Assembly (NCBI GenBank): GCA_022821775.1
Contig: JAJECY010000247.1
Span: forward strand, 2,368-66,367
Direction: 5' to 3'
Source of the DNA: Acidobacteriota bacterium
GTDB taxonomy: Bacteria; Acidobacteriota; Terriglobia; Versatilivoradales; Versatilivoraceae
DNA: 64,000 bases
Shown: positions 1 to 64,000 of the stretch, piece after piece
Position numbering within the stretch: the stretch's first letter is position 1
How the letters are laid out: every line of letters starts with the position of its first letter
Made by a program: the position numbers and the translations under genes
Notes under the pieces: generated by a model
Database searches by the model: none
Told to the model about the DNA's origin: nothing
What the model saw: the letters and a program-made list of their open reading frames with translations, nothing else

Positions 1-2778
1 AGAGCTTCCCCCGTCGGGGGTGGTGAGCAGGACACGGTACTGGAGCCAGCGGTGGTCCGGGGGAGGAGGGGAAAGGGCGGTGGGCTGCCGGTAATGGCTG
101 CCGGGGCCGTCCGGCCCTTCCCAGGCCGCGGCCCCTACGGCCTCCGGAGTCGATCCGCTGCGCAGTTGAAACGTCACCGCCGTCCCGTGGGGTGTCCGAG
201 CCTGCCAGTCCAGCCTGGAGGGCCGTTTGCCCGGCGGGATGCTCAGCATAGGCGAACGGTATTCCTCTTGCAATCTCCTGTCATAGATGTTGCCGACGTC
301 GTGGCGGACGCTGAAGTGGGGCCCGAAGGTCTGGATCCAGAGCCGCCTGGCGTAGGAATACCCCTGGGGGGATCCCCAGAAGATGTTGGTGCCGACCCCG
401 TGGTCGCCGTCGCGCAGGTGGTTGAAGGGGACGATATCCATCCATCCGTCCCGGTTCAGATCGGCCACGGTGAGGGCCAGCGTCGATTCTCCGGGCAGTC
501 CCGTCCTGCGGGACTCGCTGTAGCCCTCCGGGCCGCCCCAGTAGATGAAGCAGGGCAGCCTGCGGGTGGTGTAAGCGTGATAGTTGGTCATGACGATGTC
601 CAGATAGCCGTCCTTGTTGAGGTCGGCCACCGACTGCTCCTCCGACTCGTAGGCCTCCAGCCTCTGGCTGCGGGAGAGGTCGAACCCTTCCGCGCCCCCC
701 CAGAGCAGGGTGGCGTGGCGCATGGGGCGCCCGTGCCTGGCCATGTCGTAGACGCCGCCCAGAATCAGGTCCAGCCAGCCGTCGGCGTTGAGATCGGCGA
801 TCTCCACCGTGGAGGCCGAATGGACCTTGAGCAGACTGTGGTTGTCCCGGCTGTAGTCTCCGCCGGAACTGCCCCAGAAGATGTCCACGTTTTCCCGGTC
901 CACGTCGGGGAAAATCAGGTCCAGAAACCCGTCCCTGTTGAGGTCGGCGATGGCGGCGCTCTGGCTGATGTTGGTGTTCAGGGTCAGCTCGGTGCGGCGC
1001 CGGCTGCTGAATCCGTCCTCTCCGCCCCACAGGAGGATGCCCCGGGATGGAACATCCTGGCTGTAGGCCGAGCCGGCGGGAATGACCAGGTCGAGGTAAC
1101 CGTCGCGATTGAGATCGGCCGTCGAGGCCCCGTGCCCCTCTTCCAGGTTCAGCTCCTCCCGCCGCTGGGCTCCATGGCCTTCGGCGTGTCCCCAGTAGAT
1201 CCAGCCGTTGGGAAAGGCGATGTCGGTCCAGCCGTCTCGATTCAGGTCGGCGATGGCCGGCACCGCGCCGATGGCTCCGGGCACCCTTGAAACCGATGCC
1301 GCCGAGTAGTGATGGCGTGGATTCCCCCAGTAGATCAGGGAATCGATGGCGTCGCGCGAGCCGCTGTTGCGGTTGACCAGCACCAGGTCGGACCAGCCGT
1401 CCCGGTCCAGGTCGGCGCCCTGCAGGCTCACCGGGCCAAACCCCTGCAGGTGGCTGCGGTGGGCCGGATCGAAGCCTTGCGGGCCGTTCCAGTAAATATA
1501 GGAGGGCACGTCGTGGGTTCGGGAATCGCCTTCGTTGGCAAAGGCCAGGTCGATCCAGCCGTCCCGGTTGAAGTCGACCGCCACCACATCGCTGGCGTCC
1601 AGGGTGGGCAGGTCGGTCCGGCGCGCTATTTCGAATCCCTGCGGGCCGCCCCAGTAGATGGTAGAGGGCTTGTCACCCCGGTTGGCCAGGATCAGGTCGG
1701 GAAAGCCGTCCCGGTTCAACTCGGCGACTTCGCATCGAACGGCTCCGCCGGTCGGCAGTTCCGTCCACGGCTCCGCGGGAAAGCCTTGAGTGCCGCCTTT
1801 GAAGAGCTGGGCCCGGTTGTCGCGGTGAGTCACCACCAGGTCCGGGGAGCCGTCCCGGTCCAGGTCGGCCAGGCGAAGTCCGACCGGGTCCCCGCCCACC
1901 ATTTGTTCGCGCCGCTCGACGGAGAAGCCTGCGGGCCCGCCCCAGTAGAGATAAACGCTCTTCTCCTCGGCGTTGTTGTTCACCAACAGCAGCTCGGGAA
2001 AGCCGTCCCGGTCGAGGTCTCCGGCAGCCACGTCCAGGGCGCTGATCGAGGGCACCACCGACCGCCTCCCGCTGCTGAAGCCCGTGGGACCGTTCCAGTA
2101 GATGTATGACTCCAGGTGTTGGGCCGTCCCGAAGCGCTTCCAGCCCTCGATGCCGTGGTTGGCGATGGCCAGGTCCACAAATCCGTCCCGATTGAAATCG
2201 GCCGCCGCCACCGCGCTGCCCAGCAGGGTGGGCAACAGCGTCCGCCGGTCGGGCCGGAACCCCTCACGGGATCCCCAGTAGATCATGGCGTCGGTCTCAA
2301 CGCCGTAGTTGTGAATGAAGTTGCAGAAGACCAGGTCCAGGTAGCCGTCCTGATTGAGGTCCTCCAGCAGGGAACGCCCGCCCCCCTTGCCGGGAAGCCG
2401 GGTCACGCCGGCCTCGCGCTTGCGAATCTCCCGCAGGAGCCTGCCCAACGGCTGCTGGTCGGGCAGGTCCGGAAGCAGGGAGCGGAACCCCCGCGGGCCT
2501 CCCCGGTAGATGAGCACGTCCTCGCTCTCAACCTGGTTGTGGTCCTGTCCCACGAACAGGTCCAGGAAACCGTCGTTGTTCAGGTCCCAGCGGTGAATCA
2601 TCTCGAGGGTACCGGCCCGGCTGATGTACAGATTGGCTCCTCCGTCGGCCAGTGTCCCCCGCGAGAAGTCCTCGAAGCTGGAGTGACGCACCCAGGGCTG
2701 ATGGGAGACCGGACCCGAGGCGGCCGACAGCAGCAGCCCCGCCCCCAGGCACCCGGCGATGAAGGAGATCCTGGTCAT
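1..2778 (-). CDS. FG-GAP/VCBS-like repeat (integrin-alpha-type beta-propeller) secreted protein; its 3' end lies beyond the window start
   Basis: This gene is missing from the ORF track because it runs off the window. My translation from the minus-strand ATG at 2778-2776 gives MTRISFIAGCLGAGLLLSAAS (signal peptide), then many repeats with motif D(L/F)NRDG(F/W/Y)xD(L/I)...IYWG. Plus-strand track ORFs 52-1290, 1309-2109 and 2116-2826 are shadows. Confidence 0.72.
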   Translation of the reverse strand, partial: MTRISFIAGCLGAGLLLSAASGPVSHQPWVRHSSFEDFSRGTLADGGANLYISRAGTLEMIHRWDLNNDGFLDLFVGQDHNQVESEDVLIYRGGPRGFRSLLPDLPDQQPLGRLLREIRKREAGVTRLPGKGGGRSLLEDLNQDGYLDLVFCNFIHNYGVETDAMIYWGSREGFRPDRRTLLPTLLGSAVAAADFNRDGFVDLAIANHGIEGWKRFGTAQHLESYIYWNGPTGFSSGRRSVVPSISALDVAAGDLDRDGFPELLLVNNNAEEKSVYLYWGGPAGFSVERREQMVGGDPVGLRLADLDRDGSPDLVVTHRDNRAQLFKGGTQGFPAEPWTELPTGGAVRCEVAELNRDGFPDLILANRGDKPSTIYWGGPQGFEIARRTDLPTLDASDVVAVDFNRDGWIDLAFANEGDSRTHDVPSYIYWNGPQGFDPAHRSHLQGFGPVSLQGADLDRDGWSDLVLVNRNSGSRDAIDSLIYWGNPRHHYSAASVSRVPGAIGAVPAIADLNRDGWTDIAFPNGWIYWGHAEGHGAQRREELNLEEGHGASTADLNRDGYLDLVIPAGSAYSQDVPSRGILLWGGEDGFSSRRRTELTLNTNISQSAAIADLNRDGFLDLIFPDVDRENVDIFWGSSGGDYSRDNHSLLKVHSASTVEIADLNADGWLDLILGGVYDMARHGRPMRHATLLWGGAEGFDLSRSQRLEAYESEEQSVADLNKDGYLDIVMTNYHAYTTRRLPCFIYWGGPEGYSESRRTGLPGESTLALTVADLNRDGWMDIVPFNHLRDGDHGVGTNIFWGSPQGYSYARRLWIQTFGPHFSVRHDVGNIYDRRLQEEYRSPMLSIPPGKRPSRLDWQARTPHGTAVTFQLRSGSTPEAVGAAAWEGPDGPGSHYRQPTALSPPPPDHRWLQYRVLLTTPDGGSS

Positions 2779-3575
2779 GGCTGTGACGGGGCGGGCGGCG
2801 GCCCCTTGAACAGCAGGGGACCGTAGACCTCGTAGGAGTGGAAGCCGCCGCTTTCGGTCACCGGGGCGGTGGCGGTATTGAGCGGCTGTTCCCAGCGCGC
2901 GTCATAGTCATAGCGGCAGACCGCCGCCTTCCAGACCTCCCCCTGCTTTGGGATTGAGTTCCCGGCGTGATGCAGATCGGCCAGGGGAAGAGCCAGCTCC
3001 AAAGACCACCCCCGGTCGTCGTCTTCCGGATAATTGAGGGTGCCGTCCACCGACACCGCCACCCGGAGTTGGCTGTCCCAGGCCGTGGCCTCATCCAGAG
3101 GGGCGCCGCGCTTGACAAAGTAGGCGTCGAAGATCTGGTTGCTGGCGCTGAACTCGAACTCGTAGTAGAGCAGGGAGGACTCCAGCGGCTTGATGAAGAG
3201 CTCCAGCACATCCTCCTCCCACAAGCGGGCGTCGCGCCCTTTCAGGGTGGAGCCGACGTCCCGGTCCTTAGCCGTCATGGCCACGAAGAGTTCCTCCCCG
3301 TCCCAGAGGAACCTGGCCGAGGCCCGCGCCGGGGACACCGGGTTGCCCACGCCGTCGAACCGCAACGGGATCTCCGGCGCCTGCTGCCAGGCAGGCTCGT
3401 CCGGGCGGCCGTCGATCTCGATGGGATCGCTGGTCAGATAACAGGGAATCGGGTCGGCCTCGGCTGTCGCCGGGGCAGCGCCTTCCGGCGCCGGATCGAC
3501 CTCCGGCGCCGGAGAGCAGGAAACGCCCAGCAGAACCACTAGAAGCGGAATAAGGAATCGGGTGTTGACTCTCAT
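2775..3575 (-). CDS. secreted CBM9-like/DOMON-like carbohydrate-binding domain protein
   Basis: N-terminal signal peptide (LLVVLLGVSCS). Body resembles family-9 carbohydrate-binding / DOMON-like folds (DGRPDEPAWQQA...FLWDGEELFVAMT...EEDVLELFI). Its stop overlaps the start of the downstream FG-GAP gene by ATGA at 2775-2778. Confidence 0.6.
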   Translation of the reverse strand: MRVNTRFLIPLLVVLLGVSCSPAPEVDPAPEGAAPATAEADPIPCYLTSDPIEIDGRPDEPAWQQAPEIPLRFDGVGNPVSPARASARFLWDGEELFVAMTAKDRDVGSTLKGRDARLWEEDVLELFIKPLESSLLYYEFEFSASNQIFDAYFVKRGAPLDEATAWDSQLRVAVSVDGTLNYPEDDDRGWSLELALPLADLHHAGNSIPKQGEVWKAAVCRYDYDARWEQPLNTATAPVTESGGFHSYEVYGPLLFKGPPPAPSQP

Positions 3576-3732
3576 GAAATCGGCCTCAATGACCAGCGGT
3601 TGGTTTTGACTAAATTTCCCAGGCGCCGACGACCTCTCCCGGGCCCTGAAACGAATTCGAATTCGATTGGCGTCCCATTGTCTCCAAAGAGGATCTCCCG
3701 ACTCCGATTTTACAAAAGGCGCCCCTGACGGA

Positions 3733-4209
3733 CTATTCGGTAACGCCGGCCTCTTTCATGGCGGCCTCGGCCCGCTTCGCCATCTCCTCCTCGGAGACGT
3801 CCTCCACGTGGCTGCTGATCGTCCACACGTGGCCGAAGGGATCGCTCAGCGTGCCGGACCGGTCTCCGTAGAACTGATCCTGCAGCGGGCGCATTTCCTT
3901 GCCCCCGGCCGCGATCGCCTGCGGGTAGATCTTGTCCACATCATCGACGTAGACCATCAGGCTCACGGAGGTACCCCCAAGAGACTCGGGACCTTTGTAA
4001 CCCATGTCGGGATACTCATCGGCGAGCATGACGTGGGAGTCCCCGATCTTGATCTCCGCGTGCCCGATCTTGCCGCCGGGAGCCTCCATGCGATACAGCT
4101 CCACGGCCCCAAGCGCCTTCTTGTAGAACTCGATGGCGGCGGCCGCGTTCTTCAGGATCAGATAGGGCGTGACCGAGTGGTACCCCTCGGGAATCGGTGA
4201 AACCGGCAT
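3733..4209 (-). CDS. VOC family (glyoxalase/bleomycin-resistance, PhnB-like) protein
   Basis: 158-aa ORF with typical VOC/PhnB-like sequence (VTPYLILKNAAAAIEFYKKALGA...HAEIKIGDSHVMLADE...FGHVWTI). Confidence 0.85.
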   Translation of the reverse strand: MPVSPIPEGYHSVTPYLILKNAAAAIEFYKKALGAVELYRMEAPGGKIGHAEIKIGDSHVMLADEYPDMGYKGPESLGGTSVSLMVYVDDVDKIYPQAIAAGGKEMRPLQDQFYGDRSGTLSDPFGHVWTISSHVEDVSEEEMAKRAEAAMKEAGVTE

Positions 4210-4344
4210 GGTGCTTGTCCTCCTTGGTTAAGTCCTCGATGGCAGATGACGCCACCACAGTATGGGGAAGTAGTGCCTCTGGGTGGCGAATTGTAACTGG
4301 TGTTGCTTCTGCTTGGCCAGTTTGGTCCGGAACACACGACAATA

Positions 4345-6066
4345 TCAGGAGCGGTGCAGCACCGTGTCCCGCAGGGGCAGGCTGGGACCCAGGTCCGGGT
4401 CCTCGTTGCGGTGGTAGTTCCTGCCCATCAGGTAGCGGATTTCCAGTTCCACGTCGTGCAGGAAAATTTCGGGAACGATTGTGGCGTCCCGGTGCTCCAG
4501 CAAGACCTCCACTTCGTTGTTCCCCTTCCGAGGCCAATGGGAGGAATCCAGGCGATAGACGAACCAGTAGCCGAAGCCCCCGCCCCGGTTGGGCGTGCTC
4601 ATGCGATAGAGCTGGTTGATCTTGCGCAGGCCCGAATCGGGCAGGGTCCGGCCGTTGAGGCGGAAGGCCAGCCGGTCCAGTTGATTGGTGTTCATCACGC
4701 GAAACCTCAGCAGCGCCTCGTGGACACGTCCGGCCCGGTTCCAGAAGGGGAGGTCGTCGCTGACGGGGAGTTCCAGGCGAAGGGGTTCGCCCGGTGTCAG
4801 CTTGCGGGGCAGGGGCATCGCCGGTTCCCAGGGAGGGGACTTGTAGTTCCCCGCTGTCGGGACCAGGTAGAGCTTGTCCTTGGGCGCCATGATGTCGGGA
4901 TGGGGAATTTCCCGAAGTTGTTCGTAGAAGGGAGCCCGATAGGGCCAGTTGGCACCCTGGAACCACTGGTTGAGGTAGATGCCGTGGACCCCTTGATCCC
5001 AGTAGTTGCAGGCCGCCGCCCGGATGACTTCGATGGACCCGTTGGAAAGGCGGTCGGAGTCGACCATGCTGTTGAGCACGGCGAAAACGCGGGTGGGCGT
5101 GCCCTTGGCTGCCTCAAGCAATGGCCGGTAGTCGGCCGCATGGTCCACCCGCCCCCAGTAGACCCCGAAGGTCTCGCCGATGATGACGTCCACGATCCCC
5201 TGCCGCATCCACTCCCTCACGTCCAGGCCCAGGTCCAGGCAGGTGTCGAGGTCTCCTGGGACCCGGATGGCCAGCTCGCGGTCCTGTCCTGTCTGCTTCA
5301 AGGCCCGGTGGACCCTTTCGATCCAGGCGGTCATGAGAGGCCGGCCGGCCTGGACTTCGCCGGGATGGAAGAAGTGGGGAGAGGGGCTCTGGTAGGCCAG
5401 CGTCAGCTCGAATCCATCCACCGGGTAGTTTTTGAGCACCTCTTCGATCAGGGCGAATCGCTCCTCCCGGACCTCCGGATGCTTGAAGTCCAGGCTGGTG
5501 AGCCCGGGGAACTCCGGGTCCAGGTCGCCGCGGGCGCCGATCTCCAGGTGCTGGTTGTCGAAGCGGAACAGGGAGCTGCGCACGTCTTCCTCCCGGGACC
5601 CGCGCCTGCCCTGGTTCACCAGCAAGGCGGGATAGAGCAGCATTCCCTTTTCGTGGGCCCGATCGCAGAGCAGCTTCAACTGGTCCAGCCCGGCGTCCAG
5701 CAGCGACCTGGCGTTCTGGTGGGCCCGCTGGAAGACCACGTGGGGCCACTTGCGGACGTGATGTCCGAACACCTCTCCCACCCGGGTGTCGTGAAAGACG
5801 GTGCGGCCGTCCGCCAGGCAGAAATTGAGCACCTCCACCGAGGTCTCCACCAACTCGTCCACGGCAGCTTCCACCTCCTGTTTCCGGATGGGGGGCTCGT
5901 ACATGTACATGAGGGGATGGCGGCTGTCGTGATAGAACATGATGCGCGGCTTCTTCCGGGCGGCTCCCGACCGTGGCCGAATGGGCTCCGCCGGTGACGG
6001 CGGGGTCAGCAGGCCCGGAGCCAGGCCGGCGGCCAGGGCGGTTCTCACGAATTCGCGTCGTTTCAT
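4345..6066 (-). CDS. TAT-signal secreted putative glycoside-hydrolase-like (TIM-barrel) protein, paralog of 45844..47568
   Basis: The track ORF 4345..6444 is trimmed to the internal ATG at 6066, which gives MKRREFVRTALAAGLAPGLL (twin-arginine motif) with GGAGG six nt upstream. The protein is collinear in length and sequence with the ORF at 45844..47568 (FYHDSRHPLMYMYEPP vs FFDDGRHAADLYCFEPP, and C-terminal LNGRTLPDS vs FNGQELPDS). Family not assigned. Confidence 0.7.
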   Translation of the reverse strand: MKRREFVRTALAAGLAPGLLTPPSPAEPIRPRSGAARKKPRIMFYHDSRHPLMYMYEPPIRKQEVEAAVDELVETSVEVLNFCLADGRTVFHDTRVGEVFGHHVRKWPHVVFQRAHQNARSLLDAGLDQLKLLCDRAHEKGMLLYPALLVNQGRRGSREEDVRSSLFRFDNQHLEIGARGDLDPEFPGLTSLDFKHPEVREERFALIEEVLKNYPVDGFELTLAYQSPSPHFFHPGEVQAGRPLMTAWIERVHRALKQTGQDRELAIRVPGDLDTCLDLGLDVREWMRQGIVDVIIGETFGVYWGRVDHAADYRPLLEAAKGTPTRVFAVLNSMVDSDRLSNGSIEVIRAAACNYWDQGVHGIYLNQWFQGANWPYRAPFYEQLREIPHPDIMAPKDKLYLVPTAGNYKSPPWEPAMPLPRKLTPGEPLRLELPVSDDLPFWNRAGRVHEALLRFRVMNTNQLDRLAFRLNGRTLPDSGLRKINQLYRMSTPNRGGGFGYWFVYRLDSSHWPRKGNNEVEVLLEHRDATIVPEIFLHDVELEIRYLMGRNYHRNEDPDLGPSLPLRDTVLHRS

Positions 6067-6301
6067 CGAAGCCTCCTTGAAGGGTGGTTGGAATGGGCGT
6101 CGCTCGGGTCCATTTCTATCAAAGGCTCGAACCGGAGCAAAGCCTTGGCTTACCCGTTCTCCCGCAAGCTTCGCCTGGCCCGCAACCATCTCCGGCCGGC
6201 GGCAATCCATGCAGCGTCCTCTTGACAGGAGACCCGGTTCAACTCTAGGAATGCTGTGAACACAACGAATGCTGTCCCATTCAGCAGAAAGGGCCTCTCC
6301 C

Positions 6302-7129
6302 ATGAAACGCGCGATTCTCTCCGGTGCTCTGTCATTTTGTCTTTGTCTGCCCGCTATTGCCGAAGGACCGGGCCTTGACCGGGATACGCATCCACTGGGC
6401 CTGCCGCTGGCCACGCCCTTGGCCGTGATACCGACTTCGGCCAATTCGCCCGGCCGTTTTGGAGCCTATTTCAGGACCCGCGTGGTCATACATAACCTTA
6501 CTTCCAGTAGCTACACCATCAATGCCCTGTTGTGCGGGCCGAACGGCATTGTTTCCGAACGCTCGATTTCAATGAGCCCCAATCAATACCTGTCGTACGA
6601 AAACTTCTTGCAGGACGTTTTCGATTATCGGGGCGCCGGAGCGGTGATACTGTTGGCGGAAATAAGCTCGCTGAACCCGAATGACCCTGATCTGGTAGGC
6701 AACGCGCCCTACAAGTTTTCGGTGACGGCGGAAGTGTACAGCGACTCGCCCAACGGCCGTTATACCACTACGGTTGTCAACGGCATTGTGCCCCTGGTCG
6801 ATGCGGCTCCCGAGGCCTATAGCGCCGGCATTACCGTGGGTCCGGATCAGAGACTCAACGTAGGCGTCTTCAACTTCGGCGACAGCACCAGCTCGGTTCA
6901 GGCCGTAGTGCACGATTCTTCCGGGATGGTGGTCCAAACCATTCGTTTCAACGCCGGCGCCTTCTCATGGCAGCAGAAAAACGTCAGCAGCCCGGTAACC
7001 GACGGTTTCATCAGTTGGCGGATCGACAGCAGCCCGGATACGCTACCCTACCTCTGGGCCGTATCGATTGACAACCAATCCAATGACGGCACATTGACTT
7101 GGCCGATACGGCCTGATATCACTGAGTGA
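6302..7129 (+). CDS. hypothetical secreted protein (visibly lower GC than neighbours)
   Basis: Internal ATG at 6302 gives MKRAILSGALSFCLCLPAIA signal peptide. No recognisable domain. Codon usage is more AT-rich than flanking genes. Confidence 0.5.
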   Translation: MKRAILSGALSFCLCLPAIAEGPGLDRDTHPLGLPLATPLAVIPTSANSPGRFGAYFRTRVVIHNLTSSSYTINALLCGPNGIVSERSISMSPNQYLSYENFLQDVFDYRGAGAVILLAEISSLNPNDPDLVGNAPYKFSVTAEVYSDSPNGRYTTTVVNGIVPLVDAAPEAYSAGITVGPDQRLNVGVFNFGDSTSSVQAVVHDSSGMVVQTIRFNAGAFSWQQKNVSSPVTDGFISWRIDSSPDTLPYLWAVSIDNQSNDGTLTWPIRPDITE

Positions 7130-7164
7130 TCCGTCAACCCCTATTCCCTGGGCAGGGCGTTTCC

Positions 7165-7713
7165 ATGAAGCACAGCAACCAACCAATGATTCGCATGCTT
7201 CTGATTGCCCTCGCCGGAACGGTCCTGCTCTGGTGGGTCCCGACCCCCTCGGACTGGAGTCGGCTTTCGGCCGGACTGCAGGCTGCCAGGGCAGCGATGG
7301 GAGCCGAGTCGGAAGTGCGCCCGCGGCCCGCTTACCCGCCGGAAAAGGTGGTGCGCATCCAGATCGAGGCTCTGGGGAACAATGACCGGCCCCACACGGA
7401 TGCCGGAATCGAGATCACCTTCCGTTTCGCCTCGCCGGCCAACAGGAAGGTCACCGGTCCCCTGGCGCGTTTCATCGAGATGGTGCACAACCCGGCTTAC
7501 CGGCCCATGCTCAATCATCGCGGGGCCCGCTATGGTAAACTCAAGCGGGAGGGGAATCACGCCTCCCAGACGGTGATTCTGAAGTCCAGCGACGACGGCC
7601 GGGTGGGCTATCTCTTCCAGTTGTCCCGGCAGACCGAAGCTCCCTACAAGGACTGCTGGATGACCGACAGCGTGATGCGCTTCGACGTTCGAGAGGATTA
7701 CCGGCAGGTCTGA
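7165..7713 (+). CDS. hypothetical protein (possibly DUF4864-like)
   Basis: ATG at 7165 (MKHSNQPMIRMLLIALAGTVLLW, signal/TM). Conserved-looking core YPPEKVVRIQIEALGNND...IEITFRFASP. Family name is from memory and is uncertain. Confidence 0.5.
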   Translation: MKHSNQPMIRMLLIALAGTVLLWWVPTPSDWSRLSAGLQAARAAMGAESEVRPRPAYPPEKVVRIQIEALGNNDRPHTDAGIEITFRFASPANRKVTGPLARFIEMVHNPAYRPMLNHRGARYGKLKREGNHASQTVILKSSDDGRVGYLFQLSRQTEAPYKDCWMTDSVMRFDVREDYRQV

Positions 7714-7737
7714 TCTCGGCTCCAAGCGCTGCCTCAA

Positions 7738-10404
7738 ATGAGAAGGCGATCGATGCCGGCCATAAAGCCAATGCGAACGAAGACCCTTCCGGCTCTGGCC
7801 CTGATTGTCTGGCTCCTGACCCCGGCTACAGCCGGCCTCGCCCAGGACAAGCCGTCGCTGTATGAGTCCGTGCAGGCCGTCCTGGCCGAGAACTGTCTGA
7901 GCTGCCACGGGGCCGCCCAGATGTCCGGCCTGGACCTGAGGCAGCGGGAAGCCCTCCTGAAGGGAGGCACGCGAGGGCCGGCGGTGGTCCCCGGCAAGGC
8001 CGAAGAAAGCCTCCTGTTTCAGGTCGCGGCCCATATCGGGGAGCTGCGGATGCCTCCCGAGTCGCCCCGCCTGCCCCAGGAGAAGCTGGACCTCATCCGC
8101 CAGTGGATCGATACCGGCGCCGTCTGGGAGGAAAGCGGCGAAGGCGCCGACCCGGCCGCGGCAGAGCCTGAATGGTGGTCGTTCCGCAGGCCGCGGCGGC
8201 CTTCCTTGCCGCTGGTGGACGGCAAGGAGTGGCAGGGGAACCCCATCGATGCCTTCGTGCTGGCCAAGCTGCGCGAGCAAGGCCTGCCGGCGGCGCCTTC
8301 CGCCGACAAGCGGACCTTGATTCGACGCGCCTATTTCGACCTCATCGGCCTCCCCCCTACGCCGGAGCAGGTGGACCGCTTCCTCGAGGACACCTCGCCC
8401 CAAGCCTTTCAGTCGGTGGTGAACGAGTTGCTGGAATCGCCCCACTACGGGGAACGCTGGGGACGGCATTGGCTGGACGTGGTCCGCTACGCCGACTCGG
8501 CCGGGTTCGAGACCGATGCCTTCTTCCCCCACGCCTGGCGCTACCGAGACTACGTCATCAAGTCGTTCAACGAAGACAAGCCCTTCGACCGCTTCCTCCA
8601 GGAGCAGATCGCGGCCGACGAGCTCTGGCCCAACAACCTGGACCTGGAAGGGACCTACGCCATCCGGGTGGAGAAGCTCCGCCAACTGGAGGCCCGGGTG
8701 GGGACAGGACTCTACGGGCTGGTGCCGCAGACGGGTGAATCCAAGATGGACGCCAGCAGGGAGCTCAATGAAATCCTGACCGACTGGGTCGATACCACCG
8801 CCTCGGCATTCATGGGGCTCACGCTGGGCTGCTCACGCTGCCACGACCACAAGTTCGATCCCCTGTCCCAGCAGGACTACTACCGCTTCCAGGCCATCTT
8901 CGCGGCCAGCGACACGGTGGAGATTCCGGTGGTGACCAAGCTTTCCATGTTTCACCGGTCCGAATCCTATTCCGGCTTCCTGACCTTGGCCGAACTCCGC
9001 TGGACGCACCGGCGGCTGGAGCAGAAGGTCAGCCGGCGCGTTTTCGAAGCCAAGAAGGCGGAGTTCCCGCCGGAGGTGGTCGAAGCCTACCGAATCCCGG
9101 ATGACGATCGCACGCCGCAACAGGAAAAGCTGGCCGCCCCGCTGGCCGAGGCCCTGAAGAAGTTGGGCGACCCGAACGGATTGACCCTTCTGGACCTGGA
9201 AAAGCACCTGGCCCCGCAGGAAAAAGTCCAGCGCAAGGAGCTGGTGGAAAAGCTGGGTCAGGCCGTGCTGAAGATTCCGACCACCGAAGCCTCCCACCAG
9301 ACCCACTACGACGCCCTGTTCGACATTCCCAAGGCGGTGGTCATGGGCCACCGGCAGGCGGAGCTGGTTCCGGCGGTCCACGTGCTGGATCGGGGAGACC
9401 TGGGGAAGAACCTGCAGAAGGTGGAACCGGGGCTTCCGCGCATCCTGGCCAACGGAATGGATCTGGGCCGGCCTTCTTCGGACTTCGAGGTTCCCCGATC
9501 CCGGGCCAAGCTGGCCCTTTGGCTGAGCCGCCCCGATCATCCCCTGACGGCGCGGGTGCTGGTCAACCGCCTCTGGCAGTGGCATTTCGGGTCGGGCATC
9601 GTCAGCACACCCAACGACTTCGGGCGGATGGGAGCCGAGCCCACCCATCCGGAACTGCTGGACTGGCTGGCGACCGAGCTGGTGCGCCGGGGCTGGAGCC
9701 TCAAGTCGATGCACCGCCTCATCATGGCCTCGGACGCCTATAAAAGGACTAGCCAGTTTCCCGACCCGGCGGCAGCCGCAGCCGACCCCAGCAATCTCTA
9801 CCTTTGGCGCATGAACCGGCGCCGCCTGGAGGCCGAGGCCCTGTGGGACGCCCTCCATGCCGCCGCCGGAACCCTCAACCGCCAGTTGGGAGGGCGGTCC
9901 TTTTGCCCGACGCCGGAGGAAGGGGACCTCTCGGGCAAGAACTGGGTCCGGGTCTATGCCGACCCCGAGGAGCAGAATCGGCGGGCGGTCTACATCCTGG
10001 TGCAGCGGAACTTCGGATTCCCCATGTTCGAGACCTTCGACACGCCCGATCCGGCCGTGAGCTGCTCGGTGCGCGAAGTCACCACCGTGCCCCCCCAGGC
10101 CCTCTTTTTTCTGAACGACAAGATGGTCTTCGGCCAGGCCCGGGCCTTTGCGGACCGCTTGGTCCGCGAGGTCGGAGACAATCCGTCCGGCTGGATCCGC
10201 CAGGCCTGGCGCGTTGCCCTGGGGCGGGAACCCACCGCCAAGGAGCAGGAAGAGGCCGGGACCCTGCTGGAGTCGCTGACGGAATCGGAGGTCGGAGCCG
10301 GGAAGCCCGACTCGCTGGCCGAGAAGGGCCAGGCCCGCGCCCGGGCTCTCACCCAGTTGTGCCTGGCGGTCTTCAATTTGAGCGAGTTTTCCTACGTGGA
10401 CTGA
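7738..10404 (+). CDS. PSCyt1 (planctomycete cytochrome c) / DUF1549 / DUF1553 domain protein
   Basis: Signal peptide, CxxCH haem motif (LAENCLSCHG), and the characteristic DUF1549 (HYGERWGRHWLDVVRYADS) and DUF1553 regions. Followed 60 nt downstream by a DUF1501 gene, the canonical pairing. Confidence 0.9.
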   Translation: MRRRSMPAIKPMRTKTLPALALIVWLLTPATAGLAQDKPSLYESVQAVLAENCLSCHGAAQMSGLDLRQREALLKGGTRGPAVVPGKAEESLLFQVAAHIGELRMPPESPRLPQEKLDLIRQWIDTGAVWEESGEGADPAAAEPEWWSFRRPRRPSLPLVDGKEWQGNPIDAFVLAKLREQGLPAAPSADKRTLIRRAYFDLIGLPPTPEQVDRFLEDTSPQAFQSVVNELLESPHYGERWGRHWLDVVRYADSAGFETDAFFPHAWRYRDYVIKSFNEDKPFDRFLQEQIAADELWPNNLDLEGTYAIRVEKLRQLEARVGTGLYGLVPQTGESKMDASRELNEILTDWVDTTASAFMGLTLGCSRCHDHKFDPLSQQDYYRFQAIFAASDTVEIPVVTKLSMFHRSESYSGFLTLAELRWTHRRLEQKVSRRVFEAKKAEFPPEVVEAYRIPDDDRTPQQEKLAAPLAEALKKLGDPNGLTLLDLEKHLAPQEKVQRKELVEKLGQAVLKIPTTEASHQTHYDALFDIPKAVVMGHRQAELVPAVHVLDRGDLGKNLQKVEPGLPRILANGMDLGRPSSDFEVPRSRAKLALWLSRPDHPLTARVLVNRLWQWHFGSGIVSTPNDFGRMGAEPTHPELLDWLATELVRRGWSLKSMHRLIMASDAYKRTSQFPDPAAAAADPSNLYLWRMNRRRLEAEALWDALHAAAGTLNRQLGGRSFCPTPEEGDLSGKNWVRVYADPEEQNRRAVYILVQRNFGFPMFETFDTPDPAVSCSVREVTTVPPQALFFLNDKMVFGQARAFADRLVREVGDNPSGWIRQAWRVALGREPTAKEQEEAGTLLESLTESEVGAGKPDSLAEKGQARARALTQLCLAVFNLSEFSYVD

Positions 10405-10464
10405 GAGTCCTTGTTAAACCCGGCCTAGGGCTGGTACCATCTCGGGTACAAGGAGCCAATTTCA

Positions 10465-11910
10465 ATGGATCACACCTGCTGCCACCGGCAAATGACCGCC
10501 AGGTCCCGGAGGGAGTTTCTCACCACCTCCGGATTCGGCTTCGGCGGCCTGGCCCTGGGCTACCTGCTGAATCGCGAGCACGCCCTGGCCAACGTGGTGC
10601 CGCCCACCACCGTCAATCCATTGGCCCGCCGGACGCCGCACTTCCCGGCCAAGGGCAAGAGTGTCATCTGTCTGTATATGAAGGGCGGCCCCAGCCAGAT
10701 GGACAGCTTCGACCCCAAGCCCCTGCTCAGCCGGCTCGACGGTCAGCCCATCCCGCCCAGCTTCGTCACCAAGGACCTGGACCTGCAGTTCGTCAAGGTC
10801 GAGGACATGAAGCTGCTGGGATCCCGGCGGACCTTCCGGAAATATGGGCAGTCCGGCCTGGAGATCTCCGACCTTTTCAGCCGGGTGGGTCAACACGCCG
10901 ACGACTTGGCCGTAATCCGCTCCTGCTACCACGACTCCTTCATCCACGGGCCCGCCATGAGCGTCATGCTGACGGGATCGGTCCGGCTGGGTCATCCCAG
11001 CGTGGGAGCCTGGGTGGTCTACGGCCTGGGCAGCGAGACCGAGAACCTGCCGGCCTACGTGGCCATGTCGGAGGGAGCCGGCGTCTCCACCAAGGCGGTC
11101 TATGGAGCCGGGTTCCTTCCCGCAGCCTACCAGGGCACCTTCATGCGGACCGAGGGGAATCCCCTGCGGAACCTGACGCCCCCCATCGATCCCGGCAACC
11201 AGCGAAAGATCCTGGACCAGGTGGGCCGCTGGAACCAGCGGCACCTGGACCAGCGGCGGCAGGACGACTCTCGCCTGGCCGCCCGCCTGACCAACTACGA
11301 GCTGGCTTTTCGCATGCAGACGGCAGCCCCCGAGCTGATCGACATCTCCGGCGAACCGGAGCACGTCCGGCAGATGTACGGCCTGAATTCCGAAAACACG
11401 GCCAAGTTCGGGCGAATGTGCCTGCTGGCGCGGCGGATGGTGGAGCGGGGAGTCCGTTTCATTCAGCTCTACAAGAGCGGCTGGGACGGACATACCGAGA
11501 ACGATCAGCTCCACGTGGGCAGCGCCGCCAAGATCGACCAGCCCATTGCCGGCCTGATCGCCGACCTGAAGCAGCGGGGCCTGCTGGACAGCACCCTGCT
11601 GGTCTGGACAGGCGAGTTCGGCCGCACTCCCATCAACCAGGGAAAGATGGGCCGGGACCATAACCCCTACGGCTTCACCACCTGGATGGCCGGGGGCGGC
11701 ATCCGCGGCGGCAAGGCCATCGGTGCCACCGACGAGCTGGGCTTCCGGGCCGTCGAGGACCGGGTGCACGTCCACGACCTGCATGCCACCATCCTTTCAC
11801 TGCTGGGTCTGGACCACGAGAAGCTGACCTACTTCTTCGAAGGCCGCAACCGCCGCCTGACCGACGTCGGCGGACAGAACGACCTGTCGGGCAAACTGGT
11901 GGCCGGCTGA
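10465..11910 (+). CDS. DUF1501 domain protein (sulfatase-like, TAT signal)
   Basis: SRREFLTTSGFGFGGLAL twin-arginine signal. Conserved DUF1501 blocks (YMKGGPSQMDSFDPKP, WTGEFGRTP, GRDHNPYGFT). AAGGAG lies 9 nt upstream of ATG 10465. Confidence 0.9.
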   Translation: MDHTCCHRQMTARSRREFLTTSGFGFGGLALGYLLNREHALANVVPPTTVNPLARRTPHFPAKGKSVICLYMKGGPSQMDSFDPKPLLSRLDGQPIPPSFVTKDLDLQFVKVEDMKLLGSRRTFRKYGQSGLEISDLFSRVGQHADDLAVIRSCYHDSFIHGPAMSVMLTGSVRLGHPSVGAWVVYGLGSETENLPAYVAMSEGAGVSTKAVYGAGFLPAAYQGTFMRTEGNPLRNLTPPIDPGNQRKILDQVGRWNQRHLDQRRQDDSRLAARLTNYELAFRMQTAAPELIDISGEPEHVRQMYGLNSENTAKFGRMCLLARRMVERGVRFIQLYKSGWDGHTENDQLHVGSAAKIDQPIAGLIADLKQRGLLDSTLLVWTGEFGRTPINQGKMGRDHNPYGFTTWMAGGGIRGGKAIGATDELGFRAVEDRVHVHDLHATILSLLGLDHEKLTYFFEGRNRRLTDVGGQNDLSGKLVAG

Positions 11911-12065
11911 ACCGGGCGCCGGACCGGGTCGAAGTCCAACCAGGCGCCTTCCACCCGTTGCTCCCGCCGCCACGGCCTCTTTCCCCCTTCCGACTGAGAT
12001 CCCGGACGATGTCTTCATGTGATAGGGAGGGGCTCTTGGATATTGCCCTTCCCGAGGCTGCCGCA

Positions 12066-12581
12066 ATGCTGATGCTGACGCTGGTCTTCCTTCTCTTCAT
12101 CTTTCCCCTGGGCGCCGCGGCTCAGGAGGCCACGCCGACCTACAAGGGAAGCCTTCGCCTGCCGCTGGAGCTGCAGACCCCGCAGGGTCAACGCCTGGCA
12201 AAGGGGAAAGTGGACCTGGAGGTACGGCTGGAGCAAAAGGCCTGGCTGCTGTTTTCCCGGGGGGAGCAGGCCTTGGCCCGGGTGGAGGGTAAGGTTCTGG
12301 AAGGCGACGCCCCGGACCCGCCGGGCGCGGTTCCCCTGGTGGGCACCGTATTCCTGCAGTCCTCCGCCGTACCCATCCGCAGTGACTTCGACCGGCGCTA
12401 CAGCAAAACCGGAAAGCCGCAATACCGGGAAGAGAGCTACGACTGGAGAGGCACCCTCAGGGTGCACCGCCCGCCGAACCCGCGTGGCCGGGAGGTCTAC
12501 TTCATCTTTCACGAACGGGGCCAGAATGAAAACCACCGGCGCATCCAGTTCACCCTGCTTCGAGCGGGAAATGTGGAGTGA
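12066..12581 (+). CDS. hypothetical secreted protein
   Basis: Internal ATG 12066 gives MLMLTLVFLLFIFPLGAAAQ signal peptide. No recognisable domain. Confidence 0.4.
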   Translation: MLMLTLVFLLFIFPLGAAAQEATPTYKGSLRLPLELQTPQGQRLAKGKVDLEVRLEQKAWLLFSRGEQALARVEGKVLEGDAPDPPGAVPLVGTVFLQSSAVPIRSDFDRRYSKTGKPQYREESYDWRGTLRVHRPPNPRGREVYFIFHERGQNENHRRIQFTLLRAGNVE

Positions 12582-12620
12582 GGATTGCAGGCGAGGAGTG
12601 GGTATGGGCGGAGCAGCCAG

Positions 12621-12995
12621 CTAACCGCGCTCTTCAATCTCGAATACGACGATAATTCCGCGTTTGCCCTGCGCCAGGCCGATACGCAGCGAGTCCATTC
12701 GACCGAGTGACCACACCGCACGAAAGTCCTTCTTCAATGTGCCGGGGTCAAGCCTGTCTCCGGGCCCGGTCTCGATCTTCGAGCCGATAAGCTCCTTCAA
12801 AGGCTTGGGATCGCCGGCAAAGGTCCCGCAGATCTCGATACTCTGGACCACCATCTCGTCCGGCGGATCGCCCGGCTCGAGGTTTGGTCCAGACGGACAC
12901 GGCTCCGATACCGGGGTCGAGGCTACGGCCGTCAAGAGGAACAGGGGAGACAACAGGACAGCAACGAGGCTTTTTCCAAGCAGGAATCGGACCAT
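12621..12995 (-). CDS. hypothetical small secreted protein
   Basis: 124-aa ORF with N-terminal signal peptide (MVRFLLGKSLVAVLLSPLFLLTAVAS). The C-terminal part is weakly POTRA-like. Low certainty. Confidence 0.4.
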   Translation of the reverse strand: MVRFLLGKSLVAVLLSPLFLLTAVASTPVSEPCPSGPNLEPGDPPDEMVVQSIEICGTFAGDPKPLKELIGSKIETGPGDRLDPGTLKKDFRAVWSLGRMDSLRIGLAQGKRGIIVVFEIEERG

Positions 12996-13087
12996 CGTGG
13001 GAGCTCCTTCAAATCAAGGAACAAGCACAGCCAGGGGGATTGGGCGTTAGGTTCTTGAGCCTTTTGCAAAATTCGTCGTCGAGCGCT

Positions 13088-13203
13088 GGGGACGTTGTTG
13101 AATTACTGGAATAACTTCGATCCACCGCTGCTGAATGATTTTGATTCAATGACGTCTCCTACGCGCTCTTTACAAGTTATTCCAGTAATTCAACAACGTC
13201 CCC
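13088..13203. repeat. perfect 30-bp AT-rich inverted repeat with a 56-bp spacer (MITE-like / long hairpin element)
   Basis: 13088-13117 GGGGACGTTGTTGAATTACTGGAATAACTT is the exact reverse complement of 13174-13203. Sits in an AT-rich intergenic region between two minus-strand genes. Confidence 0.8.
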
Positions 13204-13351
13204 TATCCACAAGGTGTTCCGAAGGCTCAAAATCGACCCCAAGAAAGGTGTCGCCATAAACCAGACAGGTTGATTCTGCGTAAGCTCCCTTTTTACAATC
13301 CATTACGCTTATTTTGCTCGTGAAGTTCCGTTTAAGGCAAGTCCATTTTCA

Positions 13352-14656
13352 TCATTCCGCACCTAGGTCAAAGGCCACGATCTTTTTTCTGCTGCGGACG
13401 TAGAGCGTGTCTCCAACCAGGGAGGGCACCGTCCAGCAGTTGTACTTCAGCGGCTGAGCCTGGGCCAGGATTTCGATTCCCTTTTTGCCGGGCACGGCCA
13501 GGGCCAGGGTGCCGTCCTCATCCAGGATGATGAACTTGCCGTCGGCGTAGAGCAGGGTCCCCTTGGCGAATCCCCGATGGCGCCAGGCCACTTCGCCGTC
13601 GGAGACCCGGATGGCGGTGAGAAAGGCCGGTCCGAAGTCGCCGCTGAAGCCGTAGGCCATCCCGTCCAGGCGAACGACGTTGCCGTGGTGCACCCGCATC
13701 CGCTTGGTGAACCACAGCTCCTCCACCGAGGTCTTGCCGTTGCGGCGGCTGAGCTCGAGGGCACGACTCCCCCCCTTGTAGGCCGTGGAGAGGAACAGGC
13801 GGTTGTCCGCTCCCCAGGCCGGGGTGCTGACCGTCAGGCCTCCGGCCAGGCCGTGGGTGTGGCTCCAGAGCAGGTCTCCGGTCTCGGGATCCACCCCGAC
13901 CACCTCCTCCTCCATCATGCCCACAAACTGATCCTGTCCGTCGACGTTGATCAGGATGGGCGAGGAATGGGAGCGCTTGAAGTCGTGCCGGGTCCAGACC
14001 ACCCGGCCGTCCGCGGCGTTGAAGGCCATCAGGCCGTGACCGGGCCCTCCCACCAGGCAGAGGACCAGGTCTCTGTAGGCAATGGGACTGGAAGAAAACC
14101 CTCGGCTCAAGGGGGTGCTTCTGAAATCCCCGGCCAGCTCGTACGACCAGAGAACCTCCCCGGTGTCCTTCTTCAGGCAGTGCAGGGTGCCGTTCCAGCC
14201 GATGGTCACCAGCCCTTCCCGGGTCAGCAGGGGGGTCGCCTGGGGTCCGACGCCATACTTGCGGTGGGTGTTGTCCAGCTCCCTCATGATGGGCGCCGGA
14301 TAGCGGTGCTGCCATAGAGTGCGGCCGCTTGCAGGCTCCAGGGCGACCACCACTTCGTCCTCTTCCTGCCGGTACAGGGTGTAGAGTCGTTTCCCGTCAG
14401 CCAGGATCCCCGCATAGCCGTCCCCCACCTCGCGGCTCCAAAGCTGAGGTGGCCCCTCGGAGGACCACGAGGTCGAAAGACCGGCTGTCCGGACCTTGAA
14501 GTCCCCGCCGGGTCCGCCCCAACCTGGCCATCCCCGGGAGGGGTGGATGCCGCAGCCGGAGGTCCACAGCAGCGCGCAGGCAGCGGTCCAGGCCAACAGG
14601 TTCGGAAATCTGCAGCGGGCGGCAGAGGGTCTTTCTGCCTGTCGGGGTCGTATCAT
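13352..14656 (-). CDS. PQQ-like beta-propeller repeat protein (BamB-like fold), probable lipoprotein
   Basis: The track ORF 13352..15001 is trimmed to the internal ATG at 14656 (MIRPRQAERPSAARCRFPNLLAWTAACALLWTSGC). Repeated PQQ-type blades (DGxVLWS..., DGRVVWT..., DGEVAWR...). Confidence 0.7.
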   Translation of the reverse strand: MIRPRQAERPSAARCRFPNLLAWTAACALLWTSGCGIHPSRGWPGWGGPGGDFKVRTAGLSTSWSSEGPPQLWSREVGDGYAGILADGKRLYTLYRQEEDEVVVALEPASGRTLWQHRYPAPIMRELDNTHRKYGVGPQATPLLTREGLVTIGWNGTLHCLKKDTGEVLWSYELAGDFRSTPLSRGFSSSPIAYRDLVLCLVGGPGHGLMAFNAADGRVVWTRHDFKRSHSSPILINVDGQDQFVGMMEEEVVGVDPETGDLLWSHTHGLAGGLTVSTPAWGADNRLFLSTAYKGGSRALELSRRNGKTSVEELWFTKRMRVHHGNVVRLDGMAYGFSGDFGPAFLTAIRVSDGEVAWRHRGFAKGTLLYADGKFIILDEDGTLALAVPGKKGIEILAQAQPLKYNCWTVPSLVGDTLYVRSRKKIVAFDLGAE

Positions 14657-14711
14657 TCCTTGCTCCTCATGGGTCGTGTGGGAGCGGTGTGCATTCGGAC
14701 CGTTCCCGTCT

Positions 14712-15758
14712 TCAACAATCATTGATTCCCAGCGATTCCGCGGTTTCCACCATACGCTGCCAGACGTCCTCCGCGATCGGGATCCCCTCCCGCTCCCGTC
14801 GAGCCTGAGTCTCAACTTCCGGATCTCCGGGAACCCGCACCTGGTCGAACCCGGGCGCAGCGGGTACAGCCCGCACCCGCTGCTGCATCCGGTCGGACCG
14901 CCGGGCAAAGGTCGAGTAGGGCTGGAACAGGTCGGCCCGAAAGACCAGAAAGGTGTCTCCCTGGTGGCGCAGGACTTCGTCGGAGACCTGAGGGTCGGCA
15001 AAGGAATCGGATCCCAGCAGGATGCGGCTCAGCAACTCGGCCGCCAGCATGACGGCCCAACCCTTGTGCTGTCCGAAAGGGGTGTGGCCGCCCCCCTCGA
15101 AGAAGTCGGCCGGATCGGTGGTCGGCCGTCCTTCCTTGTCCACGATGCAACCCGGAGGGAGCGATTCCCCCCGGCTGTAGGCGTTGTCGACCTTGACCCC
15201 CGAGATAGCCGAAGTGGCGAAATCAGCCACCATGGGAGGCTCCTCTCCGGCGGGGATTCCCAGGGCGATGGGATTGGTGTGCAGCAAGGGGCGGCTGCCG
15301 CCGAACGGCATCACCCTGGGCTTGTTCTCGCTCAAGCCCCCCACCCAGACCATGGAGATCATCCGCTCGGCGGCAGCCATTTCCGCGTAGTGCCCCAGGC
15401 GTCCGACGTGGTGGGCCTGGACCAGGCCCACCAAGGCCATCTGTTCCCGGCTGGCCTTGCGGATGGCGGCCTCCACAGCGAACCGGGCCCCCACCTGCCC
15501 GAAGGTCCAGTTGCCCGAGATCAGAGCCGTGTTGTGGCTCTCTTCCAGAATCCCGGGCTTTTGCTCAGGGGCGAGCTGTCCGGCCCGGATGGCTTTCACG
15601 TATCCGGGGATGTGCCAGATGCCGTGGGTGTCGACTCCTCTGAGGTTGGCCAGCACCAGGTGCTCGGCAACCTCTTGGGCGTTGGACCGGTCGGCGCCGG
15701 CGGCTGACAGGATTCGGCAGGTGAGTTGACGGAGAGCCTCCGCCGTTCGAATGATCAT
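14712..15758 (-). CDS. Ldh_2 family oxidoreductase (malate/L-sulfolactate/ureidoglycolate dehydrogenase-type)
   Basis: 348 aa with the characteristic Ldh_2 N-terminal region (LANLRGVDTHGIWHIPGYVKA) and overall collinearity. Confidence 0.8.
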   Translation of the reverse strand: MIIRTAEALRQLTCRILSAAGADRSNAQEVAEHLVLANLRGVDTHGIWHIPGYVKAIRAGQLAPEQKPGILEESHNTALISGNWTFGQVGARFAVEAAIRKASREQMALVGLVQAHHVGRLGHYAEMAAAERMISMVWVGGLSENKPRVMPFGGSRPLLHTNPIALGIPAGEEPPMVADFATSAISGVKVDNAYSRGESLPPGCIVDKEGRPTTDPADFFEGGGHTPFGQHKGWAVMLAAELLSRILLGSDSFADPQVSDEVLRHQGDTFLVFRADLFQPYSTFARRSDRMQQRVRAVPAAPGFDQVRVPGDPEVETQARREREGIPIAEDVWQRMVETAESLGINDC

Positions 15759-15816
15759 TCAGGCTCCACTTTGAAAGACATGGTTGATACAACAGCGGCG
15801 CCGAGGCCCCGGCGGC

Positions 15817-17187
15817 TTACCGAATCAAGCCGGCCTGAACGGCCAGTCCAAAGACCACGCATCCGATGATCACCCCGGCCGAGGCCAGCAGCAGCACGGC
15901 CACCGGACGGCTCATTCTCAGAGGCCGCTCGGTGCGGAAGGCCAGCCAGCAGATGGCAATGGTGGCCAGGGGAGTTCCGGCCACGCCGATGATGTAGTGG
16001 CTGACCAGCACCATCAGGGCCGGCCGGGCCGGGATCAGCAGATAGAGGCTGAGCACCGACGCCAGAAAGGCGGTCTGGACCACCTGCTGGGACTTGCGCA
16101 CGGCCTGGGGCCTGCCTCGGTCGACCAATCCCAGGCTGCACAGGAAGTCGGTAATGATCCGCCCGTTGACGGCCGTGGCCGCCAGCAGGGTGGAAAGCAG
16201 GGTGGCCATCGCGCTGACCAGGAAGATGCTCTTGGACCAGGGGCCGTAGCTCTCGGTGAAGATGGAGGAGATCTGGTCGACCACCCCGATGCCCGCCGGA
16301 GTCATGCCGAGCGGAAAGAGAATGGCCGCCCCCAGAATGAAGTAGGCGGCTGTCACTGCCGTAGCCAGCAGGGTGGCCAGGCCGGCATCCACTTTGAGCA
16401 TTCGGATCCAGCCCCGGGCCCGTTCGACCCAGCCCTTGGAATCCCTCGGCCCCAGGTGTCTGCCGTAGCCCTTCTCCAGCACCCAGTAGGGGTAGACCAC
16501 CAGCTCCGCGCCGGAGACCCCCAGGGCGCCGATGAGGCTGATGACGGCGAAGGCCGCCAGGCGAACCTCGGTATCCCCCAGGGAAAAGCCCAGGCCTGAC
16601 CACAAGTCGGCTCCGCTCACGCTGAAGGGGGTCCCTTGAAGCATGACCAGGCCCACCAGCGCCGACACGCTCAGCAGCAGGGCCAGGCCGATCATCATCT
16701 TCTCCAGCCGCCCGTAGAGACCCCGCCAGAGCAGCAGTTGGACCGCGACCACCACCAGCACCGCCCAGATTCGAGCCGATCCGATGGAGTCGGACGACAG
16801 CGGGACGAGCCCGTGCATCAGGCCCGCCATGGCTCCCACCAGCCCGGAGGAGCCCACCTGGGCCAGCAGCCACCCCAGCATGAAGCCCCACACCAGCCAG
16901 GAGGTCTGCCGCAAGCGGGGGCCGGGAAATGGGCTCAAGGCCTCGAAGACGGTCCGGTTGTGGACCAGGCAATAGCGGCCCACCTCGACCTGGAGAAAGT
17001 ACTTGATCACGCAGGACAGCAGCACCGCCCACAGCAGCACGAAGCCGAACCTGGCCGCTTGCAGCGGCGTGTTGATGAGCTCGCCCGAGCCGATCACTCC
17101 GGCCGCCAGCACGATTCCCGGCCCCACGGCAAGCAGCATCGGCCAGGGCCTTGCCGGCGCGTCTCTAATGGGAGAGTCGGAACTCAT
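15817..17187 (-). CDS. Nramp family divalent metal cation transporter (MntH-like)
   Basis: GPGIVLAAGVIGSGELINTPLQAARFGFVLLWAVLL matches the Nramp signature region. The rest of the protein is a polytopic membrane protein consistent with about 11 TM segments. Confidence 0.88.
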   Translation of the reverse strand: MSSDSPIRDAPARPWPMLLAVGPGIVLAAGVIGSGELINTPLQAARFGFVLLWAVLLSCVIKYFLQVEVGRYCLVHNRTVFEALSPFPGPRLRQTSWLVWGFMLGWLLAQVGSSGLVGAMAGLMHGLVPLSSDSIGSARIWAVLVVVAVQLLLWRGLYGRLEKMMIGLALLLSVSALVGLVMLQGTPFSVSGADLWSGLGFSLGDTEVRLAAFAVISLIGALGVSGAELVVYPYWVLEKGYGRHLGPRDSKGWVERARGWIRMLKVDAGLATLLATAVTAAYFILGAAILFPLGMTPAGIGVVDQISSIFTESYGPWSKSIFLVSAMATLLSTLLAATAVNGRIITDFLCSLGLVDRGRPQAVRKSQQVVQTAFLASVLSLYLLIPARPALMVLVSHYIIGVAGTPLATIAICWLAFRTERPLRMSRPVAVLLLASAGVIIGCVVFGLAVQAGLIR

Positions 17188-17222
17188 GAGAGGTGGGTTG
17201 TGGTTGCGGCGGGTGGGCCGGC

Positions 17223-17921
17223 TCAGGGTTTGTCCGGTCGCATGCGCCGTTTCAATGCATCCAGGCTGAAGCGGTTCTCCACCAGGTCGAAGAATTCCGC
17301 CTCCTCATTCTGCACTTGACGGGCCGCGTCCGCCAGGGAATCGACGGCCTCCTCCGGGATAGTGATCAGGCCGCTCTCGTCTCCGTGCAGCAGGTCGCCG
17401 GGGTGGATGGTCAGGCCGGCGACGGTCACCGGGGTGTTGAAGCTGAGGTAGGCCGGATACCCGTGGGAAGCCACCCAACCGGCGCTGAAGACCTGGAATC
17501 CCGGGGTCCTGCGGGCGATTCCGCTCTTGTCCCGTGCGTTGACGTCGGTGACGATGCCGACGCAGCCCAACTTGTCCAGAACGCAGCAGAACATGTCGCC
17601 GATGACACAGCAGCGCTCGCGTTCGTGGCCATTGTGCTGGATCACCAGGACGATGGGCCGGGGAGCGGCCTCCAGGGTTTCCAGCAACTCGTCCACCCGA
17701 GGCGGCCTGCGATCGCCCGGGGTGGTGCTGTCGGCCGTTGCCGTGACCGCGTAGCCGACCATGGGTTCGAGCTGGGGAAACTGGCAGGAGATCCGGTTGG
17801 AGGCATAGCCGGTGACCCGGTCCCGCAGGGCCAGCTTTTCGATGGCGTTGGAAACCGTGGCCGTATCGAAGGCCCGCAGGGCTCCGAGCACTTCCGGCGA
17901 ATGGCGCGAATTGGGGGACAT
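17223..17921 (-). CDS. RraA family protein (RNase E inhibitor-like / 4-hydroxy-4-methyl-2-oxoglutarate aldolase family)
   Basis: 232 aa with conserved RraA blocks (FDTATVSNAIEKL...GYAVTA...IVLVIQHNGHER). Confidence 0.8.
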   Translation of the reverse strand: MSPNSRHSPEVLGALRAFDTATVSNAIEKLALRDRVTGYASNRISCQFPQLEPMVGYAVTATADSTTPGDRRPPRVDELLETLEAAPRPIVLVIQHNGHERERCCVIGDMFCCVLDKLGCVGIVTDVNARDKSGIARRTPGFQVFSAGWVASHGYPAYLSFNTPVTVAGLTIHPGDLLHGDESGLITIPEEAVDSLADAARQVQNEEAEFFDLVENRFSLDALKRRMRPDKP

Positions 17922-17959
17922 GGGGTCTCCTGGATCTTCAGCCGGGGGGCCGAGCGAGC

Positions 17960-18841
17960 TCAGACGGCCTTGGCGATTCTCTCCTGCAGGGCCGCCGATT
18001 TCTCCATCTGCTTCATGAAGTCGATGGTCCCGGTGAGAGCGGTCCTCCAGTCGGGCTTGCAGGGAACGCTGTCGAGTGAAATGTAGCCCGAGAAGTTCAT
18101 GGCATTGAGGGTCCGCACCACATCCAGAAAGTCGATGTGACCGGTCCCGGGCGTCTGGCGGTTGTTGTCGGCCAGGTGGATGTGCATGAGCCGGTCGCCG
18201 GCCGCCCGCAGGGCGTCGGTCAAGGGACCGTCCTCCATGTTCACGTGGAAGAAATCGGCCAGGACTCCCAGGTTGGGGGCGTCGATCTCGTCCACGATCC
18301 CCTTGCCTTCAACCAGGCTGTTGAGGAAACCGGCGTACCCTTCGAAGCGGTTGATGGGCTCGATGGCGATATCGACGTTCCGCTCGGCCGCATACTCGGT
18401 GATCTCCCGGGTGGACTCGATGAAGTTGGCCCGCAGCAGGTGGATCGGCGTCTTGGTTACCGGGTATTCGGACTGGGCCGGCGAGGCCACGATCTCGAAG
18501 ACGGGAGGCTCCTCGAAGGTGGCCGCCAGGTCCACGCTCTTCTTGGCATAGTCCACCCCGTGACGCCGCTCCGATTCGTCGGTGGAGGCCAGGTCCCGGA
18601 CCTCCCCAGCGTGCCAGGGCGCCCAGGCGCCGATCAGGGCCGGAACTTTCAGGCCCAGCGAGAAGGCCAGTTCCTTTACCTCGTTGAACAGGCCGGCATC
18701 GATGCGGTCCGGCTCGGCATCCAGGTCCACCCCGTCATAGCCGGCTTCGGCCACCGCTTCCAGCACCTCCCGGGGCTTCTCCCAGACATTGCCGCCGGTG
18801 GACGCCAGTGTGCATAGAATCACCGAGTACTTGTGCCCCAT
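17960..18841 (-). CDS. sugar phosphate isomerase/epimerase (xylose-isomerase-like TIM barrel)
   Basis: 293 aa with blocks typical of AP endonuclease 2 / xylose isomerase-like TIM barrels (DGVDLDAEP..., IAIEPINRFE, HIHLADNNRQTPGTGHIDF). Confidence 0.82.
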   Translation of the reverse strand: MGHKYSVILCTLASTGGNVWEKPREVLEAVAEAGYDGVDLDAEPDRIDAGLFNEVKELAFSLGLKVPALIGAWAPWHAGEVRDLASTDESERRHGVDYAKKSVDLAATFEEPPVFEIVASPAQSEYPVTKTPIHLLRANFIESTREITEYAAERNVDIAIEPINRFEGYAGFLNSLVEGKGIVDEIDAPNLGVLADFFHVNMEDGPLTDALRAAGDRLMHIHLADNNRQTPGTGHIDFLDVVRTLNAMNFSGYISLDSVPCKPDWRTALTGTIDFMKQMEKSAALQERIAKAV

Positions 18842-19147
18842 GGCTCAACCTCCGCTCGCTTCAGGTGGGTCCGTGACTTGTCCCCTCGACCTTCGCTCAC
18901 CGGATCTCCGGCCGCCACGGCAGTCTAATCGAAAGCCCGGCATCCTTCAAGGATTGGACAGGATTGCAGGAGAGCTCCCCGCTACCAAGGCCAGGCGGAT
19001 CTACCGGCAACTGCGCCTGGTTAGGAAGCGGGAAGGGGCTCATAGGGAAGAGACCCGTTGAGGGTGCGGCGGCGACCCAAGCTACGGATCCTGCTTGCCC
19101 TCCAGGGGGATTGCCTGTAGCCTGACTCATTGGAAACGGAGGAAAAC

Positions 19148-20014
19148 ATGCTGAGCCCAGAGCAGGTCCGCCAATACCACACCTACGGCTTTACCGTCTG
19201 CAACGGGTTCCTGCCGGAAGGGGAGGTCGACCGATTTCGAGAAGAAATCGACGGAATCTGCGCCGGGAACACCCTGGCGAGCCACGACAGCACCCTGATG
19301 GAAATGGAACCCGCCCAGACCCCTGAGGGAACCCGCGTGAGGCGGATCTACCAGCCCTGCCACCACTTTCCGGAATTCGGCCGCCTTTCGCATTCGGACA
19401 GGCTGCTGGACTGCGTGGAGCAGCTTCTGGGGCCCGATCTGCTGATCCAGTACAGCAAGATCAACATGAAGCCCGCCGACGTGGGCTCGGTGGTGGAGTG
19501 GCACCAGGACCTGTCGTACTATCCTCTGACCAACCGGGACTCGCTGGCGGTCCTTTTCTATCTGGACGACGCCAGCCAAAGCAACGGCTGCCTGAAGATC
19601 ATCCCGGGCCGGCACACCGGTCCCTTGCTGAGCCACACCCGGGACGGCCTCTTCCAGGGGCGGGTTACCGAACCCGTGGACGGCTCCGGGGCGGTGCCCG
19701 TGGAGGGCGGAGCCGGAACCGCCATCTTCATGCACTGCATGGCCCCCCATGCCTCGGCCCCCAACACCTCCTCCCACCAGCGGCGAACCCTCATACTCAG
19801 CTACCGGGCCGCCGACGCCTTCCGCATTTACGACGGCGAGAACACGGCCACCAGCGAGGTCTTTGTCCGCCTGGTCCGGGGGCGCCACCGCAGCGTGGCC
19901 CGTTTCACCATGGACGAGTTTCCCATCCCCACCTATCCGGGAAAGTTCGTCTCCCTCTACGACCTTCAGGACAAGTCCCGCCAATCGGAGGTCCAGCAGG
20001 AATCCGTTGGATAG
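19148..20014 (+). CDS. phytanoyl-CoA dioxygenase (PhyH) family Fe(II)/2OG oxygenase
   Basis: VEWHQDLSYYP (HxD) plus distal H. GGAGG lies 6 nt upstream of ATG 19148. The track start at 19130 is a TTG. Confidence 0.82.
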   Translation: MLSPEQVRQYHTYGFTVCNGFLPEGEVDRFREEIDGICAGNTLASHDSTLMEMEPAQTPEGTRVRRIYQPCHHFPEFGRLSHSDRLLDCVEQLLGPDLLIQYSKINMKPADVGSVVEWHQDLSYYPLTNRDSLAVLFYLDDASQSNGCLKIIPGRHTGPLLSHTRDGLFQGRVTEPVDGSGAVPVEGGAGTAIFMHCMAPHASAPNTSSHQRRTLILSYRAADAFRIYDGENTATSEVFVRLVRGRHRSVARFTMDEFPIPTYPGKFVSLYDLQDKSRQSEVQQESVG

Positions 20015-20023
20015 AAAAGAGCT

Positions 20024-20386
20024 TCAGAGAAACGCTTCCAGATACTTCAGGGGTTGAGGCGACAGCAGCAGTTGATCCAGGTGGTACTGCCAGCAGCACT
20101 CGGTGTCGGTGGACTCGAACTCCACCCGGCACCGCGAGCAGTGGACCAGGGCCACCCAGTGGTGGGGGTCGCTGCCGAAAAAGGCTTCGGCGAACTCTTC
20201 GGAAAGCAGAATCCGGTCGGGGTGGTTGAACAGCCAGCTCTTTCTGTCCAGCCGGGAGGCGTTGACCCGGACCGTTCCCTGGTGGAGGATCACCCCGTCG
20301 TAGCGGTAGCCCATGTCCCGAATGCCCAGCCACCCCTGGGCCACCGCCCGATCGACGGCCTTGATCAGGATCTCTCTTTCGGTCAT
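20024..20386 (-). CDS. hypothetical Cys-rich protein downstream of PSCyt-DUF1501 pair
   Basis: The track ORF 20024..20749 is trimmed to ATG 20386 (MTEREILIKAVDRA...). The C-terminus carries HCSRCRVEFESTDTECCWQYH. Same strand as the upstream DUF1501 gene, 68 nt away. Confidence 0.4.
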   Translation of the reverse strand: MTEREILIKAVDRAVAQGWLGIRDMGYRYDGVILHQGTVRVNASRLDRKSWLFNHPDRILLSEEFAEAFFGSDPHHWVALVHCSRCRVEFESTDTECCWQYHLDQLLLSPQPLKYLEAFL

Positions 20387-20454
20387 GACCTGCGTGGGGG
20401 ATCGCCCGGCGGGGAAAGAGGCAAGCCGGGGTCGGGTTCGGCCGGCCCGGCGGC

Positions 20455-21879
20455 TCACGCCATGACTTTTTGGGCGACCACGCCGTGGACATCGGTCAGG
20501 CGGAAGTCGCGGCCGCCGTGGCGGTAGGTCAGGGCTTCGTGATCCAGGCCGAGCAGGTGGAGGATGGTGGCATGCAGGTCGTGGATGTGCATGCGGTCCT
20601 CCACGGCGTGGTAGCCGAATTCGTCGGTGGCCCCGTAGATGGATCCCGGCTTGACCCCGCCGCCGGCCATCCACATGGTGTATCCGTAGGGGTTGTGGTC
20701 GCGGCCGTCGTGCTGGGCAAAGGGCGTGCGTCCGAACTCGCCTCCCCACACCACCAGCGTATCCTGCAACAGCCCGCGGGCCTTGAGGTCGGTCAACAGT
20801 CCGGCGATGGGCGTGTCCACCTCGCGGGCGTTCTGGGCGTGCAGCCGAGCCAGGTCGCTATGCTGGTCCCACTTGTAGCTGTGCCAGCAGCGCACCACCC
20901 GAACACCTTTCTCCACCAGTCTGCGGGCCAGCAGCAACTGCCAGCCGTAGTCATGGGTGCGCTTGTCGTCCAGACCGTAGAGCTTGCGGGTGGCTTCCGT
21001 TTCCCCCTTGATATCCAGGATCTCCGGGGCGTCCATCTGCATGCGGAAGGCCAGCTCGAACGATTGAATGCGAGCCTCCAGCTTGGGATCGTATTCGTTG
21101 TCCAGGGCGTTGCGCCGGTTGATCTTCTGCAGCATCTCCAGCTCGTAGCGCTGCTGCTCCGAGGTCAGGTTGCCGCTGGTCAGGTGCTCGATGGGGTTGT
21201 CCTGGATGTCCGGCACCTTGACGGTGTCGTTGCCGATGGGAGTCCCCTGATAGGCGCCCGGCAGAAAGCCGGAATGCCAGTTCCTGGCCCCGCCGTGGTA
21301 GTAGGAGGGCTTGATTTCAATGTAACCGGGCAGGTTCTGGTTCTCGGTTCCCAGGCCGTAGAAGATCCAGGAACCCATGCTGGGCAGGGTGAAGTTGAGC
21401 GTTCCGGTGTTGAGCTGGAGCAGGGCTGCCCCATGGTCCACGCCCTCGCCCACCATGGAGCGAATCACGCAGAGCTCGTCGGCGTGGGCTCCCACCTGTC
21501 GAAAGAGATCGCTGACCGGAATGCCGCTCTCACCATAGCAGCGGAAGGCGAAGGGCGACTTCATCAGTCCGCCCAGGTCCTCGGTAGAGAACTGGAGCGA
21601 CAGCTTGAAGGGGATGGGCTTGCCGTGGTCCTTCTCCAGCCGGGGCTTGGGGTCGAAGGTGTCGACCTGGGAAGGGCCGCCGTGCATGAACACGAAGATG
21701 ACCCGCTTGGCCCGGGGACTGAAGTGGGGAAGCCTGGGAGCGAGCGGATTGTGAGGCGCGGAGCCGGCCAGCAGGCCCGAGTCCTGAGCCAGCAGAGCCT
21801 GCAGTCCCAGGGCTCCGAATCCGCAGGCCGTTCGGCGCAGCATCGCCCGCCGCGAAATGGGTCGGGATGGCAGATTCAT
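20455..21879 (-). CDS. DUF1501 domain protein (TAT signal)
   Basis: ATG at 21879 gives MNLPSRPISRRAMLRRTACGFGALGL (twin-arginine). Conserved DUF1501 blocks (FMHGGPSQVDTFDPKP, WGGEFGRTP, GRDHNPYGYT). Confidence 0.9.
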   Translation of the reverse strand: MNLPSRPISRRAMLRRTACGFGALGLQALLAQDSGLLAGSAPHNPLAPRLPHFSPRAKRVIFVFMHGGPSQVDTFDPKPRLEKDHGKPIPFKLSLQFSTEDLGGLMKSPFAFRCYGESGIPVSDLFRQVGAHADELCVIRSMVGEGVDHGAALLQLNTGTLNFTLPSMGSWIFYGLGTENQNLPGYIEIKPSYYHGGARNWHSGFLPGAYQGTPIGNDTVKVPDIQDNPIEHLTSGNLTSEQQRYELEMLQKINRRNALDNEYDPKLEARIQSFELAFRMQMDAPEILDIKGETEATRKLYGLDDKRTHDYGWQLLLARRLVEKGVRVVRCWHSYKWDQHSDLARLHAQNAREVDTPIAGLLTDLKARGLLQDTLVVWGGEFGRTPFAQHDGRDHNPYGYTMWMAGGGVKPGSIYGATDEFGYHAVEDRMHIHDLHATILHLLGLDHEALTYRHGGRDFRLTDVHGVVAQKVMA

Positions 21880-21886
21880 GGTTCCC

Positions 21887-24697
21887 TCAGTTGACAAAGT
21901 TGAACTCGTTGGAGGTCATCAGAATCCGGCAGAGGCTCTGCCAGGCGTCCAGGCGGGAGTCGCCGTCCTTCCCCGAACCGGCCGGATAGTTCCGCAAGTA
22001 GGCGAGGGACTCCTCCACCTCCCGGGGCGTGGGCTGCCGGGTCAGGGTGATGAGATAGGCTCTGCGGACACGCCCGGAGTCCTCCTCATCGGCCGCCGTC
22101 AAATGCTTGGCCAGGGAGCGCGAGCGATCGGCCACGTTCTCGCTGTTCATCATGTAGAGCGCCTGGGTGGCGACGTTGCTCTCGGTCCTCCTTGCCGAGC
22201 TCGAGGAGCTGTTGGCGAAGTCGAACAGCTTCATCACGCCGGGAATCTTGTTGCGGATGACCGGAACGTAGAGGCTGCGCCGGCGGGTTTCGTTGGGATG
22301 AAAGGCCTGTTCCGGACCCTTCTGGGCATAGTCCATCTTCCGGGAGGCCAGCGTGCCGCCCAGGGTCAGGTCCAGGGAACCGTCCAGCGCCAGGAAGGAA
22401 TCCCGCATTTCTTCCACCGAGAGCCGGCGGCGGCGCGCTCGGGACCATAGCCGATTGTCCAGGTCCGACTCCCTGGTCCCGGGGGAGGCCTGGCTGCTCT
22501 GCTGCCAGGTGCTGGACAGCAGCAGCAACCGGTGCATGGCCTTGAGGGACCATCCGCTCTCGACCAATCGGCGCGCCAGGTAATCCATCAACCGCGGATG
22601 GGTGGGTCTCTCGCCGGTGGTGCCGTAGTTGTTGGGAGTGCGCACCAGGCCCTCGCCGAAGTGCCACTGCCAGATGCGGTTGACCATCACCCGGCTGGTC
22701 AGGGGATGGTCTGCTCGGGTCAGCCATTCGGCCAGCTCCCTGCGCCCGCTGCCCTGAGTGATGGGCGCCTGCCGGCTTCCGGCCAGCACCACCGGGAACT
22801 GCTTGGCCACCGGCTCACCCGGAGTCTGGTAGCTGCCGCGGACGAACACCTTCTGATCGACGGGTTCCCCCTCGGCCACGGCGGACGCCAGGGGCGGCTC
22901 GGGAGGCGAGGACTCCTCCAGACGCTCGACCTCTTTTCTCAGTTCGGCGATGCGGTCCCGGGTCTCCTTGGGCAGCAGCTCTTCCCTTTCCTCTTCCTGA
23001 ATCCCGAAGGGGCCGCTGTCCGCCTTGGTCCCCTCGGCCTTGGGAGGAGGACTGATCACCGAGTTGAAAAAGCGACCCTCCACGGTGATGAACTCGTCAA
23101 AGAAGTGCGGTTTCTTGCGGGGAGCCTTGCCCTCCCGGACCGCCTGTTCCACCTTCTGATTCCATTGCCGCAGGCGCTGGTGCCACTCTCCGGACAACCT
23201 GTCGAACAGATCCTGGTATTCCCCAGCCACCCTGGCGAGCTCGGAGGACTCGGCCCGGTGCCACTTCTCCAGGTAGGGACGAAAGGCGTTGCCCGGTTGG
23301 AGGTATTCGATCCAGCGCTGCAGCAGCTTCGGGTCCAGATCCCCCGCGTCCGCCACCTGCTTCAGGGACTCGCCTTGCAGGTAAACACGCCGGGCCGCCA
23401 GCATGTATTCGGCCAGCAGGGGATAGAGCTTTTCTTCGAGATTCCCGGCGACTCCTGTCAGCACCAGCGACTCGATCAGCGACTCCCGCCCCTTGATCTT
23501 GTCCTGATGGCTCTGGTAGCGCTGATGGACCTCCTTGGGAACCAGCGGCTCGAAGTAGAACTTGGACACGAAGGGCGGCTTCTTGTCGGGCGGTATGAGG
23601 ACGCCGAAGCTGCGGGTGCTGGCGAAGATGGAAGCCAGGGAGTAGTAGTCCTTGGTCGAAATCGGGTCGAACTTGTGGTCGTGGCAGCGAGCGCAGGCGA
23701 TGGTCAGTCCCAGAAAGGCCTTGGAGAGGGTGTCGATCTGCTCGTCCACCAGGTCGTAGACCATCTTGGTCTTGTCCTGCTGGGCGATGGCGCGGGGGCC
23801 GATCGCCAGAAACCCGGTCCCCAGCAGGGCCCGAACGTTGGGATGCCCCGGCCGGCCGGAGGGATAGAGGTCGCCGGCGATCTGGTCCTTCACGAAGCGA
23901 TCGTAGGGAAGGTCCCGATTGAAGCTGTCGACCACATAGTCCCGGTAGCGCCAGGCATAGGGCATGGTGATGTCTTCGTCCAGGCCGCTGGAATCGGCAT
24001 AGCGGGCGACGTCCAGCCAGTGGCGGCCCCAGCGTTCCCCGTAGCGGGGCGAGGCCAGCAGGCGGTCCACCAGGCGGGCAAAGGCCCCGGGAGCCTTGTC
24101 GCCGAGAAACTGCTCGATTTCCTCCTCCGTGGGCGGCAGGCCGTGCAGGTCGAACTTGGCCCGGCGGAGCAGCGTCAGCTTGCCGGCGCGGGGAGCCGGA
24201 TCCAGGCCCTTTTCCTCCAGTTTGCGCAGCACGAAGGCATCCACCGGCGTCCGAACCCAGCCCGGATCGCGCACTTCGGGCGCCTCGGGGTCGCCCAGGG
24301 CCTGAAACGACCACCAGGTGGAAATACCGTTGGAACCGTGAGGGTTTTCTTCCCAGTGAGCGCCCGCCTGGATCCATTCTCTCAGGACCTCCACTTCCTC
24401 CGCCGAGAGAGCGCCGCCCACCGGCATCTTCAACTCTCCAGTCTGGAGAACGGCCCGGTAGAGCAGGCTCTCTTCCGGATGCCCGGGAACAATTGCGGGA
24501 CCGCTGTCGCCGCCCTTCAGCAGAGTCTCCCGCTGGCGGAGATCCAGGCCCGAGATGCGCGTCTCCCCGTGGCAGGTCAGGCAATGCTGCTGCAGGACAG
24601 ACCGCGCTTTTTCAGGCAGCGGGGCCTCGGCCGACAGTCCCTGGACCGGGGCGCCGGACAAAATGAAGACAAGGATGGGAAGGGCTCTCGGATTCAA
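21887..24697 (-). CDS. PSCyt1 / DUF1549 / DUF1553 domain protein
   Basis: Signal peptide, CLTCHG haem motif, and RYGERWGRHWLDVARYADS (DUF1549). Collinear with the other two PSCyt proteins in the window. Immediately upstream of its DUF1501 partner. Confidence 0.9.
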   Translation of the reverse strand: MNPRALPILVFILSGAPVQGLSAEAPLPEKARSVLQQHCLTCHGETRISGLDLRQRETLLKGGDSGPAIVPGHPEESLLYRAVLQTGELKMPVGGALSAEEVEVLREWIQAGAHWEENPHGSNGISTWWSFQALGDPEAPEVRDPGWVRTPVDAFVLRKLEEKGLDPAPRAGKLTLLRRAKFDLHGLPPTEEEIEQFLGDKAPGAFARLVDRLLASPRYGERWGRHWLDVARYADSSGLDEDITMPYAWRYRDYVVDSFNRDLPYDRFVKDQIAGDLYPSGRPGHPNVRALLGTGFLAIGPRAIAQQDKTKMVYDLVDEQIDTLSKAFLGLTIACARCHDHKFDPISTKDYYSLASIFASTRSFGVLIPPDKKPPFVSKFYFEPLVPKEVHQRYQSHQDKIKGRESLIESLVLTGVAGNLEEKLYPLLAEYMLAARRVYLQGESLKQVADAGDLDPKLLQRWIEYLQPGNAFRPYLEKWHRAESSELARVAGEYQDLFDRLSGEWHQRLRQWNQKVEQAVREGKAPRKKPHFFDEFITVEGRFFNSVISPPPKAEGTKADSGPFGIQEEEREELLPKETRDRIAELRKEVERLEESSPPEPPLASAVAEGEPVDQKVFVRGSYQTPGEPVAKQFPVVLAGSRQAPITQGSGRRELAEWLTRADHPLTSRVMVNRIWQWHFGEGLVRTPNNYGTTGERPTHPRLMDYLARRLVESGWSLKAMHRLLLLSSTWQQSSQASPGTRESDLDNRLWSRARRRRLSVEEMRDSFLALDGSLDLTLGGTLASRKMDYAQKGPEQAFHPNETRRRSLYVPVIRNKIPGVMKLFDFANSSSSSARRTESNVATQALYMMNSENVADRSRSLAKHLTAADEEDSGRVRRAYLITLTRQPTPREVEESLAYLRNYPAGSGKDGDSRLDAWQSLCRILMTSNEFNFVN

Positions 24698-24813
24698 ACC
24701 AGGTCCCCGAAATTTTGGTCGGACTCGGGTCTATTTGCACCTAAGCAGGGGTTCATTCTAGCATAAGGGCAGGAAGCGGCCAGCGACCTTCCGATCCCCG
24801 GGTGAATTTTCCG

Positions 24814-25104
24814 ATGACTACCGACCAAGAGTCCGAACCCCGGCAATGGGTGATGGTATTCGAGACCACCGACGTCGCTCTTCTGATGGTGGTCAAGTCG
24901 GTGCTGCAGGATGCCGGCTTCGACTTTACCGTGCAGGGCGAGGAAGCCTCGACGTTGTTGCCGCTGGGTCCCTTCAGAGGGGGCCTGAACCACCACGGCT
25001 TCGGAGCCAGAATCCACGTCCCCGAAGACCAGGCCGCGGATGCCGAAGAAGTACTGGCCGTGCTGGACAACGAGCTGACGGACATTGACGGCAGCGAAAC
25101 GTGA
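24814..25104 (+). CDS. DUF2007-like putative signal-transducing small protein
   Basis: ATG at 24814 (MTTDQESEPRQWVMVFETTDVALLMVVKSVLQDAGFDFTVQGEE...), about 97 aa. The pattern is typical of DUF2007. Name is from memory. Confidence 0.5.
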   Translation: MTTDQESEPRQWVMVFETTDVALLMVVKSVLQDAGFDFTVQGEEASTLLPLGPFRGGLNHHGFGARIHVPEDQAADAEEVLAVLDNELTDIDGSET

Positions 25105-25240
25105 CCCGTAACCGGAATCCAGGGCGCCCGGACCGCTCGCGGCTGTCGGCGCCGACCCGCTCGAGCAGGGTCCCGATGGCCGGTGGAGCCATTGGCGGGG
25201 GCCGCTTCCACCGGCGCCCGGGAACCGAGGAGGTGCTCCT

Positions 25241-26344
25241 TTGATCGATTGGACTCAAATCGGCGAGTTCGCGACTCGCTATGCGGGTGCAGGCGCCAAA
25301 ATCGCCGGCCTGTTTCTGATGGCCTGGATCGCCTCTCGCATGATTCATCGCTACATCCCCAGGGTGCGCATGCGGCTGGTCAAAGTCATGCAGGCCCGCC
25401 GGCACGAGCCCGATCTCGAACTGGACAAACGGGCGGCCACGCTGGGGGGCATTTTCCGCAAGACGGTAGTGGTGTCGATCTGGGTGGTGGTTCTCATGAT
25501 GGCGCTGGAGGAAGCCGGCTTCAACGTGGGGCCGTTGCTGGCTGGCGCCGGGGTGGCGGGGCTGGCCGTCGGCTTCGGGGCTCAAAACCTGGTGCGGGAC
25601 GTGATTTCGGGACTGTTCATGCTGCTCGAGAACCAGGTCCGGGTCAACGACGTGGCCATCATCAACGGCACCGGGGGCCTGGTGGAGCAGATCAACCTGA
25701 GGACCACCGTGCTGCGAAGCCTGGACGGCACCGTTCACATCTTTCCCAACGGCACCATCAACACCTTGTCCAACATGACGCAAGAATACTCCTACTACGT
25801 CTTTAACATCGGCGTGGCCTACAAGGAGGATACCGACCATGTCTCGGCGGTGGTCAAGGAGCTGGCCGACGAAATGATGCAGGAGGAAACCTATCGATCG
25901 TTCATTCTGGCCCCGCTGGAAGTGATGGGGGTGGATGAGTTTGCCGACTCGGCCGTCATGATCAAGGCCCGCATCAGGACCGCGCCCATCAAGCAGTGGA
26001 TGGTGGGCCGGGAGATGAATCGCCGCATCAAGAAGAGGTTCGACGAGCTGGGCATCGAGATTCCCTTCCCCCACCGCTCACTCTACTTCGGCGAGGCCAG
26101 CAAGGCCTTCGCCACCCGCTCGGCCGGCGCCGATCCCGGCGAGATCAAGGCCATGATCCGCGAAGTGCTGCAGGAAAAGGGCTTGCAGTCCGGCGAGGTA
26201 GAGCCTCCAGCTCCGACAAGGGTGACTCCTGCCGCCCCGAAGCCGAAAGCTCGCCCGCAGCCGGCCAAGCCCGCCGCCGAACGACGCCCGCGCCGGCCGG
26301 CTCCCCTGGGAGAAAGCACGGCTGACTCCGAGGGTTACGAATGA
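25241..26344 (+). CDS. mechanosensitive ion channel (MscS) family protein
   Basis: TM helices plus a conserved MscS beta domain (NLVRDVISGLFMLLENQVRVNDVAI...VHIFPNGTI), with a low-complexity Pro/Ala/Lys C-terminal tail. Confidence 0.85.
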   Translation: MIDWTQIGEFATRYAGAGAKIAGLFLMAWIASRMIHRYIPRVRMRLVKVMQARRHEPDLELDKRAATLGGIFRKTVVVSIWVVVLMMALEEAGFNVGPLLAGAGVAGLAVGFGAQNLVRDVISGLFMLLENQVRVNDVAIINGTGGLVEQINLRTTVLRSLDGTVHIFPNGTINTLSNMTQEYSYYVFNIGVAYKEDTDHVSAVVKELADEMMQEETYRSFILAPLEVMGVDEFADSAVMIKARIRTAPIKQWMVGREMNRRIKKRFDELGIEIPFPHRSLYFGEASKAFATRSAGADPGEIKAMIREVLQEKGLQSGEVEPPAPTRVTPAAPKPKARPQPAKPAAERRPRRPAPLGESTADSEGYE

Positions 26345-27528
26345 TGGACGGCCAGCCCACAAACCGGGTAGTAACATTGGCCGACCGACCGAACTCATGC
26401 CTGTCCGCTTCAGGACTGCGGAGCCGTATTACCCACTCTTTGCGCAAACAAGGATTCCGGTTCCGATCGGGCGTTCTTGTCCCCCCAGATATCAAGGATA
26501 AGAGCAAGCTCAGGGTGCTTCATCGGGAAGCCGTCAAGCACAACGTGAGTCGCAGCCGACGTGGGCTCGAACGGTGCGAAGACCGGCTGCTTTCGTATAT
26601 CGCGTCTGGAGAAGACGTCATTCCCGACAGAATACGCCCCCGACTCGTCTTGGTACAGCCAGGCTCCGAGGACGAACTGCTGTTCCGGTACGCACGCCTG
26701 CACTGGAGCATCCCGGTGTCCGCCGGCTACGGTAGACGCTTGAGATTCGTAGTCTATGACGAATCGAATGGCAAATTGATCGGCATCTTCGGATTGGGAG
26801 ACCCCATCTTCGGCCTTGGCCCCCGCGACCGATGGATAGGATGGAGTCACAAAGCCAAGAAGAATCGGCTACAGTGCGTCATGGACCTCTTTGTGCTGGG
26901 AGCCATACCGCCCTATTCCCATCTTCTTTGCGGTAAGCTCGTCGCTCTGTTGGCGACTAGCCGAACCGTCCGGGAGGCGTTTCGACGCAAATATGGCGGC
27001 CGGCCTTCATATATCGGCCGCAAGCCATTGGACGGTCGCCTTGCCCTACTGACCACAACCTCTGCACTTGGTCGATCATCCTTGTACAACCGACTCCGAT
27101 ACAAGGATGATCTTGTCTTTCAAAGTGCGGGCTTCACACGCGGTTCGGGGGATTTTCACTTCAGCAATGGTTTTTTTGGCGACCTACGTCAGTTTGCGCT
27201 CAAACATTGCAATGCAACGGCTAAGCATACGCTGTGGGGTAAGGGTTTCCGAAATCGACGGGAGCTTGTGAGAAAGACGTTGCCACTGCTAGGTCTCCCG
27301 AAGGAGTTTCTATATCACGGTGTAAAGCGCGAAATATTCTTGGCACCGCTGGCCTCCAACACCGCAGCCTTTCTTTGCGGTGACGACCAACGACTCCAAT
27401 ACCGTGACCTTACCGAGGAAGACGTTTTCAGATGGTTCCGGGACCGATGGCTCCTGCCGCGAGCGGAACGTGACAAGAGCTACTTGGGCTTCGATTCTAA
27501 GGATTACCGGCTCTGGAGGTCGGAGTGA
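26341..27528 (+). CDS. uncharacterised 395-aa protein, first gene of the low-GC NurA/HerA island
   Basis: No motif I can assign. The start ATG overlaps the MscS stop (ATGA at 26341-26344). The stop overlaps the GTG start of the next gene (GTGA at 27525-27528). GC is lower than the flanks. Confidence 0.6.
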   Translation: MMDGQPTNRVVTLADRPNSCLSASGLRSRITHSLRKQGFRFRSGVLVPPDIKDKSKLRVLHREAVKHNVSRSRRGLERCEDRLLSYIASGEDVIPDRIRPRLVLVQPGSEDELLFRYARLHWSIPVSAGYGRRLRFVVYDESNGKLIGIFGLGDPIFGLGPRDRWIGWSHKAKKNRLQCVMDLFVLGAIPPYSHLLCGKLVALLATSRTVREAFRRKYGGRPSYIGRKPLDGRLALLTTTSALGRSSLYNRLRYKDDLVFQSAGFTRGSGDFHFSNGFFGDLRQFALKHCNATAKHTLWGKGFRNRRELVRKTLPLLGLPKEFLYHGVKREIFLAPLASNTAAFLCGDDQRLQYRDLTEEDVFRWFRDRWLLPRAERDKSYLGFDSKDYRLWRSE

Positions 27529-28214
27529 CTCAGAGGCCTTTGACTCACGATCAAACTCCATTCGCCGATCTCCCTGCAGCACTGGTTGACGAGGTCCTGG
27601 GTCAGACCTCCGCCGTCGCACAGGATCTTCTGACCTCTTTCAAAGAGGTCAGGAAGGATCGTGAAACACTTCGTGCCGAGCTTGCGAACTCCGGCTTGGT
27701 AGTAGCCGAATCCTCGCTGGGTTACCCGCCTCTGCCAACGACGTGCGGTGCGGACGGTTCGTATGCGATTGAGCGACTTCTGACGACGGATCTCGCTGCC
27801 GCAGCAGCGGTTGCAGTCGAGGGACTCACTCCCCCTTCTGAAAAGCGACACTGGGAGCTTCCCCGTCATCGGAGCTTCGTTGCCGCCGAGCCCCACGTCG
27901 AAGACACAGCCACCGTCCTTCGCGCGGTAATGCTGGGAGAAGAGTTGCACTTGGTGACGGCTGCCCCGCATGACCTATTGATGCTGGACGGTACGTTCAC
28001 CCTGCCAATCATTTATTTCAATCAGGCGCTCAACAAAGCCCCTGAAACTACCCAGCTACGCTGCGCCAAGAAGTTCCTCGATAACTGTTCGACCTACCTC
28101 GAAGCCTACCGGACCACCTTACAATCGGAACGTTCGGATAAGCACTTCGTGGCGCTTCCGAAGTATTCGACCCGGCGGGAAATCGGCAGTGAATTGGGTT
28201 GGCCCGAGAACTAA
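27525..28214 (+). CDS. nurA: NurA-like 5'-3' nuclease, N-terminal part (ends at an in-frame TAA)
   Basis: NurA motifs are present: GADGS (the DGS aspartate motif), then LGEELHL...LMLDGTF (Glu + second Asp-Gly motif). Ends at TAA 28212-28214. The reading frame continues in-frame into the next ORF. Confidence 0.6.
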   Translation: MTQRPLTHDQTPFADLPAALVDEVLGQTSAVAQDLLTSFKEVRKDRETLRAELANSGLVVAESSLGYPPLPTTCGADGSYAIERLLTTDLAAAAAVAVEGLTPPSEKRHWELPRHRSFVAAEPHVEDTATVLRAVMLGEELHLVTAAPHDLLMLDGTFTLPIIYFNQALNKAPETTQLRCAKKFLDNCSTYLEAYRTTLQSERSDKHFVALPKYSTRREIGSELGWPEN

Positions 28215-28226
28215 GACGACCGTGGG

Positions 28227-28703
28227 ATGCTCACCATGCTTCTGAACCCCGGCGAATTGACAAAACCACGACTACTGGAACACCCACGGGACAGCGAGGG
28301 GAATACCACTTGGCACCTGAATACGCAGCGACTGCCCGACAAGTCGAAGCGCCAGGCTGCCGAGCTGGCGTCTGAGATTGTCTCGGCACTCGGGGACCTT
28401 CGAGTCTTCTACTACAAGCCCCAGGACTGGCTACCTGCACTTAGGATCGAAGTTTCCGCTAGCGTTGCCTCAAATGCTCACCGCTTGGCGACGGTGGTAC
28501 ATGGCATCAAGCACCAGACGGCTACCCCATCGATGCTGGAGCCCTATCCGATCTACCTTGCCGATCGCACCGTAAAGGCACTCGCACGAGCGATTCCTGC
28601 TTTCAGGCAGGTGACGACTCAACGAATTTCGGAGCAGTACGAAGGGGACATCGGCGAGGTGTTCTTCGCAATGCACGGTTATCGCAGCGAGATCGGGAGA
28701 TGA
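28227..28703 (+). CDS. nurA: NurA-like nuclease, C-terminal part (same frame as 27525..28214)
   Basis: Contains the NurA C-terminal-type motif EPYPIYLADRTVKALARA. Same frame (frame 0) as the upstream fragment, separated by one TAA plus 4 codons. The stop overlaps the HerA start (ATGA at 28700-28703). Confidence 0.55.
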   Translation: MLTMLLNPGELTKPRLLEHPRDSEGNTTWHLNTQRLPDKSKRQAAELASEIVSALGDLRVFYYKPQDWLPALRIEVSASVASNAHRLATVVHGIKHQTATPSMLEPYPIYLADRTVKALARAIPAFRQVTTQRISEQYEGDIGEVFFAMHGYRSEIGR

Positions 28704-30487
28704 CAATGACTGACGATTCAGCAACGAATCTAGACAGGCTCATCGATCAGACTGAGCGGTTGGGTGTCGTCGGCTCACCTTCGTCTACTGCCCAGCTTGC
28801 ACTCGACATTCTCGGTTCCGCCGTCACCCGCAAGCTGGTCGGGGAACTCGCGCTCTTCCGCTTCTTGCAGGACACGAGTCCACACTATGCGCTCGGTCAG
28901 ATTACAGAAATTCAACTCCGCAATATCTGGCACGAAGACCCCACCATGCGCAGCCTTATCCGACAGCGCGGCCGGGTCGACGCCGTGAGTGAGCGTCAAG
29001 ATACCCACCTCGGCCAGATGATTATCAGCGCGGTCTTCCAAGAAGGAGGTTCAGCGGGCTACGAACCGAGCATCCTTGGAACCGTGCCGTCAACTGGAAC
29101 CCGAATCCATCTCGTGACGGATCCGGTGCTCGATGAACTGCTCCGTCCGTATCGGGAGCAGATCTTTTATCTTGGACACGTGTACGGCTCCAAGCCGAAG
29201 CTGCCGCTCTGGTTTAAACACTTCGACAAGGGACCGGACGGCGCCGGCGAAGCCTATCACCTCGGTATCTTCGGCAAGACTGGCTCGGGCAAGTCGGTTC
29301 TGGCCAAGATGATCCTTTTGGCCTATGCCCGATATACCAAGATGGCTCTCCTAGTGATTGATCCACAGGGAGAGTTTGCAAAAGATATGAAATCGAACGC
29401 ACCAAGCGGCGAGTTTCGACTTCCCTTAAAGGATCTCATCCGGTCTCAGGGCAAGAAAGCACACGTTCTAACTGTTCGAAAACTCGTTCTTGATCGATGG
29501 GACTTGTTCCGACAGATCCTCGCGGAGTCGAAGTTCTTTCGAGAACTTCAGGTAATGACTCAAGACAAAGTCGAAACTGCATGTGATCAGTTCACTGAAG
29601 CAATGCGAAAAACATCGGGAATCAAGCTTGCCACGCTGCATGAATCAGATGTTTTCAAGAAGGCATGGAAACTTCTTACACAGGATAAGCTTCGTAACAA
29701 GATTTATGCGCGGGAGGGAGCTGCCGCGGAACGTTTCAGAGATGCTGTAAACGAAGCTAATCCGGATGAAATTTATCAAGGCATCTGGTTGCCTGTAGCG
29801 CGGCTGTTTCAAGAGGACCGCGAAGCTGGACGCCGCAAAGTGGAGGATGCCCTCAGGTGGTTGCTGAAATTCAAAGAACATACCAATCGGCCCGTTCTTG
29901 TCGTCGATGTTTCCAAGGAGCAAGCACAAGGGCTACTTTGGAATGACACGATTCAGTCGCTGGTCATCAAACGTCTTCTGGAAGGTGTCACCCACATTGC
30001 TGAAGATATGTACCGGGAAGGAGAGAGTCTCAACGCCCTGGTCGTCATCGACGAAGCCCACCGCTTGGCCCCGGGGCCTCGTGATCTATCGCGGGACGAC
30101 GATGCGGCACGCGGCGTGCGCTCAGTGTTGATCGACGCGGCCCGGACGACGCGAAAGTATGGACTGGGCTGGCTCTTCATCAGCCAGACGCTCTCGAGCC
30201 TGCACCCGGAGATCCTCCAGCAGCTCCGTATCTTCTTCTTCGGCTTCGGACTTGGACTCGGACAAGAGTTCCAGTCGCTTCGGCAGCTTGTGGGCTCCTC
30301 TGGTACGGCACTCGACTTGTATCAATTGTTTCGCGATCCACACTCAGCTTTCGATCCCAGGAGCCGACAATACTCCTTCATGACCATTGGGCCGGTGAGT
30401 CCGTTATCATTTTCCGGAAGCCCGCTCTTTCTGAATGCTTTCAACACGGTAGACGCCTTCTTGAATGCGAACGAACTTGGCAGGTGA
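28700..30487 (+). CDS. herA: HerA-like / DUF87-type P-loop ATPase (FtsK-HerA superfamily translocase)
   Basis: Walker A GIFGKTGSGKS and Walker B ALVVIDEAHRLAP. Size about 595 aa. Immediately downstream of and translationally coupled to the NurA fragments. Lowest GC in the window. Confidence 0.8.
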   Translation: MTMTDDSATNLDRLIDQTERLGVVGSPSSTAQLALDILGSAVTRKLVGELALFRFLQDTSPHYALGQITEIQLRNIWHEDPTMRSLIRQRGRVDAVSERQDTHLGQMIISAVFQEGGSAGYEPSILGTVPSTGTRIHLVTDPVLDELLRPYREQIFYLGHVYGSKPKLPLWFKHFDKGPDGAGEAYHLGIFGKTGSGKSVLAKMILLAYARYTKMALLVIDPQGEFAKDMKSNAPSGEFRLPLKDLIRSQGKKAHVLTVRKLVLDRWDLFRQILAESKFFRELQVMTQDKVETACDQFTEAMRKTSGIKLATLHESDVFKKAWKLLTQDKLRNKIYAREGAAAERFRDAVNEANPDEIYQGIWLPVARLFQEDREAGRRKVEDALRWLLKFKEHTNRPVLVVDVSKEQAQGLLWNDTIQSLVIKRLLEGVTHIAEDMYREGESLNALVVIDEAHRLAPGPRDLSRDDDAARGVRSVLIDAARTTRKYGLGWLFISQTLSSLHPEILQQLRIFFFGFGLGLGQEFQSLRQLVGSSGTALDLYQLFRDPHSAFDPRSRQYSFMTIGPVSPLSFSGSPLFLNAFNTVDAFLNANELGR

Positions 30488-30615
30488 CAAAATGGGTGCA
30501 GTCGTTTGTTCCCAGGGACAAAGAAACCGGGGGGACGAGTATAGGACGTTGTTGAATAGCCGGAAAAACATCCTCGACTTCCGGTTTTGGAGGCACTTGG
30601 GTTTAGAGGCGACCA

Positions 30616-32352
30616 ATGACCTATAGCGAAGCAGAAATCAGGGTTCAACTCAGCCTCGGCGAGGACAGCCGTTGGGAATTCAAGCAAGTCGAATTCGCCG
30701 GCAACTACCCAAGGAATCCGAGGCGGGACGATTTGGCGGATGAGATCGCAGCCTTCGCCAATGCGGATGGCGGTATGCTGCTCTGCGGCGTCACAGACGC
30801 AGGCGAGGTGCAGGGCATGTCTCGTGAGCAGATTGTCGAATTGGATTCTGTTCTGGTCGAGGTGAGTTCTGACGCCATCAAACCAGCCGTTCGCATCCGC
30901 ACCCATCACAGGCACCTCGATGGCAAGCGGTTGCTACTGGTTGAAGTGCCGGCCGGCGAATCGCTGTACGAAAGCCCAGGGGGAAGCTATGTTCGGGTGG
31001 GTGGCACAAAGCGAAAGATGAACAGCGACGAGCAGCTTCGCTTGGCCCAACGAAGAGGACAGGCGCGTTTCCGCTCGTTCGACGAGCAACCCCTCCCAAG
31101 TACCGGATTCAGAACTCTGGACGAATCGCTCTGGAAGCCGCTGTTAACGGCCGAAGGTGCGGTACATCCCGAGTCGGCGCTCGGGAAGCTGGCGCTCCTG
31201 GCGCCCGACCAGGCGGGAATTCCGCGCTCGACGGTAGCCGGCGTGTTGTTGTGCACCCGAAATCCCGAGCAGCACCTCCCCAACGCGTGTATCACGGCGA
31301 CCCGATACCGGGGAAAGGATCGAGCTTCCGGCCAGATCGATGCACAGGAGATCACCGGCCCGCTAGACCGCCAGATCGCCTCCGCAGTGGCCTTCGCCAT
31401 AAGGAACATGCACGTTGCTGCACGCAAGGAGCCGGCCCGCGTGGACCTGCCCCAGTACAGCGACAAGGCACTGTTCGAGGCCATCGTCAATGCCGTGGCG
31501 CATCGCGACTATTCGATGCATGCCAGCAAGATTCGCCTCTCCATGTTCGAAGACCGCCTGGAAATTCAGTCGCCTGGCTCGCTGCCAAACAACTTGACCG
31601 TCGACAGCATGGCAACGCGGCAAGCAACTCGCAACCAGGCCTTGACCTCGGTGCTGGGACGAATGCACGTCGGGGGCGTCCAAGGCTCGGAGGACAGGCA
31701 GTATTTCATGGAGCGGCGCGGAGACGGAGTTCCCATTATCCTGCGCGAAACCAAGCAACTCAGCGGCAAACTGCCGGAATATCGCCTGATCGATGCTTCG
31801 GAAGTCTGCCTGATCATCCCTGCGGCAGTGCAGGAGCGGAGCCCTGCCCGGACTGTCATCACCGTGCGGTCCGGCGGCCAACCCTTGCCTGGCGCCGACC
31901 TGTTGGCTCTTTTTTCGAACAATACCTGGAAGCGCGCGACCACGGACGAGTCCGGGGAGGCGGCCGTCGACCTGCACACGACGCATCTCCCCATGAGGGT
32001 GTTCGCTGCCGCTCCCGGCTACGCTGCACACCTGGAACGTGATTGGGTCCCCAGCAGTCGAGCGCTCACGATAGAAGTCAAGGAACTGCAGGACGGTGGC
32101 AGTGTCATCTTTCCCGAGGCGACGGGATGCCTTCCAGGCCTCAAGGGCAGGCTCAATCCCATACGCGACACCCATGACCGAACCTATCTCTACGCGTCCA
32201 ACGTTGCCATCAACGAGGGCGAGCAGCAACCGGTCTACTTCATCCCCGGTGAAGACCTGCGGTTAACCGATGCCGACGGAACCGCGCTGCTCGTGCGCAT
32301 TGTCGATATCGCAGGCCGCTCGACTCTTTTGGAATATCGTCCATACTCCTGA
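30616..32352 (+). CDS. AlbA_2 (Schlafen-like DNA-binding) + HATPase_c_4 domain protein with extra C-terminal domain
   Basis: N-terminus: RWEFKQVEF...ADEIAAFANADGGMLLCGVTDAGEVQGM (AlbA_2-type). Middle: ALFEAIVNAVAHRDYSMHASKIRLSMFEDRLEIQSPGSLP (HATPase_c_4-type). About 200 aa of unassigned, more GC-rich C-terminal sequence. Confidence 0.75.
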   Translation: MTYSEAEIRVQLSLGEDSRWEFKQVEFAGNYPRNPRRDDLADEIAAFANADGGMLLCGVTDAGEVQGMSREQIVELDSVLVEVSSDAIKPAVRIRTHHRHLDGKRLLLVEVPAGESLYESPGGSYVRVGGTKRKMNSDEQLRLAQRRGQARFRSFDEQPLPSTGFRTLDESLWKPLLTAEGAVHPESALGKLALLAPDQAGIPRSTVAGVLLCTRNPEQHLPNACITATRYRGKDRASGQIDAQEITGPLDRQIASAVAFAIRNMHVAARKEPARVDLPQYSDKALFEAIVNAVAHRDYSMHASKIRLSMFEDRLEIQSPGSLPNNLTVDSMATRQATRNQALTSVLGRMHVGGVQGSEDRQYFMERRGDGVPIILRETKQLSGKLPEYRLIDASEVCLIIPAAVQERSPARTVITVRSGGQPLPGADLLALFSNNTWKRATTDESGEAAVDLHTTHLPMRVFAAAPGYAAHLERDWVPSSRALTIEVKELQDGGSVIFPEATGCLPGLKGRLNPIRDTHDRTYLYASNVAINEGEQQPVYFIPGEDLRLTDADGTALLVRIVDIAGRSTLLEYRPYS

Positions 32353-33476
32353 TGTCACGATTGGAAAACATCCTGAAGCAGAAGGTGAGGGAGGGCGAGC
32401 TCTGGGAGCGGCTGGATGAGAAACGCATCCGCTGCACCGCCTGCGGGCACTGTTGTCCCATTCCCGAGGGCCGCCCGGGCGTCTGCCGGGTTCGCTTCAA
32501 CCGGGGCGGCAAGTTGATGGTTCCCTGGGGCTACACCGGAGGGGTGCAGTGCGACCCCATCGAAAAGAAGCCCTTCTTTCATGCCTACCCCGGAGCGCTG
32601 GCCTACAGCTTCGGCATGCTGGGCTGCGACCTGCACTGCGCCTACTGTCAGAACTGGGTGACCTCCCAGGCCTTGCGAGACCCGGCGGCAGTGGCGCCCG
32701 CTCGCAGGACCACCCCCCAGGCCTTGGCCCGGGCGGCGGTGAGGCAGCGGGCGCGGGTGATCGTGAGCACCTACAACGAGCCGCTGATCACCAGCGAGTG
32801 GGCGGTGGCGGTGTTCCGGGAGGCCCGCAAGGAGGGCCTGGTCACCGGGTTCGTCTCCAACGGCAACGGCACTCCGGAGGTGCTGGAATACCTCAACCCC
32901 TGGGTGGACCTCTACAAGGTGGATCTGAAGAGTTTCCGCGATCGCCAGTACCGCAGATTGGGGGGACGGCTGCAGCCGATCCTGGAGACCATTCGCAGCC
33001 TGTTCCGACAAGGGTTCTGGCTCGAGATCGTGACGCTGCTGATTCCGGGATTCAACGATTCAGAAGATGAAGTCCGGCGGCTGGCGGCCTTCCTGGCGGG
33101 CGTGTCTCCCGACATTCCCTGGCACGTGACCGCCTTTCACCAGGACTACAAGATGACCGATCCCGACAATACCAGCGCCGAGATGCTGACGGCGGCGGCC
33201 GAGATCGGCCGGCAGGAGGGATTGCGCTACGTCTATGCCGGCAACCGGCCGGGCCGGGTGGGGGACCTGGAGAACACCCGCTGCCCGGATTGCCAAGCCC
33301 TGCTGATCGAGCGCTTCGGCTACCTGATTATGGGGTACCACCTGACTCCCCAGGGGGACTGTCCAAGCTGCGGTCTGGCCATTCCCGGGCGCTGGGCCCA
33401 ATCCTTCCAGGGCCAGGTGGCCGCCCATCCCTTCCTGCCCCGACAGGGGATCAACCCGCCAACGGTTTCTTCCTGA
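32352..33476 (+). CDS. AmmeMemoRadiSam-system-type radical SAM enzyme (AmrS-like)
   Basis: N-terminal Cys cluster CTACGHCCPIPEGRPGVCRVR, then a radical-SAM CDLHCAYCQNW (CxxxCxxC) motif. Collinear with AmrS-type proteins. Confidence 0.82.
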   Translation: MSRLENILKQKVREGELWERLDEKRIRCTACGHCCPIPEGRPGVCRVRFNRGGKLMVPWGYTGGVQCDPIEKKPFFHAYPGALAYSFGMLGCDLHCAYCQNWVTSQALRDPAAVAPARRTTPQALARAAVRQRARVIVSTYNEPLITSEWAVAVFREARKEGLVTGFVSNGNGTPEVLEYLNPWVDLYKVDLKSFRDRQYRRLGGRLQPILETIRSLFRQGFWLEIVTLLIPGFNDSEDEVRRLAAFLAGVSPDIPWHVTAFHQDYKMTDPDNTSAEMLTAAAEIGRQEGLRYVYAGNRPGRVGDLENTRCPDCQALLIERFGYLIMGYHLTPQGDCPSCGLAIPGRWAQSFQGQVAAHPFLPRQGINPPTVSS

Positions 33477-33498
33477 AGCCTCCTTCCGACCCGGATTG

Positions 33499-36400
33499 CT
33501 ACTCGAGTTCCAGAGGAACAAATCCCGCCTCGCGGGCCAGTTGGTTGAAGGAGGCCGCCTCGCCTTGGCACAGCTCCCGCAGCCGGGCGATCTCAACGTC
33601 GATCTGGGCGCAGATCTCATCGAAGACCTCGTAGGCCTGCCTGGGCGGGGCGGCGTCGGCAATGCCGACCACGGCCACCAGGCCCCCCAGCTTGGCGTTC
33701 AGGCGGTTGGGGTGGCGCAGCCGGTCGAAGGGGGTCTTGTCCTTGGTCTGGATCAAGGCTTTTTCGATGGAATCCAGTTGATCCCTCAGGGACTTGGCCT
33801 TATCGGAGAGGGGACTCGACCCTTCCGGGTCGCCCTGGCCCGGCTTCTCGGCGCGGCGGGACCACTCGGCCAGTTGCTCTTGCAGGCAGCGGGTGAGGTT
33901 GATGGCCCGGTTGGTCTCCGAAAGCTTGTCCCGAATTCTGGTCCACAACTCGAACTGCGCCTGAAAGTCCTCCGGCGTGGCCTCCACCCGGGGGTCCTTG
34001 AGGATCTCGAAGCTCTCGGTGCATGTCCGACCGCCCGCGCTCAGACGGACCCCGTAGGCCCCGGGAGGGGCCAACGGACCGTTCCCGCTCTTCTCCCGAG
34101 TGCCGAAGAGGGTGGATTGGTCCTTGTCCCGTTCCTCCACTTTCTCGGCGTCGGGGTAGTGCATGTCCCAGACGAAGCGATTCAGCCCGGGACGAGCCGT
34201 GACGTAACGGTCCGCCTTGGGGGAGGCTTCCGCGCCCTCGGCTTCTTCCGGCTCCTGCGGCCTGCTGGTGAAGGTCTTGATCTCCCGGCCGCCGGCGTCC
34301 AGAAAGGTCAACGAGATGGGCTGGCCGGGCGCCTCGGCCAGCAGGTAGTAGACGATGACTCCCGGGGGCGGGTTCTGGCCGGCGTCCAGAAAGCGGCGCA
34401 CGGGTTCGCCCTCGGGGGTCTCATCCTGGTAGTAGCAGGCGTTGCCCCCCAGGCCCAACATGTAGTTCTTGCCCTTGTCGGCAAACATGTTGACGCTCCA
34501 GTTCAGCCGGGTGCGGTAGGTGGGACGGGGAGGGAACAGGCCGGCGGCGGCCCCGGCGGACTCGGGGTCCAACCGGCGCAAGGGGGTCAGGTCGTCCAGG
34601 ATCCAGAAGGAACGCCCGTGGGTGCCGGCCACCAGGTCGGAGTCCTTGATCTTGAGGTCGTAGACCGGCACCACCGGGAGATTGCTCCGCAGCGGCTGCC
34701 AGTGTTCACCGTCGTCGAAGGTGACGAAGACCCCCGTCTCGGTGCCGACGAAGAGCAGGCCCGGACGGACCGGGTCGGCTCTCACCACCCGGGTGATCTG
34801 GTCCTGGGGAAAGTCTCCGGCGATGCCGCGCCAGCTCCGGCCGTAGTCCTCGGTCTTGTAGAGGTAGGGGCGGTAGTCGTCCAGCTTGTAGCGGGTGGCG
34901 GAGACATAGGCCGTGGCCGGGTCGTGGGGGGACACCTCCAGGCAACCCACGTAGGACCACTCCGGCAGTTCGGGCGGAGTGATGTTGTCCCAGTGGGCGC
35001 CGCCGTCTCGGGAGAGATGGACCAGACCGTCGTCGGTGCCCGCCCAGAAAACGCCGGGCCGGTGCTTCGATTCCACGAAGGTGGAGAGGGTGGCGTACCC
35101 TTCGGCGCCGCTGGCGTCCTTGGTGACGGGCCCGCCGGAAGCCTCCAGCTTTCCCGGGTCGTTGCGGGAGAGGTCCGGACTGATGGCTTCCCAACTGCCG
35201 CCGCCGTCCAGGCTGCGGAAGAGGATGTTTCCGCCGGCGTAGAGCACCTTGGGGTCGTGGGGCGAAATGGCGATGGGATAGGTCCAGGCGAAGCGGTATT
35301 TGAGGTCCTTGGGCGCCCAGCCCGTCGACTCCTCGGGCCAGACGTTGACCAGGCGGATCTGCCCGGTCTTGCGATCGTAACGCTGCAACACGCCGTTGCC
35401 CCCCGGCGAGCTCCCTATCGCTCCTAGGTAGACGACGTCCGGGTTGTCGGGCTGGACGGCGATGAATCCGCTCTCTCCCGTGCCGGGGGAGTAGCAGTGA
35501 CTCCAGGCGATGGCGCCGTACTCGGTGGCGCTGGGAACGCAAATGGAGGCGTTGTCCTGCTGGGTGGCGTAGACCCGGTAGGGGTATTGGTTGTCGATAT
35601 CGATTCGGTAGAGCTGCGAGGTGAGCTGGTTGTAGATGGTCGACCAGCTCCGTCCGCCGTTGAAGGAGATGCAGGCGCCGCCGTCGTTCCCCTGAACCAG
35701 GTGGCGGGGGTCGCGCGGGTCGATCCACAGGTCGTGGTTGTCTCCATGGGGGGTGGTCACCTGCTCGAAGCGGCGGCCGCCGTCGGTGGACTTCCACATC
35801 TTGAGGTTGGTGACGTAGACGGTGTCGGCGTGGCAGGGGTCGGCGAAGACGTGGCAGTAGTACCAGGGCCGGTGGATCAGGTCGCGGTTGTCGCTGACCC
35901 GCTGCCACTGCTGTCCGCCGTCATCCGACCGGTAGAGGCCCTCCTGCTCCGACTCCACGATGGCCCAGACCCGGTCCGCCTGGGCCGGCGAGACGGCCAC
36001 GCCGATCTTGCCCTTGATTCCCTTGGGCAACCCCTCGTTGTTGCTGATCTCGGTCCAGGTGTCGCCGCCGTCGGTGGACTTGAAGAGGCCGCTGTCGGGT
36101 CCCCCGCTGGAGAGGGACCAGAAATTACGGTAGGTCTCCCAGATGGAAGCGTAGAGCAGGCGGGGGTTGTTGGGATCCATGGCCAGATCCACCGCACCGG
36201 CCTTGGGGCTGCGGTAGAGCACCTTCTCCCAGTTGCGGCCGCCGTCCCTGGAGCGGTAGACGCCCCGCTCCGGGTTGGAGCCGAAGGCGTGGCCCAGGGC
36301 CGCCACGTAGACCAGGTCGGGATCGTTGGGATGGACGCGGATCTCGCCGATATGGCGGGTCTCCTCCAGTCCCAGGTGGGTCCAGGTCTTGCCGGCGTCG

Positions 36401-36723
36401 GTGGACTTGTAGACTCCGTCGCCATAGGAAACGTCCAGACGAATGGTGGTTTCTCCGGTGCCGGCGTAGATGACGTTGGGATCCGAGGGAGCCACCGCCA
36501 GGGCGCCGATGGAGGACGTGTTCAGGAATCCGTCGGAGACGTTTTCCCAGTAGGTGCCCCCGTCGGTGGTCTTCCACACGCCACCGGCCACGGCTCCGAA
36601 ATAGGCGGTCATGGGGTCCACCGGGTCGCCCGCCACGGCCACCACCCGGCCGCCGCGCGGAGGGCCGATGCAGCGCCACTGGAGGTCCTGAAAGAAGCTG
36701 GGATGGTAGGGGGGGGTGCTCAT
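33499..36723 (-). CDS. BNR/Asp-box repeat (sortilin/VPS10-like) glycosyl-hydrolase-like protein
   Basis: The track ORF 33499..37989 is trimmed to ATG 36723 (MSTPPYHPSFF...), because the 5' extension overlaps the upstream TonB-dependent receptor and is Arg/Pro-rich junk. Many BNR motifs (WKTTDGGTYW, YKSTDAGKTW, YRSRDGGRNW, FKSTDGGDTW, YRSDDGGQQW...). Confidence 0.78.
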   Translation of the reverse strand: MSTPPYHPSFFQDLQWRCIGPPRGGRVVAVAGDPVDPMTAYFGAVAGGVWKTTDGGTYWENVSDGFLNTSSIGALAVAPSDPNVIYAGTGETTIRLDVSYGDGVYKSTDAGKTWTHLGLEETRHIGEIRVHPNDPDLVYVAALGHAFGSNPERGVYRSRDGGRNWEKVLYRSPKAGAVDLAMDPNNPRLLYASIWETYRNFWSLSSGGPDSGLFKSTDGGDTWTEISNNEGLPKGIKGKIGVAVSPAQADRVWAIVESEQEGLYRSDDGGQQWQRVSDNRDLIHRPWYYCHVFADPCHADTVYVTNLKMWKSTDGGRRFEQVTTPHGDNHDLWIDPRDPRHLVQGNDGGACISFNGGRSWSTIYNQLTSQLYRIDIDNQYPYRVYATQQDNASICVPSATEYGAIAWSHCYSPGTGESGFIAVQPDNPDVVYLGAIGSSPGGNGVLQRYDRKTGQIRLVNVWPEESTGWAPKDLKYRFAWTYPIAISPHDPKVLYAGGNILFRSLDGGGSWEAISPDLSRNDPGKLEASGGPVTKDASGAEGYATLSTFVESKHRPGVFWAGTDDGLVHLSRDGGAHWDNITPPELPEWSYVGCLEVSPHDPATAYVSATRYKLDDYRPYLYKTEDYGRSWRGIAGDFPQDQITRVVRADPVRPGLLFVGTETGVFVTFDDGEHWQPLRSNLPVVPVYDLKIKDSDLVAGTHGRSFWILDDLTPLRRLDPESAGAAAGLFPPRPTYRTRLNWSVNMFADKGKNYMLGLGGNACYYQDETPEGEPVRRFLDAGQNPPPGVIVYYLLAEAPGQPISLTFLDAGGREIKTFTSRPQEPEEAEGAEASPKADRYVTARPGLNRFVWDMHYPDAEKVEERDKDQSTLFGTREKSGNGPLAPPGAYGVRLSAGGRTCTESFEILKDPRVEATPEDFQAQFELWTRIRDKLSETNRAINLTRCLQEQLAEWSRRAEKPGQGDPEGSSPLSDKAKSLRDQLDSIEKALIQTKDKTPFDRLRHPNRLNAKLGGLVAVVGIADAAPPRQAYEVFDEICAQIDVEIARLRELCQGEAASFNQLAREAGFVPLELE

Positions 36724-36818
36724 GAGCGGGGCTCCCTTCTGACGAGGGGCGACCCGCATGCCCGCGGGACCGCCGGATGTATGACGGGAGCCATTATATA
36801 TCCGCTGCCGCGTCAGTG

Positions 36819-39221
36819 TTACCAGTACCAGCGGACCTTGGCGGACAAGGTGCGGGGTTGCACCACGCGGGTCCCTACGAAGACGGATTGGAAGTTGTAG
36901 AGCGCCGTCCGGTCGGTCAGGTTGGCCGCCTGGAAAACCAGGTCCCAGACGCGGCGGTCGCCGCGAATGTGCTTGTAGCCGACGGTGGCATCCAGGATGG
37001 TCCTGGCCTTTACCCGAGGAGGGTCCGAGATCAGGTTCACCAGGGGCAGTTGGTCGAAGTAGTCCGGGTCGCGGGCCACCTCGGCCGGATCGGAAGGATT
37101 GGGCACCAGGCCGCTGTCGTAGCGAACCTGCCAGCTCGTCCACCAGTTCCTGCGCGGACGGTAGGTCAGCAGGCCGTTGACCGCCAGCTTCTGATCGTGG
37201 TCGATCACGAAGGGCCCCTCGCTCAGGAGGTCCAGCGCGGCGCTCCCCAGGAAGAGCCCGCCGGTAAAGGGCGGGGTGACGACCACGTGATAGTGGGTGG
37301 TGCTGACCGACCCGCTGAAACGGTGAATTCCCGGCAGGGTGAGGCGGGTTTCGAATCCGTTGACGTTGGAACGGGCCAGCGAAGTGGGGAAGATGATCCC
37401 GGTATTGAGGAAGTTGTCGTTGTCCTGCAGATCGCGGGAATCCTTGTGGAAAAACACGGCGTTCAGGCTGGCCCGGTCGGCCAGCCTCTGCTGCAGCCCC
37501 ACCTCGTAGACGTTCTGGCGCTGGGGGCCGATCAGGATGACCCCGCCGTTGAGGTTGCGCCTCACGTCCGGCGGGGCCAGACGTCCGGCCGCCTCCGAGT
37601 TGGATAGCAGCAGATTTTCGTTGGGTGGAGTCTGGTAGTTCCGATTGTAGGAAGCCCGCAGCACAGTTCCGGTCTCTCTGAGGTGGTAGGCCACACCCAG
37701 GCGGGGTTGGAGTTGAGATCCGACCGTCAGGAAACGGTAGCGATCGTAGCGCCCGCCCAGGTTGACCTGGAAGCGCCCCAGCTTGATGCGATCCTGCAGA
37801 AAGACCGTCTGCAGTTGGCCGGCCCCCTTGTCGGAAAACCGGAACCAATGGCCGCCTCGGGTGAGGTCGAAGGGAGCCAGGTTGGGGTTGAAGTCCCGCG
37901 ACCCGGGAGGGTTGAAGCGGGGGTCGGTAATTCCGAAAAAGAAGTTCTCGCTTAGGGGAAAATACTGGTAGTCGAAACCGATTTTCCATTGATGCCGGCC
38001 GCGCAGGATGTTGAAGCGGTTGAAGGTGGAGAAAGTCGACAGATGCCGGGCCAGCGAGGCCGTCACCGGGGTGTCTCCCGCGCTGGGGAAGAGTTGGGCC
38101 ACCGTGGTTCGGTAGGAGGTGGTGGAATCGAAGGTGGTCGAGGGAGAGACCAGGCGGACCCAGCCCAGCGAGACCGCCGCGTCGCGCAGGTGGCGCCTCT
38201 GTTGCTGGCCGTTCAGGTGCTGGGACCTCAAGTTGGCCAACTGGAAGGAGGAACGACCGGCCAGCAGGCTCAGCCGAAGATTGTCCTTCGGAGTGGGGTG
38301 GTAGTCCAGCCGCAGGAAGCCGCGCTCGGCGTTGCCGCCGTTGTGGAGATTGTCGAGCGAGGGACTGTCGAGGAAGCGGTTGCTCTTCACGGCCGACACC
38401 GAGCCGAAGTAAGCCAGCCTTTCCCCGGCCCCGCCCAGTTGCAGCATCGCCGAGCCGGTGTCGAACTGGGCGGCGCCGAGCTCGAGCATCCCGAAGAAAT
38501 CGCCTCCTCCGTCAAAGCCCGAATGGGTGGTGATGTTGGCCACTCCCGATACCTTGCTGCCGTAGTCCGGCGGAATATCTCCGGTGTAGAGCTCGAGCGA
38601 TTGCACCATGGATGGATCGATGGAGGTGGCGAAGGAGCCGGTGAATTGATCGCTGATCGGCATCCCGTCGATCACGTAGGTCATCTGGTTGTGGGCTCCC
38701 CGCGGATGAACGGCTCCATTGGCGTTGGCGGCGAAGCCGGGAAAGTTGAGCAGGACCCCTTCCAGTCCGCGGGCCCCGGCCTGGACGGGCATCTCCTCGA
38801 TGGCCTTGCGGTTGAGCTCGGTGCGGGTCCCGGTGGCCTCGGTATCGATCAGGGTGATTCGCTCCACCAGGGAGACATCGATGGCCTCCCGCTGAGTCGC
38901 CAGCGAGAGCCGCACAGGAATGAGGACCGGAACGTTGGAGCGAAGCTGGACGGCCTGGGTGTGGGTGGCGAAGCCGGAACGGCTTACCTGCAGCTCATAG
39001 GTCTGGAAGGGAACGTTGAGAACCTGGAAGGAGCCATCGGACCGGGTGGCGGTCCGGCGCTCGAACCCGGTCAGCAGGTTGGTCAAACGAACACTGGCTC
39101 CGGAGACGGCGGCTCCCAGCGGATCGACCACCGTTCCGCGCAGTTGGGCCGTCGCCTGAGCCCCGGCCTGCCGGGGGACGGTGAGAATCAACAAGATTCC
39201 CAGAAGCAACGAATAGACCAT
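36819..39221 (-). CDS. TonB-dependent receptor-like outer-membrane protein with N-terminal carboxypeptidase-regulatory-like domain
   Basis: Trimmed to ATG 39221 (MVYSLLLGILLILTVPRQAGAQA signal). Then LRGTVVDPLGAAVSGASVRLTN (CarbopepD_reg-like), a plug region (MPVQAGARGLEGVLLNFPG), and a long beta-barrel ending ...KVRWYW (C-terminal aromatic). Confidence 0.78.
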   Translation of the reverse strand: MVYSLLLGILLILTVPRQAGAQATAQLRGTVVDPLGAAVSGASVRLTNLLTGFERRTATRSDGSFQVLNVPFQTYELQVSRSGFATHTQAVQLRSNVPVLIPVRLSLATQREAIDVSLVERITLIDTEATGTRTELNRKAIEEMPVQAGARGLEGVLLNFPGFAANANGAVHPRGAHNQMTYVIDGMPISDQFTGSFATSIDPSMVQSLELYTGDIPPDYGSKVSGVANITTHSGFDGGGDFFGMLELGAAQFDTGSAMLQLGGAGERLAYFGSVSAVKSNRFLDSPSLDNLHNGGNAERGFLRLDYHPTPKDNLRLSLLAGRSSFQLANLRSQHLNGQQQRRHLRDAAVSLGWVRLVSPSTTFDSTTSYRTTVAQLFPSAGDTPVTASLARHLSTFSTFNRFNILRGRHQWKIGFDYQYFPLSENFFFGITDPRFNPPGSRDFNPNLAPFDLTRGGHWFRFSDKGAGQLQTVFLQDRIKLGRFQVNLGGRYDRYRFLTVGSQLQPRLGVAYHLRETGTVLRASYNRNYQTPPNENLLLSNSEAAGRLAPPDVRRNLNGGVILIGPQRQNVYEVGLQQRLADRASLNAVFFHKDSRDLQDNDNFLNTGIIFPTSLARSNVNGFETRLTLPGIHRFSGSVSTTHYHVVVTPPFTGGLFLGSAALDLLSEGPFVIDHDQKLAVNGLLTYRPRRNWWTSWQVRYDSGLVPNPSDPAEVARDPDYFDQLPLVNLISDPPRVKARTILDATVGYKHIRGDRRVWDLVFQAANLTDRTALYNFQSVFVGTRVVQPRTLSAKVRWYW

Positions 39222-39469
39222 CGCCCGGATTTGCGTCAATTCCAGCGGGGGTGGCAGGAAACTCTCCCAGGGAGAGAATCGCAGGGAAGCACCGGTGAAA
39301 CGTCTGCCTGGGACACTCCGCCGCATCCCCCTGTCCTCCTGGAGCCACCGGGCTGAACCTCTTCCTCGGAAGCATGATTGCCCGCCTGTTCATCCAAGCT
39401 TTTGCAAGCCTAAAATACAGTTTAGATAAGGCTAAATATTCTGTCAACGGTAATGTGCGCGGGGGCGGC

Positions 39470-39625
39470 CCGTGCTGCCGATCGTTACTCCTGGGACGCC
39501 GCGTTTCCCCCCACCGGCTCGACTGCGGGCTTTGCACTCTCGCGACGCCGCGTTGGCCCCCCTCCGGCTCGAAGACGGGCTTCGCCCTCTCGCCGACTCC
39601 CCCTCAAGGGGGGAGTGATTCTTGA
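39470..39625. repeat. GC-rich intergenic repeat element, copy A (two ~36-bp sub-repeats + ACTCCCCCTCAAGGGGGGAGT hairpin)
   Basis: CCACCGGCTCGACTGCGGGCTTTGCACTCTCGCGACGCCGCGTTGGCCCCCCTCCGGCTCGAAGACGGGCTTCGCCCTCTCGCCGACTCCCCCTCAAGGGGGGAGTGATT is near-identical to 50440-50580 and is the reverse complement of 45430-45510. Confidence 0.8.
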
Positions 39626-39640
39626 GCCGCGAACCAGCGG

Positions 39641-40852
39641 TTAGTTCGTAAGAGGGGACAGCAGCCAGCCCAGGAAACCGCCCCCGACCACCACCCAGGC
39701 CAGGTTGACTTTCCAGCGGAGGCCGATGAGGGTGGCCGCCACGGCGATGAGCCAGGCCGGCCAGGAAGTGAGTGTTGCCTGCCCCAGCTTCACGGTGACG
39801 GCCGCCATCAGCGCCACGGCGCTGACGTTGACGGCGTCCAGAAAGGCAGCCGTCCAGGCGGATTTCCGAAGGCGGGGGATCCAGGGATTGACCAGGGCGA
39901 CAAAGAGGAAGGAAGGAGCGAAAATGGCGGTGGTCGCCACGGCCGCCCCCCCGGCTCCGGCGATCATGTAGCCGATGAAGGTGGCGGTGGACAGGACGGG
40001 TCCGGGGGTGAACTGACCGATGGCAATGGCGTCCAGCAGCTCCCGCTGAGTCAGCCAGCCATACTCGTGGACCAGGCCGCCCTGCAGAAACGCAACCAGT
40101 ACGTAACCGCTTCCATAGAGGACGGCGCCCACCTTCAGGAAGAAGAGCCCCAGCTTCCACAAGGAGGCCGAAGCTGCTCCCGCCCCGCCGGCACCCGCCG
40201 CGACCGCCAGCAGAACTCCGGTCCTCTTGGCAAGCCATTGGCCCAACCAGGCTCCGGCAACCACCGGAAGAATCTTCCCCCGTCGAGAACGAAACGCCTG
40301 GGGCAGCCGCAACCAGAGCATGCCGACGAGGCCCCCCAGCAGGAGCGCGGCCACCTCGTTGACCTGCAGCAGGGAAGCTGCCAGCACGGCGGCGCCGATG
40401 GCCCCCAGCGACCAGGTCTTGCAGGCCTTGTTCCCCAGCCGCCAGACGGAAACCGCGATGATGGCCACCACGGCCGGCTTGATCCCCAGAAGCCAGGGCG
40501 CGACCTGGGGGAGTTGTCCCAAATGGACGTATATCCAGGCCAGGCCGGCCGTCAAGCCCACGGCGGGCAGAATGAAGCAGATCCCCGCAACCGCCAGGCC
40601 GCTCCAACCGGCTCTGACATAGCCGAGATGGATGGCCATCTCGGTAGAGTTGGGACCGGGGATCAGGTTGGTGGCTCCCAACAGGTCCAGGAAGCGCTCC
40701 CGTGTCAACCAACCGCGCCGCGCCACCACTTCCTCGTCCATCATGGCGATGTGAGCCGCCGGCCCACCGAAGCCCAGAATTCCCAGCTTCAGGAAGACCA
40801 GGGACAGCTCCTTGAGTCGGGTGAGGGCGCTTGGGTTCGAGGTTATGGTCAA
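39641..40852 (-). CDS. chrA: chromate transporter ChrA family protein
   Basis: 403 aa, duplicated ChrA halves (GILGFGGPAAHIAMM... and a second GxxxxGG-rich half), polytopic membrane protein. Confidence 0.85.
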   Translation of the reverse strand: MTITSNPSALTRLKELSLVFLKLGILGFGGPAAHIAMMDEEVVARRGWLTRERFLDLLGATNLIPGPNSTEMAIHLGYVRAGWSGLAVAGICFILPAVGLTAGLAWIYVHLGQLPQVAPWLLGIKPAVVAIIAVSVWRLGNKACKTWSLGAIGAAVLAASLLQVNEVAALLLGGLVGMLWLRLPQAFRSRRGKILPVVAGAWLGQWLAKRTGVLLAVAAGAGGAGAASASLWKLGLFFLKVGAVLYGSGYVLVAFLQGGLVHEYGWLTQRELLDAIAIGQFTPGPVLSTATFIGYMIAGAGGAAVATTAIFAPSFLFVALVNPWIPRLRKSAWTAAFLDAVNVSAVALMAAVTVKLGQATLTSWPAWLIAVAATLIGLRWKVNLAWVVVGGGFLGWLLSPLTN

Positions 40853-40862
40853 GAGGGTGTGT

Positions 40863-41345
40863 TTACATTTGGATGGGGGAGGTTAACCCTTCGGATGGAA
40901 CCCGAAAAAAGAGTTCGAGTTTGTAGTCTTGGTAGCTGACAGCAAAGTCGCCCTTCATAATGATATCCATCCCAATCAGAACCCGAGTGAATCGCGAGGG
41001 TGGCGGGTTTTTCTGTTGACGAATCTCCACATCTACGATCGCTACAGGAAACAGTAGATTGAACAAATATACATTCGCCAGATGAAAGTGTGCAGACCTT
41101 GGCCCGTGCGACGTGCTGATCGTGGCTGGACGTTGCGGGGTCAGGCCAAGGTCGGCAACCAGTTTTTTGACAAAAGCCGTATTGGTAGCGCCAGTGTCCC
41201 AAACTGCAAAGGTGTCTATCTTGGGTGGTGGAGGCCGCATCCCGTTGTGTTGACGCCACGGGAGGCTGACGCTGACTGGGGTCTTGATCACGGCTCCATC
41301 GCGTAAGTCAAGAAACTGCCTAACCACAACAGGGAATTGGGTCAT
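40863..41345 (-). CDS. retropepsin-like (clan AA, DTGA) aspartic protease, low-GC
   Basis: The track ORF 40863..41396 is trimmed to ATG 41345, which overlaps the stop of the upstream 77-aa ORF (ATGA). Catalytic-type motif FAVWDTGATNTAFV plus flap/C-terminal VLIGMDIIMKGDFAVSY. GC is well below the neighbours. Confidence 0.6.
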   Translation of the reverse strand: MTQFPVVVRQFLDLRDGAVIKTPVSVSLPWRQHNGMRPPPPKIDTFAVWDTGATNTAFVKKLVADLGLTPQRPATISTSHGPRSAHFHLANVYLFNLLFPVAIVDVEIRQQKNPPPSRFTRVLIGMDIIMKGDFAVSYQDYKLELFFRVPSEGLTSPIQM

Positions 41346-41575
41346 TCGACGTTGGAGTAGAACATCACGGGACGTTCCTCGTGGAGGAAATAGCATGGGT
41401 GGATCAAGAAGTTGCCGGGCACAAGATTTTTTTCGTCTACAGCGTTCCAGTAGGCATCGCTATCCGAAGGAAAGGTTCCCAAAATACCGTCTGCGCTGAT
41501 CAAGACGTACTCTCCGTGGTGCTGCTTTGCAAGGTCTTCTTGGTGGCTGCGAAAGGTCTTCATAAGCTCGTCCAT
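41342..41575 (-). CDS. hypothetical 77-aa protein translationally coupled to the aspartic protease
   Basis: MDELMKTFRSHQEDLAKQHHGEYVLISADGILGTFPSDSDAYWNAV... No recognisable domain. Low GC. ATGA overlap with the protease start. Confidence 0.45.
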   Translation of the reverse strand: MDELMKTFRSHQEDLAKQHHGEYVLISADGILGTFPSDSDAYWNAVDEKNLVPGNFLIHPCYFLHEERPVMFYSNVE

Positions 41576-41949
41576 GGATCGCCTCCTGGGAATAGAAGGA
41601 AGGGAAGGGACAGGCCAGCCCTTGATCGAGCGCGGGACACACCTCTCCGAGCAGGGAGAAATGTGCTATTTGCGGGAAGGAGATTACCGGCATAGCCGGC
41701 CAGGGCTCGACCTCAAAAGCGCGGGGTTTTCGCGCTTGAGGGAGGCCGCCTCGGTGCGATCTGGGCGGCGGGCGTTCACACTGTTGAACAACCGTGATGC
41801 TGACAGGGTAACGGCTCCCCTGTCAAGCGCCTTAGCGCCTTTTTGCTTTGGGTCCGTCGATCGGACTCGACTATGATGCCATCGAGGCCGGATGGATCCG
41901 GCGGTCCAGGGCATCCAGAAAAGAGACGGGAACCGACGAGGACAAAAGA

Positions 41950-42435
41950 ATGACGCTGGCCAATTGGAAAACTCAAGCTTACAACGGGATTCAAAGCCTG
42001 CTATTCAACAATCCCCATCGAGTAATCGAGTTCAGCGTCGCTCAGAGCGACGGCAGCCGGCGCAACCGGGCGGAAATTCCGGCCCCGGTACGAAGGCTCT
42101 ACGAAACCGAGGCGCCGGAGGAACGGACTTGCCTGCAGACGACCCAGTTCGTCCATCACATGATGATCCCTCCCGGGGGGCGTCACGTGGCTGAACTCCA
42201 CATCCACCCCGATGCCGAAGAGATCCTGGTGGTGACCAGGGGGAGTGGCCAGGCTCGCATTGCCGGCCGCAGCCAACCGGTGGCAAGGGAAGACGTGCTC
42301 TACGTCCCTCCCGGAGCCGAACACGAAATTCGTAACACCGGCGAGGAGTTTTTGGGTATACTGTTCATCAACGTGCCGACGGGAGAAGGTTTGAAGAAGC
42401 TGCTGTCGGCCCAGGAGAAGACCAAGAGCCCTTGA
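41950..42435 (+). CDS. cupin domain protein
   Basis: Internal ATG 41950 (MTLANWK...). The cupin two-His motif region is HHMMIPPGGRHVAELHIHPDAEEILVVTRGSG...VLYVPPGAEHEIRN. Confidence 0.65.
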   Translation: MTLANWKTQAYNGIQSLLFNNPHRVIEFSVAQSDGSRRNRAEIPAPVRRLYETEAPEERTCLQTTQFVHHMMIPPGGRHVAELHIHPDAEEILVVTRGSGQARIAGRSQPVAREDVLYVPPGAEHEIRNTGEEFLGILFINVPTGEGLKKLLSAQEKTKSP

Positions 42436-42749
42436 TCCCCTCGCACCGCCGGCTGAAAATCGGACCGGGGCGGTGCATCGCCGAAGTGATATGGCGATCG
42501 ACCCGGTCTGGCTGCAATTCGGTTTTCCCACCGACGACGAGTATGAGTTTTTAGAGAGATCCTCCCGGACAGGTTCCGCAGCGCTTACCCACCAGGCAGC
42601 CGTTCCTCCCATCAGGAATCATCCTGAGACGATGCAACTTTCCGCACGCGAAAGACATCTGGGTAGGAGGCACGTCGCTGTCTGCGGTTGAAACGGGACA
42701 AGCGACGGTGCCCGCCGGCACGATGTGATCGATTGAAGGAGAGTATCGA

Positions 42750-42947
42750 ATGTTTGTAACCTGCCCCAAATGCAACCGGGGACTTACAGTTAAGGAACTG
42801 GTTACCGATTCCCACCAGTGCAGCCCGGAGAAGCCTTCAAACCAGGCTTCCAACCAGGCCAAGCGGTTGACCAGGCTTCCCCGCAACCCGAAGTACATCA
42901 AGGACAACTTTGATTCCCTGGTTGCGGCCGCCCTGAAGAACTCCTGA
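42750..42947 (+). CDS. possible small zinc-ribbon-like protein (65 aa)
   Basis: MFVTCPKCNRGLTVKELVTDSHQCSPEK... (CPxC ... QC). Lower GC. No homology recognised. Could be non-coding. Confidence 0.25.
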   Translation: MFVTCPKCNRGLTVKELVTDSHQCSPEKPSNQASNQAKRLTRLPRNPKYIKDNFDSLVAAALKNS

Positions 42948-42984
42948 AAGTTCTCCTCCCCCAAACCCCGGCGGCCGTCGGTCG

Positions 42985-44838
42985 TCAATGTTCCGATGCG
43001 GACTCGATGGCCACCGCCGGGGTCTCGCCTTCGGGCTCGCGCACCGAATCCACCAGGTTCTTGACTTCGTCGCTGGGTTCCCGGCAGAAGGGCGTCAGTC
43101 CGAGCGTCACCAGGAAATTGAGCGCCATGCCGATGGCGCCGATGCCCTGAGGGCTGATTCCCCGCTCGAAGACGCCGAAGGTCCAGGGGGACATTCCTCC
43201 GTACACGCTGGCCACAATGTAGAAGCTGGTGAAGGCCAGGCCCACGATCATCCCCGCCACGGCCGGCACCGTTCCCACCCGCTTGTGGAAGATCCCCAGC
43301 ACGATGGCGGGGAAGAAGGAGGCGGCCGCCAGGCCGAAGGCGAAGGCCACCACCTGGCTGACGAAGCCCGGCGGGAAGATGCCGAAGAGTCCGGCCACCA
43401 CCACCGCCACCCCGATGACGCTGCGCCCCACCAACAGCCGCTGCTTCTCGCTGGCGGCGGGGTTGATCACCCGGGCGTAGAGGTCGTGAGCCACGGCCGA
43501 GGAGATGACCAGCAGCAGCCCCGAGGCGGTGGAAAGGGCCGCCGCCAATCCTCCGGCGGCCACCAGCGCCACGATCCAGGCGAAGAGCTCCGCCATCTCG
43601 GGGGTGGCCAGCACGATGATGTCGCGGTCCGGACCGGAGAGCCTGGCCTCCCGAAGCAGGGGACGCCAGTCGCGCCCTTCAGTGCCGCCGGAGGCGACCC
43701 ACTCCTGATGGCTCCCGGTGATCTGAGCCAGGGACATCGACTCACCCTCGACCACAACCTTGCCTGCCTTGTAGCTGAAGATCTCGTTGTCGTCGCCCCC
43801 GGAGTAGCGAAGCCGCCGGTCGCCGTCGTCCAGCCAAAGGATCAATCCGGTCTTCTCCCAACTTCTGAACCAGTCCGGCAATTGCGCGGCCGTCCTTCCC
43901 TGAAGCGAGTCGATCATGTAGTAGCGGGCGAAGGCTCCGGTGGCCGGCGCCGTCAGGTAGAGCAGGGCGATGAAGAACAGGGCCCAGAAGGCCGATGTGC
44001 GGGCCGCCCGAACGGTCTTCACCGTGTAGAAGCGAACGATGACGTGGGGAAGTCCGGCGGTTCCGGCCATCAAGGCCAGGGTCACCAGGAAGACATTGGC
44101 CATGTCCCAGGGCCCGTCGAAGGCTGCCGTGTAGCTGGAGAAGCCGAGGTCGGCATGGATCTTGTCCAGCTTGTCCAGCAGGTAGCCGCCCTCGATCAGC
44201 TCCGAACCCAGTCCTATCTGCGGAAAGGCGTGCCCGGTCAGGCGGATGCTGATGGCGATGGCGGGAATGAGGAAGGCCGTGATCAATACCCAGTACTGGG
44301 CCACCTGGGTCCAGGTGATCCCCTTCATGCCTCCCAGGGTGGCATAAACGAAGACGATGGCCATGCCGATGGCGACGCCCACGTTGATGTCCACTTCCAG
44401 GAAGCGGGAGAAGACCACCCCCACCCCGCGCATCTGTCCGGCCACGTAGGTGAAGCTGACGAAAAGCGCCGAGATCACCGCCACCAGGCGCGCCGTGTTG
44501 GAGGCGTAGCGGTCGCCGATGAAGTCGGGGACGGTGAAGTGGCCGAACTTGCGGAGATAGGGCGCCAGCAGGAGCGCCAGCAGCACGTAGCCGCCGGTCC
44601 AGCCCATCAGGTACATCCCGCCGGCATAGCCCATGAAGCTGATCAGCCCGGCCATGGAAATGAAGGAGGCCGCGCTCATCCAGTCGGCCGCGGTGGCCAT
44701 GCCGTTGGCCGCCGCCGGAACGCCCCGTCCGGCCACGTAGAAACCCTGCGTGTCGCGCACCCGGCTGAGCCAGGCGATGAGCAGGTAGAGGCCGAAGCTC
44801 AACCCCACAAACACGAAGGTCCAGGCGCTGACGGTCAT
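42985..44838 (-). CDS. sodium:solute symporter (SSS) family, large VC_2705-type subunit
   Basis: 617 aa, SSS N-terminal region (GFYVAGRGVPAAANGMATAADWMSAASFISMAGL). Its stop overlaps the start of the upstream DUF4212 gene (44835-44838), the canonical small-subunit/large-subunit arrangement. Confidence 0.88.
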   Translation of the reverse strand: MTVSAWTFVFVGLSFGLYLLIAWLSRVRDTQGFYVAGRGVPAAANGMATAADWMSAASFISMAGLISFMGYAGGMYLMGWTGGYVLLALLLAPYLRKFGHFTVPDFIGDRYASNTARLVAVISALFVSFTYVAGQMRGVGVVFSRFLEVDINVGVAIGMAIVFVYATLGGMKGITWTQVAQYWVLITAFLIPAIAISIRLTGHAFPQIGLGSELIEGGYLLDKLDKIHADLGFSSYTAAFDGPWDMANVFLVTLALMAGTAGLPHVIVRFYTVKTVRAARTSAFWALFFIALLYLTAPATGAFARYYMIDSLQGRTAAQLPDWFRSWEKTGLILWLDDGDRRLRYSGGDDNEIFSYKAGKVVVEGESMSLAQITGSHQEWVASGGTEGRDWRPLLREARLSGPDRDIIVLATPEMAELFAWIVALVAAGGLAAALSTASGLLLVISSAVAHDLYARVINPAASEKQRLLVGRSVIGVAVVVAGLFGIFPPGFVSQVVAFAFGLAAASFFPAIVLGIFHKRVGTVPAVAGMIVGLAFTSFYIVASVYGGMSPWTFGVFERGISPQGIGAIGMALNFLVTLGLTPFCREPSDEVKNLVDSVREPEGETPAVAIESASEH

Positions 44839-45188
44839 GGCTGCTCCTCCCGACCGCTTTGCTTCAGCCTTTGAATCTCGGCGTGGTGCCTGGCATCAAG
44901 CCGGTTGAGCAGCAGCGAATAGATCAGTATCAGGATCACGAAGACGATGATTGACCCCTGCTGGGCAAACCAGAACCCCAGGGGATAGCCCCCCAGGCTG
45001 TAGAGGTTGAGAGCATCGGCGAAGAGGACCCCGCAACCGAGGCCGGCGACCGCCCAGACCGCCAGCAGCACCATCATGATCTTCAGGTTGGAGCGCCAGT
45101 AGCGCTTCCGCGACTCCTGAAGAGCCGGGTTCAGGCGGGCGGGCGGGGCGGGGCCGGGTGCGTCCTCCGACGGCATCTGGTGAGACAT
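44835..45188 (-). CDS. DUF4212 small membrane protein (putative solute:Na+ symporter small subunit)
   Basis: ATG 45188 (MSHQMPSED...). Conserved YWRSNLKIMMVLLAVWAVAGLGCGVLFADALN...GGYPLGFWFAQQGSIIVFVILI. Confidence 0.78.
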   Translation of the reverse strand: MSHQMPSEDAPGPAPPARLNPALQESRKRYWRSNLKIMMVLLAVWAVAGLGCGVLFADALNLYSLGGYPLGFWFAQQGSIIVFVILILIYSLLLNRLDARHHAEIQRLKQSGREEQP

Positions 45189-45419
45189 GTCTTTCCTCTG
45201 GTTGAGCTGAAGACTCGGCGCAAAGGCGCCCATGTTACCAGCATTTGTCGGGTTTCGGAACGCCGCATTGCCCCGGTTCGGCTCTACGGCGGGATTCGCC
45301 CTGGTGGGAGGTTTTGCGTTGGGGGACGCGGCTCTCCCTTAACCCACGACACTGCCGGCGGACAAGATTTTCAAATGATTATCTCCCGGCGTCTGCCCCC
45401 CCAAATGGGCAAGACGTCA

Positions 45420-45700
45420 TTCAAGTACCCAAGTATCACTCCCCCCTTGAGGGGGAGTCGGCGAGAGGGCGAAGCCCGTCTTCGAGCCGGAGGGGGGCCG
45501 ACGCGGCGTCCCGGGAGTGAGGGTCAGCGTTACGTCGGGGGCAGGGCGCACGCCCCGGGGTTCCACCAGAGCCGCAAGGGCGGCAGCAGCAAATGGCCGT
45601 TGGCGTGCGCCTCGAAACAGGTGGGTAAGATCACTCCCCGTGAGGGGAGTCGCAGAAGGGATCCGCCAGGCGAAGGCCGGTGCGGTGGGGGGCAATTACT
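45420..45700. repeat. GC-rich intergenic repeat element, copy B (inverted orientation) plus related second hairpin unit
   Basis: 45430-45510 is the reverse complement of copy A (CACTCCCCCCTTGAGGGGGAGTCGGCGAGAGGGCGAAGCCCGTCTTCGAGCCGGAGGGGGGCC...). 45640-45700 ACTCCCCGTGAGGGGAGTCGCAGAAGG...GGCGAAGG...TGCGGTGGGGGGC parallels 50660-50740. Confidence 0.75.
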
Positions 45701-45843
45701 CCTTGCGTTGGGACGGGGCAGGCGGCAGTATGGGGGCTCTCACATATGGCGGTTGGCTGGAGATTTTCCGGCCGGGAGAACCCGGCAGGCTCGAATGCCG
45801 CCTGAAATCCAGAATTGTGCCAATCAAAGGAGCTGAACCGACC

Positions 45844-47568
45844 ATGAAACGCCGAACTTTCCTAAGGACCGTTGGAGCTGCGGCCCCCGGGGCGTTGGCC
45901 ACACCTCTTGTCACTGCGGCGGCAGCCGGTCCGTCACCCTCCAAGGACTCCCGGCGTTCCGGGGATCCGCGTGTCTTCTTTTTCGACGACGGGCGCCACG
46001 CGGCCGACCTGTACTGCTTCGAACCCCCGGTGACCCCGTCCGATCACGCCTTCATCGTGGACCAGCTCGCCAGCAGCGGTGTGGACGCCTTTGTCTATTT
46101 CGCAGGCGTCGAAGGAGGCACCATGCTCTACGACAGCAAGGTGGCTCAGATGTGGGGAGCGGAGGTCAAGCAATGGACCCACTATGTCTGGTATCGGGCG
46201 GGCCGGATTTTGAAGCAGCTCGTCGAGGACGGCCACGATCCCCTCAAGATCCTGGTGGACCGCTGTCACCAGCAGGGAATGCTGATGATCGCCAGTACCT
46301 GGGTGAGCCTGGAGGGAGGGACCCGGGAGAAAAACGAAGGCCTGGGTCGATGGTCGGCCTTCGCCATGGACAACCCGCAGCTCCACGTGGGAGATGATCC
46401 CGACCCCCGTGCCAGGGATATCAACAAGAGCCGCTTTAATTTCATGCACGAGGCGGTGCGGGAGGAACGGTTTCCGGTTTTCGAGGAGCTGCTCTCCCGC
46501 TATGAGACCGACGGCATCGAGCTGAACCTGACCTCGTCCACGCCCTTCTGCCGCTTCGACCAGGCCGGGGAGATGGCCCCGGTGATGACCCAATGGATCC
46601 GGGAACTGCGGAAGGTGGCCGACAAGGCCCAGCAGGCGCAGGGACGGCGAAAGCGCATCTACGCCCGCGTCCCCGCCCACCCGGACGCCTGGAAGCTGGT
46701 GGGCTACGAGGTCCCCACCTGGATTTCGGAGAACCTTGTGGACGGCCTCTTCTGCGAGGGCAGCTACACCGAGGACGAAGGAATCGTACAGGACGTGGAT
46801 TGCACCCAGGTGGTCAAGCTCACCCGGGGGACCGGAACCCGTGCCTACTTTTCCATGCACAACGGGCTGGGCCGGCAGTTTGCCCGATGGGCCACCCCCG
46901 AAATGGTCTGGGCCGGCGCCGCCACCGCCTACGATCAGGGGGTCGACGGCGTCGCCATGGCCGACCACCTCTGGACCCCCCAGGGATGGCCCTGGACAGC
47001 CCAGGAATACGATACCCTGCGCCTGCTGCCCCACCCGAAACTGCTGGCCACGGCCGACAAGCTCTACATGGTTCGCACCCGCAAGGAACGGGACACCTCC
47101 ATGGACTGGCTGCCCGACAGAACGATGGGCCTGCCCCAGGAGATTGCCGAAGGGGCGTCGACAGAGGTTTCCTTTCCAATGGCCGATGACCTGGAGCACT
47201 GGCGCAAGCTGGGACGGGTCAGGTCGGTGGTCCTGAGGGTGCGCCTCGGAGGCATCGTCCCGACCATCGATCGGATCCGGGTCGAGTTCAACGGCCAGGA
47301 ACTCCCCGATTCCATCCTGCAGAAGGTGGACATGACCTATCGGCTGGTGGGCCAGGATTCCCTCTCCCATTCCATCGGACCCTACGGATACGGCTACGAC
47401 TACCACCTGGGTCCGGAGTTCACGCCCAGGAAGGGGCGCAACACCCTGAAGGTCACCGTCCTGAAGCGGGATCGCGACATCAAGGGGAACCTCTCCCTGG
47501 ACCGCGTCGACTGCAGAGTGGCCTATCGACGCCACCGCCACTTCGAAGAGCGGCCCATCGAGTATTGA
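45844..47568 (+). CDS. TAT-signal secreted putative glycoside-hydrolase-like protein, paralog of 4345..6066
   Basis: ATG 45844 (MKRRTFLRTVGAAAPGALATPLVTAAAAG), twin-arginine motif, GGAG upstream. Collinear with 4345..6066. Confidence 0.72.
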   Translation: MKRRTFLRTVGAAAPGALATPLVTAAAAGPSPSKDSRRSGDPRVFFFDDGRHAADLYCFEPPVTPSDHAFIVDQLASSGVDAFVYFAGVEGGTMLYDSKVAQMWGAEVKQWTHYVWYRAGRILKQLVEDGHDPLKILVDRCHQQGMLMIASTWVSLEGGTREKNEGLGRWSAFAMDNPQLHVGDDPDPRARDINKSRFNFMHEAVREERFPVFEELLSRYETDGIELNLTSSTPFCRFDQAGEMAPVMTQWIRELRKVADKAQQAQGRRKRIYARVPAHPDAWKLVGYEVPTWISENLVDGLFCEGSYTEDEGIVQDVDCTQVVKLTRGTGTRAYFSMHNGLGRQFARWATPEMVWAGAATAYDQGVDGVAMADHLWTPQGWPWTAQEYDTLRLLPHPKLLATADKLYMVRTRKERDTSMDWLPDRTMGLPQEIAEGASTEVSFPMADDLEHWRKLGRVRSVVLRVRLGGIVPTIDRIRVEFNGQELPDSILQKVDMTYRLVGQDSLSHSIGPYGYGYDYHLGPEFTPRKGRNTLKVTVLKRDRDIKGNLSLDRVDCRVAYRRHRHFEERPIEY

Positions 47569-47587
47569 GGCTTGGCCGGGGGCGGTC

Positions 47588-49087
47588 TCAGCCGGCCAGG
47601 GTGTGGTAGACCGGTTGGAGTTTCTGCTGGATCTCCCGGTAGTGCTGAAAGAGCGCAGTGTAGGCTCCGGCCCGCTCGGGATCGGGTGTAACGATTTCCA
47701 GCTCCTGCCTGGATCCGGCCAGCGCCTGGGAGACATCCGGGTAGAGGCCGATTCCCACCAGGCCCAGCAGCGCCGCGCCGTATGCGGAATCCGTCACCCG
47801 CGATACCTGCAGGGGCTTCCCCAGGACGTCGCAGACGATCCGGGTCCACAGCCTGCCCGCCGTTCCGCCTCCCACCACCGTGATGGTCCCCCGCGGACCC
47901 CCCAGGTCATCCAGCACCCTCAGCGCGTCCCGCAGGGAGAAGGCCGTACCTTCGTAAGCGGCCCGGACGAAGTGCTCGGGGCGATGGCCGAAGGTGGCTC
48001 CGGTAAAGCTGGCCCGCAGCCGGCCGTCCCAGTAGGGGCAGCGCTCGCCCGAAAGGTAGGGGTGGAAGAACAGCCCCTCGGCCCCCTGCGGAACGGTCTC
48101 CACATCCGAATCCCACTCCTGGAAGGTTCCCGGCCGGCCGGAGCCGACGCTGCGGAACACCCACTGCAGGGCTGAAGTGCAGGAGTTGGTGCCTGCCTGA
48201 GAGTACCAGAGCGGGGACACCGGGTGAGGGTAGGTGATGAGCCCGGGATGAGGGTGCGCCTCTTCCAGGACCAGGTGGATCCCGCCGGCCGTGGCCAGCC
48301 GCAGCAGGCAGTCGCCGGGCCGAATCACTCCGGCCCCGTAGGTCTCCGCCGCGCTGTCCAGGGTCCCGTTGATCACCGGCACCCCGGAAGGAATCCCCAG
48401 GTCCTCGGCTGCAGCCGCCGCCAGCGAGCCTACCTGGGCCGTGGAAGGGCGTACCTCGGGCAGCACCTCGTCCGCCAGCCCCAGCGGCTCCAGCAAGGGT
48501 CCTGACCACCCGCCGGCGTTAGCGTCGAAGAGCATGGAGGAAAGCGCGGTGGCGGGATCGGTCGTCCACCGGCCCGTGAGCCATTTCGACAGGCAGTCCT
48601 TGGAAAGGGCCACCCGCAGGACCTTGGACCACGCCTCCGGTTCCTGGCGCCGCACCCACAGGAGCTGGGGCAGGGTCCAGGTGGGAGAGACGCTGTTATG
48701 GGACAACCTGAAGATTTCCTCGCCCCGTTGAGACTGCAGTTCCTCCACCTCGTTCAGGGAGCGCTGGTCATACCAGAGGATGGCGTTTCTCAGGGGATTG
48801 CCGCCAGCGTCCAGCAGCACCGGAATGTGGGCGGCGCTGGAAAGGCAAATGCCGCCGACCCGATCGGACGGAACCGGGCATTCCGAGAGAAGACAGCGGG
48901 TGGCCTCGATGGCCGCGGGCACCCAGTGTCGGGGGTCCTGCTCGGCCCAGCCGGCCCGGGGGGTGAGGGTGGGATAGCCGGCGCTGCGGGCTCCCAGGTG
49001 GCGGCCGGAAGCATCCACCGCGCACACCTTGCAGGAGGAGGTGCCCAGATCGATCCCCAGAAGGTAGGGAGGGCGGCTAGCCTGCAT
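47588..49087 (-). CDS. FGGY family carbohydrate kinase (xylulokinase-like)
   Basis: N-terminal LLGIDLGTSSCKVCAVD and FGGY C-terminal blocks (GGGTAGRLWTRIVCDVLGKPL). Confidence 0.85.
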   Translation of the reverse strand: MQASRPPYLLGIDLGTSSCKVCAVDASGRHLGARSAGYPTLTPRAGWAEQDPRHWVPAAIEATRCLLSECPVPSDRVGGICLSSAAHIPVLLDAGGNPLRNAILWYDQRSLNEVEELQSQRGEEIFRLSHNSVSPTWTLPQLLWVRRQEPEAWSKVLRVALSKDCLSKWLTGRWTTDPATALSSMLFDANAGGWSGPLLEPLGLADEVLPEVRPSTAQVGSLAAAAAEDLGIPSGVPVINGTLDSAAETYGAGVIRPGDCLLRLATAGGIHLVLEEAHPHPGLITYPHPVSPLWYSQAGTNSCTSALQWVFRSVGSGRPGTFQEWDSDVETVPQGAEGLFFHPYLSGERCPYWDGRLRASFTGATFGHRPEHFVRAAYEGTAFSLRDALRVLDDLGGPRGTITVVGGGTAGRLWTRIVCDVLGKPLQVSRVTDSAYGAALLGLVGIGLYPDVSQALAGSRQELEIVTPDPERAGAYTALFQHYREIQQKLQPVYHTLAG

Positions 49088-49375
49088 TTCTCACCTTGCA
49101 AAAGACACAAGAGAAAAAAACATGGATGGACAGGATGAACAGGATAACCAAGATGACAAGCTGTTGCGTGGCACGCCGACTCGCGCGATACGACCCGCTC
49201 GGCGCCCGCTATCGGGGCAAGCCGGTTGGTGTTGAAGAATCCTGTGCATCCTGTGCATCCATGTGAATAAAAAAGCCTTTTGCAAAATTGCGAATCGGGC
49301 CTCGGTCTTCTGCCCGGAAACCGGCCCATGACCGGAGACAGCGCGACGGGTGGAAGGCTCCGGGACAGACCGGGC

Positions 49376-50287
49376 TTACCGGTCCGGGTCCGGCCTGTCC
49401 ACCCGGGTCAGGCCGTGCTGCTCGAGAAATTCACTGATGACGGTGTGTGCCCGCAGCGTCTCTTCCGGACTGAAGGGCCCGTGCGGTCCCTGGGGTATGG
49501 TCACCAGGCGATTGGGGACCCCGGCCTCGGTCAAGGCCCGGTGCAACCGAAGCGCCTGAGAGTAGGGCACCAGCGGATCGTTCTCTCCGTGAACCGTCAG
49601 GATGGGGGGCAGGTCTGCGCGAACATAGGTCAGCGGAGAAACTCTCTTCGCCAGCGACTCCCTGTCCGGCCGCACTCCCAGCCAACGGAGCGCGTATCCC
49701 TGAACGTTGTCTCCCTGGATCAGATCCAGCACGTCGGTGATGCCGTACCAGTTGACGATGGCCGCCACCTTGGGCTCTCCCTTGCCCAAGCAGCGATAGT
49801 CCAGTCCGGCTTCACTCGTCAGCATGCCGGTGGTCAGAGCTAGGTGCCCCCCGGCGGAATGGCCGGAGACCACGATGCGGTCGGTATCCAGGTTGTACCG
49901 GCCGGCGTGGTCCACAACCCAGCGCAGGGCGCAGCGACAGTCCTCCACCGCGGCCGGCGCCAGGGAAACCCCGCTGCGCCGGTACTCCACGTTCACCACC
50001 GCCCACCCCATTTCGAGGTAGGGCAGGAGCCGCAGTATGGGCTCGTCCTTGTCGCCGGTGTACCAGCCTCCGCCGTGAAAGTAGACCAGAGTGGGCGCGG
50101 GCTCGCTCAGCCCGACCGGCTGGTACAGATCCAACTCGGCCTGCCAGTTTTCGGCGGTGAGATAGACCATGTCCGGCTGCACCCGGTAGTTCTTGAAGGC
50201 AGTGGCCGCCCAGGCGGCCCTGGAGGAGAGCTGCCCCCAGGCCGGCAAGGCCCAGAGAGTGGCCAACAGCACGGCCGTAATGCCCAT
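49376..50287 (-). CDS. alpha/beta-hydrolase fold esterase/lipase (HSL-like), secreted
   Basis: Trimmed to ATG 50287 (MGITAVLLATLWALPAWGQ signal). Oxyanion HGGGW and nucleophile elbow GHSAGG. Confidence 0.8.
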   Translation of the reverse strand: MGITAVLLATLWALPAWGQLSSRAAWAATAFKNYRVQPDMVYLTAENWQAELDLYQPVGLSEPAPTLVYFHGGGWYTGDKDEPILRLLPYLEMGWAVVNVEYRRSGVSLAPAAVEDCRCALRWVVDHAGRYNLDTDRIVVSGHSAGGHLALTTGMLTSEAGLDYRCLGKGEPKVAAIVNWYGITDVLDLIQGDNVQGYALRWLGVRPDRESLAKRVSPLTYVRADLPPILTVHGENDPLVPYSQALRLHRALTEAGVPNRLVTIPQGPHGPFSPEETLRAHTVISEFLEQHGLTRVDRPDPDR

Positions 50288-50439
50288 CCGCAGGAAAATT
50301 CTCCGGAACACATCGCCTCCTTCCTCGATACTTTCTCGAAAAAATCGAAAAACAGACCGCTGCCCGGTCCATGTCAACGCCGTTCAACCCTGCATGCGGA
50401 CGCCGCCATTGCTTCGCTGCCCATACTGCCGACATTCCC

Positions 50440-50930
50440 CGATGGGACACCGCGTTTGCTCCCCACCGGCTCGACGGCGGGCTATGCACTCTCGCTACGC
50501 CGCGTTGGCCCCCCTCCGGCTCGAAGAGGGGCTTCGCCCTCTCGCCGACTCCCCCTCAAGGGGGGAGTGATTACAGTCGCTCCTGACGAGGCTTCAGTGA
50601 TTCCCCGCAGATCATTCCACCCCTCAATCCCCCCCCAAACGTCCCTTCAAACACTCGAGGATCACTCCCCCCTTGAGGGGGAGTCGCAGAAGCCCGAGCC
50701 GAATGGCGAAGGCTTCTGCGGTGGGGGGTTCGCACAAGGCGAGCCAACGGCGAGATCTTGTGCGCCGTCGCGGTCAGGCACCAGCCAAGTTAAAGGCGAG
50801 ATCTTGTGCGCCCTCGGGTTCGCACCAGCCAAGTTACAGGCGAAGGCCGATGAGGTGGGGGCGGAAAGCAGACCGCCGGCCAGTTTCGCATCGGCCCTCC
50901 CCCACCCCACAAGCCACCTATCGGACGTGA
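50440..50930. repeat. GC-rich intergenic repeat element, copy C, plus additional hairpin and two tandem ~45-bp repeats
   Basis: 50440-50580 is near-identical to copy A. 50655-50685 CACTCCCCCCTTGAGGGGGAGT is the inverse hairpin. 50745-50845 holds a two-copy tandem GGCGAGATCTTGTGCGCC...CACCAGCCAAGTTA(A/C)AG. Confidence 0.75.
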
Positions 50931-50945
50931 GCCCACAAGGAACCT

Positions 50946-52388
50946 CTACGACAGGATGTCATCTACCACGTTGCCGTAAACATCGGTCAGGCGCATATCG
51001 CGGCCGCTGAAACGGTAGGTCAGCCTGGTGTGGTCCAGACCCAGCAGATGTAGGATGGTGGCATGGAGGTCATGGACATGCACCTTGTTCTCGACGGCGT
51101 AGTAGCCGTACTCGTCGGTGGCTCCGTAGACGCTCCCGGGCTTGACCCCTCCCCCGGCCAGCCACATGGTGAAGCCGAAGGGATTGTGGTCCCGCCCCAC
51201 CTGGGACAGGTCGCCGTCATCCGGGATCTGGGCCGTGGGGGTCCTGCCGAATTCGCCGCCCCACACCACCAGGGTCTGATCCAGCAGCCCGCGAGCCTTG
51301 AGGTCCTTCAACAGTCCGGCAATGGGCTTGTCGGTGGCCCTGGCGTTGATGCGGTGGCGCTCTTTCAAACGCAGGTGCTGATCCCAGCGGTCGATCCGGC
51401 GCTGGGGGCTGAGGCATTCGATGAAGCGGACGCCCCGTTCCACCAGGCGGCGGGCCAGCAGGCACTCCCGGCCGAATTCCTCGGTCTCGGGCTCATCCAG
51501 TCCGTAGAGCTTCCGGGTCGCCTCCGACTCGTCGCCCAGTTCCAGCAGTTCCGGAACCGCCGATTGCATGCGGAAGGCCAGCTCGTAGTTGGCGATGGTG
51601 GCCTCCAGCTCGCTGACGGGACCGAAGCGGTCCACCACCCCGGCATTCAGCTTGCGGATGAGCCCCAGCTTGTCGAGCTGCAGCTCGGGGGCGGCCTCGC
51701 GGGGCCGGATGTCGGCGATGGGGTGGCGTCCCTTGCGGAACAGGGTTCCCTGGTAGGAGGCCGGCAGAAAGCCGCTGCCGAACAGATCCAGTCCTCCGGG
51801 AGGGATCATTTCGCTCTCCAGCACAACGAAGCCGGGGAGGTTGTCCGATTCGCTTCCCAGGCCGTAGGTCACCCAGGATCCCAGGCTGGGCCGGCCCTGA
51901 AAGCCGGTGCCGGAATGCATGAAATAGTTGGCGGCGGTGTGCTCGGAGTGGTCGGCCACCATCGACCGAACGAAGGTCATGTCATCCACGCAGGTGGCCA
52001 GGTGGGGAAAGAGCTCGCTGACCGCGGCTCCCGAGTGGCCATGGCGCTTGAAGCTGAAGGGCGACCCCAGCACCATCCGGCTGATCTGGAAGACGGTGGC
52101 GGGCGTCTCCATGCGGATGGGCTGACCGCTCTCCTTCTGCAGCCTGGGCTTGGGGTCGAAGGTATCCATCTGCGACGGCCCCCCGTCCATGAAGAGAAAG
52201 ATCACCGACCTGGCCTTGGGCGGGTGGTGAGTGGCTCTGGGAGCCAGCGGAGAAGTCGAGGTTCCGGCGGACAGTCCCTGCTTCTCGGCCAGGAGGCAGG
52301 ACAGCGCCAGGCCGCCGAAGCCGTTGGCGCACCGCCACAGCATCTCCCGGCGGTTGATTGCAGTCGAAGAAGCATTTGGCCAATGCAT
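50946..52388 (-). CDS. DUF1501 domain protein
   Basis: ATG 52388. FMDGGPSQMDTFDPKP, WGGEFGRTP, GRDHNPFGFT blocks. Directly downstream of its PSCyt partner (stop/start 10 nt apart). Confidence 0.9.
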   Translation of the reverse strand: MHWPNASSTAINRREMLWRCANGFGGLALSCLLAEKQGLSAGTSTSPLAPRATHHPPKARSVIFLFMDGGPSQMDTFDPKPRLQKESGQPIRMETPATVFQISRMVLGSPFSFKRHGHSGAAVSELFPHLATCVDDMTFVRSMVADHSEHTAANYFMHSGTGFQGRPSLGSWVTYGLGSESDNLPGFVVLESEMIPPGGLDLFGSGFLPASYQGTLFRKGRHPIADIRPREAAPELQLDKLGLIRKLNAGVVDRFGPVSELEATIANYELAFRMQSAVPELLELGDESEATRKLYGLDEPETEEFGRECLLARRLVERGVRFIECLSPQRRIDRWDQHLRLKERHRINARATDKPIAGLLKDLKARGLLDQTLVVWGGEFGRTPTAQIPDDGDLSQVGRDHNPFGFTMWLAGGGVKPGSVYGATDEYGYYAVENKVHVHDLHATILHLLGLDHTRLTYRFSGRDMRLTDVYGNVVDDILS

Positions 52389-52397
52389 GTCAGTCCT

Positions 52398-55300
52398 TCA
52401 CCTCAGGTAGATGAATTCGGCCGAGTTTATCAAGGCGTGCCCCAGGTCGGCCCACGCCCGCTGTTCCACGCTCTCCGGGTTTTCCTCTTTGTCTCCCAAA
52501 CCGCGGTACCGGTCCCCGGCTGACTCCGCAAACTGCAGCAGGTCCTTCAACTCCCGCGGCTCCGGGCGCCGGCCGTAGGCCTCCAGCACCATTCGCGCGG
52601 CTCGCCGGCCGGGGTCGGTCTCCTCCGCGACCATGCGCCGGGCCCAGGCTCGAGCCTCCCCGGCGATGAACTCATTGTTCATCATCATGAGGGCCTGGGA
52701 GGGAACGGTGGAGACCCCCCTGCGCCCGATGGTCGAAATGGGCGGGGGGTAATCGAAAGCCAGGAACAGGGGAGTCAGAAAGTTGCGGCGGACCTGCACG
52801 TAGAGGCTGCGCCGGCCGTTCCCGTCCAGCGGCCCCGACTTGGGCTTGCCCCGGCCGTCCTGATAGGGGCTGATGTGGGGCGGCACGCTGGGACCCAACA
52901 GTTGGCGATCGAGGTTGCCGCTCACCGCCAGAATGGAGTCGCGGACCGCCTCGGCTTCCAGCCTGCGCACCGAGACGTGATGGAGGAGCCGGTTCTCGGG
53001 ATCGAGCCGCAGGGCCGGGGCTTCCGGCCGGCCCGACATGCGGTAGGTGCTGCTCAGCAGAATCAGTCGCTGGACGGCCTTGACCGACCACCCCTCCCTC
53101 ATGAAGCGATGGGCCAGAAAATCCAGCAGGTCGGGATGGCTGGGCCGGTCCCCCGTCTCGCCGAAGTTGTCCACCGAGCGCACCAGGCCTTCGCCGAAGT
53201 GGTGCTTCCAGATACGATTGACCATCACCCGGGCCGTCAGCGGGTTCCGGAGGTCGACCAGCCGGTCGGCCAACTGCAGTCGGCCGCTTCCCTCCAGGAT
53301 GGCGGGCTGATCCTTCCCGGCCAGGATCTGGAGGAAGCGGCGCGGAACCTCCGCGCCCAGGTTCTTGTGATCCCCCCTCAGGTGGACACGCACGTCGCGA
53401 GGGTCCCGGTCCTGGCTGCTCATGGCGAATTGGGAGGGCGGAACCCGGTTGTCCAGAGACCTGCGTTGGCCCTGAATCCGCGCCACCTCTTCCCCCTCCT
53501 CCTCCCACAGCAGAGCCCCCAGATCTTCCAGGCGCCCGCTCGGACTGAGAGAGGCCAGCAACCAGCGGTCGGCCGCGGTCAACGGGCCCGAGGCTCCCAG
53601 GGCCTCCAGGAAAAGATCCCGGTAGGATCGAGCCAGCGCCTCCAGCGACCCCGGGTTCCCCGAGAGGATCCTCTGCTGCAGTTCCCGGTGGGAGGCGTCC
53701 AGGTGGAGAGGAGGCTCCTTGGAGTTGGAGAAGACGATCTTGTCCACGGCGATATGCCTGTCGGCGCTTCGGTCCAGGATCTCGAAATGGCAGATTCGTC
53801 CCACCTGGATGGTCATCCGCGAGGTCTTCCACTGCAGTCGGCCCGCTTCCGGAACAAAGGTCGAGCTTCTGACCCCGTCCGCAATCAAGTTCAGGCTCAG
53901 GAGAGGGAAGGGTTGGTCGCCGGCCGGCTCCCGCGGCTTGTTGCCGGCCAGCCTCACGTGCAGGTAAATGCCGTGCTGCCGGTAGTCGCGGGGAAGCTCG
54001 GGCACGGTGAACTTGCGGGAGGTCAGGCTGCCCATGAACCGGTCGGACCCGGCGCCGAAGGAGCTGGCCAAGGGCTGGCCCTGAAAGTTGCGGAGGGCCA
54101 GATTGGATGGAATCTCCCGCGCCGGACCGGGCCCGAAGGCCTGTCCCTGCACGGTCCATCCCTCGAAGCCGGGTTTGCTGAAATCCTCGAAGATCACGTC
54201 CACTCGCTCCGGCCCGGCGTCTTCCTCACTCCCCTCCGGTTCGCCCCTCCCGGCCAATTGGCCGCGGACGGCCTCCACCCCCTCGGCAAAGGAGCCAAGA
54301 CGCCTGCTGGCCAGGCCGTCGATCAGGGAGGCCAGCGGGTAGAACAGGTCGTCCGGATCTCCACAAGCCTGCCGGAGGGTTTCGACCCAGGCTTGCAACA
54401 GGCCGGCATCCAACAGCCGCCGGCCGGCCAGCTCCGCCACCTCCTCGGGCCCCGCCGAAGCCCGGGGGGAGGCCAGTTCGGCCGCCGCCAGCAGGTAGGG
54501 TTCGATCTGCCGGGCCATGCTCCTGCGGGCCGGTTGCAGCAGCCTCCGGATGTCGGAAGTGTGATCCCGGATCCGATGTTGGAGGGAGGCGATCTCCTGC
54601 CGCCGGGAGGCCGAATCGATGACCGCCTGGGCAAAATCGGTGCTGTGCAGGATCCCCGCCAGGGCGTAGTAGTCGCTGGTGGGAATGGGGTCGAACTTGT
54701 GGTCGTGGCAGCGTGCGCAGGCTACCGTCAGGCCCAGGAAGGCCTTGGACAGAACGTCGATCTGGTTGTCGACCTCGTCGGCCCGAGCCTTGACGGAGTC
54801 GATGGCGCCGTTGAGGCGTTCCCCCAGCCAGAAGAAACTGGTGCTGACCGGAGATTCCCAGTGGATCTCCCCGGGGCCCAGGCGTTTTTCCGCCACCAGG
54901 TCGCCGGCCACGTGCTCGCGAACGAAGCGGTCATAGGGAAGGTCCTGGTTGAAGGCCCGGATGACGGCGTCGCGGTAGCGCCAGACATCGGGCTTGGCGT
55001 GGTCGAACTCGTGGCCGTTGGTTTCGGCAAAACTGACCAGGTCCAGCCAATGGCGTCCCCAGCGCTCGCCGTAGTGCGGAGAGGCCAGCAGTCGTTCCAC
55101 CACCTTCCGGTAGCTGTCAGGGGAACCATCGGCCGCGAACCGCTCGACCTCGCCCGCCGAGGGTGGCAGTCCGGTCAGACCGAAAGTGACCCGGCGGATC
55201 CAGCTTCGCTTGCCGGCGGCCGGGGCCGGCTTCAGTCCCTTGGCTTCCAGCCTGGAGAGCACGAAGCTGTCGATGGGGGAGGAAACCCAGCGGCTGTCTT

Positions 55301-55781
55301 TCACCTGGGGCAGCCGGGGATCCCGGATCGGGCGAAAAGACCAGAACCGGCGGGCCGCTTCCCAGTCGATGCCACCGCCGGGGTCGGAGGCGGCCGCCCC
55401 GGACTCGGGGAAGTGAGCCCCCGACTTCACCCACTGGACCAGGTCGGCGATTTCCCGATCGCTCAGCCGGCCCGTGGGCGGCATCTTGAGTTCGGAGTCT
55501 TCGAAAGAGACGGCACGGATCAGCAGGCTCTCCTCCGGCCTGCCGGGTGCAACGGCGGGGCCGCGGCTGCCTCCCGCCCGCATGGCCTTGGCCGAATCCA
55601 GCCTCAACCCTCCCATGGGACTGGCGGTTTCCCCGCCGTGACAGGCATGGCAGCGTTCGATCAGCAGCGGACGGACCCGCTTCTCGAAAAACTCCGCCTG
55701 GCCGGAGTCCGAGGCTTCCAGCCCGAACGGCGCCGCAAAGACGGCCAGCCAGGCGGCGATAGTGAGCCGATGGAACGACAT
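52398..55781 (-). CDS. PSCyt1 / DUF1549 / DUF1553 domain protein (1127 aa, with insert)
   Basis: ATG 55781, signal peptide, CHACHG haem motif, [25 protein letters not shown] (DUF1549), and a C-terminal DUF1553-type region. Confidence 0.9.
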   Translation of the reverse strand: [1127 protein letters not shown]

Positions 55782-55970
55782 GCCGAGGGTTCCCCGTGGG
55801 AGAAGGCGCTCGCGAGTCCCCGACTCTCCGGCGCCTCATGCATAGTCTAACCAAGCCCCTTCAAGGGCTCAAGGCCACTTTTCGGCCGGTCGCGGGCTGC
55901 TTGACTCGCGGGACGGCCGTTCCTAGAATCCCGGGGCTGATGGCCTCAAGCCCGGATTGGAGTTGAGCAC

Positions 55971-57488
55971 TTGGGATTCCTGCACCCCCTGGACTGGACC
56001 CTCTTTGGCGGCTACCTGGTGGCGGTGCTGGCCCTGGGCCTGTGGTTCGCCCGCGAGCAGCACTCCAACGAGGACTTTTTCCTGGGGGGGCGGAAGATGT
56101 CCTGGCTGCCGGTGGGCCTCTCCATGTTCGCCTCCATCTTCAGCTCCAACTCCTTCGTGGGCCTTCCCACCCAGGCTGCCTTCGGCAACTACCACATCTA
56201 TTTCGCCATCATCAGCATCCCGCTGCTGGTAGTGCCGGTGGTGGGGTGGGTCTTCGTGCCCCTGTTCCACCGCCTGGGCGTGACCAGCGCCTACGAATAC
56301 CTGGAGCTGCGCTTCAACCGGCCCATCCGGCTGATCGGCAGCTCGCTGTTCATGATCTACACCTTCGCCTGGATGGGGAACCTGCTCTACGCCGTCAGCC
56401 ACGTCATCGAACCGGTGCTGGGTCTGAGCACGGACGACCTTGCCACCACGGCCTGGCTGCTGGTGGGCATCGGCGCCTTCGCCACCCTGTATACGGCCCT
56501 GGGAGGGTTCAAGGCCGTGATCTGGACCGACATCTTCCAAGCCGTGGCTCTGGGCGGCGGCATGCTGGCCGTACTGCTGCTGGCGCTGGGACGGATCGAG
56601 GGAGGCTGGGCCGGAATGATCGAGATGGGGCAGGCCCACGGCAAGTTCGAGATGTTCGACTTTCGCTTCGACATGTCCCCGGGCGTGGACAACGTCTACT
56701 CCTCCCTGGCCATCGGCCTGTTCGCCTTCTTCCCCTGGTACGCCGTGACCCTGACGGCGGTGCAGCGCTACGTGTCCATGCCCACGCCAAGAGCGGCCCA
56801 GCGCTCCCTGATCGTCAACGGAGTGATGTCGGGGGCCGTATGCCTGATCTTCTTCCTGGTAGGCTCCACCCTCTACGCCTTCTACCACCAGGACGTCCCG
56901 GCCGCCGCCGCCGCGGGGTTCCCCCCGCTCCATCAGAACCAGATCCTGCCCAACTTCGTGCTGACCGAGATCGCCCAGGTGGGCTTGCTGGGCCTGTTGC
57001 TGTCGGGCTTGTTCGCGGCGGCCATGAGCAGCATCGACAGCGGCATCAACGCCCTGACCGCCACCGTGGTCTGCGACTGGATGTCCAACCGCCAACTCAA
57101 GGTGGGGTTCAGCCGGCTGCTCTGCGCTGTGTTCGGCGCCGGCGGAATCCTGGCGGCAGTCTTGATCCTCTACCAGCAGTCCGAGGTCTACCAGCTCATC
57201 ATCAGCCTCTCGGGGACCTTTCTGGGCCTGCTGCTGGGCATCTTCCTGCTGGGGATGCTCTCCAAGCGGGCCAATGCGCCGGGCGTGCTGATCGGCCTGG
57301 CAGCGGGCTCCCTGACCCTGGCATTCGCCTGGACCCACGTCGGCGGCCAGTGGTACGGCGCCTTCACCTGCCTGCCCACGGTGGCGGTGGGCTGGCTGGC
57401 CAGCCGCTATTTCGAGGCGCCGCCGCCGGCCAAGTTGAAGGGGCTGGTGGTGGGCCAACACCGGCAAACGGAAGACTCTCTGGATTAA
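55971..57488 (+). CDS. sodium:solute symporter (SSS) family transporter
   Basis: 505 aa, SSS signature region (EDFFLGGRKMSWLPVGLSMFASIFSSNSFVGLP), 13+ TM-like hydrophobic stretches. Confidence 0.88.
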   Translation: MGFLHPLDWTLFGGYLVAVLALGLWFAREQHSNEDFFLGGRKMSWLPVGLSMFASIFSSNSFVGLPTQAAFGNYHIYFAIISIPLLVVPVVGWVFVPLFHRLGVTSAYEYLELRFNRPIRLIGSSLFMIYTFAWMGNLLYAVSHVIEPVLGLSTDDLATTAWLLVGIGAFATLYTALGGFKAVIWTDIFQAVALGGGMLAVLLLALGRIEGGWAGMIEMGQAHGKFEMFDFRFDMSPGVDNVYSSLAIGLFAFFPWYAVTLTAVQRYVSMPTPRAAQRSLIVNGVMSGAVCLIFFLVGSTLYAFYHQDVPAAAAAGFPPLHQNQILPNFVLTEIAQVGLLGLLLSGLFAAAMSSIDSGINALTATVVCDWMSNRQLKVGFSRLLCAVFGAGGILAAVLILYQQSEVYQLIISLSGTFLGLLLGIFLLGMLSKRANAPGVLIGLAAGSLTLAFAWTHVGGQWYGAFTCLPTVAVGWLASRYFEAPPPAKLKGLVVGQHRQTEDSLD

Positions 57489-57937
57489 TCGTCGGGTTCC
57501 CAGGCTACATGCTGATGGCTATTGCCGCCTTCAGCAACGATCCCGGCCAACGACCGGCAGACGAGGGTGGGAGTGATAGAATGAGCAACTGGGAAGAGCC
57601 TCGCCACTCCGAGTCAGGACGTCGGTTCAGCCAAAGGGAGTTCAACATCGCCGAAGAACTGCGGCGTTCTCTTGCCGAGGTCGGTGTCGGCGGATAATCG
57701 TTGCGCCTGTCAGAGTTTGCCTTCAGAGACGAGTTGGCCGAATGACCTATGACTTCGCACTGACTCCCAAGCGAAGACGAACCACTTATGGACACGGAGA
57801 GACACCAAGACGGATGGACCTCCTTTGAAGACTAGCGGTGCCACAATGCTTCTGCGATTTCGTGTTCTTGCTGTGAATTCGTGCCCTCGGTGGGTAACTT
57901 CCTCAATCGGTTTCAGATAACTATTCGATGCATGTGA

Positions 57938-58804
57938 ATTGGCCAACTTCCAGATGTATCCTCTAGTACATCGAGAGATTGCACGACTGAAGAGCATTTG
58001 ATTCCCGCTTGCCTTGGCGGCAAACTCTCTGCGAAGTTCCTCTGCAAAAACTGCAACTCAACGTTGGGGCACCGCGAGGAAAGTCGTGTCCGTAAAGACC
58101 CGATGATTGTCGCAGGGATTGAGCGTCTGGCCAGAAAGCGCCTGGACTTGGCCGATGGCTTGCGGAAGCGGTTGTCGTACACCGGCCACAGCCAACGAGG
58201 CGAGGTCCGTGGCTTTATGCGAAGTGGAGAGTTCATTGTGAGCGAACAACCTCAGGACGATGGATCGCTTATCGTGCAAGAGGACAAGGCACTGGAGGTT
58301 GTAAAAACCATAGCCGTGCGCAAAGGTATGGGGTCATTGATCCATGGCGCTGACGATTTGAGCCACCTATCGCCCGGCGAATCGGTTGAATTCGCCCCCG
58401 GAATCTGGATTACGAAGTGGGCTGTGGACTCAGTTGAACCCGATCTCAGCGGACTGGAGATTGATGCGGTTGTTCCAGCAAAGATTGCATTCGAGTTTCT
58501 TGCACTACATTGCGGCGATGACATTTACGGGGACTCCCCGCAGATCAAGTCAATTCGGCGCCAGCTTCTTGCCGGTGAACTGTCCGAAAATAATGTCAAC
58601 GTGGAGCGTCTGATGGCACAGAACAATCGTCTGTTCCATGGTCTGGTCTTTGAGGGAAACAACCCGGGAGCGTGCGTTCAGATTAGGCTCTTCGGACGCC
58701 TAGCCTTCCGCGTACAGTTTCGCTGCTTTGCTATTCGTTGCACTCGTGTGAGTTATACTCACGACCTGCTGTCTGGAGATGATGACCTACACGCTGTCTC
58801 ATAG
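57938..58804 (+). pseudogene. HNH-endonuclease-motif protein with degenerate N-terminus (no ATG/GTG start; low GC)
   Basis: After the stop at 57935-57937, the frame reads ...SRDCTTEEHLIPACLGGKLSAKFLCKNCNSTLGH. This matches the HNH core (EH-LIP-x3-GG-x6-LCxxCN-x3-G) but has only one upstream Cys. The only start candidate is TTG at 57998, which lies inside the motif. Region GC is well below the flanks. Confidence 0.4.
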
Positions 58805-58956
58805 GACAAAACCTTCGAACAGATCTTCCCCGGTGACCTGTTGAAACGTGCCCCTTACGAGATCGAGTGCGTTGGAATAGGCACTTTCAATACAACGCCG
58901 GTTGCCTGGCCAAGAAGAATGGATCCTTAAAACAGCATCGGATGCAGGAGGCAGAA

Positions 58957-59193
58957 ATGGATTCTGAACTCATTCAATCGGACCCCTCAGTCATGATGGG
59001 GAAGCCCGTCGTCGCAGGCACACGCATTACCGTCGAGTTGATTCTGGAAAAACTCTCTGCAGGGGAAACAGTCGACCAAATCCTAGAGGCTCATCCCCGT
59101 TTGACTCGGGAAGGCATTTTGGCAGCCTTGAATTTTGCCGCTCGAGCTCTGCGCGCCGATGTTGTGTATCCTACCGTTGAGCAAAGTCCATGA
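58957..59193 (+). CDS. DUF433 domain protein (antitoxin-like partner of DUF5615)
   Basis: GKPVVAGTRITVELILEKLSAGETVDQILEAHPRLTREGILAALNFA matches DUF433. AGGAGG lies 5 nt upstream of ATG 58957. The stop overlaps the next start (ATGA 59190-59193). Confidence 0.75.
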   Translation: MDSELIQSDPSVMMGKPVVAGTRITVELILEKLSAGETVDQILEAHPRLTREGILAALNFAARALRADVVYPTVEQSP

Positions 59194-59555
59194 ACCTGCT
59201 GGCAGACGAAAGTGTGGATAAACCCATCGTTGACCGCTTGCGGCAGGATAGCCACACCGTGAAATACATTGCGGAAGTGCACCCCAGTATCGATGACGAT
59301 ACCGTGCTGCATCAAGCGAACCAGAACAACGCCTTGCTGATTACGTCGGATAAAGACTTCGGCGAGCTTATTTTTCGTATGGGACAGATCCACTCGGGCG
59401 TTGTGCTCGTGCGTTTAACGGGGCGATCCGCGGAAATAAAAGCACGGGTCGTATCGACTGTAATTGCCGACCGAGGCCACGAACTGCTCTCTTCTTTCAC
59501 GGTCATTTCACCAGGAAGAGTACGGATTCGCCACCGAGCAAACCAACCTGACTGA
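59190..59555 (+). CDS. DUF5615 (PIN-like) putative toxin
   Basis: MNLLADESVDKPIVDRLRQDSHTV...ALLITSDKDFGELIFRMGQIHSGVVLVRL matches the DUF5615 pattern. Coupled to the DUF433 gene. Confidence 0.75.
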   Translation: MNLLADESVDKPIVDRLRQDSHTVKYIAEVHPSIDDDTVLHQANQNNALLITSDKDFGELIFRMGQIHSGVVLVRLTGRSAEIKARVVSTVIADRGHELLSSFTVISPGRVRIRHRANQPD

Positions 59556-59828
59556 GATAAGGGATGAATTCGGTTCGAAAGACCACCAGGAAGCGAAGCA
59601 GACGGCCTCAAGCGTGTCAAACCGGAAATTCAGGTTGGGTTGGAATGGAAGGCAACCACAGAGCAGCCGCGCGCCGCTCGGCCTTCAAAGCCCGCGCCTA
59701 CCGCTTGACGTTGTTTTTACGGGATTGGGGTACGTCTCTTCGTGCGGCTCCAACACTCGAAGCCATTCAGCCTCGTCCCTCTTTTCCCGTGGTCGGGCCA
59801 AAAGACAACATTCCAAGGAGGCAGACTC

Positions 59829-60812
59829 GTGCGCAAGATCTATTTCGATGAAGACGTTGACCTGGCCCCCTTGAAAGGCCGCCTCATCGGCGTGATCGGA
59901 TACGGCAACCAGGGGAGCGCCCAGGCCCGCAACCTGCGGGACAGCGGGCTGGATGTGATCGTGGGCAACCGACGGGATGCCTACTACCAGGAGGCCCAGC
60001 GAGACGGGTTTCCGGTCTTCTCCATCGCTCAGGCGACCTCCAGGGCCGACCTGGTCCTGGTGGGCATTCCGGACGAAATCCAGCAGCAGGTCTACGAGCG
60101 GCACATGCAAAAGCACATCCGCGGCGGGCAGGTGCTGGACTTCGCCAGCAGCTACGGCTACCGCTTCAAGTGCATCCAGCCTCCCCCCGACGTCGACGTG
60201 GTGATGATGTCTCCCCGCGCCATGGGCGTCACCGTGCGCGAGCTGTTCCTGAAGGGAAAGGGCGTTCCGGCCTTCGTGGCCGTGGGCCACGACGCCTCCG
60301 GCCAGGCCCGCCAAATCGCGCTGGCGCTGGCCAAGGGGGTGGGGTGCACCCGCGCCGGGGTTCTGGAGTGCACCTTCCAGGACGAAGCCGACGTGAACCT
60401 CTTCGGCGAGCAGGCCCTGTGGCCGCTCTTCAACCAGGCCCTGCTGCTCTCCTACGAGGTGCTGGTGGAGGCGGGAGTGCCTCCCGAGCTGGTCGCCCTG
60501 GAGTTTTACGCCTCCGGAGAGGCCGGAGAGATCTTCCACAAGATGGCGGTCGAGGGCATGTTCGAGCAGACCCGCTATCACTCGCCCACCTCCCAGTATG
60601 GAACGCTGACCCGGCACGAAAAGCTCCCCGCCGAAGAAGTCAAGCAGCGCATGAAAGACACCCTGAGGGACATCCGCAACGGGCGTTTCGCCCAGGAGTG
60701 GGCCCAAGAGCAGGCCGACGGCTACCCCAATCTCAAGAGGCTGCGGCGGCAGGCCTTCCGTCATCCCGTGAATCGGGTCGAGAAGAACATTCGGCCCCTG
60801 ACGCCGCGCTGA
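59829..60812 (+). CDS. ilvC: ketol-acid reductoisomerase (class I KARI)
   Basis: GTG 59829 with AGGAGG at 59815-59820. GVIGYGNQGSAQARNLRDSG Rossmann motif and conserved KARI C-terminal domain. Confidence 0.9.
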   Translation: MRKIYFDEDVDLAPLKGRLIGVIGYGNQGSAQARNLRDSGLDVIVGNRRDAYYQEAQRDGFPVFSIAQATSRADLVLVGIPDEIQQQVYERHMQKHIRGGQVLDFASSYGYRFKCIQPPPDVDVVMMSPRAMGVTVRELFLKGKGVPAFVAVGHDASGQARQIALALAKGVGCTRAGVLECTFQDEADVNLFGEQALWPLFNQALLLSYEVLVEAGVPPELVALEFYASGEAGEIFHKMAVEGMFEQTRYHSPTSQYGTLTRHEKLPAEEVKQRMKDTLRDIRNGRFAQEWAQEQADGYPNLKRLRRQAFRHPVNRVEKNIRPLTPR

Positions 60813-60819
60813 CCTGCCA

Positions 60820-61815
60820 ATGATGCATGCGACCGGGCGCAGAACCTTGCGGGCCCTGCTGATGCTGCTGGGTCTGGGCCTGGCGGCCTACCTCGTCTAT
60901 CGGCTCGGTCCCGGCCGGATTCTCTCCCTGCTGCTCCAGATCGGTTGGCACCTGGCGGCCCTGGCGGGCATTCACGCCCTCTACCAGGGCGTGCGCGCGG
61001 CAGCTCTCTCCCGTTGTCTGCTCGGAATCCAGGTGTCCTATCGTGATGTCCTTTGGATTCGAATCACGGGCGAAGCCGTGCGGGTCCTGACCTCCACCGG
61101 GCCATTGCTGGCGGAGCCTGCCAAGGCCTGGCTGCTCAAGCGGAGAGGGTTGGCCCTCCACCAGGCCTTCGCCTCCACCCTGTCCGAAATCCTCTTCTAC
61201 AATCTCAGCGCGGCGGCCATTGCCGCCGCAGGGTTTGCCGCCCTGGCCCTCCAGGTTCCCCTGGAGCCCTCCCTGCGGGCGTCGGTCTGGACCGCCGTGC
61301 TCCTCCTCGGCGGCATCCTGCTGGTGGCTGTAGTCGCTTTCGCCCGCCGGTCCTATCTCTTTCATTCCATTCTCAAGCGGCTCAGTCGGCGACCCTGGCT
61401 CTCAAGCCGGATTACGCCCCACCTGGAACGGGTTAGGCAGATGGAGGAGGTCCTCTTCAGGGTGGTCTATGACCGGCCGGGCCGGTTCCTGATGGTTGTG
61501 GCGCTGGAAACAGCCGCCCACCTGCTGCTGATACTGGAGGTGTACTGGGTGCTGGCGGTGCTGGGGGATCCCCCGCCCCTGCTCCATCCCCTGTTGATCG
61601 AAACCGCCAGCAAGTTCATCAGCCTCCTCTTTCTGTTCGTTCCCATGCAGTTGGGGGTGGCCGAGGGAGCCTACGCCCTGGTGCTCGCCCTACTGGGTCT
61701 TCCCGCCGCCGTGGGCGTGACCCTCTCCCTGGTCCGCCGCCTGCGCAGCCTGCTGGTTGCCGGAGTGGGCCTGCTCTGCTGGTGGGTCCTGAGCCGGAGG
61801 GAGCCCCGGGCGTGA
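60820..61815 (+). CDS. lysylphosphatidylglycerol-synthase-TM-like (UPF0104/flippase-like) membrane protein
   Basis: 331 aa, about 8 TM segments, Arg-rich loops. Pattern consistent with LPG_synthase_TM family. Name assignment is from memory. Confidence 0.6.
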   Translation: MMHATGRRTLRALLMLLGLGLAAYLVYRLGPGRILSLLLQIGWHLAALAGIHALYQGVRAAALSRCLLGIQVSYRDVLWIRITGEAVRVLTSTGPLLAEPAKAWLLKRRGLALHQAFASTLSEILFYNLSAAAIAAAGFAALALQVPLEPSLRASVWTAVLLLGGILLVAVVAFARRSYLFHSILKRLSRRPWLSSRITPHLERVRQMEEVLFRVVYDRPGRFLMVVALETAAHLLLILEVYWVLAVLGDPPPLLHPLLIETASKFISLLFLFVPMQLGVAEGAYALVLALLGLPAAVGVTLSLVRRLRSLLVAGVGLLCWWVLSRREPRA

Positions 61816-62091
61816 CCGCAGGGGCGGGTGGGCCCCGCGTTGCCGCGGCCGCGTTGGTAGAGAATCAATGGCTGCGTGTCCGGAGTAATCAGAAAGAATT
61901 GCAAAGCAGCAGCACACACTCAGTTGCGGATAACGTAGAATTTGGGCGCGAAGGTGACCCATCTGTCTTCTTGTCTATTTGTGTTTATTCGTGTCTATTC
62001 GTGGTTCGTCTTTAGTTAACGATCGGCTGTACTTCCTCGAATGCTCCGCACCGCAGGGCGGGGACCCAGCTAACCTGGAGAACAATCATCC

Positions 62092-63048
62092 ATGGATTTC
62101 GATAATGCCCGGCAACGCTTGTCCGGCTGCTACGTTACCGTCCCCACGCTGTTCCACGACGACGCCGAGCTGTCGTTGAACCTTGAAGGAATCCGCCAGC
62201 ACGTGGCTTTCCTGCTGGGGGGAGGGCTGGAAAGCGGCAACGCCGTCTTCCTGGCAGGCGGCGCTGCCGGCGACTTCTCGACCATGACCTTCGAGGAGCG
62301 GGTGGCCGTGGCCGGAGCCGTGGTGGAGGCGGTGGGGGGGCGCGCCCCGGTGGCCATGGGCGCCCAGACCACCAGCACGGCCGAGCTTTGCCGCCTGGCC
62401 AGGGCCGCCCGGGACCTGGGGGCCCACTACATCCAGGTCTCCTGTCCCTATTACTTTCGCCATTCCGAAGAAGACTTCTACGAGTACGTGGTGGCGGCCG
62501 CCGAAGCCAGCGATATCGGCATCATCGTCTACAACACCTTCTGGACCAGCACCGGGGTGACTCTGGGCCTGGTCGGCCGCCTGGCCGAAATACCCAACGT
62601 GGTGGGCCTCAAGTGGGCTACGCCCTTCCCCGGCTGGATGACCTTCGAGCAAGTGGTGGAAGCCTACGGACGGCGGTTTTCGGTGATCGACAACCAGATG
62701 CATTTCGTGACCAGCCACATGCTGGGGGCCCGGGGCTTCGAGGTCCACGTCTGCAACTACTGGCCCGAGTGGGGAGTCCAACTGGTCGAACAACTGAACC
62801 GGAAGGACTACCCGCGGGTTCAGGCCATGTTGACCCGGACGGCGCAACCCTTCATGAAGCTCTGGTCGCAGATCGAGCAGGAGTACACCTCGGGCGACGG
62901 CTACCTGGACAAGCTGTGCATGGAGCTGGTGGGCCTGCCCTCCAGCCGCTGCCGCCCTCCCACCCGGGACGTCCGGGAGCGCTACCGGGAGGACGCGCGC
63001 GGCATGCTCCTCCAGGCCGGAGTTCCCCGCGTGCAGGGATCCGCCTGA
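62092..63048 (+). CDS. dihydrodipicolinate synthase (DapA/NAL) family class I aldolase
   Basis: 318 aa. TPF-type N-terminus (VTVPTLFHDD), a GGAAGDFSTMTFEER block, and KW (Schiff-base lysine context VVGLKWATP). Confidence 0.82.
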   Translation: MDFDNARQRLSGCYVTVPTLFHDDAELSLNLEGIRQHVAFLLGGGLESGNAVFLAGGAAGDFSTMTFEERVAVAGAVVEAVGGRAPVAMGAQTTSTAELCRLARAARDLGAHYIQVSCPYYFRHSEEDFYEYVVAAAEASDIGIIVYNTFWTSTGVTLGLVGRLAEIPNVVGLKWATPFPGWMTFEQVVEAYGRRFSVIDNQMHFVTSHMLGARGFEVHVCNYWPEWGVQLVEQLNRKDYPRVQAMLTRTAQPFMKLWSQIEQEYTSGDGYLDKLCMELVGLPSSRCRPPTRDVRERYREDARGMLLQAGVPRVQGSA

Positions 63049-63171
63049 ACGCCGGCAGGCATGCCGCCCGGGAGAGAAGCCTTCCGGCAGCTTCCTTTGC
63101 GGAAGCCATTCAGGAACAAAAACTGCTAGGATTGGCCCCGAAACAAAGAACTGCGCCAAGGAGAGGAAACG

Positions 63172-64000
63172 ATGGGGGAAGCCTGGACTCGCAGCCAAAA
63201 CGAGGTGCTGGCCACGCTGCAGGACGTGGTGGCCATTGATAGCGTCAATCCCGGATTGCCCGGCGGCCAGCGGGGCGAATCGGGGATGGTGGAATACCTC
63301 TCCGATTTTTTCCGCGCGGCCGGCATGGGGCACGAAACCCGGGAGGTCCTGCCGGGGCGCAGCAACTTTATCGGCACCCTGGAGGGCCGGGACCCCCAGC
63401 GAGTGCTCCTGTTCGAGTGCCACATGGACACCGCCTCGGTGGGAGTCATGACCATCCCCCCCTTCGAACCCCACATCCGGGACGGCCTCCTCTACGGGCG
63501 GGGCTCCTGCGACACCAAGGCCGGCGGCGTGGCCATGATCCACGCCATGAAACGCCTCAAGGAATCGGGCAGGGTTCCCCCCTGCACCATTCAGTTTGCC
63601 GGCGCGGTGGACGAGGAACATCTCTTCCGAGGCGCCTTGAGCCTGGCAGCCACCGTGAAATCGGAGGCGGTGGTGGTGGCGGAGCCCACCGACCTGGCGG
63701 TGATTCGCGCCCACAAGGGATTGGCCCGCTTTCGCATCCGGGTCGAGGGAGTGGCGGCCCACAGTTCCAAGCCCTACCTGGGGATCAACGCCATCGTCAA
63801 GATGGCACGGCTGATCACCGGCATCGAGAGAGAGATCCTTCCCGGCCTGCAGCGGAAAGACCACCCCCTGACCGGAGGCCCCACGCTCAATATCGGAGTG
63901 ATCCACGGGGGCGCCCAGGTGAATTTCGTGCCTCACGAGTGCGTGGTGGAGGTGGACCGCCGCACCATTCCGGGGGAGTCCCCCCAGGAAACGCTGGCGG
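63172..64000 (+). CDS. M20 family metallopeptidase (ArgE/DapE-like deacylase), 3'-truncated by the window end
   Basis: Not in the track because it runs off the window. ATG 63172 with AAGGAGAGG upstream. HMDT..., GRGSCDTKAG, DEE metal-ligand motifs. Confidence 0.8.
   Translation, partial: MGEAWTRSQNEVLATLQDVVAIDSVNPGLPGGQRGESGMVEYLSDFFRAAGMGHETREVLPGRSNFIGTLEGRDPQRVLLFECHMDTASVGVMTIPPFEPHIRDGLLYGRGSCDTKAGGVAMIHAMKRLKESGRVPPCTIQFAGAVDEEHLFRGALSLAATVKSEAVVVAEPTDLAVIRAHKGLARFRIRVEGVAAHSSKPYLGINAIVKMARLITGIEREILPGLQRKDHPLTGGPTLNIGVIHGGAQVNFVPHECVVEVDRRTIPGESPQETLA

Follow-up and report, generated by a model that had tools for sequence, protein, structure and literature searches.

What do the genes of low G+C content that lie between an MscS gene and a radical SAM gene in this Acidobacteriota genome encode, and which of them belong together? 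The window, a stretch of 64,000 nucleotides of contig JAJECY010000247.1, had been described in a first-pass annotation as carrying a gap-free, horizontally acquired five-gene module, with a lead gene of no assignable family, a split NurA nuclease, a HerA ATPase and a protein with AlbA_2 and HATPase_c_4 domains. The five open reading frames, all on one strand, were recovered at their coordinates, and the region is arranged as follows.

26341-27528, + strand: druA, DruA/DUF4338 protein, 395 aa
27525-28703, + strand: nurA, NurA-family nuclease, one interrupted gene of 392 codons
27525-28214 (229 aa) and 28227-28703 (158 aa), + strand: the two nurA ORF fragments
28212-28214, + strand: nonsense codon TAA, in frame, codon 230 of nurA, within the NurA domain
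28700-30487, + strand: herA, HerA/FtsK-superfamily ATPase, 595 aa
29501-29938, + strand: herA insert, residues 268-413, between Walker A and Walker B
30488-30615, + strand: spacer of 128 nt, 3' of herA, closing the cassette
30616-32352, + strand: AlbA_2/HATPase_c_4 gene
32352-33476, + strand: radical SAM gene

The junctions are those claimed at the outset, including the in-frame TAA: the MscS gene upstream ends where druA begins, in a shared ATGA (26341-26344), druA and nurA overlap in GTGA (27525-27528), the nurA stop and the herA start share ATGA (28700-28703), and the AlbA_2 and radical SAM genes overlap by 1 nt (32352). The island is not gap-free, however, as the 128-nt spacer separates herA from the AlbA_2 gene. 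Within this spacer lies a hairpin with a T run after it; about 100 nt of the spacer are missing in the alignment with the sister genome L005 (Ca. Versatilivorator, Acidobacteriota), which carries the cassette at the same chromosomal site. A terminator is only suggested, because folding stability does not significantly exceed that of shuffled sequences (z = -1.37). The lowered G+C content described for all five reading frames holds for the first four (G+C 0.54-0.575, GC3 0.60-0.66, with herA lowest in G+C) compared with the flanking genes (about 0.65 and 0.80-0.90), but the AlbA_2 gene is intermediate (0.61 and 0.72). The genes found up to about 5 kb away encode MscS, AlbA_2, the radical SAM enzyme and a glycosylhydrolase-like protein of 1496 aa. 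Searches of the window found no tRNA, and the flanks showed no direct or inverted repeats beyond short matches at chance level, in agreement with the initial reading.

Related loci define the extent of the unit. Conservation of the lead gene together with nurA and herA had been proposed as a check, and among metagenomic loci it is complete: DruA lies directly upstream of the NurA-like gene in 59/59 loci with upstream room, HerA lies downstream in 59/59 loci with downstream room, and the full triad is present in all 49 loci that extend far enough in both directions. The triad also occurs in 11 genome loci, at 64-90% amino-acid identity, in Gammaproteobacteria, Binatia, Latescibacterota, Gemmatimonadota, Chloroflexota, Deinococcaceae and Terriglobia, and spans at least seven phyla. 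The three genes lie on one strand, each start overlapping the preceding stop, and make up an obligate unit. The AlbA_2 gene adjoins this cassette on the same strand in both the window and L005, yet an AlbA_2 homolog is missing beside the triad in 80/80 metagenomic and 12/13 genomic related loci, and its synonymous divergence from L005 (dS = 0.098) resembles that of the flanks rather than that of the cassette (dS = 0.40-0.81). Owing to this distribution, the flank-like divergence and the spacer, the gene is regarded as a neighbour only, and its proposed linkage is local. The true unit is therefore three genes rather than five, druA-nurA-herA (26341-30487); nucleotide similarity between cassette loci spans 26415-30480, starting near 26415 on the druA side.

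The cassette diverges from its counterpart in L005 at synonymous sites 3-8 times more than the four flanking genes do (dS = 0.10-0.14), indicating allele replacement at the site after the split from the sister genome. Its genes are under purifying selection (dN/dS of 0.04-0.19 versus L005), the cassette has moved between phyla, and its G+C content falls below that of its hosts, lying under the flanks in 13/15 hosts. The suggested horizontal acquisition is thus borne out by foreign composition, cross-phylum spread and replaced alleles. A host-like block in the same context in related genomes was to count against it; the same site is indeed occupied in relatives (L005 and L015), but the block lacks a host-like composition and carries replaced alleles. 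The distribution is patchy, with 13 loci among 185,579 species in a scan that used one genome per species and detects close relatives only. Database searches returned, at their E-value limits, 3,483 DruA and 1,442 NurA-like sequences, counted as representatives of 90%-identity clusters, the closest of them belonging to the clade of the window cassette; the broader NurA-like family comprises 137 clusters at 50% identity (E up to 1e-30). At some loci the triad is surrounded by restriction-modification and toxin-antitoxin genes, with ParDE, HipA, PIN, N6 methylases and a ResIII helicase nearby (L002-L004) or HsdM, SMODS, SLATT and Mrr (L025). Several insertions sit between ordinary metabolic genes (L024, L026), and the 9 kb around these two cassettes hold no further defence genes. 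Some of the loci have a UvrD-fragment leader upstream and a ParD(E) module downstream in common.

The lead gene can be assigned to a family after all. Its product matches DruA/DUF4338 (PF14236) at full length, covering profile positions 3-297 of 297 with 364.7 bits against a cutoff of 27 (E = 4e-109), and the PADLOC DruA model over positions 16-381 of 407. A short helical/beta region precedes a core (about residues 100-340) with a GNAT-like fold, in which an invariant GA(V/I)PPY-x2-L-x2-GK segment occupies the expected beta4-alpha3 position and S246, Y249 and R251 are invariant. The cofactor loop is non-canonical compared with Q/R-x-x-G-x-G/A, reading LLCGK here and LLGGK in canonical DruA. 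DruA is a GNAT-fold protein that probably uses acyl-CoA.

NurA carries the motifs reported for it (GADGS, LMLDGTF and EPYPIYLADR), and the RNase H-like NurA fold and conserved acidic residues are present. All 34 intact orthologs match PF09376 at E up to 0.01 (best E = 3.7e-9), ortholog P0121 reaching 23.7 bits against a cutoff of 21, whereas the N-terminal fragment in the window misses the cutoff with 18.2 bits, as the stop cuts the domain. No sequence match to the NurA of D. radiodurans, of archaea or to any solved NurA was found. The protein is not split by design. The TAA aligns with a Tyr of the intact 392-aa ortholog (GWPEN*DDRG in the window, GWPETYDDRG in L005), and 78/79 near-full-length metagenomic copies are free of any internal stop, so that we are dealing with a single gene bearing one nonsense codon; judged by these alignments, the split is a recent inactivating mutation and not a design feature. 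The dN/dS of nurA versus L005 is 0.083, and there is therefore no sign of long-term decay. Provided the assembly is correct, the window probably holds a very recently inactivated copy of the system.

HerA contains the Walker motifs noted initially (within GIFGKTGSGKS and LVVIDEAHR), with Walker A as GKTGSGKS at about residues 192-199 and Walker B as VVIDEAH at about 448-454; GKTGSGKS and VVIDEAHR are invariant. It matches the Pfam DUF87/HerA central domain (44.9 bits, cutoff 23.2, E = 1.9e-11) and the PADLOC HerA/mad8 models (E = 1e-15 to 1e-16). Profile and fold matches support both the NurA and the HerA assignment, as the first-pass annotation expected. The NCBIfam models HerA_antiphage and HerA_antiphage_2 gave 16.2 and 21.8 bits on the window HerA, against cutoffs of 800 and 850. 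A PDB profile search returned HerA-type proteins exclusively: 9c1m (1.7e-9), 8wiv (1.1e-8), TdpA (2.6e-7) and 8xau, and, more weakly, the archaeal HerAs of S. solfataricus (4d2i, 1.1e-4) and T. kodakarensis (9x1l, 7.7e-4). The entries 9c1m and 8wiv, deposited as 'ATP-binding protein' and 'Helicase HerA central domain-containing protein', are presumably HerA-DUF-type and SIR2-HerA-type defence complexes. The insert of roughly 145 residues occurs in two discrete forms that are 42% identical to each other; among 70 metagenomic loci, 10 have type 1 and 60 type 2, with no intermediates. The window carries the minority type 1 and L005 type 2, and nucleotide identity between them drops to 58-61% in the insert, as opposed to 82-93% elsewhere in the cassette. 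The insert looks helical from its sequence and may form a surface facing a partner or a phage inhibitor.

What, then, does the triad do? With moderate confidence we take druA-nurA-herA to be an as yet unnamed system against phages or plasmids, of the kind that combines a HerA motor with an effector. By analogy with known NurA-HerA biochemistry, a HerA hexamer would translocate on double-stranded DNA and feed it to a NurA dimer, which would degrade it. From its context, DruA would most likely act in an upstream step, either sensing the invader or marking or discriminating self, because it has a GNAT fold and because its other partners are DruE, in type I Druantia, and various DNA translocases. 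DruE, the helicase of type I Druantia, has 1,800 residues and is unrelated to NurA-HerA. Defence is supported by the presence of DruA, otherwise known from the Druantia anti-phage operon, by the linkage of the triad, its horizontal exchange and its defence-type neighbourhoods at some loci, and by the nearest solved HerAs in sequence (9c1m, 8wiv, TdpA) ranking above archaeal repair HerAs; the joint action of TdpB and TdpA sets a precedent. Other observations fit it less well: identity of 64-90% across phyla is unusually high for immune genes, several cassettes lie among metabolic genes, the cofactor loop of DruA is non-canonical, and the local nurA bears a nonsense codon.

No described system has this gene set in the literature searched or in PADLOC-DB 2.0, which supports the earlier view that the system is not a named one. 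Type I Druantia likewise begins with a full-length DruA/DUF4338; across 92% of its length, the window protein shares 37.5% identity with DruA from the DruABCDE operon of P. putida pKF715A, and GA(V/I)PPY...LLxGK, SxxYxR and GxTxGxG are invariant motifs. However, NurA and HerA replace DruB, DruC, DruD and the giant DruE (DUF1998) helicase in the window and in the 49/49 identically arranged metagenomic loci, so the cassette is not Druantia by its defining component; the canonical DruABCDE layout is seen at L019. TdpAB (PDB 8wet) pairs TdpB, whose fold resembles NurA, with the HerA-like TdpA, but the similarity is at the level of fold or marginal in sequence, the cassette has DruA, with its GNAT fold, as third component, and the annotated loci have no Dnd/Tdp (tdpC) phosphorothioation genes beside the cassette. 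SIR2-HerA and DUF4297-HerA also place a HerA-family ATPase and an effector in a compact operon; the cassette differs in having NurA as effector plus a third gene, and the window proteins show no match to SIR2 or DUF4297 domains.

Alternatively, the triad could serve DNA repair or recombination, with NurA-HerA resecting double-strand-break ends and DruA as a regulatory acetyltransferase, in line with the strong purifying selection and the placement of some cassettes among housekeeping genes. To our knowledge, DruA has no role in repair. NurA-HerA is the established end-resection pair (PMC9960219, PMC3326311), as in archaea and Deinococcus, but the cassette differs in its gene order (druA, nurA, herA) and in its accessory, horizontally exchanged distribution. 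Neither the window nor any annotated locus examined has mre11 or rad50 beside the cassette, and no vertical core distribution is seen; near-identical cassettes in unrelated phyla with foreign G+C and replaced alleles, the patchy occurrence in the scan that detects close relatives only and the missing sequence similarity to D. radiodurans or archaeal NurA make this explanation improbable. Machinery of a mobile element, either a DNA pump of the HerA/FtsK type that works with a processing nuclease in transfer or maintenance or a selfish, addiction-like cassette, would account for the high-identity spread between phyla and the shared UvrD-fragment and ParD(E) surroundings, and HerA-superfamily ATPases do drive DNA transfer, e.g. 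Thermus TdtA (PMC5365140). We nevertheless consider it very unlikely: the cassette consists of three genes only and lacks an integrase, a relaxase and a tRNA as well as terminal repeats and target duplications, it occurs on 1 viral contig in 2.9 million, 72,556 plasmids yielded no close NurA-like match (the single match being 24.6% identical), and the weak matches to VirB4/TraC/TrwB-type models are confined to the P-loop region, far below cutoffs. A five-gene system with the split NurA and the AlbA_2/HATPase_c_4 protein as functional parts, which could draw on gene adjacency, somewhat lowered GC3, the known occurrence of AlbA_2/Schlafen-like domains in defence contexts and a match of the AlbA_2 gene product to the PADLOC pAgo-associated model (E = 1.3e-18), is contradicted by the comparative data and exceedingly improbable.

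Within the defence reading, a more specific and rather doubtful version, built on analogy, is that DruA might be an active GNAT modifier of self DNA or of a self or phage factor, with NurA-HerA degrading unmarked DNA in an acyl-transfer counterpart of restriction-modification, and the two HerA insert forms as alternative interfaces under conflict with phage inhibitors. Mom of phage Mu, a GNAT-fold DNA carbamoylase, provides the analogy. If true, this would reveal the job of DruA in Druantia as that of a portable discrimination module for DruE or NurA-HerA.

No paper in the literature searched addresses the role of DruA in Druantia. In the triad, the same protein family is an obligate partner of a NurA-HerA pair that is small and biochemically tractable, not of the 1,800-residue DruE, which offers a simpler setting for working out DruA function. 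The copy in the window genome is probably inactive. The triad is abundant, yet PADLOC-DB 2.0 covers it with its DruA model only, so such a tool would report at most an orphan DruA. If defence is confirmed, the cassette would give HerA motors a third kind of effector partner and would support NurA-HerA as an immune nuclease, an idea raised for archaeal HerA-NurA (PMC12977600).

The locus is organized around a cassette of three genes, druA, nurA and herA, whose coordinates are listed here with the dimorphic segment of HerA and the AlbA_2 gene downstream.

26341-27528, + strand: druA, the lead gene (DruA/DUF4338)
27525-28703, + strand: nurA, one NurA-like gene of 392 codons broken by an in-frame TAA
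28700-30487, + strand: herA
29501-29938, + strand: dimorphic segment of HerA, residues 268-413 (~145 residues), between Walker A and Walker B
30616-32352, + strand: AlbA_2 gene

A search for DruA homologs at E-values up to 1e-5 returned 3,483 database sequences, each standing for a cluster at 90% identity; the best 120 are 66-100% identical and are spread over many phyla. In all long contigs inspected, DruA (~384 aa) precedes an intact NurA-like gene (391-393 codons), after which comes HerA (586-593 codons), with stop and start codons that overlap or nearly abut on every contig. Scanning one genome per species located the triad in Gammaproteobacteria, Binatia, Latescibacterota, Gemmatimonadota, Chloroflexota, Deinococcaceae and Terriglobia, with identities to the window proteins of 64-79% for DruA, 73-90% for NurA and 72-87% for HerA. 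Metagenomes were scanned with a NurA profile, giving 80 loci whose neighbours were scored: DruA lies immediately upstream of NurA at 59/59 loci with room upstream, HerA immediately downstream at 59 of the 59 with room downstream, and the full triad is present at all 49 loci with room on both sides. DNA similarity between loci starts at ~26415 and stops at the herA stop codon, and in 13 of 15 hosts the cassette is lower in G+C than the DNA around it. A promoter and terminator scan gave background level only.

The first-pass annotation had placed six ORFs on one strand, and ORF calls in the window recovered all six in place. The sequence likewise contains the junctions it named (ATGA at 26341-26344, GTGA at 27525-27528, ATGA at 28700-28703 and a 1-nt overlap at 32352) and the in-frame TAA at 28212-28214, and the NurA and HerA motifs that it quoted all occur in the protein sequences. 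The low G+C is borne out for the first four ORFs (0.54-0.575, third-position G+C 0.60-0.66), the genes flanking on both sides having values of ~0.65 and 0.80-0.90. Two points of the description fail: the AlbA_2 gene is only mildly atypical (G+C 0.61, GC3 0.72), and the block is not gap-free, with herA stopping at 30487 and the AlbA_2 gene beginning at 30616. The AlbA_2 and HATPase_c_4 domains are present in the product of the latter, and the ORF after it encodes an AmmeMemoRadiSam-type radical SAM enzyme. Elsewhere in the window, at 57998-59555, a second low-G+C patch (0.53-0.56) contains an ORF that matches HNH_5 weakly, next to a DUF433/DUF5615 gene pair (E ~1e-22 each); this pair looks like a toxin-antitoxin-type module.

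The chromosome of a Candidatus Versatilivorator sister genome (L005) is collinear with the window, which comes from a Terriglobia acidobacterium, over ~18 kb. Four flanking genes, including the AlbA_2 gene, have dS values of 0.10-0.14 against this genome; the values are 0.40 for druA, 0.52 for nurA and 0.81 for herA, with dN/dS of 0.04-0.19 across the cassette genes, and the diverged segment extends from ~26330 to ~30680. Considering that the cassette dS is high and the dN/dS low, the two genomes carry distinct, functional-looking alleles at one conserved site, and the comparison points to a cassette allele replaced by recombination, not decayed. In a more distant Terriglobia genome (L015) the triad also lies directly after the MscS gene, with different right-hand genes, so the site has been occupied for a long time. 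As constraint on nurA is not relaxed and 78 of 79 metagenomic nurA copies are intact, the nonsense codon, which had been taken for a split NurA, is recent; the window copy of the triad is probably disabled. In the long-read assembly of L015 (10014-14052), several frameshifts in druA, nurA and herA occur beside homopolymers, e.g. C10, and may be sequencing errors, not true decay.

By its behaviour, the AlbA_2 gene belongs to the resident backbone. Its 578-aa Schlafen-like product is 95% identical to the L005 ortholog, its dS (0.098) is flank-like, and it is missing in L015 and at every other cassette locus; it appears to be an independent gene of longer residence. The otherwise collinear L005 lacks ~100 nt of the spacer between herA and this gene (30497-30597, a hairpin then TTTT), an insertion or a deletion; the stability of the hairpin is not significant.

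The 595-residue herA product is a HerA-type ATPase with invariant Walker A and B motifs, and its DUF87 score exceeds the Pfam cutoff, in agreement with the original assignment. A PDB profile search matched exclusively HerA-type proteins, the best being 9c1m, 8wiv and TdpA, with archaeal repair HerAs as weaker matches; the protein scores far under the cutoffs of the family-specific NCBIfam 'anti-phage HerA' models. The segment between the Walker motifs exists in two discrete forms of 42% mutual identity, type 1 in the window, L010, L014 and L016 and type 2 in L005 and most others. Among 70 metagenomic copies the two types number 10 and 60, with no intermediates, and their distribution is discordant with the phylogeny of the remaining cassette. 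Across 12-13 loci, no DruA or NurA column is perfectly partitioned by segment type, so a specific contact of either protein with the segment is unsupported in this small sample. At L008 (12923-14132), herA is broken by a ~1.2 kb insertion that lies between alignment residues 214 and 204. For NurA and DruA, PDB sequence-profile searches gave no useful match, and fold comparison alone was informative. The AlphaFold models of both are mediocre, as the input alignments are shallow (members at least 67-78% identical), and they were excluded from residue-level claims.

In NurA-HerA complexes, as is well established, a HerA hexamer drives duplex DNA into a NurA dimer for cutting (PMC3326311, PMC5715905, PMC9960219). 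The most recent of the four papers describes the NurA dimer as cutting duplex DNA fed by the HerA hexamer and, for the archaeal pair, argues that both strands are destroyed and that antiviral action is possible (PMC12977600). By analogy, the NurA-HerA machine of the triad would be the effector against incoming DNA, with DruA contributing recognition or self-marking. This upstream placement of DruA is comparative, as the DruA domain pairs with varied partners: DruE in Druantia, large DEAD-box helicases and NERD nucleases, FtsK-type translocases on haloarchaeal and Bacteroidota plasmids, and DndF (PMC10853773). Some triads lie amid toxin-antitoxin, restriction-modification, SMODS/SLATT and Mrr genes, others amid metabolic genes.

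Several loci show other arrangements. DruA-domain proteins occur in clusters with an FtsK/SpoIIIE-type translocase on a haloarchaeal plasmid (L022, 7265-17360) and, as a 1052-aa protein, on a Hymenobacter plasmid (L023, 8185-18684); these may be additional DruA-plus-motor combinations. Within this family, NurA-HerA pairs that are less closely related (L029, 1-4060; L030, 6138-9911) have HTH or ImmA-type lead genes, one encoding a divergently transcribed HTH_3 + Peptidase_M78 (ImmA/IrrE-like) protein and the other a 288-aa HTH protein, so the NurA-HerA core is apparently reused with varying first components; that these lead genes are diverged DruA was rejected (hhalign probability 0.2%). A solitary DruA, 67% identical to that of the window and free of NurA and HerA, lies between uvrA and uvrB (L027, 9001-10182), adjoining Vsr, DUF6339 and cytosine methylase genes, and is an orphan or else belongs to a different system. 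On a Vicinamibacterales chromosome (L017, 10001-10278), DruA residues 246-287 are almost directly joined to HerA residues 547-593 in what appears to be a cassette copy with a deletion. In a subset (L001, L002, L007-L009 and L015), the cassettes have in common a conserved leader in the ~100-300 nt before the cassette, encoding a 101-aa UvrD N-terminal fragment in L002, and a ParD(-ParE) module in the ~300 nt after it, which hints at a bigger ancestral island.

Taken as a whole, we consider it somewhat probable that the triad is a defence system. A repair module is unlikely, since Mre11-Rad50 is missing at the loci examined and the distribution is accessory. Mobile-element machinery is more doubtful still: the cassette has no integrase, no terminal or direct repeats, tRNA genes or Rfam families were found as mobile-element signatures, and it is essentially missing from the viral contigs and plasmids searched; a phage-borne origin was set aside, since the sole viral contig with the cassette has it at the contig edge. 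The five-gene system first suggested is very improbable, as an AlbA_2 homolog occurs at 0/80 metagenomic loci and the conserved unit is three genes. The weight left beyond these four readings falls to some unconsidered explanation.

Compared with known systems, the triad is not Druantia, as it lacks DruE, nor SIR2-HerA or DUF4297-HerA, as the effector differs and HerA falls far below the family cutoffs. To TdpAB it is related at the fold level only; its predicted mode of action is most like that of TdpAB or HerA-effector systems, plus a Druantia component. The NurA partner is not among the models of PADLOC-DB 2.0, and the MADS preprint does not give the identity of mad8. The full-text literature searched, of incomplete coverage, held no paper combining DUF4338/DruA with NurA/HerA and nothing relevant on NurA with Druantia or on NurA, HerA, GNAT and phage, so an earlier description elsewhere is possible. 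The parts are familiar and the function, drawn from sequence, is a candidate one; the triad is nevertheless widespread and, as a candidate system, well founded and open to testing, and it could shed light on DruA.

What the first reader, a model, noticed from the sequence alone, without database searches (positions are those of the whole stretch)
28100..28330. NurA-like nuclease split by a single in-frame TAA between its catalytic motifs
27525..28214 and 28227..28703 are in the same frame. After TAA (28212-28214) the frame reads straight on (…ELGWPEN*DDRGMLTMLL…). The upstream piece carries the DGS and E/DG motifs. The downstream piece carries the C-terminal YP-YLADR-type motif. Together they make about 391 aa, a normal NurA length. 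This is either a recent nonsense mutation, a sequencing or assembly error, programmed readthrough, or a genuinely two-chain NurA.
Basis: seen in the sequence. Interest (0 to 1): 0.55.

Follow-up and report, generated by a model that had tools for sequence, protein, structure and literature searches.

The report
Recent nonsense mutation in NurA nuclease gene
A single C-to-A change has turned a tyrosine codon into a stop codon in the middle of an otherwise intact NurA-type nuclease gene, so this is an ordinary, very recent gene knock-out in one strain and not a two-part enzyme or a recoding signal.

Summary
A TAA at 28212-28214 sits in frame inside a 392-codon NurA-like gene, the middle gene of a tightly coupled DruA(DUF4338)-NurA-HerA operon.

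It is a strain-specific nonsense mutation (Tyr230 TAC to TAA, C>A at 28214).
- All 120 closest database homologues, all 80 species-level genome loci and 90 of the 150 best-scoring representatives in the 50%-identity library are single-chain proteins of about 365-425 aa. The other 60 are fragments with no common break point.
- A strain with about 99% identical flanks, found in two other samples, carries an intact gene. It differs at only 2 of 1179 nt, one of which is the stop-creating base.
- The downstream piece shows no decay. The partner genes druA and herA and 10 other neighbouring genes are intact.
- Two other public assemblies carry the same TAA allele at 100% identity, so it is not one assembler's artefact.
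- TAA ends other real genes in the window.
- The invariant DDR motif just after the stop lies in neither ORF, so reassembly from two chains is unlikely.

Interest in the split itself is low. The widely transferred DruA-NurA-HerA cassette is more noteworthy.

The parts
26341..27528 (+). druA (DUF4338 / DruA-family protein, 395 aa), first gene of the cassette; its TGA stop overlaps the nurA GTG start (GTGA)
   Evidence: Pfam DruA PF14236 E 4e-109; PADLOC DruA E 2.6e-108. It differs by 1 aa from the copy in the intact-allele strain L086.
27525..28214 (+). N-terminal fragment of the nurA-like gene (229 codons plus the premature TAA). It carries Asp77 (DGS), the conserved glutamates E99, E122 and E140, Asp155 (LDG) and Lys213.
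   Evidence: D77 aligns with P. furiosus NurA Asp51. Conservation is shown.
28212..28214 (+). Premature stop codon TAA, ancestral TAC (Tyr230); the mutated base is 28214 (C>A)
   Evidence: Homologues have Y in 111 of 120 and H in 9 of 120. Syntenic loci L001-L003 and the 99%-identical strain L086/L087 have TAC.
28215..28226 (+). Four in-frame codons (Asp-Asp-Arg-Gly) that now lie in no ORF; D231, D232 and R233 are invariant across 37 relatives at 49-86% identity
   Evidence: There is no in-frame ATG, GTG or TTG before 28227.
28227..28703 (+). C-terminal remnant of nurA (158 codons from the first in-frame ATG). It carries the conserved EPYPIYLADR loop and the C-terminal helices. Its TGA overlaps the herA ATG (ATGA).
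   Evidence: It is still under a purifying-selection signature relative to homologues (21 synonymous to 6 nonsynonymous, and 42 to 9). It differs by only 1 nt from the intact allele.
28700..30487 (+). herA-like ATPase (FtsK-HerA superfamily, 593-595 aa), third gene of the cassette, intact
   Evidence: Pfam DUF87/HerA central domain E 1.9e-11; PADLOC HerA and mad8 models. 100% aa identity to the intact-allele strain.

Best explanation
The feature is a very recent, strain-specific nonsense mutation. A C-to-A transversion at 28214 changed Tyr230 (TAC) to TAA in a normal single-chain NurA-family nuclease gene. That gene is the middle gene of a translationally coupled druA-nurA-herA operon, probably a horizontally mobile DNA-degrading defence-type cassette. 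Translation stops after residue 229. The N-terminal product keeps the Asp-Glu-Asp part of the RNase H-like active site. It lacks the invariant DDR motif, two beta strands, the conserved EPYPxYLADR loop and the C-terminal helices. By analogy with archaeal NurA, that loop supplies an active-site tyrosine and the HerA-binding patch, and those helices clamp the dimer. The nuclease is therefore most likely null in this strain, and herA may be under-expressed because its start is coupled to the nurA stop. Shown here: the mutation, its recency, its uniqueness, and the single-domain NurA fold. Inferred: loss of activity, polarity on herA, and the defence role of the cassette.
Against: No reads could be inspected. 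The three assemblies that share the TAA probably derive from the same sample, so they exclude an assembler artefact but not a systematic read error or a minority variant chosen as consensus. Loss of function was not measured. An ATG 12 nt after the stop could allow re-initiation, so a C-terminal fragment might be made. The equivalence of the EPYPxYLADR loop with Sso NurA Tyr298/I295/F300 rests on position in the fold and was not checked by residue-level superposition.
Confidence: 0.88

Rival explanations
1. Sequencing or consensus error: the true sequence is TAC and the gene is intact in this organism.
For: It is a single-base difference from the intact allele. The three assemblies with TAA (window/NCBI, Logan SRR16351678, ENA ERZ23491298 of SAMN22237337) may all come from the same reads. 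The allele was not found in any other sample in the 15-billion-protein collection or in JGI metagenomes.
Against: Three different assembly pipelines give 100% identical sequence over 2.4-11 kb. None of the 12 other genes compared with the sister strain has a disruption. The site is not a homopolymer or repeat. Substitution errors in a consensus at normal coverage are rare (general knowledge).
Confidence: 0.06
2. A functional two-chain NurA: termination at TAA is followed by re-initiation at ATG 28227, and the 229-aa and 158-aa fragments reassemble into an active nuclease.
For: The break falls in a surface loop between two helices of the model. An in-frame ATG lies 12 nt after the stop. The C piece shows no decay yet.
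Against: No homologue in any collection is split there. The invariant Asp231-Asp232-Arg233 would be absent from both chains. The lack of decay is explained equally well by the mutation being very recent, at 2 nt from the intact allele. No Shine-Dalgarno-like sequence is evident before 28227 (by eye).
Confidence: 0.03
3. Programmed stop-codon readthrough or TAA reassignment gives a full-length protein.
For: The frame continues uninterrupted after the stop.
Against: Relatives, including a 99%-identical strain, have a sense codon (TAC) at this position, so no stop is conserved. TAA terminates bona fide genes elsewhere in the window: a TonB-dependent receptor, a chromate transporter, an Nramp protein and an esterase. 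No in-frame TAA occurs in the 12 other genes compared. No suppressor tRNA, or any tRNA, is present in the window. UAA followed by G is an efficient terminator context in bacteria (general knowledge).
Confidence: 0.02
4. A naturally split gene: homologues are two conserved genes broken at the same point.
For: None was found. A few database fragments end at profile positions 222-239.
Against: 120 of 120 close homologues, 80 of 80 genome loci and 90 of 150 diverse representatives are full length. Fragment end points are scattered between 100 and 303, with only one complementary C-terminal fragment starting near 239.
Confidence: 0.01

Closest known systems
Archaeal and bacterial NurA nuclease of the HerA-NurA DNA end-resection complex (S. 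solfataricus 2YGK, P. furiosus 3TAI, T. kodakarensis 9X1L, D. radiodurans 7F6D)
   Different: Sequence identity to solved NurAs is only 11-14%. It is not linked to mre11/rad50. It is instead always preceded by a DruA/DUF4338 gene and spreads by horizontal transfer across many phyla. In this window the gene is interrupted by a stop codon.
TdpAB (HerA-like TdpA plus NurA-like TdpB), the restriction part of the tdpABC phosphorothioate-based defence system
   Different: The third gene here is DruA/DUF4338 (described as GNAT-like in PMC10853773), not the TdpC phosphorothioation enzyme. The structural similarity to TdpB is weaker than to archaeal NurA. No functional test was done.
Druantia type I (DruABCDE)
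   Same: The first gene is a strong DruA/DUF4338 match (Pfam 365 bits, PADLOC 361 bits).
   Different: DruB, DruC, DruD and the DruE helicase are not among the neighbours scanned. DruA is followed by NurA and HerA instead. This is therefore not Druantia.
Nonsense-mutated (pseudogenised) genes in defence islands
   Same: It is a single-base premature stop in an otherwise intact gene, private to one strain, with intact alleles in the same species. Another genome has the same cassette inactivated in a different way, by an IS in herA.
   Different: Nothing unusual; this is the ordinary case.

Membership tests
NurA nuclease family (Pfam PF09376) | Profile match to the NurA domain above the curated threshold | tested here: met
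   The joined product scores 26.6 bits and the intact allele P0124 scores 27.9 bits, against a cut-off of 21, covering model positions 2-253 of 254. 35 of 37 diverse relatives match, best E 8.7e-13. The separate pieces fail: the N piece scores 18.2 bits (below 21) and the C piece has no hit.
NurA nuclease family (Pfam PF09376) | RNase H-like/PIWI fold with solved NurA structures as nearest neighbours | tested here: met
NurA nuclease family (Pfam PF09376) | Catalytic Asp-Glu-Asp (plus a C-terminal His/Asp or Tyr) of the RNase H-like active site | tested here: inconclusive
   Asp77 (DGS) aligns with Pfu NurA Asp51 in the only PDB sequence hit (3TAI, E 0.0028). D77, G78 and E99 are at least 90% conserved across 87 sequences down to 23% identity. 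D155 and D347 are invariant in the 37-sequence set. Which glutamate (E99, E122 or E140) and which C-terminal residue are catalytic was not settled by residue-level superposition.
NurA nuclease family (Pfam PF09376) | Adjacent, co-oriented HerA-family ATPase gene | tested here: met
   The herA-like gene at 28700-30487 has a start overlapping the nurA stop. HerA is detected downstream in 79 of 80 genome loci; the one exception is a contig that ends inside nurA.
NurA nuclease family (Pfam PF09376) | Whole fold encoded as one uninterrupted polypeptide (needed for a functional member) | tested here: not met
   In this window an in-frame TAA at 28212-28214 interrupts the gene. It is therefore a disrupted allele (pseudogene) of a NurA-family gene.
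Naturally split (two-gene) NurA | The same break conserved in homologues | tested here: not met
   0 of 120, 0 of 80 and no recurrent junction among 150 representatives.
Programmed readthrough / stop-codon reassignment | Stop codon conserved at the site in relatives; the stop codon not used as a terminator elsewhere | tested here: not met
   Relatives have TAC or a His codon there. TAA ends four Pfam-supported genes in the window. There are no other in-frame TAAs in the 12 genes compared.
Druantia type I | DruA together with DruB, DruC, DruD and the DruE helicase | tested here: not met
   Only DruA is present. The neighbours are MscS, NurA, HerA, a SLFN/AlbA_2-HATPase_c_4 protein and a radical SAM enzyme.

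The most novel reading that the evidence does not exclude
The interrupted gene is the nuclease of a self-contained, horizontally mobile three-gene cassette, DruA(DUF4338)-NurA-HerA. I could not find this cassette described as a system. It may be an uncharacterised anti-phage or anti-plasmid defence module, working like TdpAB or HerA-NurA by ATP-driven threading and degradation of foreign DNA, with DruA as sensor or modifier. The window's strain would then be a natural nuclease-null mutant next to an isogenic wild-type strain. That pair would make a ready-made comparison. For the split itself, the only exotic reading left is a re-initiated two-chain enzyme, at about 3%.
Probability: 0.4. Interest if true: 0.5.

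Novelty: already known. Interest (0 to 1): 0.12.

Why it matters
The split itself matters little. It is a textbook nonsense mutation and should be annotated as a disrupted nurA (pseudogene), not as two genes or a recoding event. It has some value as a clean example of very recent inactivation of a probable defence nuclease. The wild-type allele is 2 nt away in a 99%-identical strain, and a second, independent inactivation of the same cassette (an IS in herA) occurs in another genome. That fits the view that such cassettes are gained and lost quickly. The DruA-NurA-HerA cassette is the more interesting object. It is conserved as a unit in at least 15 phyla, at up to 86% protein identity between phyla, and is absent from the PADLOC models tried. 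It would be worth an experimental test.

Tried and rejected
- A profile search of solved structures by sequence using shallow alignments (A1, A2) found no NurA. Only the diverse alignment A3 reached P. furiosus NurA, weakly.
- The first AlphaFold run, with a shallow alignment, gave an unusable model (pLDDT 57). I discarded it and replaced it with the diverse-alignment model.
- PADLOC and NCBIfam gave no family for the NurA-like protein.
- A scan of JGI metagenome contigs for the exact 39-nt context with any base at 28214 found nothing, so no independent-sample confirmation of the TAA was obtained.
- The promoter and terminator scan of 25000-33700 gave nothing above shuffled expectation.
- Literature searches for DUF4338/DruA together with NurA or HerA found no description of the cassette.
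- I considered TAA reassignment, a suppressor tRNA and a conserved split, and rejected each for the reasons given under the rival explanations.
- I considered the five database fragments ending near positions 222-239 as a possible recurrent split. I rejected this because fragment end points are scattered overall and complementary C-terminal fragments are lacking. Their contigs could not be inspected.

Full report
**Observation.** ORF 27525..28214 (GTG start, 229 codons, TAA) and ORF 28227..28703 (ATG start, 158 codons, TGA) share one frame. Only TAA 28212-28214 interrupts that frame, and the read-through translation is ...ELGWPEN*DDRGMLTMLL.... The geometry alone is weak evidence. In this 63.6% GC window, two open stretches of at least 120 codons separated by a single stop occur 35 times across the six frames. 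Homology running across the junction makes this case real. The joined 392-residue product matches Pfam NurA (PF09376) end to end (model positions 2-253 of 254, 26.6 bits against a cut-off of 21). The N piece alone is below the cut-off (18.2 bits) and the C piece has no hit.

**Context.** The gene is the middle one of three tightly coupled genes.
- druA (26341-27528) is a DUF4338/DruA protein (Pfam E 4e-109), and its TGA overlaps the nurA GTG.
- nurA is the interrupted gene.
- The herA-like ATPase gene (28700-30487) has the DUF87/HerA central domain and hits PADLOC HerA and mad8 models. Its ATG overlaps the nurA TGA.
- Upstream is an MscS channel gene. Downstream are a SLFN/AlbA_2-HATPase_c_4 protein and an AmmeMemoRadiSam radical SAM enzyme.
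- The nearest genome is a Candidatus Versatilivorator MAG (Acidobacteriota), syntenic at about 94% nucleotide identity.

**Is the split conserved? No.**
- All 120 best hits among 5.8 billion clustered proteins are single chains of 372-418 aa covering 95-100% of the joined query, and 88 of them are exactly 392 aa.
- All 80 species-representative genome loci give one uninterrupted tblastn segment with no stop. These loci span Acidobacteriota, Gammaproteobacteria, Binatia, Latescibacterota, Gemmatimonadota, Chloroflexota, Planctomycetota, Bacillota and others, plus one Thermoproteota archaeon.
- An exhaustive profile search of 1.84 billion 50%-identity representatives found 504 relatives.
- Of the best 150 of those, 90 are full length (364-424 aa). 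The 60 fragments end at 100-303 or start at 50-275, with no complementary pile-up at 230.

**What was there before the stop?** The aligned column holds Tyr in 111 and His in 9 of the 120 close homologues. In the more diverse genome set it holds Y, H, Q, F, S or R. Syntenic loci L001-L003 carry TAC.

Loci L086 (ENA ERZ23495370, a 107-kb scaffold) and L087 (Logan SRR18248214) give the decisive comparison. Their flanks are 98.7-99.1% identical to the window, and they carry an intact 392-aa gene. That gene differs from the window's at only two of 1179 nucleotides. One is 28214 (A here, C there, so TAA versus TAC). The other is 28395 (Asp versus Asn), which falls in a freely variable column. The event is therefore a single C>A transversion at the third codon position.

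**How recent is it?**
- Apart from the stop, the window's protein departs from residues conserved in at least 95% of homologues only at A75G, and the intact allele shares that change.
- The downstream piece differs from relatives mainly by synonymous changes: 21:6 against L001 and 42:9 against L002.
- The other 12 genes compared with L086 have no stops. druA differs by 1 aa and herA is identical.
- The gene has not begun to decay, and the assembly is not error-ridden.

**Error or real?** The two truncated products exist as called proteins in other public assemblies. A Logan contig of run SRR16351678 (L084, 2445 nt) and an ENA scaffold of SAMN22237337 (L085, 11156 nt) are both 100% identical to the window, TAA included. 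Together with the NCBI contig from which the window appears to derive, three assemblies agree, which rules out an assembler-specific artefact. They probably share the same reads, so read-level confirmation is still missing. A JGI metagenome scan for the site found nothing.

**Recoding?** This is unlikely.
- TAA terminates Pfam-supported genes elsewhere in the window: a TonB-dependent receptor, a chromate transporter, an Nramp protein and a BD-FAE esterase.
- No other in-frame TAA occurs in the compared genes.
- The window contains no tRNA gene.
- Relatives do not conserve the stop.

**Two-chain enzyme?** With a diverse 87-sequence alignment, AlphaFold gives a confident single-domain model (pLDDT 95.4, pTM 0.91). 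The shallow-alignment model was unusable.
- Residue 230 lies in a loop between helices 219-224 and 232-239, so the break is sterically mild.
- However, the next residues, Asp231-Asp232-Arg233, are invariant across relatives down to 49% identity. They lie in neither ORF, because the first in-frame start after the stop is ATG 28227 (Met235).
- The N piece keeps Asp77, which aligns with the catalytic Asp51 of P. furiosus NurA. It also keeps the conserved glutamates, Asp155 and Lys213.
- The C piece carries the conserved EPYPxYLADR loop preceding the last long helix.
- In solved NurAs the C-terminal region supplies essential elements. In P. furiosus these are His411 and a C-terminus directed towards the partner subunit's active-site cleft (PMC3300031). 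In S. solfataricus they are Tyr298, the I295/F300 HerA-binding patch and the dimer-clamping C-terminal helices (PMC3326311).
- By inference, the 229-aa product cannot be an active, HerA-coupled nuclease. herA expression may also suffer, because its start is coupled to the nurA stop.

**Conclusion on the finding.** This is a real, very recent, strain-private nonsense mutation (Y230*) that makes a null or severely crippled allele of a normal NurA-family gene (confidence about 0.88). The rivals are a consensus error (about 0.06), a re-initiated two-chain enzyme (about 0.03), readthrough (about 0.02) and a conserved split (refuted). As a phenomenon it is ordinary.

**Side observations.**
- The DruA-NurA-HerA trio is conserved as a unit: druA is detected upstream in 78 of the 80 genome loci, and herA downstream in all but one, a contig that ends inside nurA. 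NurA identity between phyla reaches 84-86%, which implies recent horizontal transfer.
- The cassette is not Druantia, because DruB-E are absent. The NurA has no PADLOC v2 model hit. I found no paper linking DUF4338/DruA with NurA.
- The nearest characterised defence analogue by fold is TdpAB of the tdpABC system.
- In a Gammaproteobacteria MAG (L005), the cassette's herA is split by an insertion carrying a DDE transposase. That is a second, independent inactivation.
- A 50%-identity clade carries an extra 765-aa pentapeptide-repeat gene between druA and nurA.
- The middle of herA has no nucleotide match to the 94%-identical genome, although its flanks do.

Noticed in passing
window 26341-30487; loci L004-L083: druA(DUF4338)-nurA-herA is conserved as a three-gene unit with overlapping stop and start codons: druA is detected upstream in 78 of 80 species-level genome loci and herA downstream in 79, across at least 15 phyla and one archaeon. 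NurA identity between phyla reaches 84-86%, which implies recent horizontal transfer. It is not Druantia (no DruB-E), the NurA has no PADLOC v2 hit, and I found no paper describing it. It may be an uncharacterised defence cassette.
   Followed up: partly
L005 7188-10168 (Gammaproteobacteria MAG OZ241870.1): In this genome the cassette's herA is split into residues 6-214 and 204-591 by a ~1.2-kb insertion. The insertion encodes a DDE_Tnp_1 / DDE_Tnp_1_assoc transposase on the opposite strand (7815-8975). This is an independent, insertional inactivation of the same cassette.
   Followed up: partly
L071 3675-5972 (also L068, L073): In the clade with about 50% identity, a 765-aa protein with pentapeptide repeats is encoded between druA and nurA, making a four-gene variant of the cassette.
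   Followed up: partly
window ~29376-29872 (inside herA): The middle of herA has no blastn match to the syntenic Versatilivorator genome (L002), and its 3' part is only 82% identical. Flanking genes are 94-96% identical. Overall HerA identity is 78% aa, against 92% for NurA and 95-97% for the neighbours. This points to a hypervariable or recombined segment.
   Followed up: no
window 30616-32352: A 578-aa SLFN/AlbA_2 + HATPase_c_4 protein lies directly downstream of herA. It matches a PADLOC model labelled pAgo (E 1.3e-18) and Argonaute-associated Aga models. It is conserved only in the Versatilivorator relatives, not with the cassette elsewhere.
   Followed up: no
window 27747-27749 (residue 75): Gly75 is two residues before the catalytic-motif Asp77 (TTCGADGS). 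119 of 120 homologues have Ala there. The intact allele of the sister strain shares the change, so it predates the stop.
   Followed up: partly
window 7700-11900 and 50900-55700: There are further paralogous PSCyt/PSD1 (DUF1553-type) and DUF1501 gene pairs, at 37-51% aa identity to the pair at 20458-24697. This is a multi-copy family often associated with Planctomycetota and Verrucomicrobiota, here in a genome whose nearest relative is an Acidobacteriota MAG.
   Followed up: no

Follow-up and report, generated by a model that had tools for sequence, protein, structure and literature searches.

The 64-kb stretch of DNA analysed here (the window) carries between 26341 and 33476 a run of tightly packed genes in which, as the earlier note had stated, 30488-30615 is the sole true intergenic gap. 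At the other junctions neighbouring genes share 1-4 nt, and a nonsense mutation accounts for the 12-nt break at 28215-28226. The features of this region are as follows.

26341..27528, + strand: DruA-like (DUF4338) gene, 395 aa, the first ~20 nt of which are backbone and overlap the MscS stop
26361..30588, + strand: strain-variable segment of 4.2 kb, comprising the cassette and its tail, which replaces ~15 nt of cassette-free intergenic DNA
27525..28703, + strand: NurA-domain pseudogene, in which TAC>TAA at 28214 leaves ORFs of 229 and 158 aa
28700..30487, + strand: HerA/FtsK-like ATPase gene, 595 aa
30488..30588, + strand: 101-nt tail from the herA stop to the backbone restart, which carries the arm and occurs in the window lineage only (window, L114, L116)
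30542..30571, + strand: solo degenerate arm, 23/30 against the consensus GGGGACGTTGTTGAATTACTGGAATAACTT, with an exact core at 30544-30557
30560..30588, + strand: CCGGAA...TTCCGG stem followed by TTTT, weak, the 5' half of the stem being repeat arm
30589..30615, + strand: AlbA_2 leader and ribosome-binding region, 27 nt, GGAGGCACTTGGGTTTAGAGGCGACCA, conserved backbone that is also present in cassette-free alleles
30616..32352, + strand: AlbA_2 (Schlafen-like)/HATPase_c_4 gene, 578 aa, whose stop overlaps the radical SAM start by 1 nt

Homology to other cassettes ends at 30487/8, and backbone homology to the cassette-free locus L115 restarts at 30589. The NurA gene, interrupted in the window, is intact (392 aa) in L114 and L197. 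Among the components of Druantia type I only DruA finds a match (E = 2.6e-108), NurA has no PADLOC match, the third gene encodes a generic HerA/mad8-like ATPase, and no DruE-like gene is present. An assignment to Druantia type I was rejected, since that system requires DruA together with DruB, DruC, DruD and the large DruE helicase and DruA alone was found. No published description of a system combining DUF4338/DruA, NurA and HerA was found, nor is one listed in PADLOC 2.0, and the literature searched holds no paper on 'Versatilivorator'. The highly conserved, unnamed DruA-NurA-HerA cassette may represent a candidate anti-phage system. Comparison of strains revealed at least three states of the MscS-rSAM defence hot spot, occupied by a phosphoesterase, by AlbA_2 alone, or by the cassette together with AlbA_2.

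The 14-mer and its dispersed repeat family

The 14-mer GGACGTTGTTGAAT, which the earlier note had described as common to the gap and to an outer arm of a distant perfect inverted repeat, is indeed present at 30544-30557 (+), 13090-13103 (+) and 13188-13201 (-). The last two sites lie in the repeat 13088-13203, whose perfect 30-bp arms (13088-13117 and 13174-13203) are separated by a spacer of 56 nt. The features of this second region are listed below.

13058..13087, + strand: flank module AGCCTTTTGCAAAATTCGTCGTCGAGCGCT, found next to one of the arms in many family copies
13088..13203, no strand assigned: 116-bp REPIN-like doublet whose ends are 30-bp arms in perfect inverted repeat; it belongs in full to the commonest subfamily
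13144..13159, - strand: third, degenerate arm-like unit GGAGACGTCATTGAAT in the spacer, kept across the 116-bp subfamily

The 64-kb window holds just one 14-mer copy beyond those of the inverted repeat, as a chance coincidence would have it. That explanation can be practically dismissed, in line with the earlier judgement that such a match is improbable, as three window matches (≤2 mismatches) were counted against 0.25 expected, a number reached by 0 of 100 shuffles, and the likeness exceeds the 14 nt first noted, with agreement at 23 of 30 arm positions over 30542-30571. The 26-nt pattern GGACGTTGTTGAATNNCNGGAANAAC matches at all three 14-mer sites, with 0 matches expected in the window search, and the identical 26-mer is found in family members elsewhere. 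Homology, not chance, is the cause of the match.

Contigs totalling 596 Gb were scanned with the pattern GGACGTTGTTGAATNNCNGGAA (19 specified bases), for which ~4 chance matches are expected by arithmetic, and at least 113 loci were recovered. Among the loci listed, 111 of 113 derive from Acidobacteriota MAGs, chiefly Ca. Versatilivorator and Versatilivoraceae, and the listed loci together hold at least 181 matches to GGACGTTGTTGAATNNCNGGAA and at least 214 exact 14-mers. In the arm profile, conservation over positions 1-30 ranges within 58-100%, with 24 positions reaching ≥95%, and is gone past position 30. The listed loci (877 kb) contain 265 arms. Of these, 151 count as paired, with a convergent partner within 260 bp, and 102 are solo; a further 12 lie too near a locus end and were left unscored, giving 253 scorable arms. 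The commonest partner spacing among them is 116 bp (20 cases in the listed loci), the same as in the window, and clusters of arms occur in L019, L046 and L089. Full-length relatives of 13088-13203 number 34 among the listed loci, with 75-91% identity (most 85-91%), and a subfamily of ~187 bp bears the same arms. The short elements fall into size classes of about 71, 116 and 169-187 bp, accompanied by many solo arms. The module AGCCTTTTGCAAAATTCGTCGTCGAGCGCT recurs in L085, L103, L101 and L053 and, reverse-complemented, in L090, L105, L081, L043, L012, L049 and L018. Independent Logan assemblies end one base outside the 116-bp element 13088-13203, and copy number in the window's own genome is gauged indirectly, from the 90-93%-identical relatives and the assembly breaks.

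The arms are strongly biased toward extragenic DNA: coding sequence as defined by GC3 makes up 57.5% of the bases of the listed loci and contains 19 of 262 arms (7%; p = 6e-67). Extragenic copies of a short, highly conserved and often palindromically arranged motif would also fit the operator of a host transcription factor placed before regulated genes. This alternative is very improbable, as the copies run into the hundreds with conserved bodies of 70-190 bp, lie mostly between or after genes in either orientation, coincide with breaks in assemblies and, at their arms, bound the multi-copy transposase units described below.

The 116-bp doublet folds as a DNA hairpin of -34.4 kcal/mol (z = -8.85), and a single arm is not complementary to itself. 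In the 30-bp stem, 62 variant cells break pairs and 2 compensate, which gives no covariation support for a selected structure. Rfam returned 0 matches over the whole window at the gathering threshold; the 13.1-kb element was also considered as an Rfam miRNA hairpin and rejected, the matches being to generic models only, far under thresholds, and an artefact of the long perfect stem. No consistent target duplication was seen in the flanks of family copies, and no clean pair of filled and empty sites for repeat insertion was found among the syntenic loci, which differ by larger segments. A phage or plasmid origin was likewise rejected, since the arm pattern has 0 matches in viral_contigs and the HerA-like protein reaches ≤31% identity on PLSDB plasmids.

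Transposase units and kinship with known repeat systems

In L034, L040, L083 and L108, inverted arms 1340-1355 bp apart flank an ORF of 321 aa, forming units of ~1.34 kb. Cut-down copies of the transposase were found in L005, L007, L009, L063, L072, L078 and L106, and a single genome, OZ240232.1, holds several intact and shortened copies (L007, L009, L072, L083, L106 and L108). Being multi-copy at 87-93% identity and often cut down, the unit is insertion-sequence-like in behaviour.

The 321-aa protein scores 30.3 bits against Pfam Y1_Tnp (cut-off 23) and 63.5 bits (E = 1.9e-17) against NCBIfam REP_Tyr_transpos, under the RAYT cut-off of 80. BLASTP to published TIRYTs gave 40% identity and E = 3e-31 with S. 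maltophilia 4509 and E = 1e-24 with K. versatilis 2776, and BLASTP to the E. coli RAYT gave E = 0.005. Two segments of the protein, NHAHLLL and RYIHLNP, line up with the motifs HVH and Y-IELNP in the TIRYT alignment of PMC3733652. The ORF encodes an IS200-like Y1/HUH tyrosine transposase that belongs to the TIRYT class, carries a helix-turn-helix (HTH) at its C-terminal end and is far nearer to TIRYTs than to the RAYTs of E. coli or Pseudomonas. No transposase gene of TIRYT type was found within the 64-kb window. An IS5/IS903-type DDE transposon end, suggested by a resemblance of GTTGTTGAAT to IS903 ends, was dropped, as the enzyme encoded between the arms is a Y1 transposase rather than one of DDE type.

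The family shares with MITEs its non-coding elements of 70-190 bp with terminal inverted repeats. MITEs such as the Correia elements of Neisseria have terminal inverted repeats of ~26-30 bp and hundreds of intergenic copies, and occasionally affect neighbouring transcripts. Classical MITEs stem from insertion sequences with a DDE transposase and duplicate their target site, whereas the enzyme linked to the present family is Y1/HUH and the flanks have no consistent duplication. With IS200/IS605 the family shares a multi-copy unit and a Y1 transposase that has both the HUH motif and the catalytic tyrosine. The ends of IS200/IS605 are subterminal hairpins and their TnpA, of ~150 aa, is devoid of a C-terminal HTH extension, in contrast to the long terminal inverted repeats of the family units and their 321-aa transposase with a C-terminal HTH.

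REP/REPIN-RAYT systems feature inverted doublets that form hairpins of ~100 nt, singlets being decay products (Bertels and Rainey 2011, PMC3116915; PMC5581495). The present family resembles them in its short, extragenic, high-copy repeats, its hairpin-forming inverted doublets and the flanking of an IS200-like transposase gene by the repeats. Different from REP units, which are imperfect palindromes with a GTAG or CGTC tag, the arms are non-palindromic and mostly without GTAG; they are not classical REPs, because they are not self-complementary and GTAG crosses the arm boundary in 42 of 262 arms (~16%). The transposase also departs from RAYTs, which are single-copy and vertically inherited, in being multi-copy and in scoring below the RAYT model cut-off.

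The closest likeness is to TIRtrons, in which long TIRs opening with GGGG-type motifs enclose Y1 transposase genes and also make up repeat families (singles, dimers and groups), and which are known in Acidobacteria as well (Di Nocera et al. 2013, PMC3733652). As in those systems (PMC3733652), a Y1/HUH gene is located between long TIRs, the 3' repeat overlaps the gene end, the TIR begins with GGGG, and copies of this TIR are scattered singly, in dimers and in groups. The arm start GGGGACGT fits the published TIR motif GGGGWSAS at only 6 of 8 positions. The TIR sequence, the Ca. Versatilivorator host and several body subfamilies set the family apart from the TIRtrons of that paper (PMC3733652), where they are absent. 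It is new as a family but of a kind already known, the REP/REPIN-like "TIRtron" repeats, and adds a well-populated example of a TIR-bounded Y1 transposase (TIRtron) whose unit is still present in multiple copies. In the TIRtron and REP literature searched, experimental transposition is reported for no TIRYT.

Membership of the family, its copy number and extragenic bias, the link to the transposase, the position of the gap copy relative to the indel and its absence from orthologous and related cassettes are all observed directly, and they argue, at a probability of roughly 0.8, for the 14-mer as the invariant core of a 30-nt arm, GGGGACGTTGTTGAATTACTGGAATAACTT, belonging to a short mobile-repeat superfamily with a Y1 transposase, the gap copy being a relic. 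The arm is common to short, non-coding, extragenic repeats of Ca. Versatilivorator and related Acidobacteriota. These elements would be non-autonomous and form hairpins when single-stranded, to be recognised, cut and copied in trans by the Y1 transposase; such mobilisation has been proposed for REP/REPIN-RAYT and TIRtron systems and is suggested for the short elements by analogy. Such repeats usually build up 3' of genes, in dispensable intergenic DNA; 13088-13203 is an intact doublet and 30542-30571 a decayed solo arm in the 3' tail of the cassette. The gap arm would have arisen or been kept in the window lineage only, after or alongside the arrival of the cassette. For the annotation of Ca. 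Versatilivorator the family is useful in that it breaks assemblies and marks dispensable intergenic DNA.

The solo arm in the gap

The best outside matches to the gap arm are other arms of the family (26/26 nt in L054, 25/26 nt in L046 and L038), and the gap copy resembles the family over the arm alone, for 26-29 nt. With 7 of 30 positions changed, it is a solo, decayed arm. It is missing from the orthologous cassette of the sister species L197, where the gap measures 26 nt, and from cassette-free alleles, and the 14-mer core occurs in 0 of 80 related cassettes elsewhere.

Whether copies of the 14-mer mark the borders of islands or mobile elements had been raised in the earlier note, which named abundance in unrelated contexts in advance as the finding that would count against it. 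The border idea is unsupported because the motif is abundant genome-wide at just such unrelated extragenic sites. What survives is position alone, the arm lying in cassette-side DNA, 18 nt in from the right-hand end of the 4.2-kb strain-variable segment.

An arm that marks or makes the island border, as an attachment site, transposon end or recombination hot spot for insertion or exchange of DruA-NurA-HerA, is improbable. It would suit the placement near the right edge and the separate, independently inserted arm of opposite orientation that the sister species L073 has in the same MscS-rSAM hot spot; L197, in turn, shares the left junction yet is devoid of the arm, as are the related cassettes of the core. 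The arms of all five syntenic loci (L073, L025, L065, L090 and L081) reside in segments of 0.85-2.4 kb without window counterpart, a support that is partly circular because the loci were chosen for arms missing from the window, and the family as a whole sits overwhelmingly at unrelated extragenic sites. Two sites carry the 8-mer AAACCGGG, one at 26361, where cassette-specific sequence starts, the other at 30524, just 5' of the arm. This 8-mer is the sole match of the tail (p ~0.06), and local alignment of the island tail with the empty sites (L115 and L073) and with the left junction was not significant (p = 0.21, 0.96 and 0.06). A 16-mer window search at ≤3 mismatches found no partner arm near the left border (26.3 kb; 26361), and neither a direct repeat nor an att-like duplication is present. 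The gap copy is most likely a relic that no longer moves and plays no specific part in setting the limits of the island. As a stray, decayed copy of a widespread mobile repeat, the 14-mer is an ordinary genomic feature and not an island-specific marker, and its presence in both the gap and the distant inverted repeat is the expected REP/MITE-like signature rather than an island boundary.

A wider role is rather doubtful, in which the single-strand-active Y1 transposase and the arms create substrates for breakage and recombination that drive the turnover (gain, loss, swap) of defence cassettes at hot spots such as MscS-rSAM. If it were true, the gap arm and the independent arm of L073 would be footprints of a cassette-exchange process and, as an equally doubtful by-product, DruA(DUF4338)-NurA-HerA would be a self-contained, widely transferred three-gene module.

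The hairpin reported for the gap is present, with CCGGAA at 30560-30565, TTCCGG at 30579-30584 and TTTT at 30585-30588. Arm and hairpin might have been co-opted as an RNA element that, by acting as terminator, insulator or stabiliser of 3' ends, uncouples AlbA_2 from transcription of the cassette; this is unlikely though conceivable. REPs often lie 3' of coding regions and are presumed to work as RNA hairpins (PMC3733652). In the gap, the CCGGAA half of the stem falls within the arm and TTTT follows the stem, yet the U-run is consumed by the stem in the favoured larger fold. The stem has 8 bp, a 13-nt loop and -9.1 kcal/mol, with 9% of shuffles equally stable, and the fold of the whole gap gives z = -1.06. 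The hairpin departs from the intrinsic-terminator pattern of a GC-rich stem, a 3-8-nt loop and a free U-run, and an intrinsic terminator scan did not call it, regional matches numbering 7 against 7.1 in shuffles, none of them within the gap. No sigma-70-like promoter was found in 26000-33500, and no promoter-like site downstream of the hairpin, by a consensus that may not fit acidobacterial promoters; Rfam at E ≤ 1 has no match in the gap. The spacing between herA and AlbA_2 is just 26 nt in L197, so that the 128-nt gap is a derived state, a change that would be in keeping with co-option. Such co-option is compatible with a mobile-repeat origin of the arm, and the gap copy may have a regulatory side-effect; as a relic of the mobile-repeat family, the reading preferred here, the solo copy would be functionless.

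The leader 30589-30615 was compared in L115, L204, L205, L206 and L073. The separate history proposed for the AlbA_2 gene is borne out by its cassette-free occurrence in L115, L204, L205 and L206 and its absence in L073, and by a GC3 of 0.715, between the 0.60-0.64 of the cassette and the 0.82-0.85 of the backbone. The proposed rise in GC toward its 3' end holds loosely but is not steady, successive 290-bp bins having values of 0.572, 0.610, 0.652, 0.597, 0.652 and 0.578. The gene was acquired separately from the cassette and has links to defence loci; within a type I restriction-modification operon there is a homologue of 88% identity.

The repeat arm in the gap and its family

The gene layout around the 128-nt gap agrees with the earlier note, the genes and the gap being arranged as follows.

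Features around the gap, in window coordinates
25241-26344, MscS
26341-27528, DruA (DUF4338), E = 4e-109
27525-28703, NurA, Pfam 27.9 bits against a cut-off of 21
28700-30487, HerA/FtsK-like ATPase
30488-30615, gap of 128 nt between HerA and AlbA_2
30589-30615, conserved AlbA_2 leader (last 27 nt of the gap), also present in the cassette-free L115, L204, L205 and L206 and in L073
30616-32352, AlbA_2/HATPase_c_4
32352-33476, radical SAM

The explanation of the shared 14-mer is an ordinary one, in that the gap copy is a decayed, solo arm belonging to a REP/MITE-like repeat found across the lineage. The 14-mer GGACGTTGTTGAAT, the invariant core of the 30-nt arm, lies in the window at 30544-30557 (+), 13090-13103 (+) and 13188-13201 (-), and these coordinates confirm that it is common to the gap and to both arms of the 13.1-kb element, a perfect 30-bp inverted repeat (13088-13117 and 13174-13203) whose 56-nt spacer contains a fourth, weaker arm copy at 13144-13159 (-). 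Chance was rightly discounted in the earlier note, as three matches to GGACGTTGTTGAAT with at most 2 mismatches occur in the window compared with 0.25 in shuffles, and 0 of 100 shuffles reached three; the degenerate 26-nt pattern GGACGTTGTTGAATNNCNGGAANAAC matched the same three sites with an expectation of 0. The 14-nt identity stands, while the actual likeness is longer than the note had claimed, with 23 of 30 arm positions identical in the gap copy (30542-30571).

Scanning one genome per species (596 Gb) with GGACGTTGTTGAATNNCNGGAA, whose 19 specified bases give an arithmetic expectation of ~4 chance matches, returned at least 113 loci. Among the matches listed, 111 of 113 loci are Acidobacteriota MAGs, chiefly Ca. 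Versatilivorator and Versatilivoraceae (class Terriglobia), and these 113 loci contain 181 pattern matches and 214 exact 14-mers. Across 262 arms among the matches listed, positions 1-30 are conserved at 58-100% (24 positions at ≥95%), conservation falls away beyond position 30, and the ten bases 5' of the arm are purine-rich. Only 19 of the 262 arms lie in GC3-defined coding DNA against 57.5% of locus bases (p = 6e-67), the gene mask being crude and missing low-GC3 foreign genes.

Several different conserved bodies adjoin the arm, so that the distances between convergent arms fall into size classes of ~71, 116 and 169-187 bp, and the 13.1-kb element (13088-13203) is a complete member of the most frequent one. 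Among the loci listed, it has 34 full-length relatives with 75-91% (mostly 85-91%) identity, the exact 116-bp geometry recurs in 20 arm pairs, and many copies share the flank module found at window 13058-13087. The 265 arms in these loci comprise 151 with a convergent partner within 260 bp, 102 solo copies and 12 unscorable near a locus end. As single-stranded DNA, the 116-bp element is predicted to form a hairpin with a 30-bp stem (-34.4 kcal/mol, z = -8.85). Two independent short-read Logan assemblies of the window's own population (L202 and L203, position 1 corresponding to window 13086) stop one base outside it, as assemblies do at a high-copy repeat. Nucleotide identity to the window is 86-92% in the syntenic loci L073, L025, L065, L090 and L081 and 92-96% in L197, which places the window in the lineage of these Acidobacteriota MAGs. 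An element of the 116-bp type with 78% identity was also found at the extreme end of a contig of a 'Silicimonas sp.' MAG (L024 589-704, JAJDVJ010000044.1); this contig, binned as alphaproteobacterial, is probably mis-binned acidobacterial DNA.

The linked transposase

In four loci (L034, L040, L083 and L108), convergent arms 1340-1355 bp apart enclose an ORF of 321 aa, and shortened copies of this unit occur in seven further loci, several of them within one genome; the 64-kb window itself contains no transposase of this type. The 321-aa protein passes Pfam Y1_Tnp (IS200-like), carries a C-terminal helix-turn-helix, and matches the NCBIfam RAYT model with E = 1.9e-17 at a score under the model cut-off. 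Thousands of homologues of ~320 aa are named 'RayT' or 'transposase' in their sources. Against the sequences of the alignment in PMC3733652, the protein shows 40% identity with S. maltophilia TIRYT 4509 (E = 3e-31) and a match to Koribacter 2776 (E = 1e-24), with E = 0.005 only for E. coli RAYT, and its HUH motif and catalytic tyrosine align with those of the TIRYTs.

In the 'TIRtrons' described by Di Nocera et al. (PMC3733652), RAYT-like genes (TIRYTs) are enclosed by long TIRs with a GGGG motif at their start, and these TIRs form families of repeats that occur singly, as dimers and in groups, in hosts including Acidobacteria. The arrangement here is the same, with long inverted arms around a RAYT-like gene and dispersed TIR repeats. 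Because both this arrangement and the TIRYT homology match, the family is best classed, on sequence comparison, as new but of the already known TIRtron kind, linked to a TIRYT-class transposase. Its way of working would resemble that of REP/REPIN-RAYT systems, but it departs from REP/RAYT in two defining features, as its arms lack the form of palindromic GTAG units and its transposase occurs in multiple copies.

Position of the gap copy and transcription signals

An identical AlbA_2 protein is encoded by three contigs, namely L116, which is the same as the window, L114 from an island-bearing strain with 98.8% identity to the window, and L115 from a strain ~97-98% identical, in which AlbA_2 follows MscS after 58 bp. 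In the alignment, window ~26361-30588 (4.2 kb) stands in place of ~15 nt of this 58-bp spacer, which puts the gap copy within the island, 18 nt short of the right junction. The earlier note had raised the idea that the 14-mer marks island borders. No arm was found at the left island junction in the window search, and the island tail aligned without significant likeness to the empty site or the left junction. The sister species L197 shares the left junction and all four genes, with a herA-AlbA_2 spacing of 26 nt and no arm, and the 14-mer occurs in 0 of 80 metagenomic cassette relatives, whose nucleotide homology stops at the herA stop codon. The border role is thus not upheld, and the 14-mer turned out to be abundant in unrelated contexts, at no fewer than 113 loci, an outcome that the earlier note had itself named as refuting its reading. 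Given the armless L197, the 80 relatives and the end of homology at the herA stop, the 101-nt tail with its arm is a lineage-specific addition behind herA. The 8-mer AAACCGGG occurs both at 26361-26368, the first cassette-specific bases, and at 30524-30531, just 5' of the arm (p ~0.06), and the pair may be chance or the remnant of a target duplication.

The CCGGAA/TTCCGG stem and TTTT run noticed earlier are present at 30560-30588. The small hairpin (8 bp, 13-nt loop, -9.1 kcal/mol) is equalled by 9% of shuffles, folding of the whole gap gives z = -1.06, the scan called neither a terminator nor a sigma-70-like promoter in the gap, and no Rfam family matches it. The 26-nt spacing in L197 suggests co-transcription of herA and AlbA_2 there. 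As the wide gap of the window is the derived state, any insulating effect would have been acquired, a possible but unsupported reading.

The cassette, AlbA_2 and the variable surroundings

The cassette is a unit of DruA, a NurA-domain protein and a HerA/FtsK-like ATPase, and 63 of 80 related loci (L117-L196) have all three in the same order; in 16 the contig ends too early to score, and one (L156) has no DruA in the 1.1 kb upstream. HerA shows 69-85% protein identity, and the neighbours vary by locus, including UvrD/PD-(D/E)XK and a DNA methylase in L136. Druantia type I was rejected, as PADLOC recognises DruA and a generic HerA only. The DruA(DUF4338)-NurA-HerA combination matched no named PADLOC system and no paper in the literature searched, one paper reading DUF4338 as a GNAT-like fold, and it is a candidate undescribed defence or DNA-processing module. 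A nonsense mutation (TAC>TAA at 28214, codon 28212-28214) makes NurA a pseudogene in the window and L116, and L114 and L197 have the gene intact; the cassette of the window strain is therefore probably inactive. Between the window and L114, AlbA_2 has 4 differences and the island of 4275 bp another 4, giving 8 in ~6.2 kb (26285-32500), compared with roughly 1.5-2.5% in the flanks. This suggests that the block was recently exchanged between strains or swept through them.

Full-length conservation of the AlbA_2 family is high, and members from, for example, Truepera and Nitrospira show 74-95% identity. In type I restriction-modification operons (L207 4385-9557, L208 2577-7746, L199-L201 4337-10628), homologues with identities of 88% and 76% are flanked by hsdM on one side and hsdS on the other; in L207 and L208 the operon adjoins TraG/TrwB, ParA, PIN-MazE and IS21 genes. 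This context argues for an arrival separate from that of the cassette, as the earlier note had proposed, and cassette-free alleles and the intermediate GC3 (0.715, compared with 0.60-0.64 in the cassette and 0.82-0.85 in the backbone) agree with it; the rise of GC toward the 3' end also put forward there was not steady. The AlbA_2 stop codon overlaps the start of the AmmeMemoRadiSam radical SAM gene, which belongs to the backbone.

At the same MscS-rSAM site, the sister species L073 lacks AlbA_2 and carries a different arm, inverted relative to the gap copy and on the leader's opposite side, adjoining a metallophosphoesterase gene. That gene and the repeat element replace AlbA_2 at L073 5243-6355 (-), and its longest ORF extends into the repeat. 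The site is evidently a hot spot gathering dispensable DNA and repeats. The by-products of most interest are the repeat family, this defence hot spot with its three states, and the DruA-NurA-HerA cassette, which is unnamed.

A further repeat family, unrelated to that of the arm, occupies window 39504-39620, 45430-45519, 50456-50572 and 50654-50686, with direct and inverted copies 94-96% identical and a palindromic core CGACTCCCCCTCAAGGGGGGAGTGAT, and is probably another REP-like element. Three paralogous DUF1501 and PSCyt/PSD1 gene pairs, better known from Planctomycetes, share 70-80% nucleotide identity (7738-11910, 20455-24697 and 50.9-55.2 kb). Window 41000-42000 and 57000-60000 have a GC of 0.53-0.60 compared with 0.64 overall; the synteny with L025 stops at 57604 and that with L065 is broken at 40861-41835, so these low-GC stretches are likely further variable islands.

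Follow-up and report, generated by a model that had tools for sequence, protein, structure and literature searches.

A retropepsin-like aspartic protease and a small protein related to the DUF5678 family form a conserved unit that recurs across bacterial phyla and in phages, and the distribution of the pair indicates a self-contained, autonomous cassette that is horizontally mobile. The copy described here lies in a window of 64,000 nucleotides (the whole stretch of DNA that was analysed) from an Acidobacteriota bacterium (contig JAJECY010000247.1), and judging from its sequence it is a minimal, divergent variant of the family, belonging to an Acidobacteriota clade. The reading of the module that I tentatively favour, at slightly less than even confidence, is that it joins a protease to its cognate inhibitor in a toxin-antitoxin-like arrangement, which prophages and plasmids possibly use for addiction or abortive infection.

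The two genes and the downstream chrA gene all lie on the minus strand, which the first-pass annotation had left unstated (Table 1). The protease ATG (41345-41343) overlaps the TGA of the small ORF (41344-41342) to give ATGA, and the protease stop falls 10 nt before the TTG at 40852 with which chrA starts. The product of chrA matches Pfam Chromate_transp (E 4e-82) and TIGR00937 (E 1e-94). A first-pass annotation had described a WDTGAT protease whose start overlaps the stop of a 77-aa ORF by ATGA, in a pair that ends 10 nt short of chrA, and each of these statements was confirmed when the sequence was read again. A longer, 177-aa version of the protease beginning at 41396 is unsupported, as the homologues begin at the ATGA overlap.

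Table 1. Features of the two-gene cassette, in positions of the window.
Feature	Position	Strand	Basis and remarks
Small partner gene, 77 aa	41342..41575	-	ORF scan; divergent DUF5678-family protein; leads the pair
Shine-Dalgarno AGGAGG	41582..41587	-	Direct reading; 6 nt 5' of the small gene ATG
Retropepsin-like aspartic protease gene, 160 aa	40863..41345	-	ORF; start overlaps the small-gene stop (ATGA)
Catalytic-site motif W49-D50-T51-G52-A53-T54-N55	41181..41201	-	Translation; conserved in the family
Second retropepsin motif L123-I-G125-M126-D127-I-I129	40959..40979	-	Counterpart of retroviral I-I-G-R-N/D
C-terminal tail of small protein, residues 66-77	41345..41380	-	Conserved, predicted disordered; candidate protease-contacting segment
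Segment missing in some same-species strains	40870..41327	-	Absent from L001 and L003; present in L002, L004, L005 and L006
Cassette extent common to other Acidobacteriota genomes, ~90% nt identity	40854..41575	-	blastn against L007, L008, L010 and L017

The pair is foreign in origin. Its GC content is 0.515 against a mean of 0.636 for the window (over 713-bp windows the standard deviation is 0.040, and 13 of 1266 fall below 0.52), so the sharp drop remarked on in the first-pass annotation is real, and a similar dip is seen at the cassette in other hosts. At third codon positions, GC is 0.65 in the small gene and 0.57 in the protease gene, compared with 0.82 in chrA and 0.89 in the next transporter gene. 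A scan for promoters and terminators returned nothing convincing 5' of the small gene, where no sigma-70 promoter-like site was found, or between the protease and chrA, and an Rfam scan of 39000-43500 matched no RNA element. Elsewhere in the window, other low-GC islets hold toxin-antitoxin or defence genes (DUF433/DUF5615 and DruA/HerA-like).

The protease itself falls below the relevant family thresholds. Its match to Pfam Asp_protease_2 (PF13650) has an E-value of 5e-4 and 21.1 bits, under the gathering cut-off of 24.3, gag-asp_proteas is a second sub-threshold Pfam match, and the sole NCBIfam match, TIGR02281 (clan_AA_DTGA), reaches 14.5 bits where 57.95 are required, so that membership in a TIGR clan_AA family, which the first-pass annotation had named for a profile search, was not borne out. 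Its aligned relatives do better: all 64 match Asp_protease_2 (E<=0.01, best 4e-10) and 63 of the 64 match gag-asp_proteas. Because the relatives match where the window protein stays below the Pfam cut-off, the placement is made at family level, and at that level the protease is predicted to belong to a distinct retropepsin-like subfamily of Asp_protease_2.

Conservation within the subfamily follows the expected catalytic elements. Residues 47-55 of the protease read A-V-W-D-T-G-A-T-N, and among 136 non-redundant relatives W49, D50, T51, G125, M126, G132, D133 and P150 are invariant, while G52, A53 and T54 are conserved in at least 96%. In the family alignment D127 is 94% conserved and the candidate flap glycine, G81, 88% conserved. 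The second catalytic elements, which the first-pass annotation had singled out as the feature to look for on alignment, are thus present in the form of G125-M126-D127 and the flap glycine. A search of the PDB with the family profile gave weak matches to foamy virus PR (E 0.002), Ddi1 (E 0.04) and HTLV PR (E 0.5), all of them retropepsin folds; the only other matches were SEC-C-motif peptides (SecA, YchJ) that align to the C-terminal extension. When the family profile was aligned to HIV-1 PR with hhalign, the alignment was confined to the DTGA region, at a probability of 9%. An AF2 model of the protease, built from a 7-sequence alignment, had a pLDDT of 35 and is unusable, so the assignment to the retropepsin fold rests on motifs and profiles.

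The subfamily varies at its C-terminus. About 40% of the proteases (26/64) end in a SEC-C zinc knuckle and many others carry a highly basic C-terminal tail, which suggests that most members are targeted to ribosomes or nucleic acid. Neither kind of extension is found in the window clade, which shows proline-rich insertions at residues 38-41 and 113-117. There is also variation at the catalytic site itself: in P0001, the nearest protease cluster (94% identical), the catalytic Asp is replaced by Asn, and a sister clade has D-T-A-A in place of D-T-G-A.

The small partner is a divergent member of the DUF5678 family, as judged by transitive homology and by predicted fold. Direct scans of the 77-aa protein gave no match in Pfam (E<=1), NCBIfam, PADLOC or PHROG. 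When the window clade and one Bacteroidota relative are combined into a profile, however, it retrieves 32 proteins at E-values of 1e-12 to 1e-17, many of them annotated as PF18929 (these at 1e-14 to 1e-17), and of the partners encoded beside homologous proteases, 50 of 68 match DUF5678 (PF18929). The AF2 model of the small protein (pLDDT 86) has an alpha-beta-beta-alpha-beta core followed by a floppy tail: a helix at residues 2-19, strands at 23-27 and 30-35, a second helix at 38-48, a strand at 56-60, and then the low-confidence tail. Searched against BFVD, this model finds DUF5678 proteins at E 0.02 (TM 0.56), and its top match there is an 80-aa viral protein (E 6e-5, TM 0.74). The earlier description of the partner as lacking any recognisable domain is therefore correct for direct Pfam and NCBIfam scans and no longer correct once profile searches and fold are taken into account. 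No structural relative of the partner was found in the PDB, and it has no recognisable DNA-binding domain of the HTH, RHH or AbrB type. The family to which it belongs is large, with 4,261 cluster representatives (at 50% identity) at E<=1e-3 and 1,039 at E<=1e-10; its members are almost always stand-alone proteins of 75-125 aa, and the best 150 include a few tandem duplications and no protease fusion.

The pairing of the two genes extends far beyond Acidobacteriota. With each species represented by one genome, a scan yielded 306 loci with a protease relative, spanning Dehalococcoidia, Patescibacteria, Nitrospirales, Bacteroidales, Verrucomicrobiota, Acidobacteriota and others, and a scan of IMG/VR found protease relatives on 188 viral contigs. 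From these, 160 loci were fetched (80 genome and 80 viral), and 151 of them carry a DUF5678-like ORF directly upstream on the same strand (74/80 genome, 77/80 viral). The spacing of the two genes in genome-contig and related metagenome loci mostly falls between -8 and +13 nt, the commonest values being -4 (ATGA, in 19 loci) and -1 (in 13). Exceptions do occur: in four Paludibacteraceae/Prevotella loci an unlike ORF of ~50 aa replaces the partner, and in two viral loci the protease immediately follows a 356-aa gene. In records of Leptospira LE1-type phages, where the pair adjoins the portal gene, the annotation calls the small gene hypothetical and passes over the protease ORF altogether. A search of a plasmid collection returned only matches to the SEC-C motif, which came without a protease domain.

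These comparisons also speak to whether the ORFs are real, and both are genuine genes under purifying selection. Eight close homologues were found for the protease and five for the partner. Measured against an Acidobacteriota copy whose DNA is 90% identical (L007), the dN/dS of the small gene comes to 0.26 and that of the protease to 0.37, and the ATGA overlap is kept in that copy. The checks proposed in the first-pass annotation included conservation of the small ORF at homologous loci and co-occurrence of the pair; the 151 of 160 loci carrying both genes answer each of them in the affirmative, the first together with the dN/dS of 0.26.

If the pair is conserved, its surroundings are not. At 69 genome loci the neighbouring genes are mutually unrelated and mostly housekeeping (enolase, SecA, NAD synthase, glycosyltransferases), no third gene recurs, and the immediate neighbours include few defence genes, with no defence-island enrichment to be seen. 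Elsewhere in Acidobacteriota the ~90% identical cassette is flanked by genes for an ABC transporter and PhzF and lies 580 nt from a tRNA; the homology to it covers exactly 41575..40854 of the window, and its 3' boundary is visible in the alignment. This recurrence of one cassette in other genomic contexts, taken with its low GC, upholds the earlier proposal of a horizontally acquired islet. The ~90% identical cassettes and a more distant pair of loci also have a strongly conserved 5' leader of ~220 nt, which was sought at the window cassette and is absent there. Individual loci place the pair beside an IS1595 transposase (L011), beside a type I restriction system (L013), in a context that includes a HigB/HigA-like pair (L015) and within a prophage tail operon (L014), where it lies on the opposite strand and is thereby marked as an insertion. 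On viral contigs the neighbours are tape-measure proteins (the most frequent), CI-like repressors, integrases, Ant and endolysins, and these sites are accessory ("moron") slots of temperate phages.

Since the neighbours differ from locus to locus, the adjacency to chrA is incidental. A functional tie to chrA was considered and rejected, as chrA adjoins the cassette in the species of the window alone and every other locus has a different neighbour. No terminator separates the protease from chrA, so the cassette is probably transcribed together with chrA here, by accident of insertion.

Variation within the source species was followed in six loci (L001-L006) whose flanks are 92-99% identical. 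The small protein is 100% identical in all six. In L001 and L003 a 458-bp deletion (41327..40870) has reduced the protease to a stump of 12 codons and spared the small gene. Between the window and L002 the protease differs by nine non-synonymous and three synonymous changes and the small gene by none and three, respectively; the counts are tiny, as they are for the within-species dN/dS of the protease, which lies near 1. The numbers are small, but a protease that is expendable or selected against beside a partner that is kept is the asymmetry to be expected of a toxin and its antidote, whereas a small protein that depended on the protease should show the reverse. The Asn at the catalytic position of cluster P0001 points in the same direction as this asymmetry.

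A clue to how the two proteins might meet comes from the C-terminal tail of the partner. In the family its consensus is Y-T-Q-T-F-H-S-R-V, and the window version is R-P-V-M-F-Y-S-N-V; this tail is the block of lowest pLDDT in the small-protein model, yet it is conserved. Inter-protein covariation was computed as MI-APC from 136 paired sequences (Neff 112, uncorrected for phylogeny), and the top inter-protein pairs link tail residues 70, 71, 73 and 75 with protease residue 109, at z-scores of up to 5.8. The covariation reaches protease residues 109-110, just before the G-M-D motif, and joint changes have taken place in several separate clades, for example where tails of the form ...YTNYISS[IM] accompany V-C/I-D in place of V-T-E. 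Protease residues 108-110 sit ~15 residues ahead of G-M-D, and from their position relative to the motifs, by analogy with retropepsins, they may form a strand and loop that line the substrate cleft; this mapping stays an inference because the hhalign alignment to HIV-1 PR covers the DTGA region alone. The tail also resembles the last strand of the protease, T-x-F-S-F-R-I-P-S, and in retropepsins the last strand contributes to the dimer interface. It is probable that the conserved, floppy tail engages the protease; that it blocks it, whether in the role of pseudo-substrate or by mimicking dimerisation, is an idea for which these resemblances are suggestive only.

Put together, the favoured arrangement of protease and inhibitor might work as follows. 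The protease would be cytoplasmic and, by analogy with retropepsins, would work as a homodimer in which one D-T-G-A comes from each subunit. The small protein would be its cognate negative regulator, antitoxin-like, made first and, by virtue of the coupling, in no smaller quantity than the protease. Its conserved, flexible C-terminal tail would make direct contact with the protease, lying either in the substrate cleft or against the terminal beta-strands of the dimer interface, and the protease would thereby be held inactive. Were the partner lost or displaced, whether through loss of a plasmid or prophage, stress or phage infection, the protease would be freed to cleave cellular targets, and the outcome would be behaviour of the addiction or abortive-infection type. 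This proposal fits the autonomy and mobility of the cassette, its accessory positions in prophages, and the loss of the protease within a species in which the partner is retained. The toxin-antitoxin and defence genes in other low-GC islets of the window are in keeping with it.

Some of the same evidence can be read in other ways. The strict co-inheritance of the two genes would also suit a small DUF5678 protein that is the dedicated substrate or precursor of the protease, which would trim its tail or free a peptide to yield an active product; a tail that is conserved but predicted to be disordered, as processing sites often are, and that shows covariation with a protease residue close to the putative substrate cleft would be in keeping with such a role. 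I nevertheless consider it unlikely, in that the small gene is unchanged after deletion of the protease within the species, which would be odd for a precursor in need of processing, signal peptides, leaders, export genes and a conserved downstream acceptor gene are all missing from the family, and the tail comprises merely ~10 residues at the extreme C-terminus. Obligate co-occurrence and translational coupling, for their part, suit any stoichiometric complex, including one with a helper role for the small protein, as a chaperone, an activator or an adaptor that the protease requires in order to fold, dimerise or receive its substrates, the cleavage being regulatory and non-toxic. The SEC-C knuckles (26/64) or basic tails would then point to a specific target such as ribosomes or nucleic acid. 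A partner of this positive kind seems improbable, however, for it leaves unexplained the patchy, mobile distribution of the pair, its accessory positions in prophages, its low GC and the survival of the partner without the protease.

The phage-borne copies raise the further thought that the pair supplies a morphogenesis protease for virion proteins (tape measure, portal or tail), chromosomal copies being prophage remnants. The presence of relatives on 188 viral contigs, where tape-measure genes are the commonest neighbours, and the portal gene that adjoins the pair in Leptospira LE1-type phages agree with this, but phage genes are absent near most genome loci, the window included, the L014 pair is opposite in strand to the tail operon around it, and isolated copies remain under purifying selection, all of which makes it highly improbable; the prohead and tail proteases known to me belong to other clans. 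The last alternative concerns the window alone and is compatible with a protease and its inhibitor elsewhere: the cassette may here be an inert, decaying passenger, whatever the family does in other genomes. Sister strains have deleted the protease, whose within-species dN/dS is near 1, and the window copy has lost or never had the conserved 5' leader, the C-terminal extension and a sigma-70 promoter-like site upstream of the small gene. Even so, both ORFs are intact, the invariant motifs, a strong Shine-Dalgarno sequence and the ATGA overlap are all present, and the small gene has undergone no amino-acid change across L001-L006, so I give decay only a small chance.

Both families are already catalogued, though uncharacterised, and the parts are therefore known; what would be new is that the two work together as one module, with an aspartic protease taking the place of the toxin. 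Searches of the literature on both families and on partnered bacterial retropepsins returned nothing on DUF5678, on the pair or on a bacterial retropepsin with a partner. To my knowledge bacterial retropepsin-like proteases are almost unstudied, and I know of none with a dedicated protein partner. Here hundreds of bacterial species, and phages as well, are seen to couple one retropepsin-like subfamily with a DUF5678 partner, and the window copy is a divergent member of this unexplored gene pair. If the partner is an inhibitor, toxin-antitoxin or defence biology would gain a new toxin fold, a Pfam DUF would be assigned a function, and an enzyme of the retropepsin type would have a natural inhibitor that is itself a protein, a concept relevant to the design of protease inhibitors. 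A bolder extension, doubtful though not far-fetched, is that pairs of DUF5678 and retropepsin-like proteins make up a large, unrecognised class of toxin-antitoxin or abortive-infection systems, in which a cytoplasmic toxin resembling HIV protease is held by a tail acting as pseudo-substrate or dimer-strand mimic and, once freed, is in most members aimed at ribosomes or nucleoprotein by its SEC-C or basic tail. The Leptospira LE1-type phages that carry the pair offer a cultured entry point.

Among catalogued systems, the closest are the DUF5678 (PF18929) and Asp_protease_2 (PF13650) families themselves, with which the window pair shares family, gene order and coupling, although its partner misses the Pfam model and its protease scores below the gathering threshold. 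With TIGR02281 the protease has the D-T-G-A motif in common without being a member. Identification of the pair as the PADLOC system PDC-M08 was rejected: the protease matches component B (PDC-M08B) weakly (E 1e-3), through no more than the generic retropepsin motif, and no PADLOC model matches the partner. Among the partner and nine relatives there was no match to PDC-M08A, the only hit being one unrelated weak match to DpdH, and a PHROGs scan of both proteins gave nothing for the partner.

Rickettsia APRc is membrane-embedded and processes autotransporters, whereas the window protease has neither a predicted membrane segment nor a partner of the autotransporter kind. The likeness between them is that of bacterial single-lobe retropepsin-like enzymes, APRc (RC1339) being a characterised bacterial retropepsin-like protease (PMC4140852). 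With the retroviral and Ddi1 retropepsins (clan AA, family A2) the window protease shares D-T-G-A, the flap glycine, the hydrophobic-G-[R/M]-[D/N] motif and a C-terminal beta-hairpin; the similarity is marginal (E 0.002-0.5), and proteases of the window type differ in being free-standing, encoded by bacteria or phages, not part of a polyprotein, and accompanied by a dedicated small partner. Finally, there are the type II toxin-antitoxin systems. I know of no toxin among them or in other toxin-antitoxin systems that is a retropepsin-like aspartic protease, and the partner here differs from their classical antitoxins in having no recognisable DNA-binding domain, so that the likeness, drawn from the genes alone, is one of architecture. 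As such it has several sides: two small co-directional genes overlap with the smaller leading, the pair is autonomous, mobile and patchy in distribution, it is found on prophages and beside insertion sequences and restriction-modification genes, and the first gene persists as an orphan once the second has been deleted.

Not every homologous locus keeps the pairing of a small DUF5678-type gene with the retropepsin-like aspartic protease that makes up the cassette. At the Paludibacteraceae/Prevotella loci L046 (3726-3881), L051, L055, and L065, the gene ahead of the protease is a conserved ORF of ~50 aa (MKDIRFPDITLTVEAKPWPANHVARV...) that differs from the DUF5678 gene and may reflect partner swapping. 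The small partner is absent at the protease loci of two viral contigs, L172 (3835-5348) and L174 (1915-3428), where the protease overlaps the end of a 356-aa ORF. A tandem double DUF5678-like domain is found in a few proteins of 160-190 aa (P0041, P0058, P0092, and P0151). The pair itself adjoins the portal gene in Leptospira phage LE1-type genomes (L177; KF114879.1, 73406-72800 region), in which the stop of the partner and the start of the protease overlap as TAATG. The record lists the partner, 80 aa long, as a hypothetical protein (AGS80773.1) and gives no annotation at all for the protease ORF. With LE1-type phages, the pair could be tested in a system that is already in culture.

The proteases also vary at the catalytic motif. 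In the closest protease cluster (P0001, 94% identical) it reads W-N-T-G-A-T, the catalytic Asp having become Asn, and a sister clade (L013/L018/P0006) carries D-T-A-A; both are possibly natural inactivated variants. Residue 59 of the window protease (41160-41171) is Val, in the context NTAF-V-KK. The remaining copies of its clade have Asp or Glu at this position, with Ile in P0002, and the wider family has Thr or Ser.

Upstream of the small gene, sister cassettes possess a leader of ~220 nt that is missing from the window. Between cassettes with only 67% overall identity, this leader is better conserved than the coding sequence. Within it lie a TTGACT box, a tandem duplication of 10 nt (GGGGTAACAT), and a palindrome of the form ATGCC-N5-GGCAT. 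The leader may serve as a promoter/operator or, alternatively, form a structured RNA; a comparison with Rfam gave zero matches. Separately, strains of the window's own species are polymorphic for a 243-bp insertion/deletion in the intergenic region that separates the small gene from the cupin gene (window ~41802-41858): the 243 bp are missing in the window, L004, and L005 and present in L001, L002, L003, and L006.

Coordinates of the leader in sister cassettes and of genes in two further low-GC islets of the window
Feature	Location	Remarks
~220-nt leader, 5' of small gene	L007:3779-4000; L017:3552-3770; L013:4530-4767; L018:463-700	
DruA	26341-27528	PF14236, E 4e-109
NurA-like ORF	27525-28214	weak
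HerA-like DUF87 ATPase	28700-30487	
Schlafen/AlbA_2 + HATPase_c_4 protein	30616-32352	
268-aa ORF	57998-58804	HNH_5 match, weak
DUF433 gene	58867-59193	overlaps DUF5615 gene
DUF5615 gene	59190-59555	overlaps DUF433 gene

The cassette, adjoining chrA, is the first low-GC islet of the window, and the second (26341-32352) holds genes of defence type. Here DruA lies with a NurA/HerA-like pair and without the remaining Druantia genes, which is an unusual combination. In the third islet (57998-59555), the overlapping DUF433 and DUF5615 genes are a known PIN-like toxin-antitoxin arrangement.
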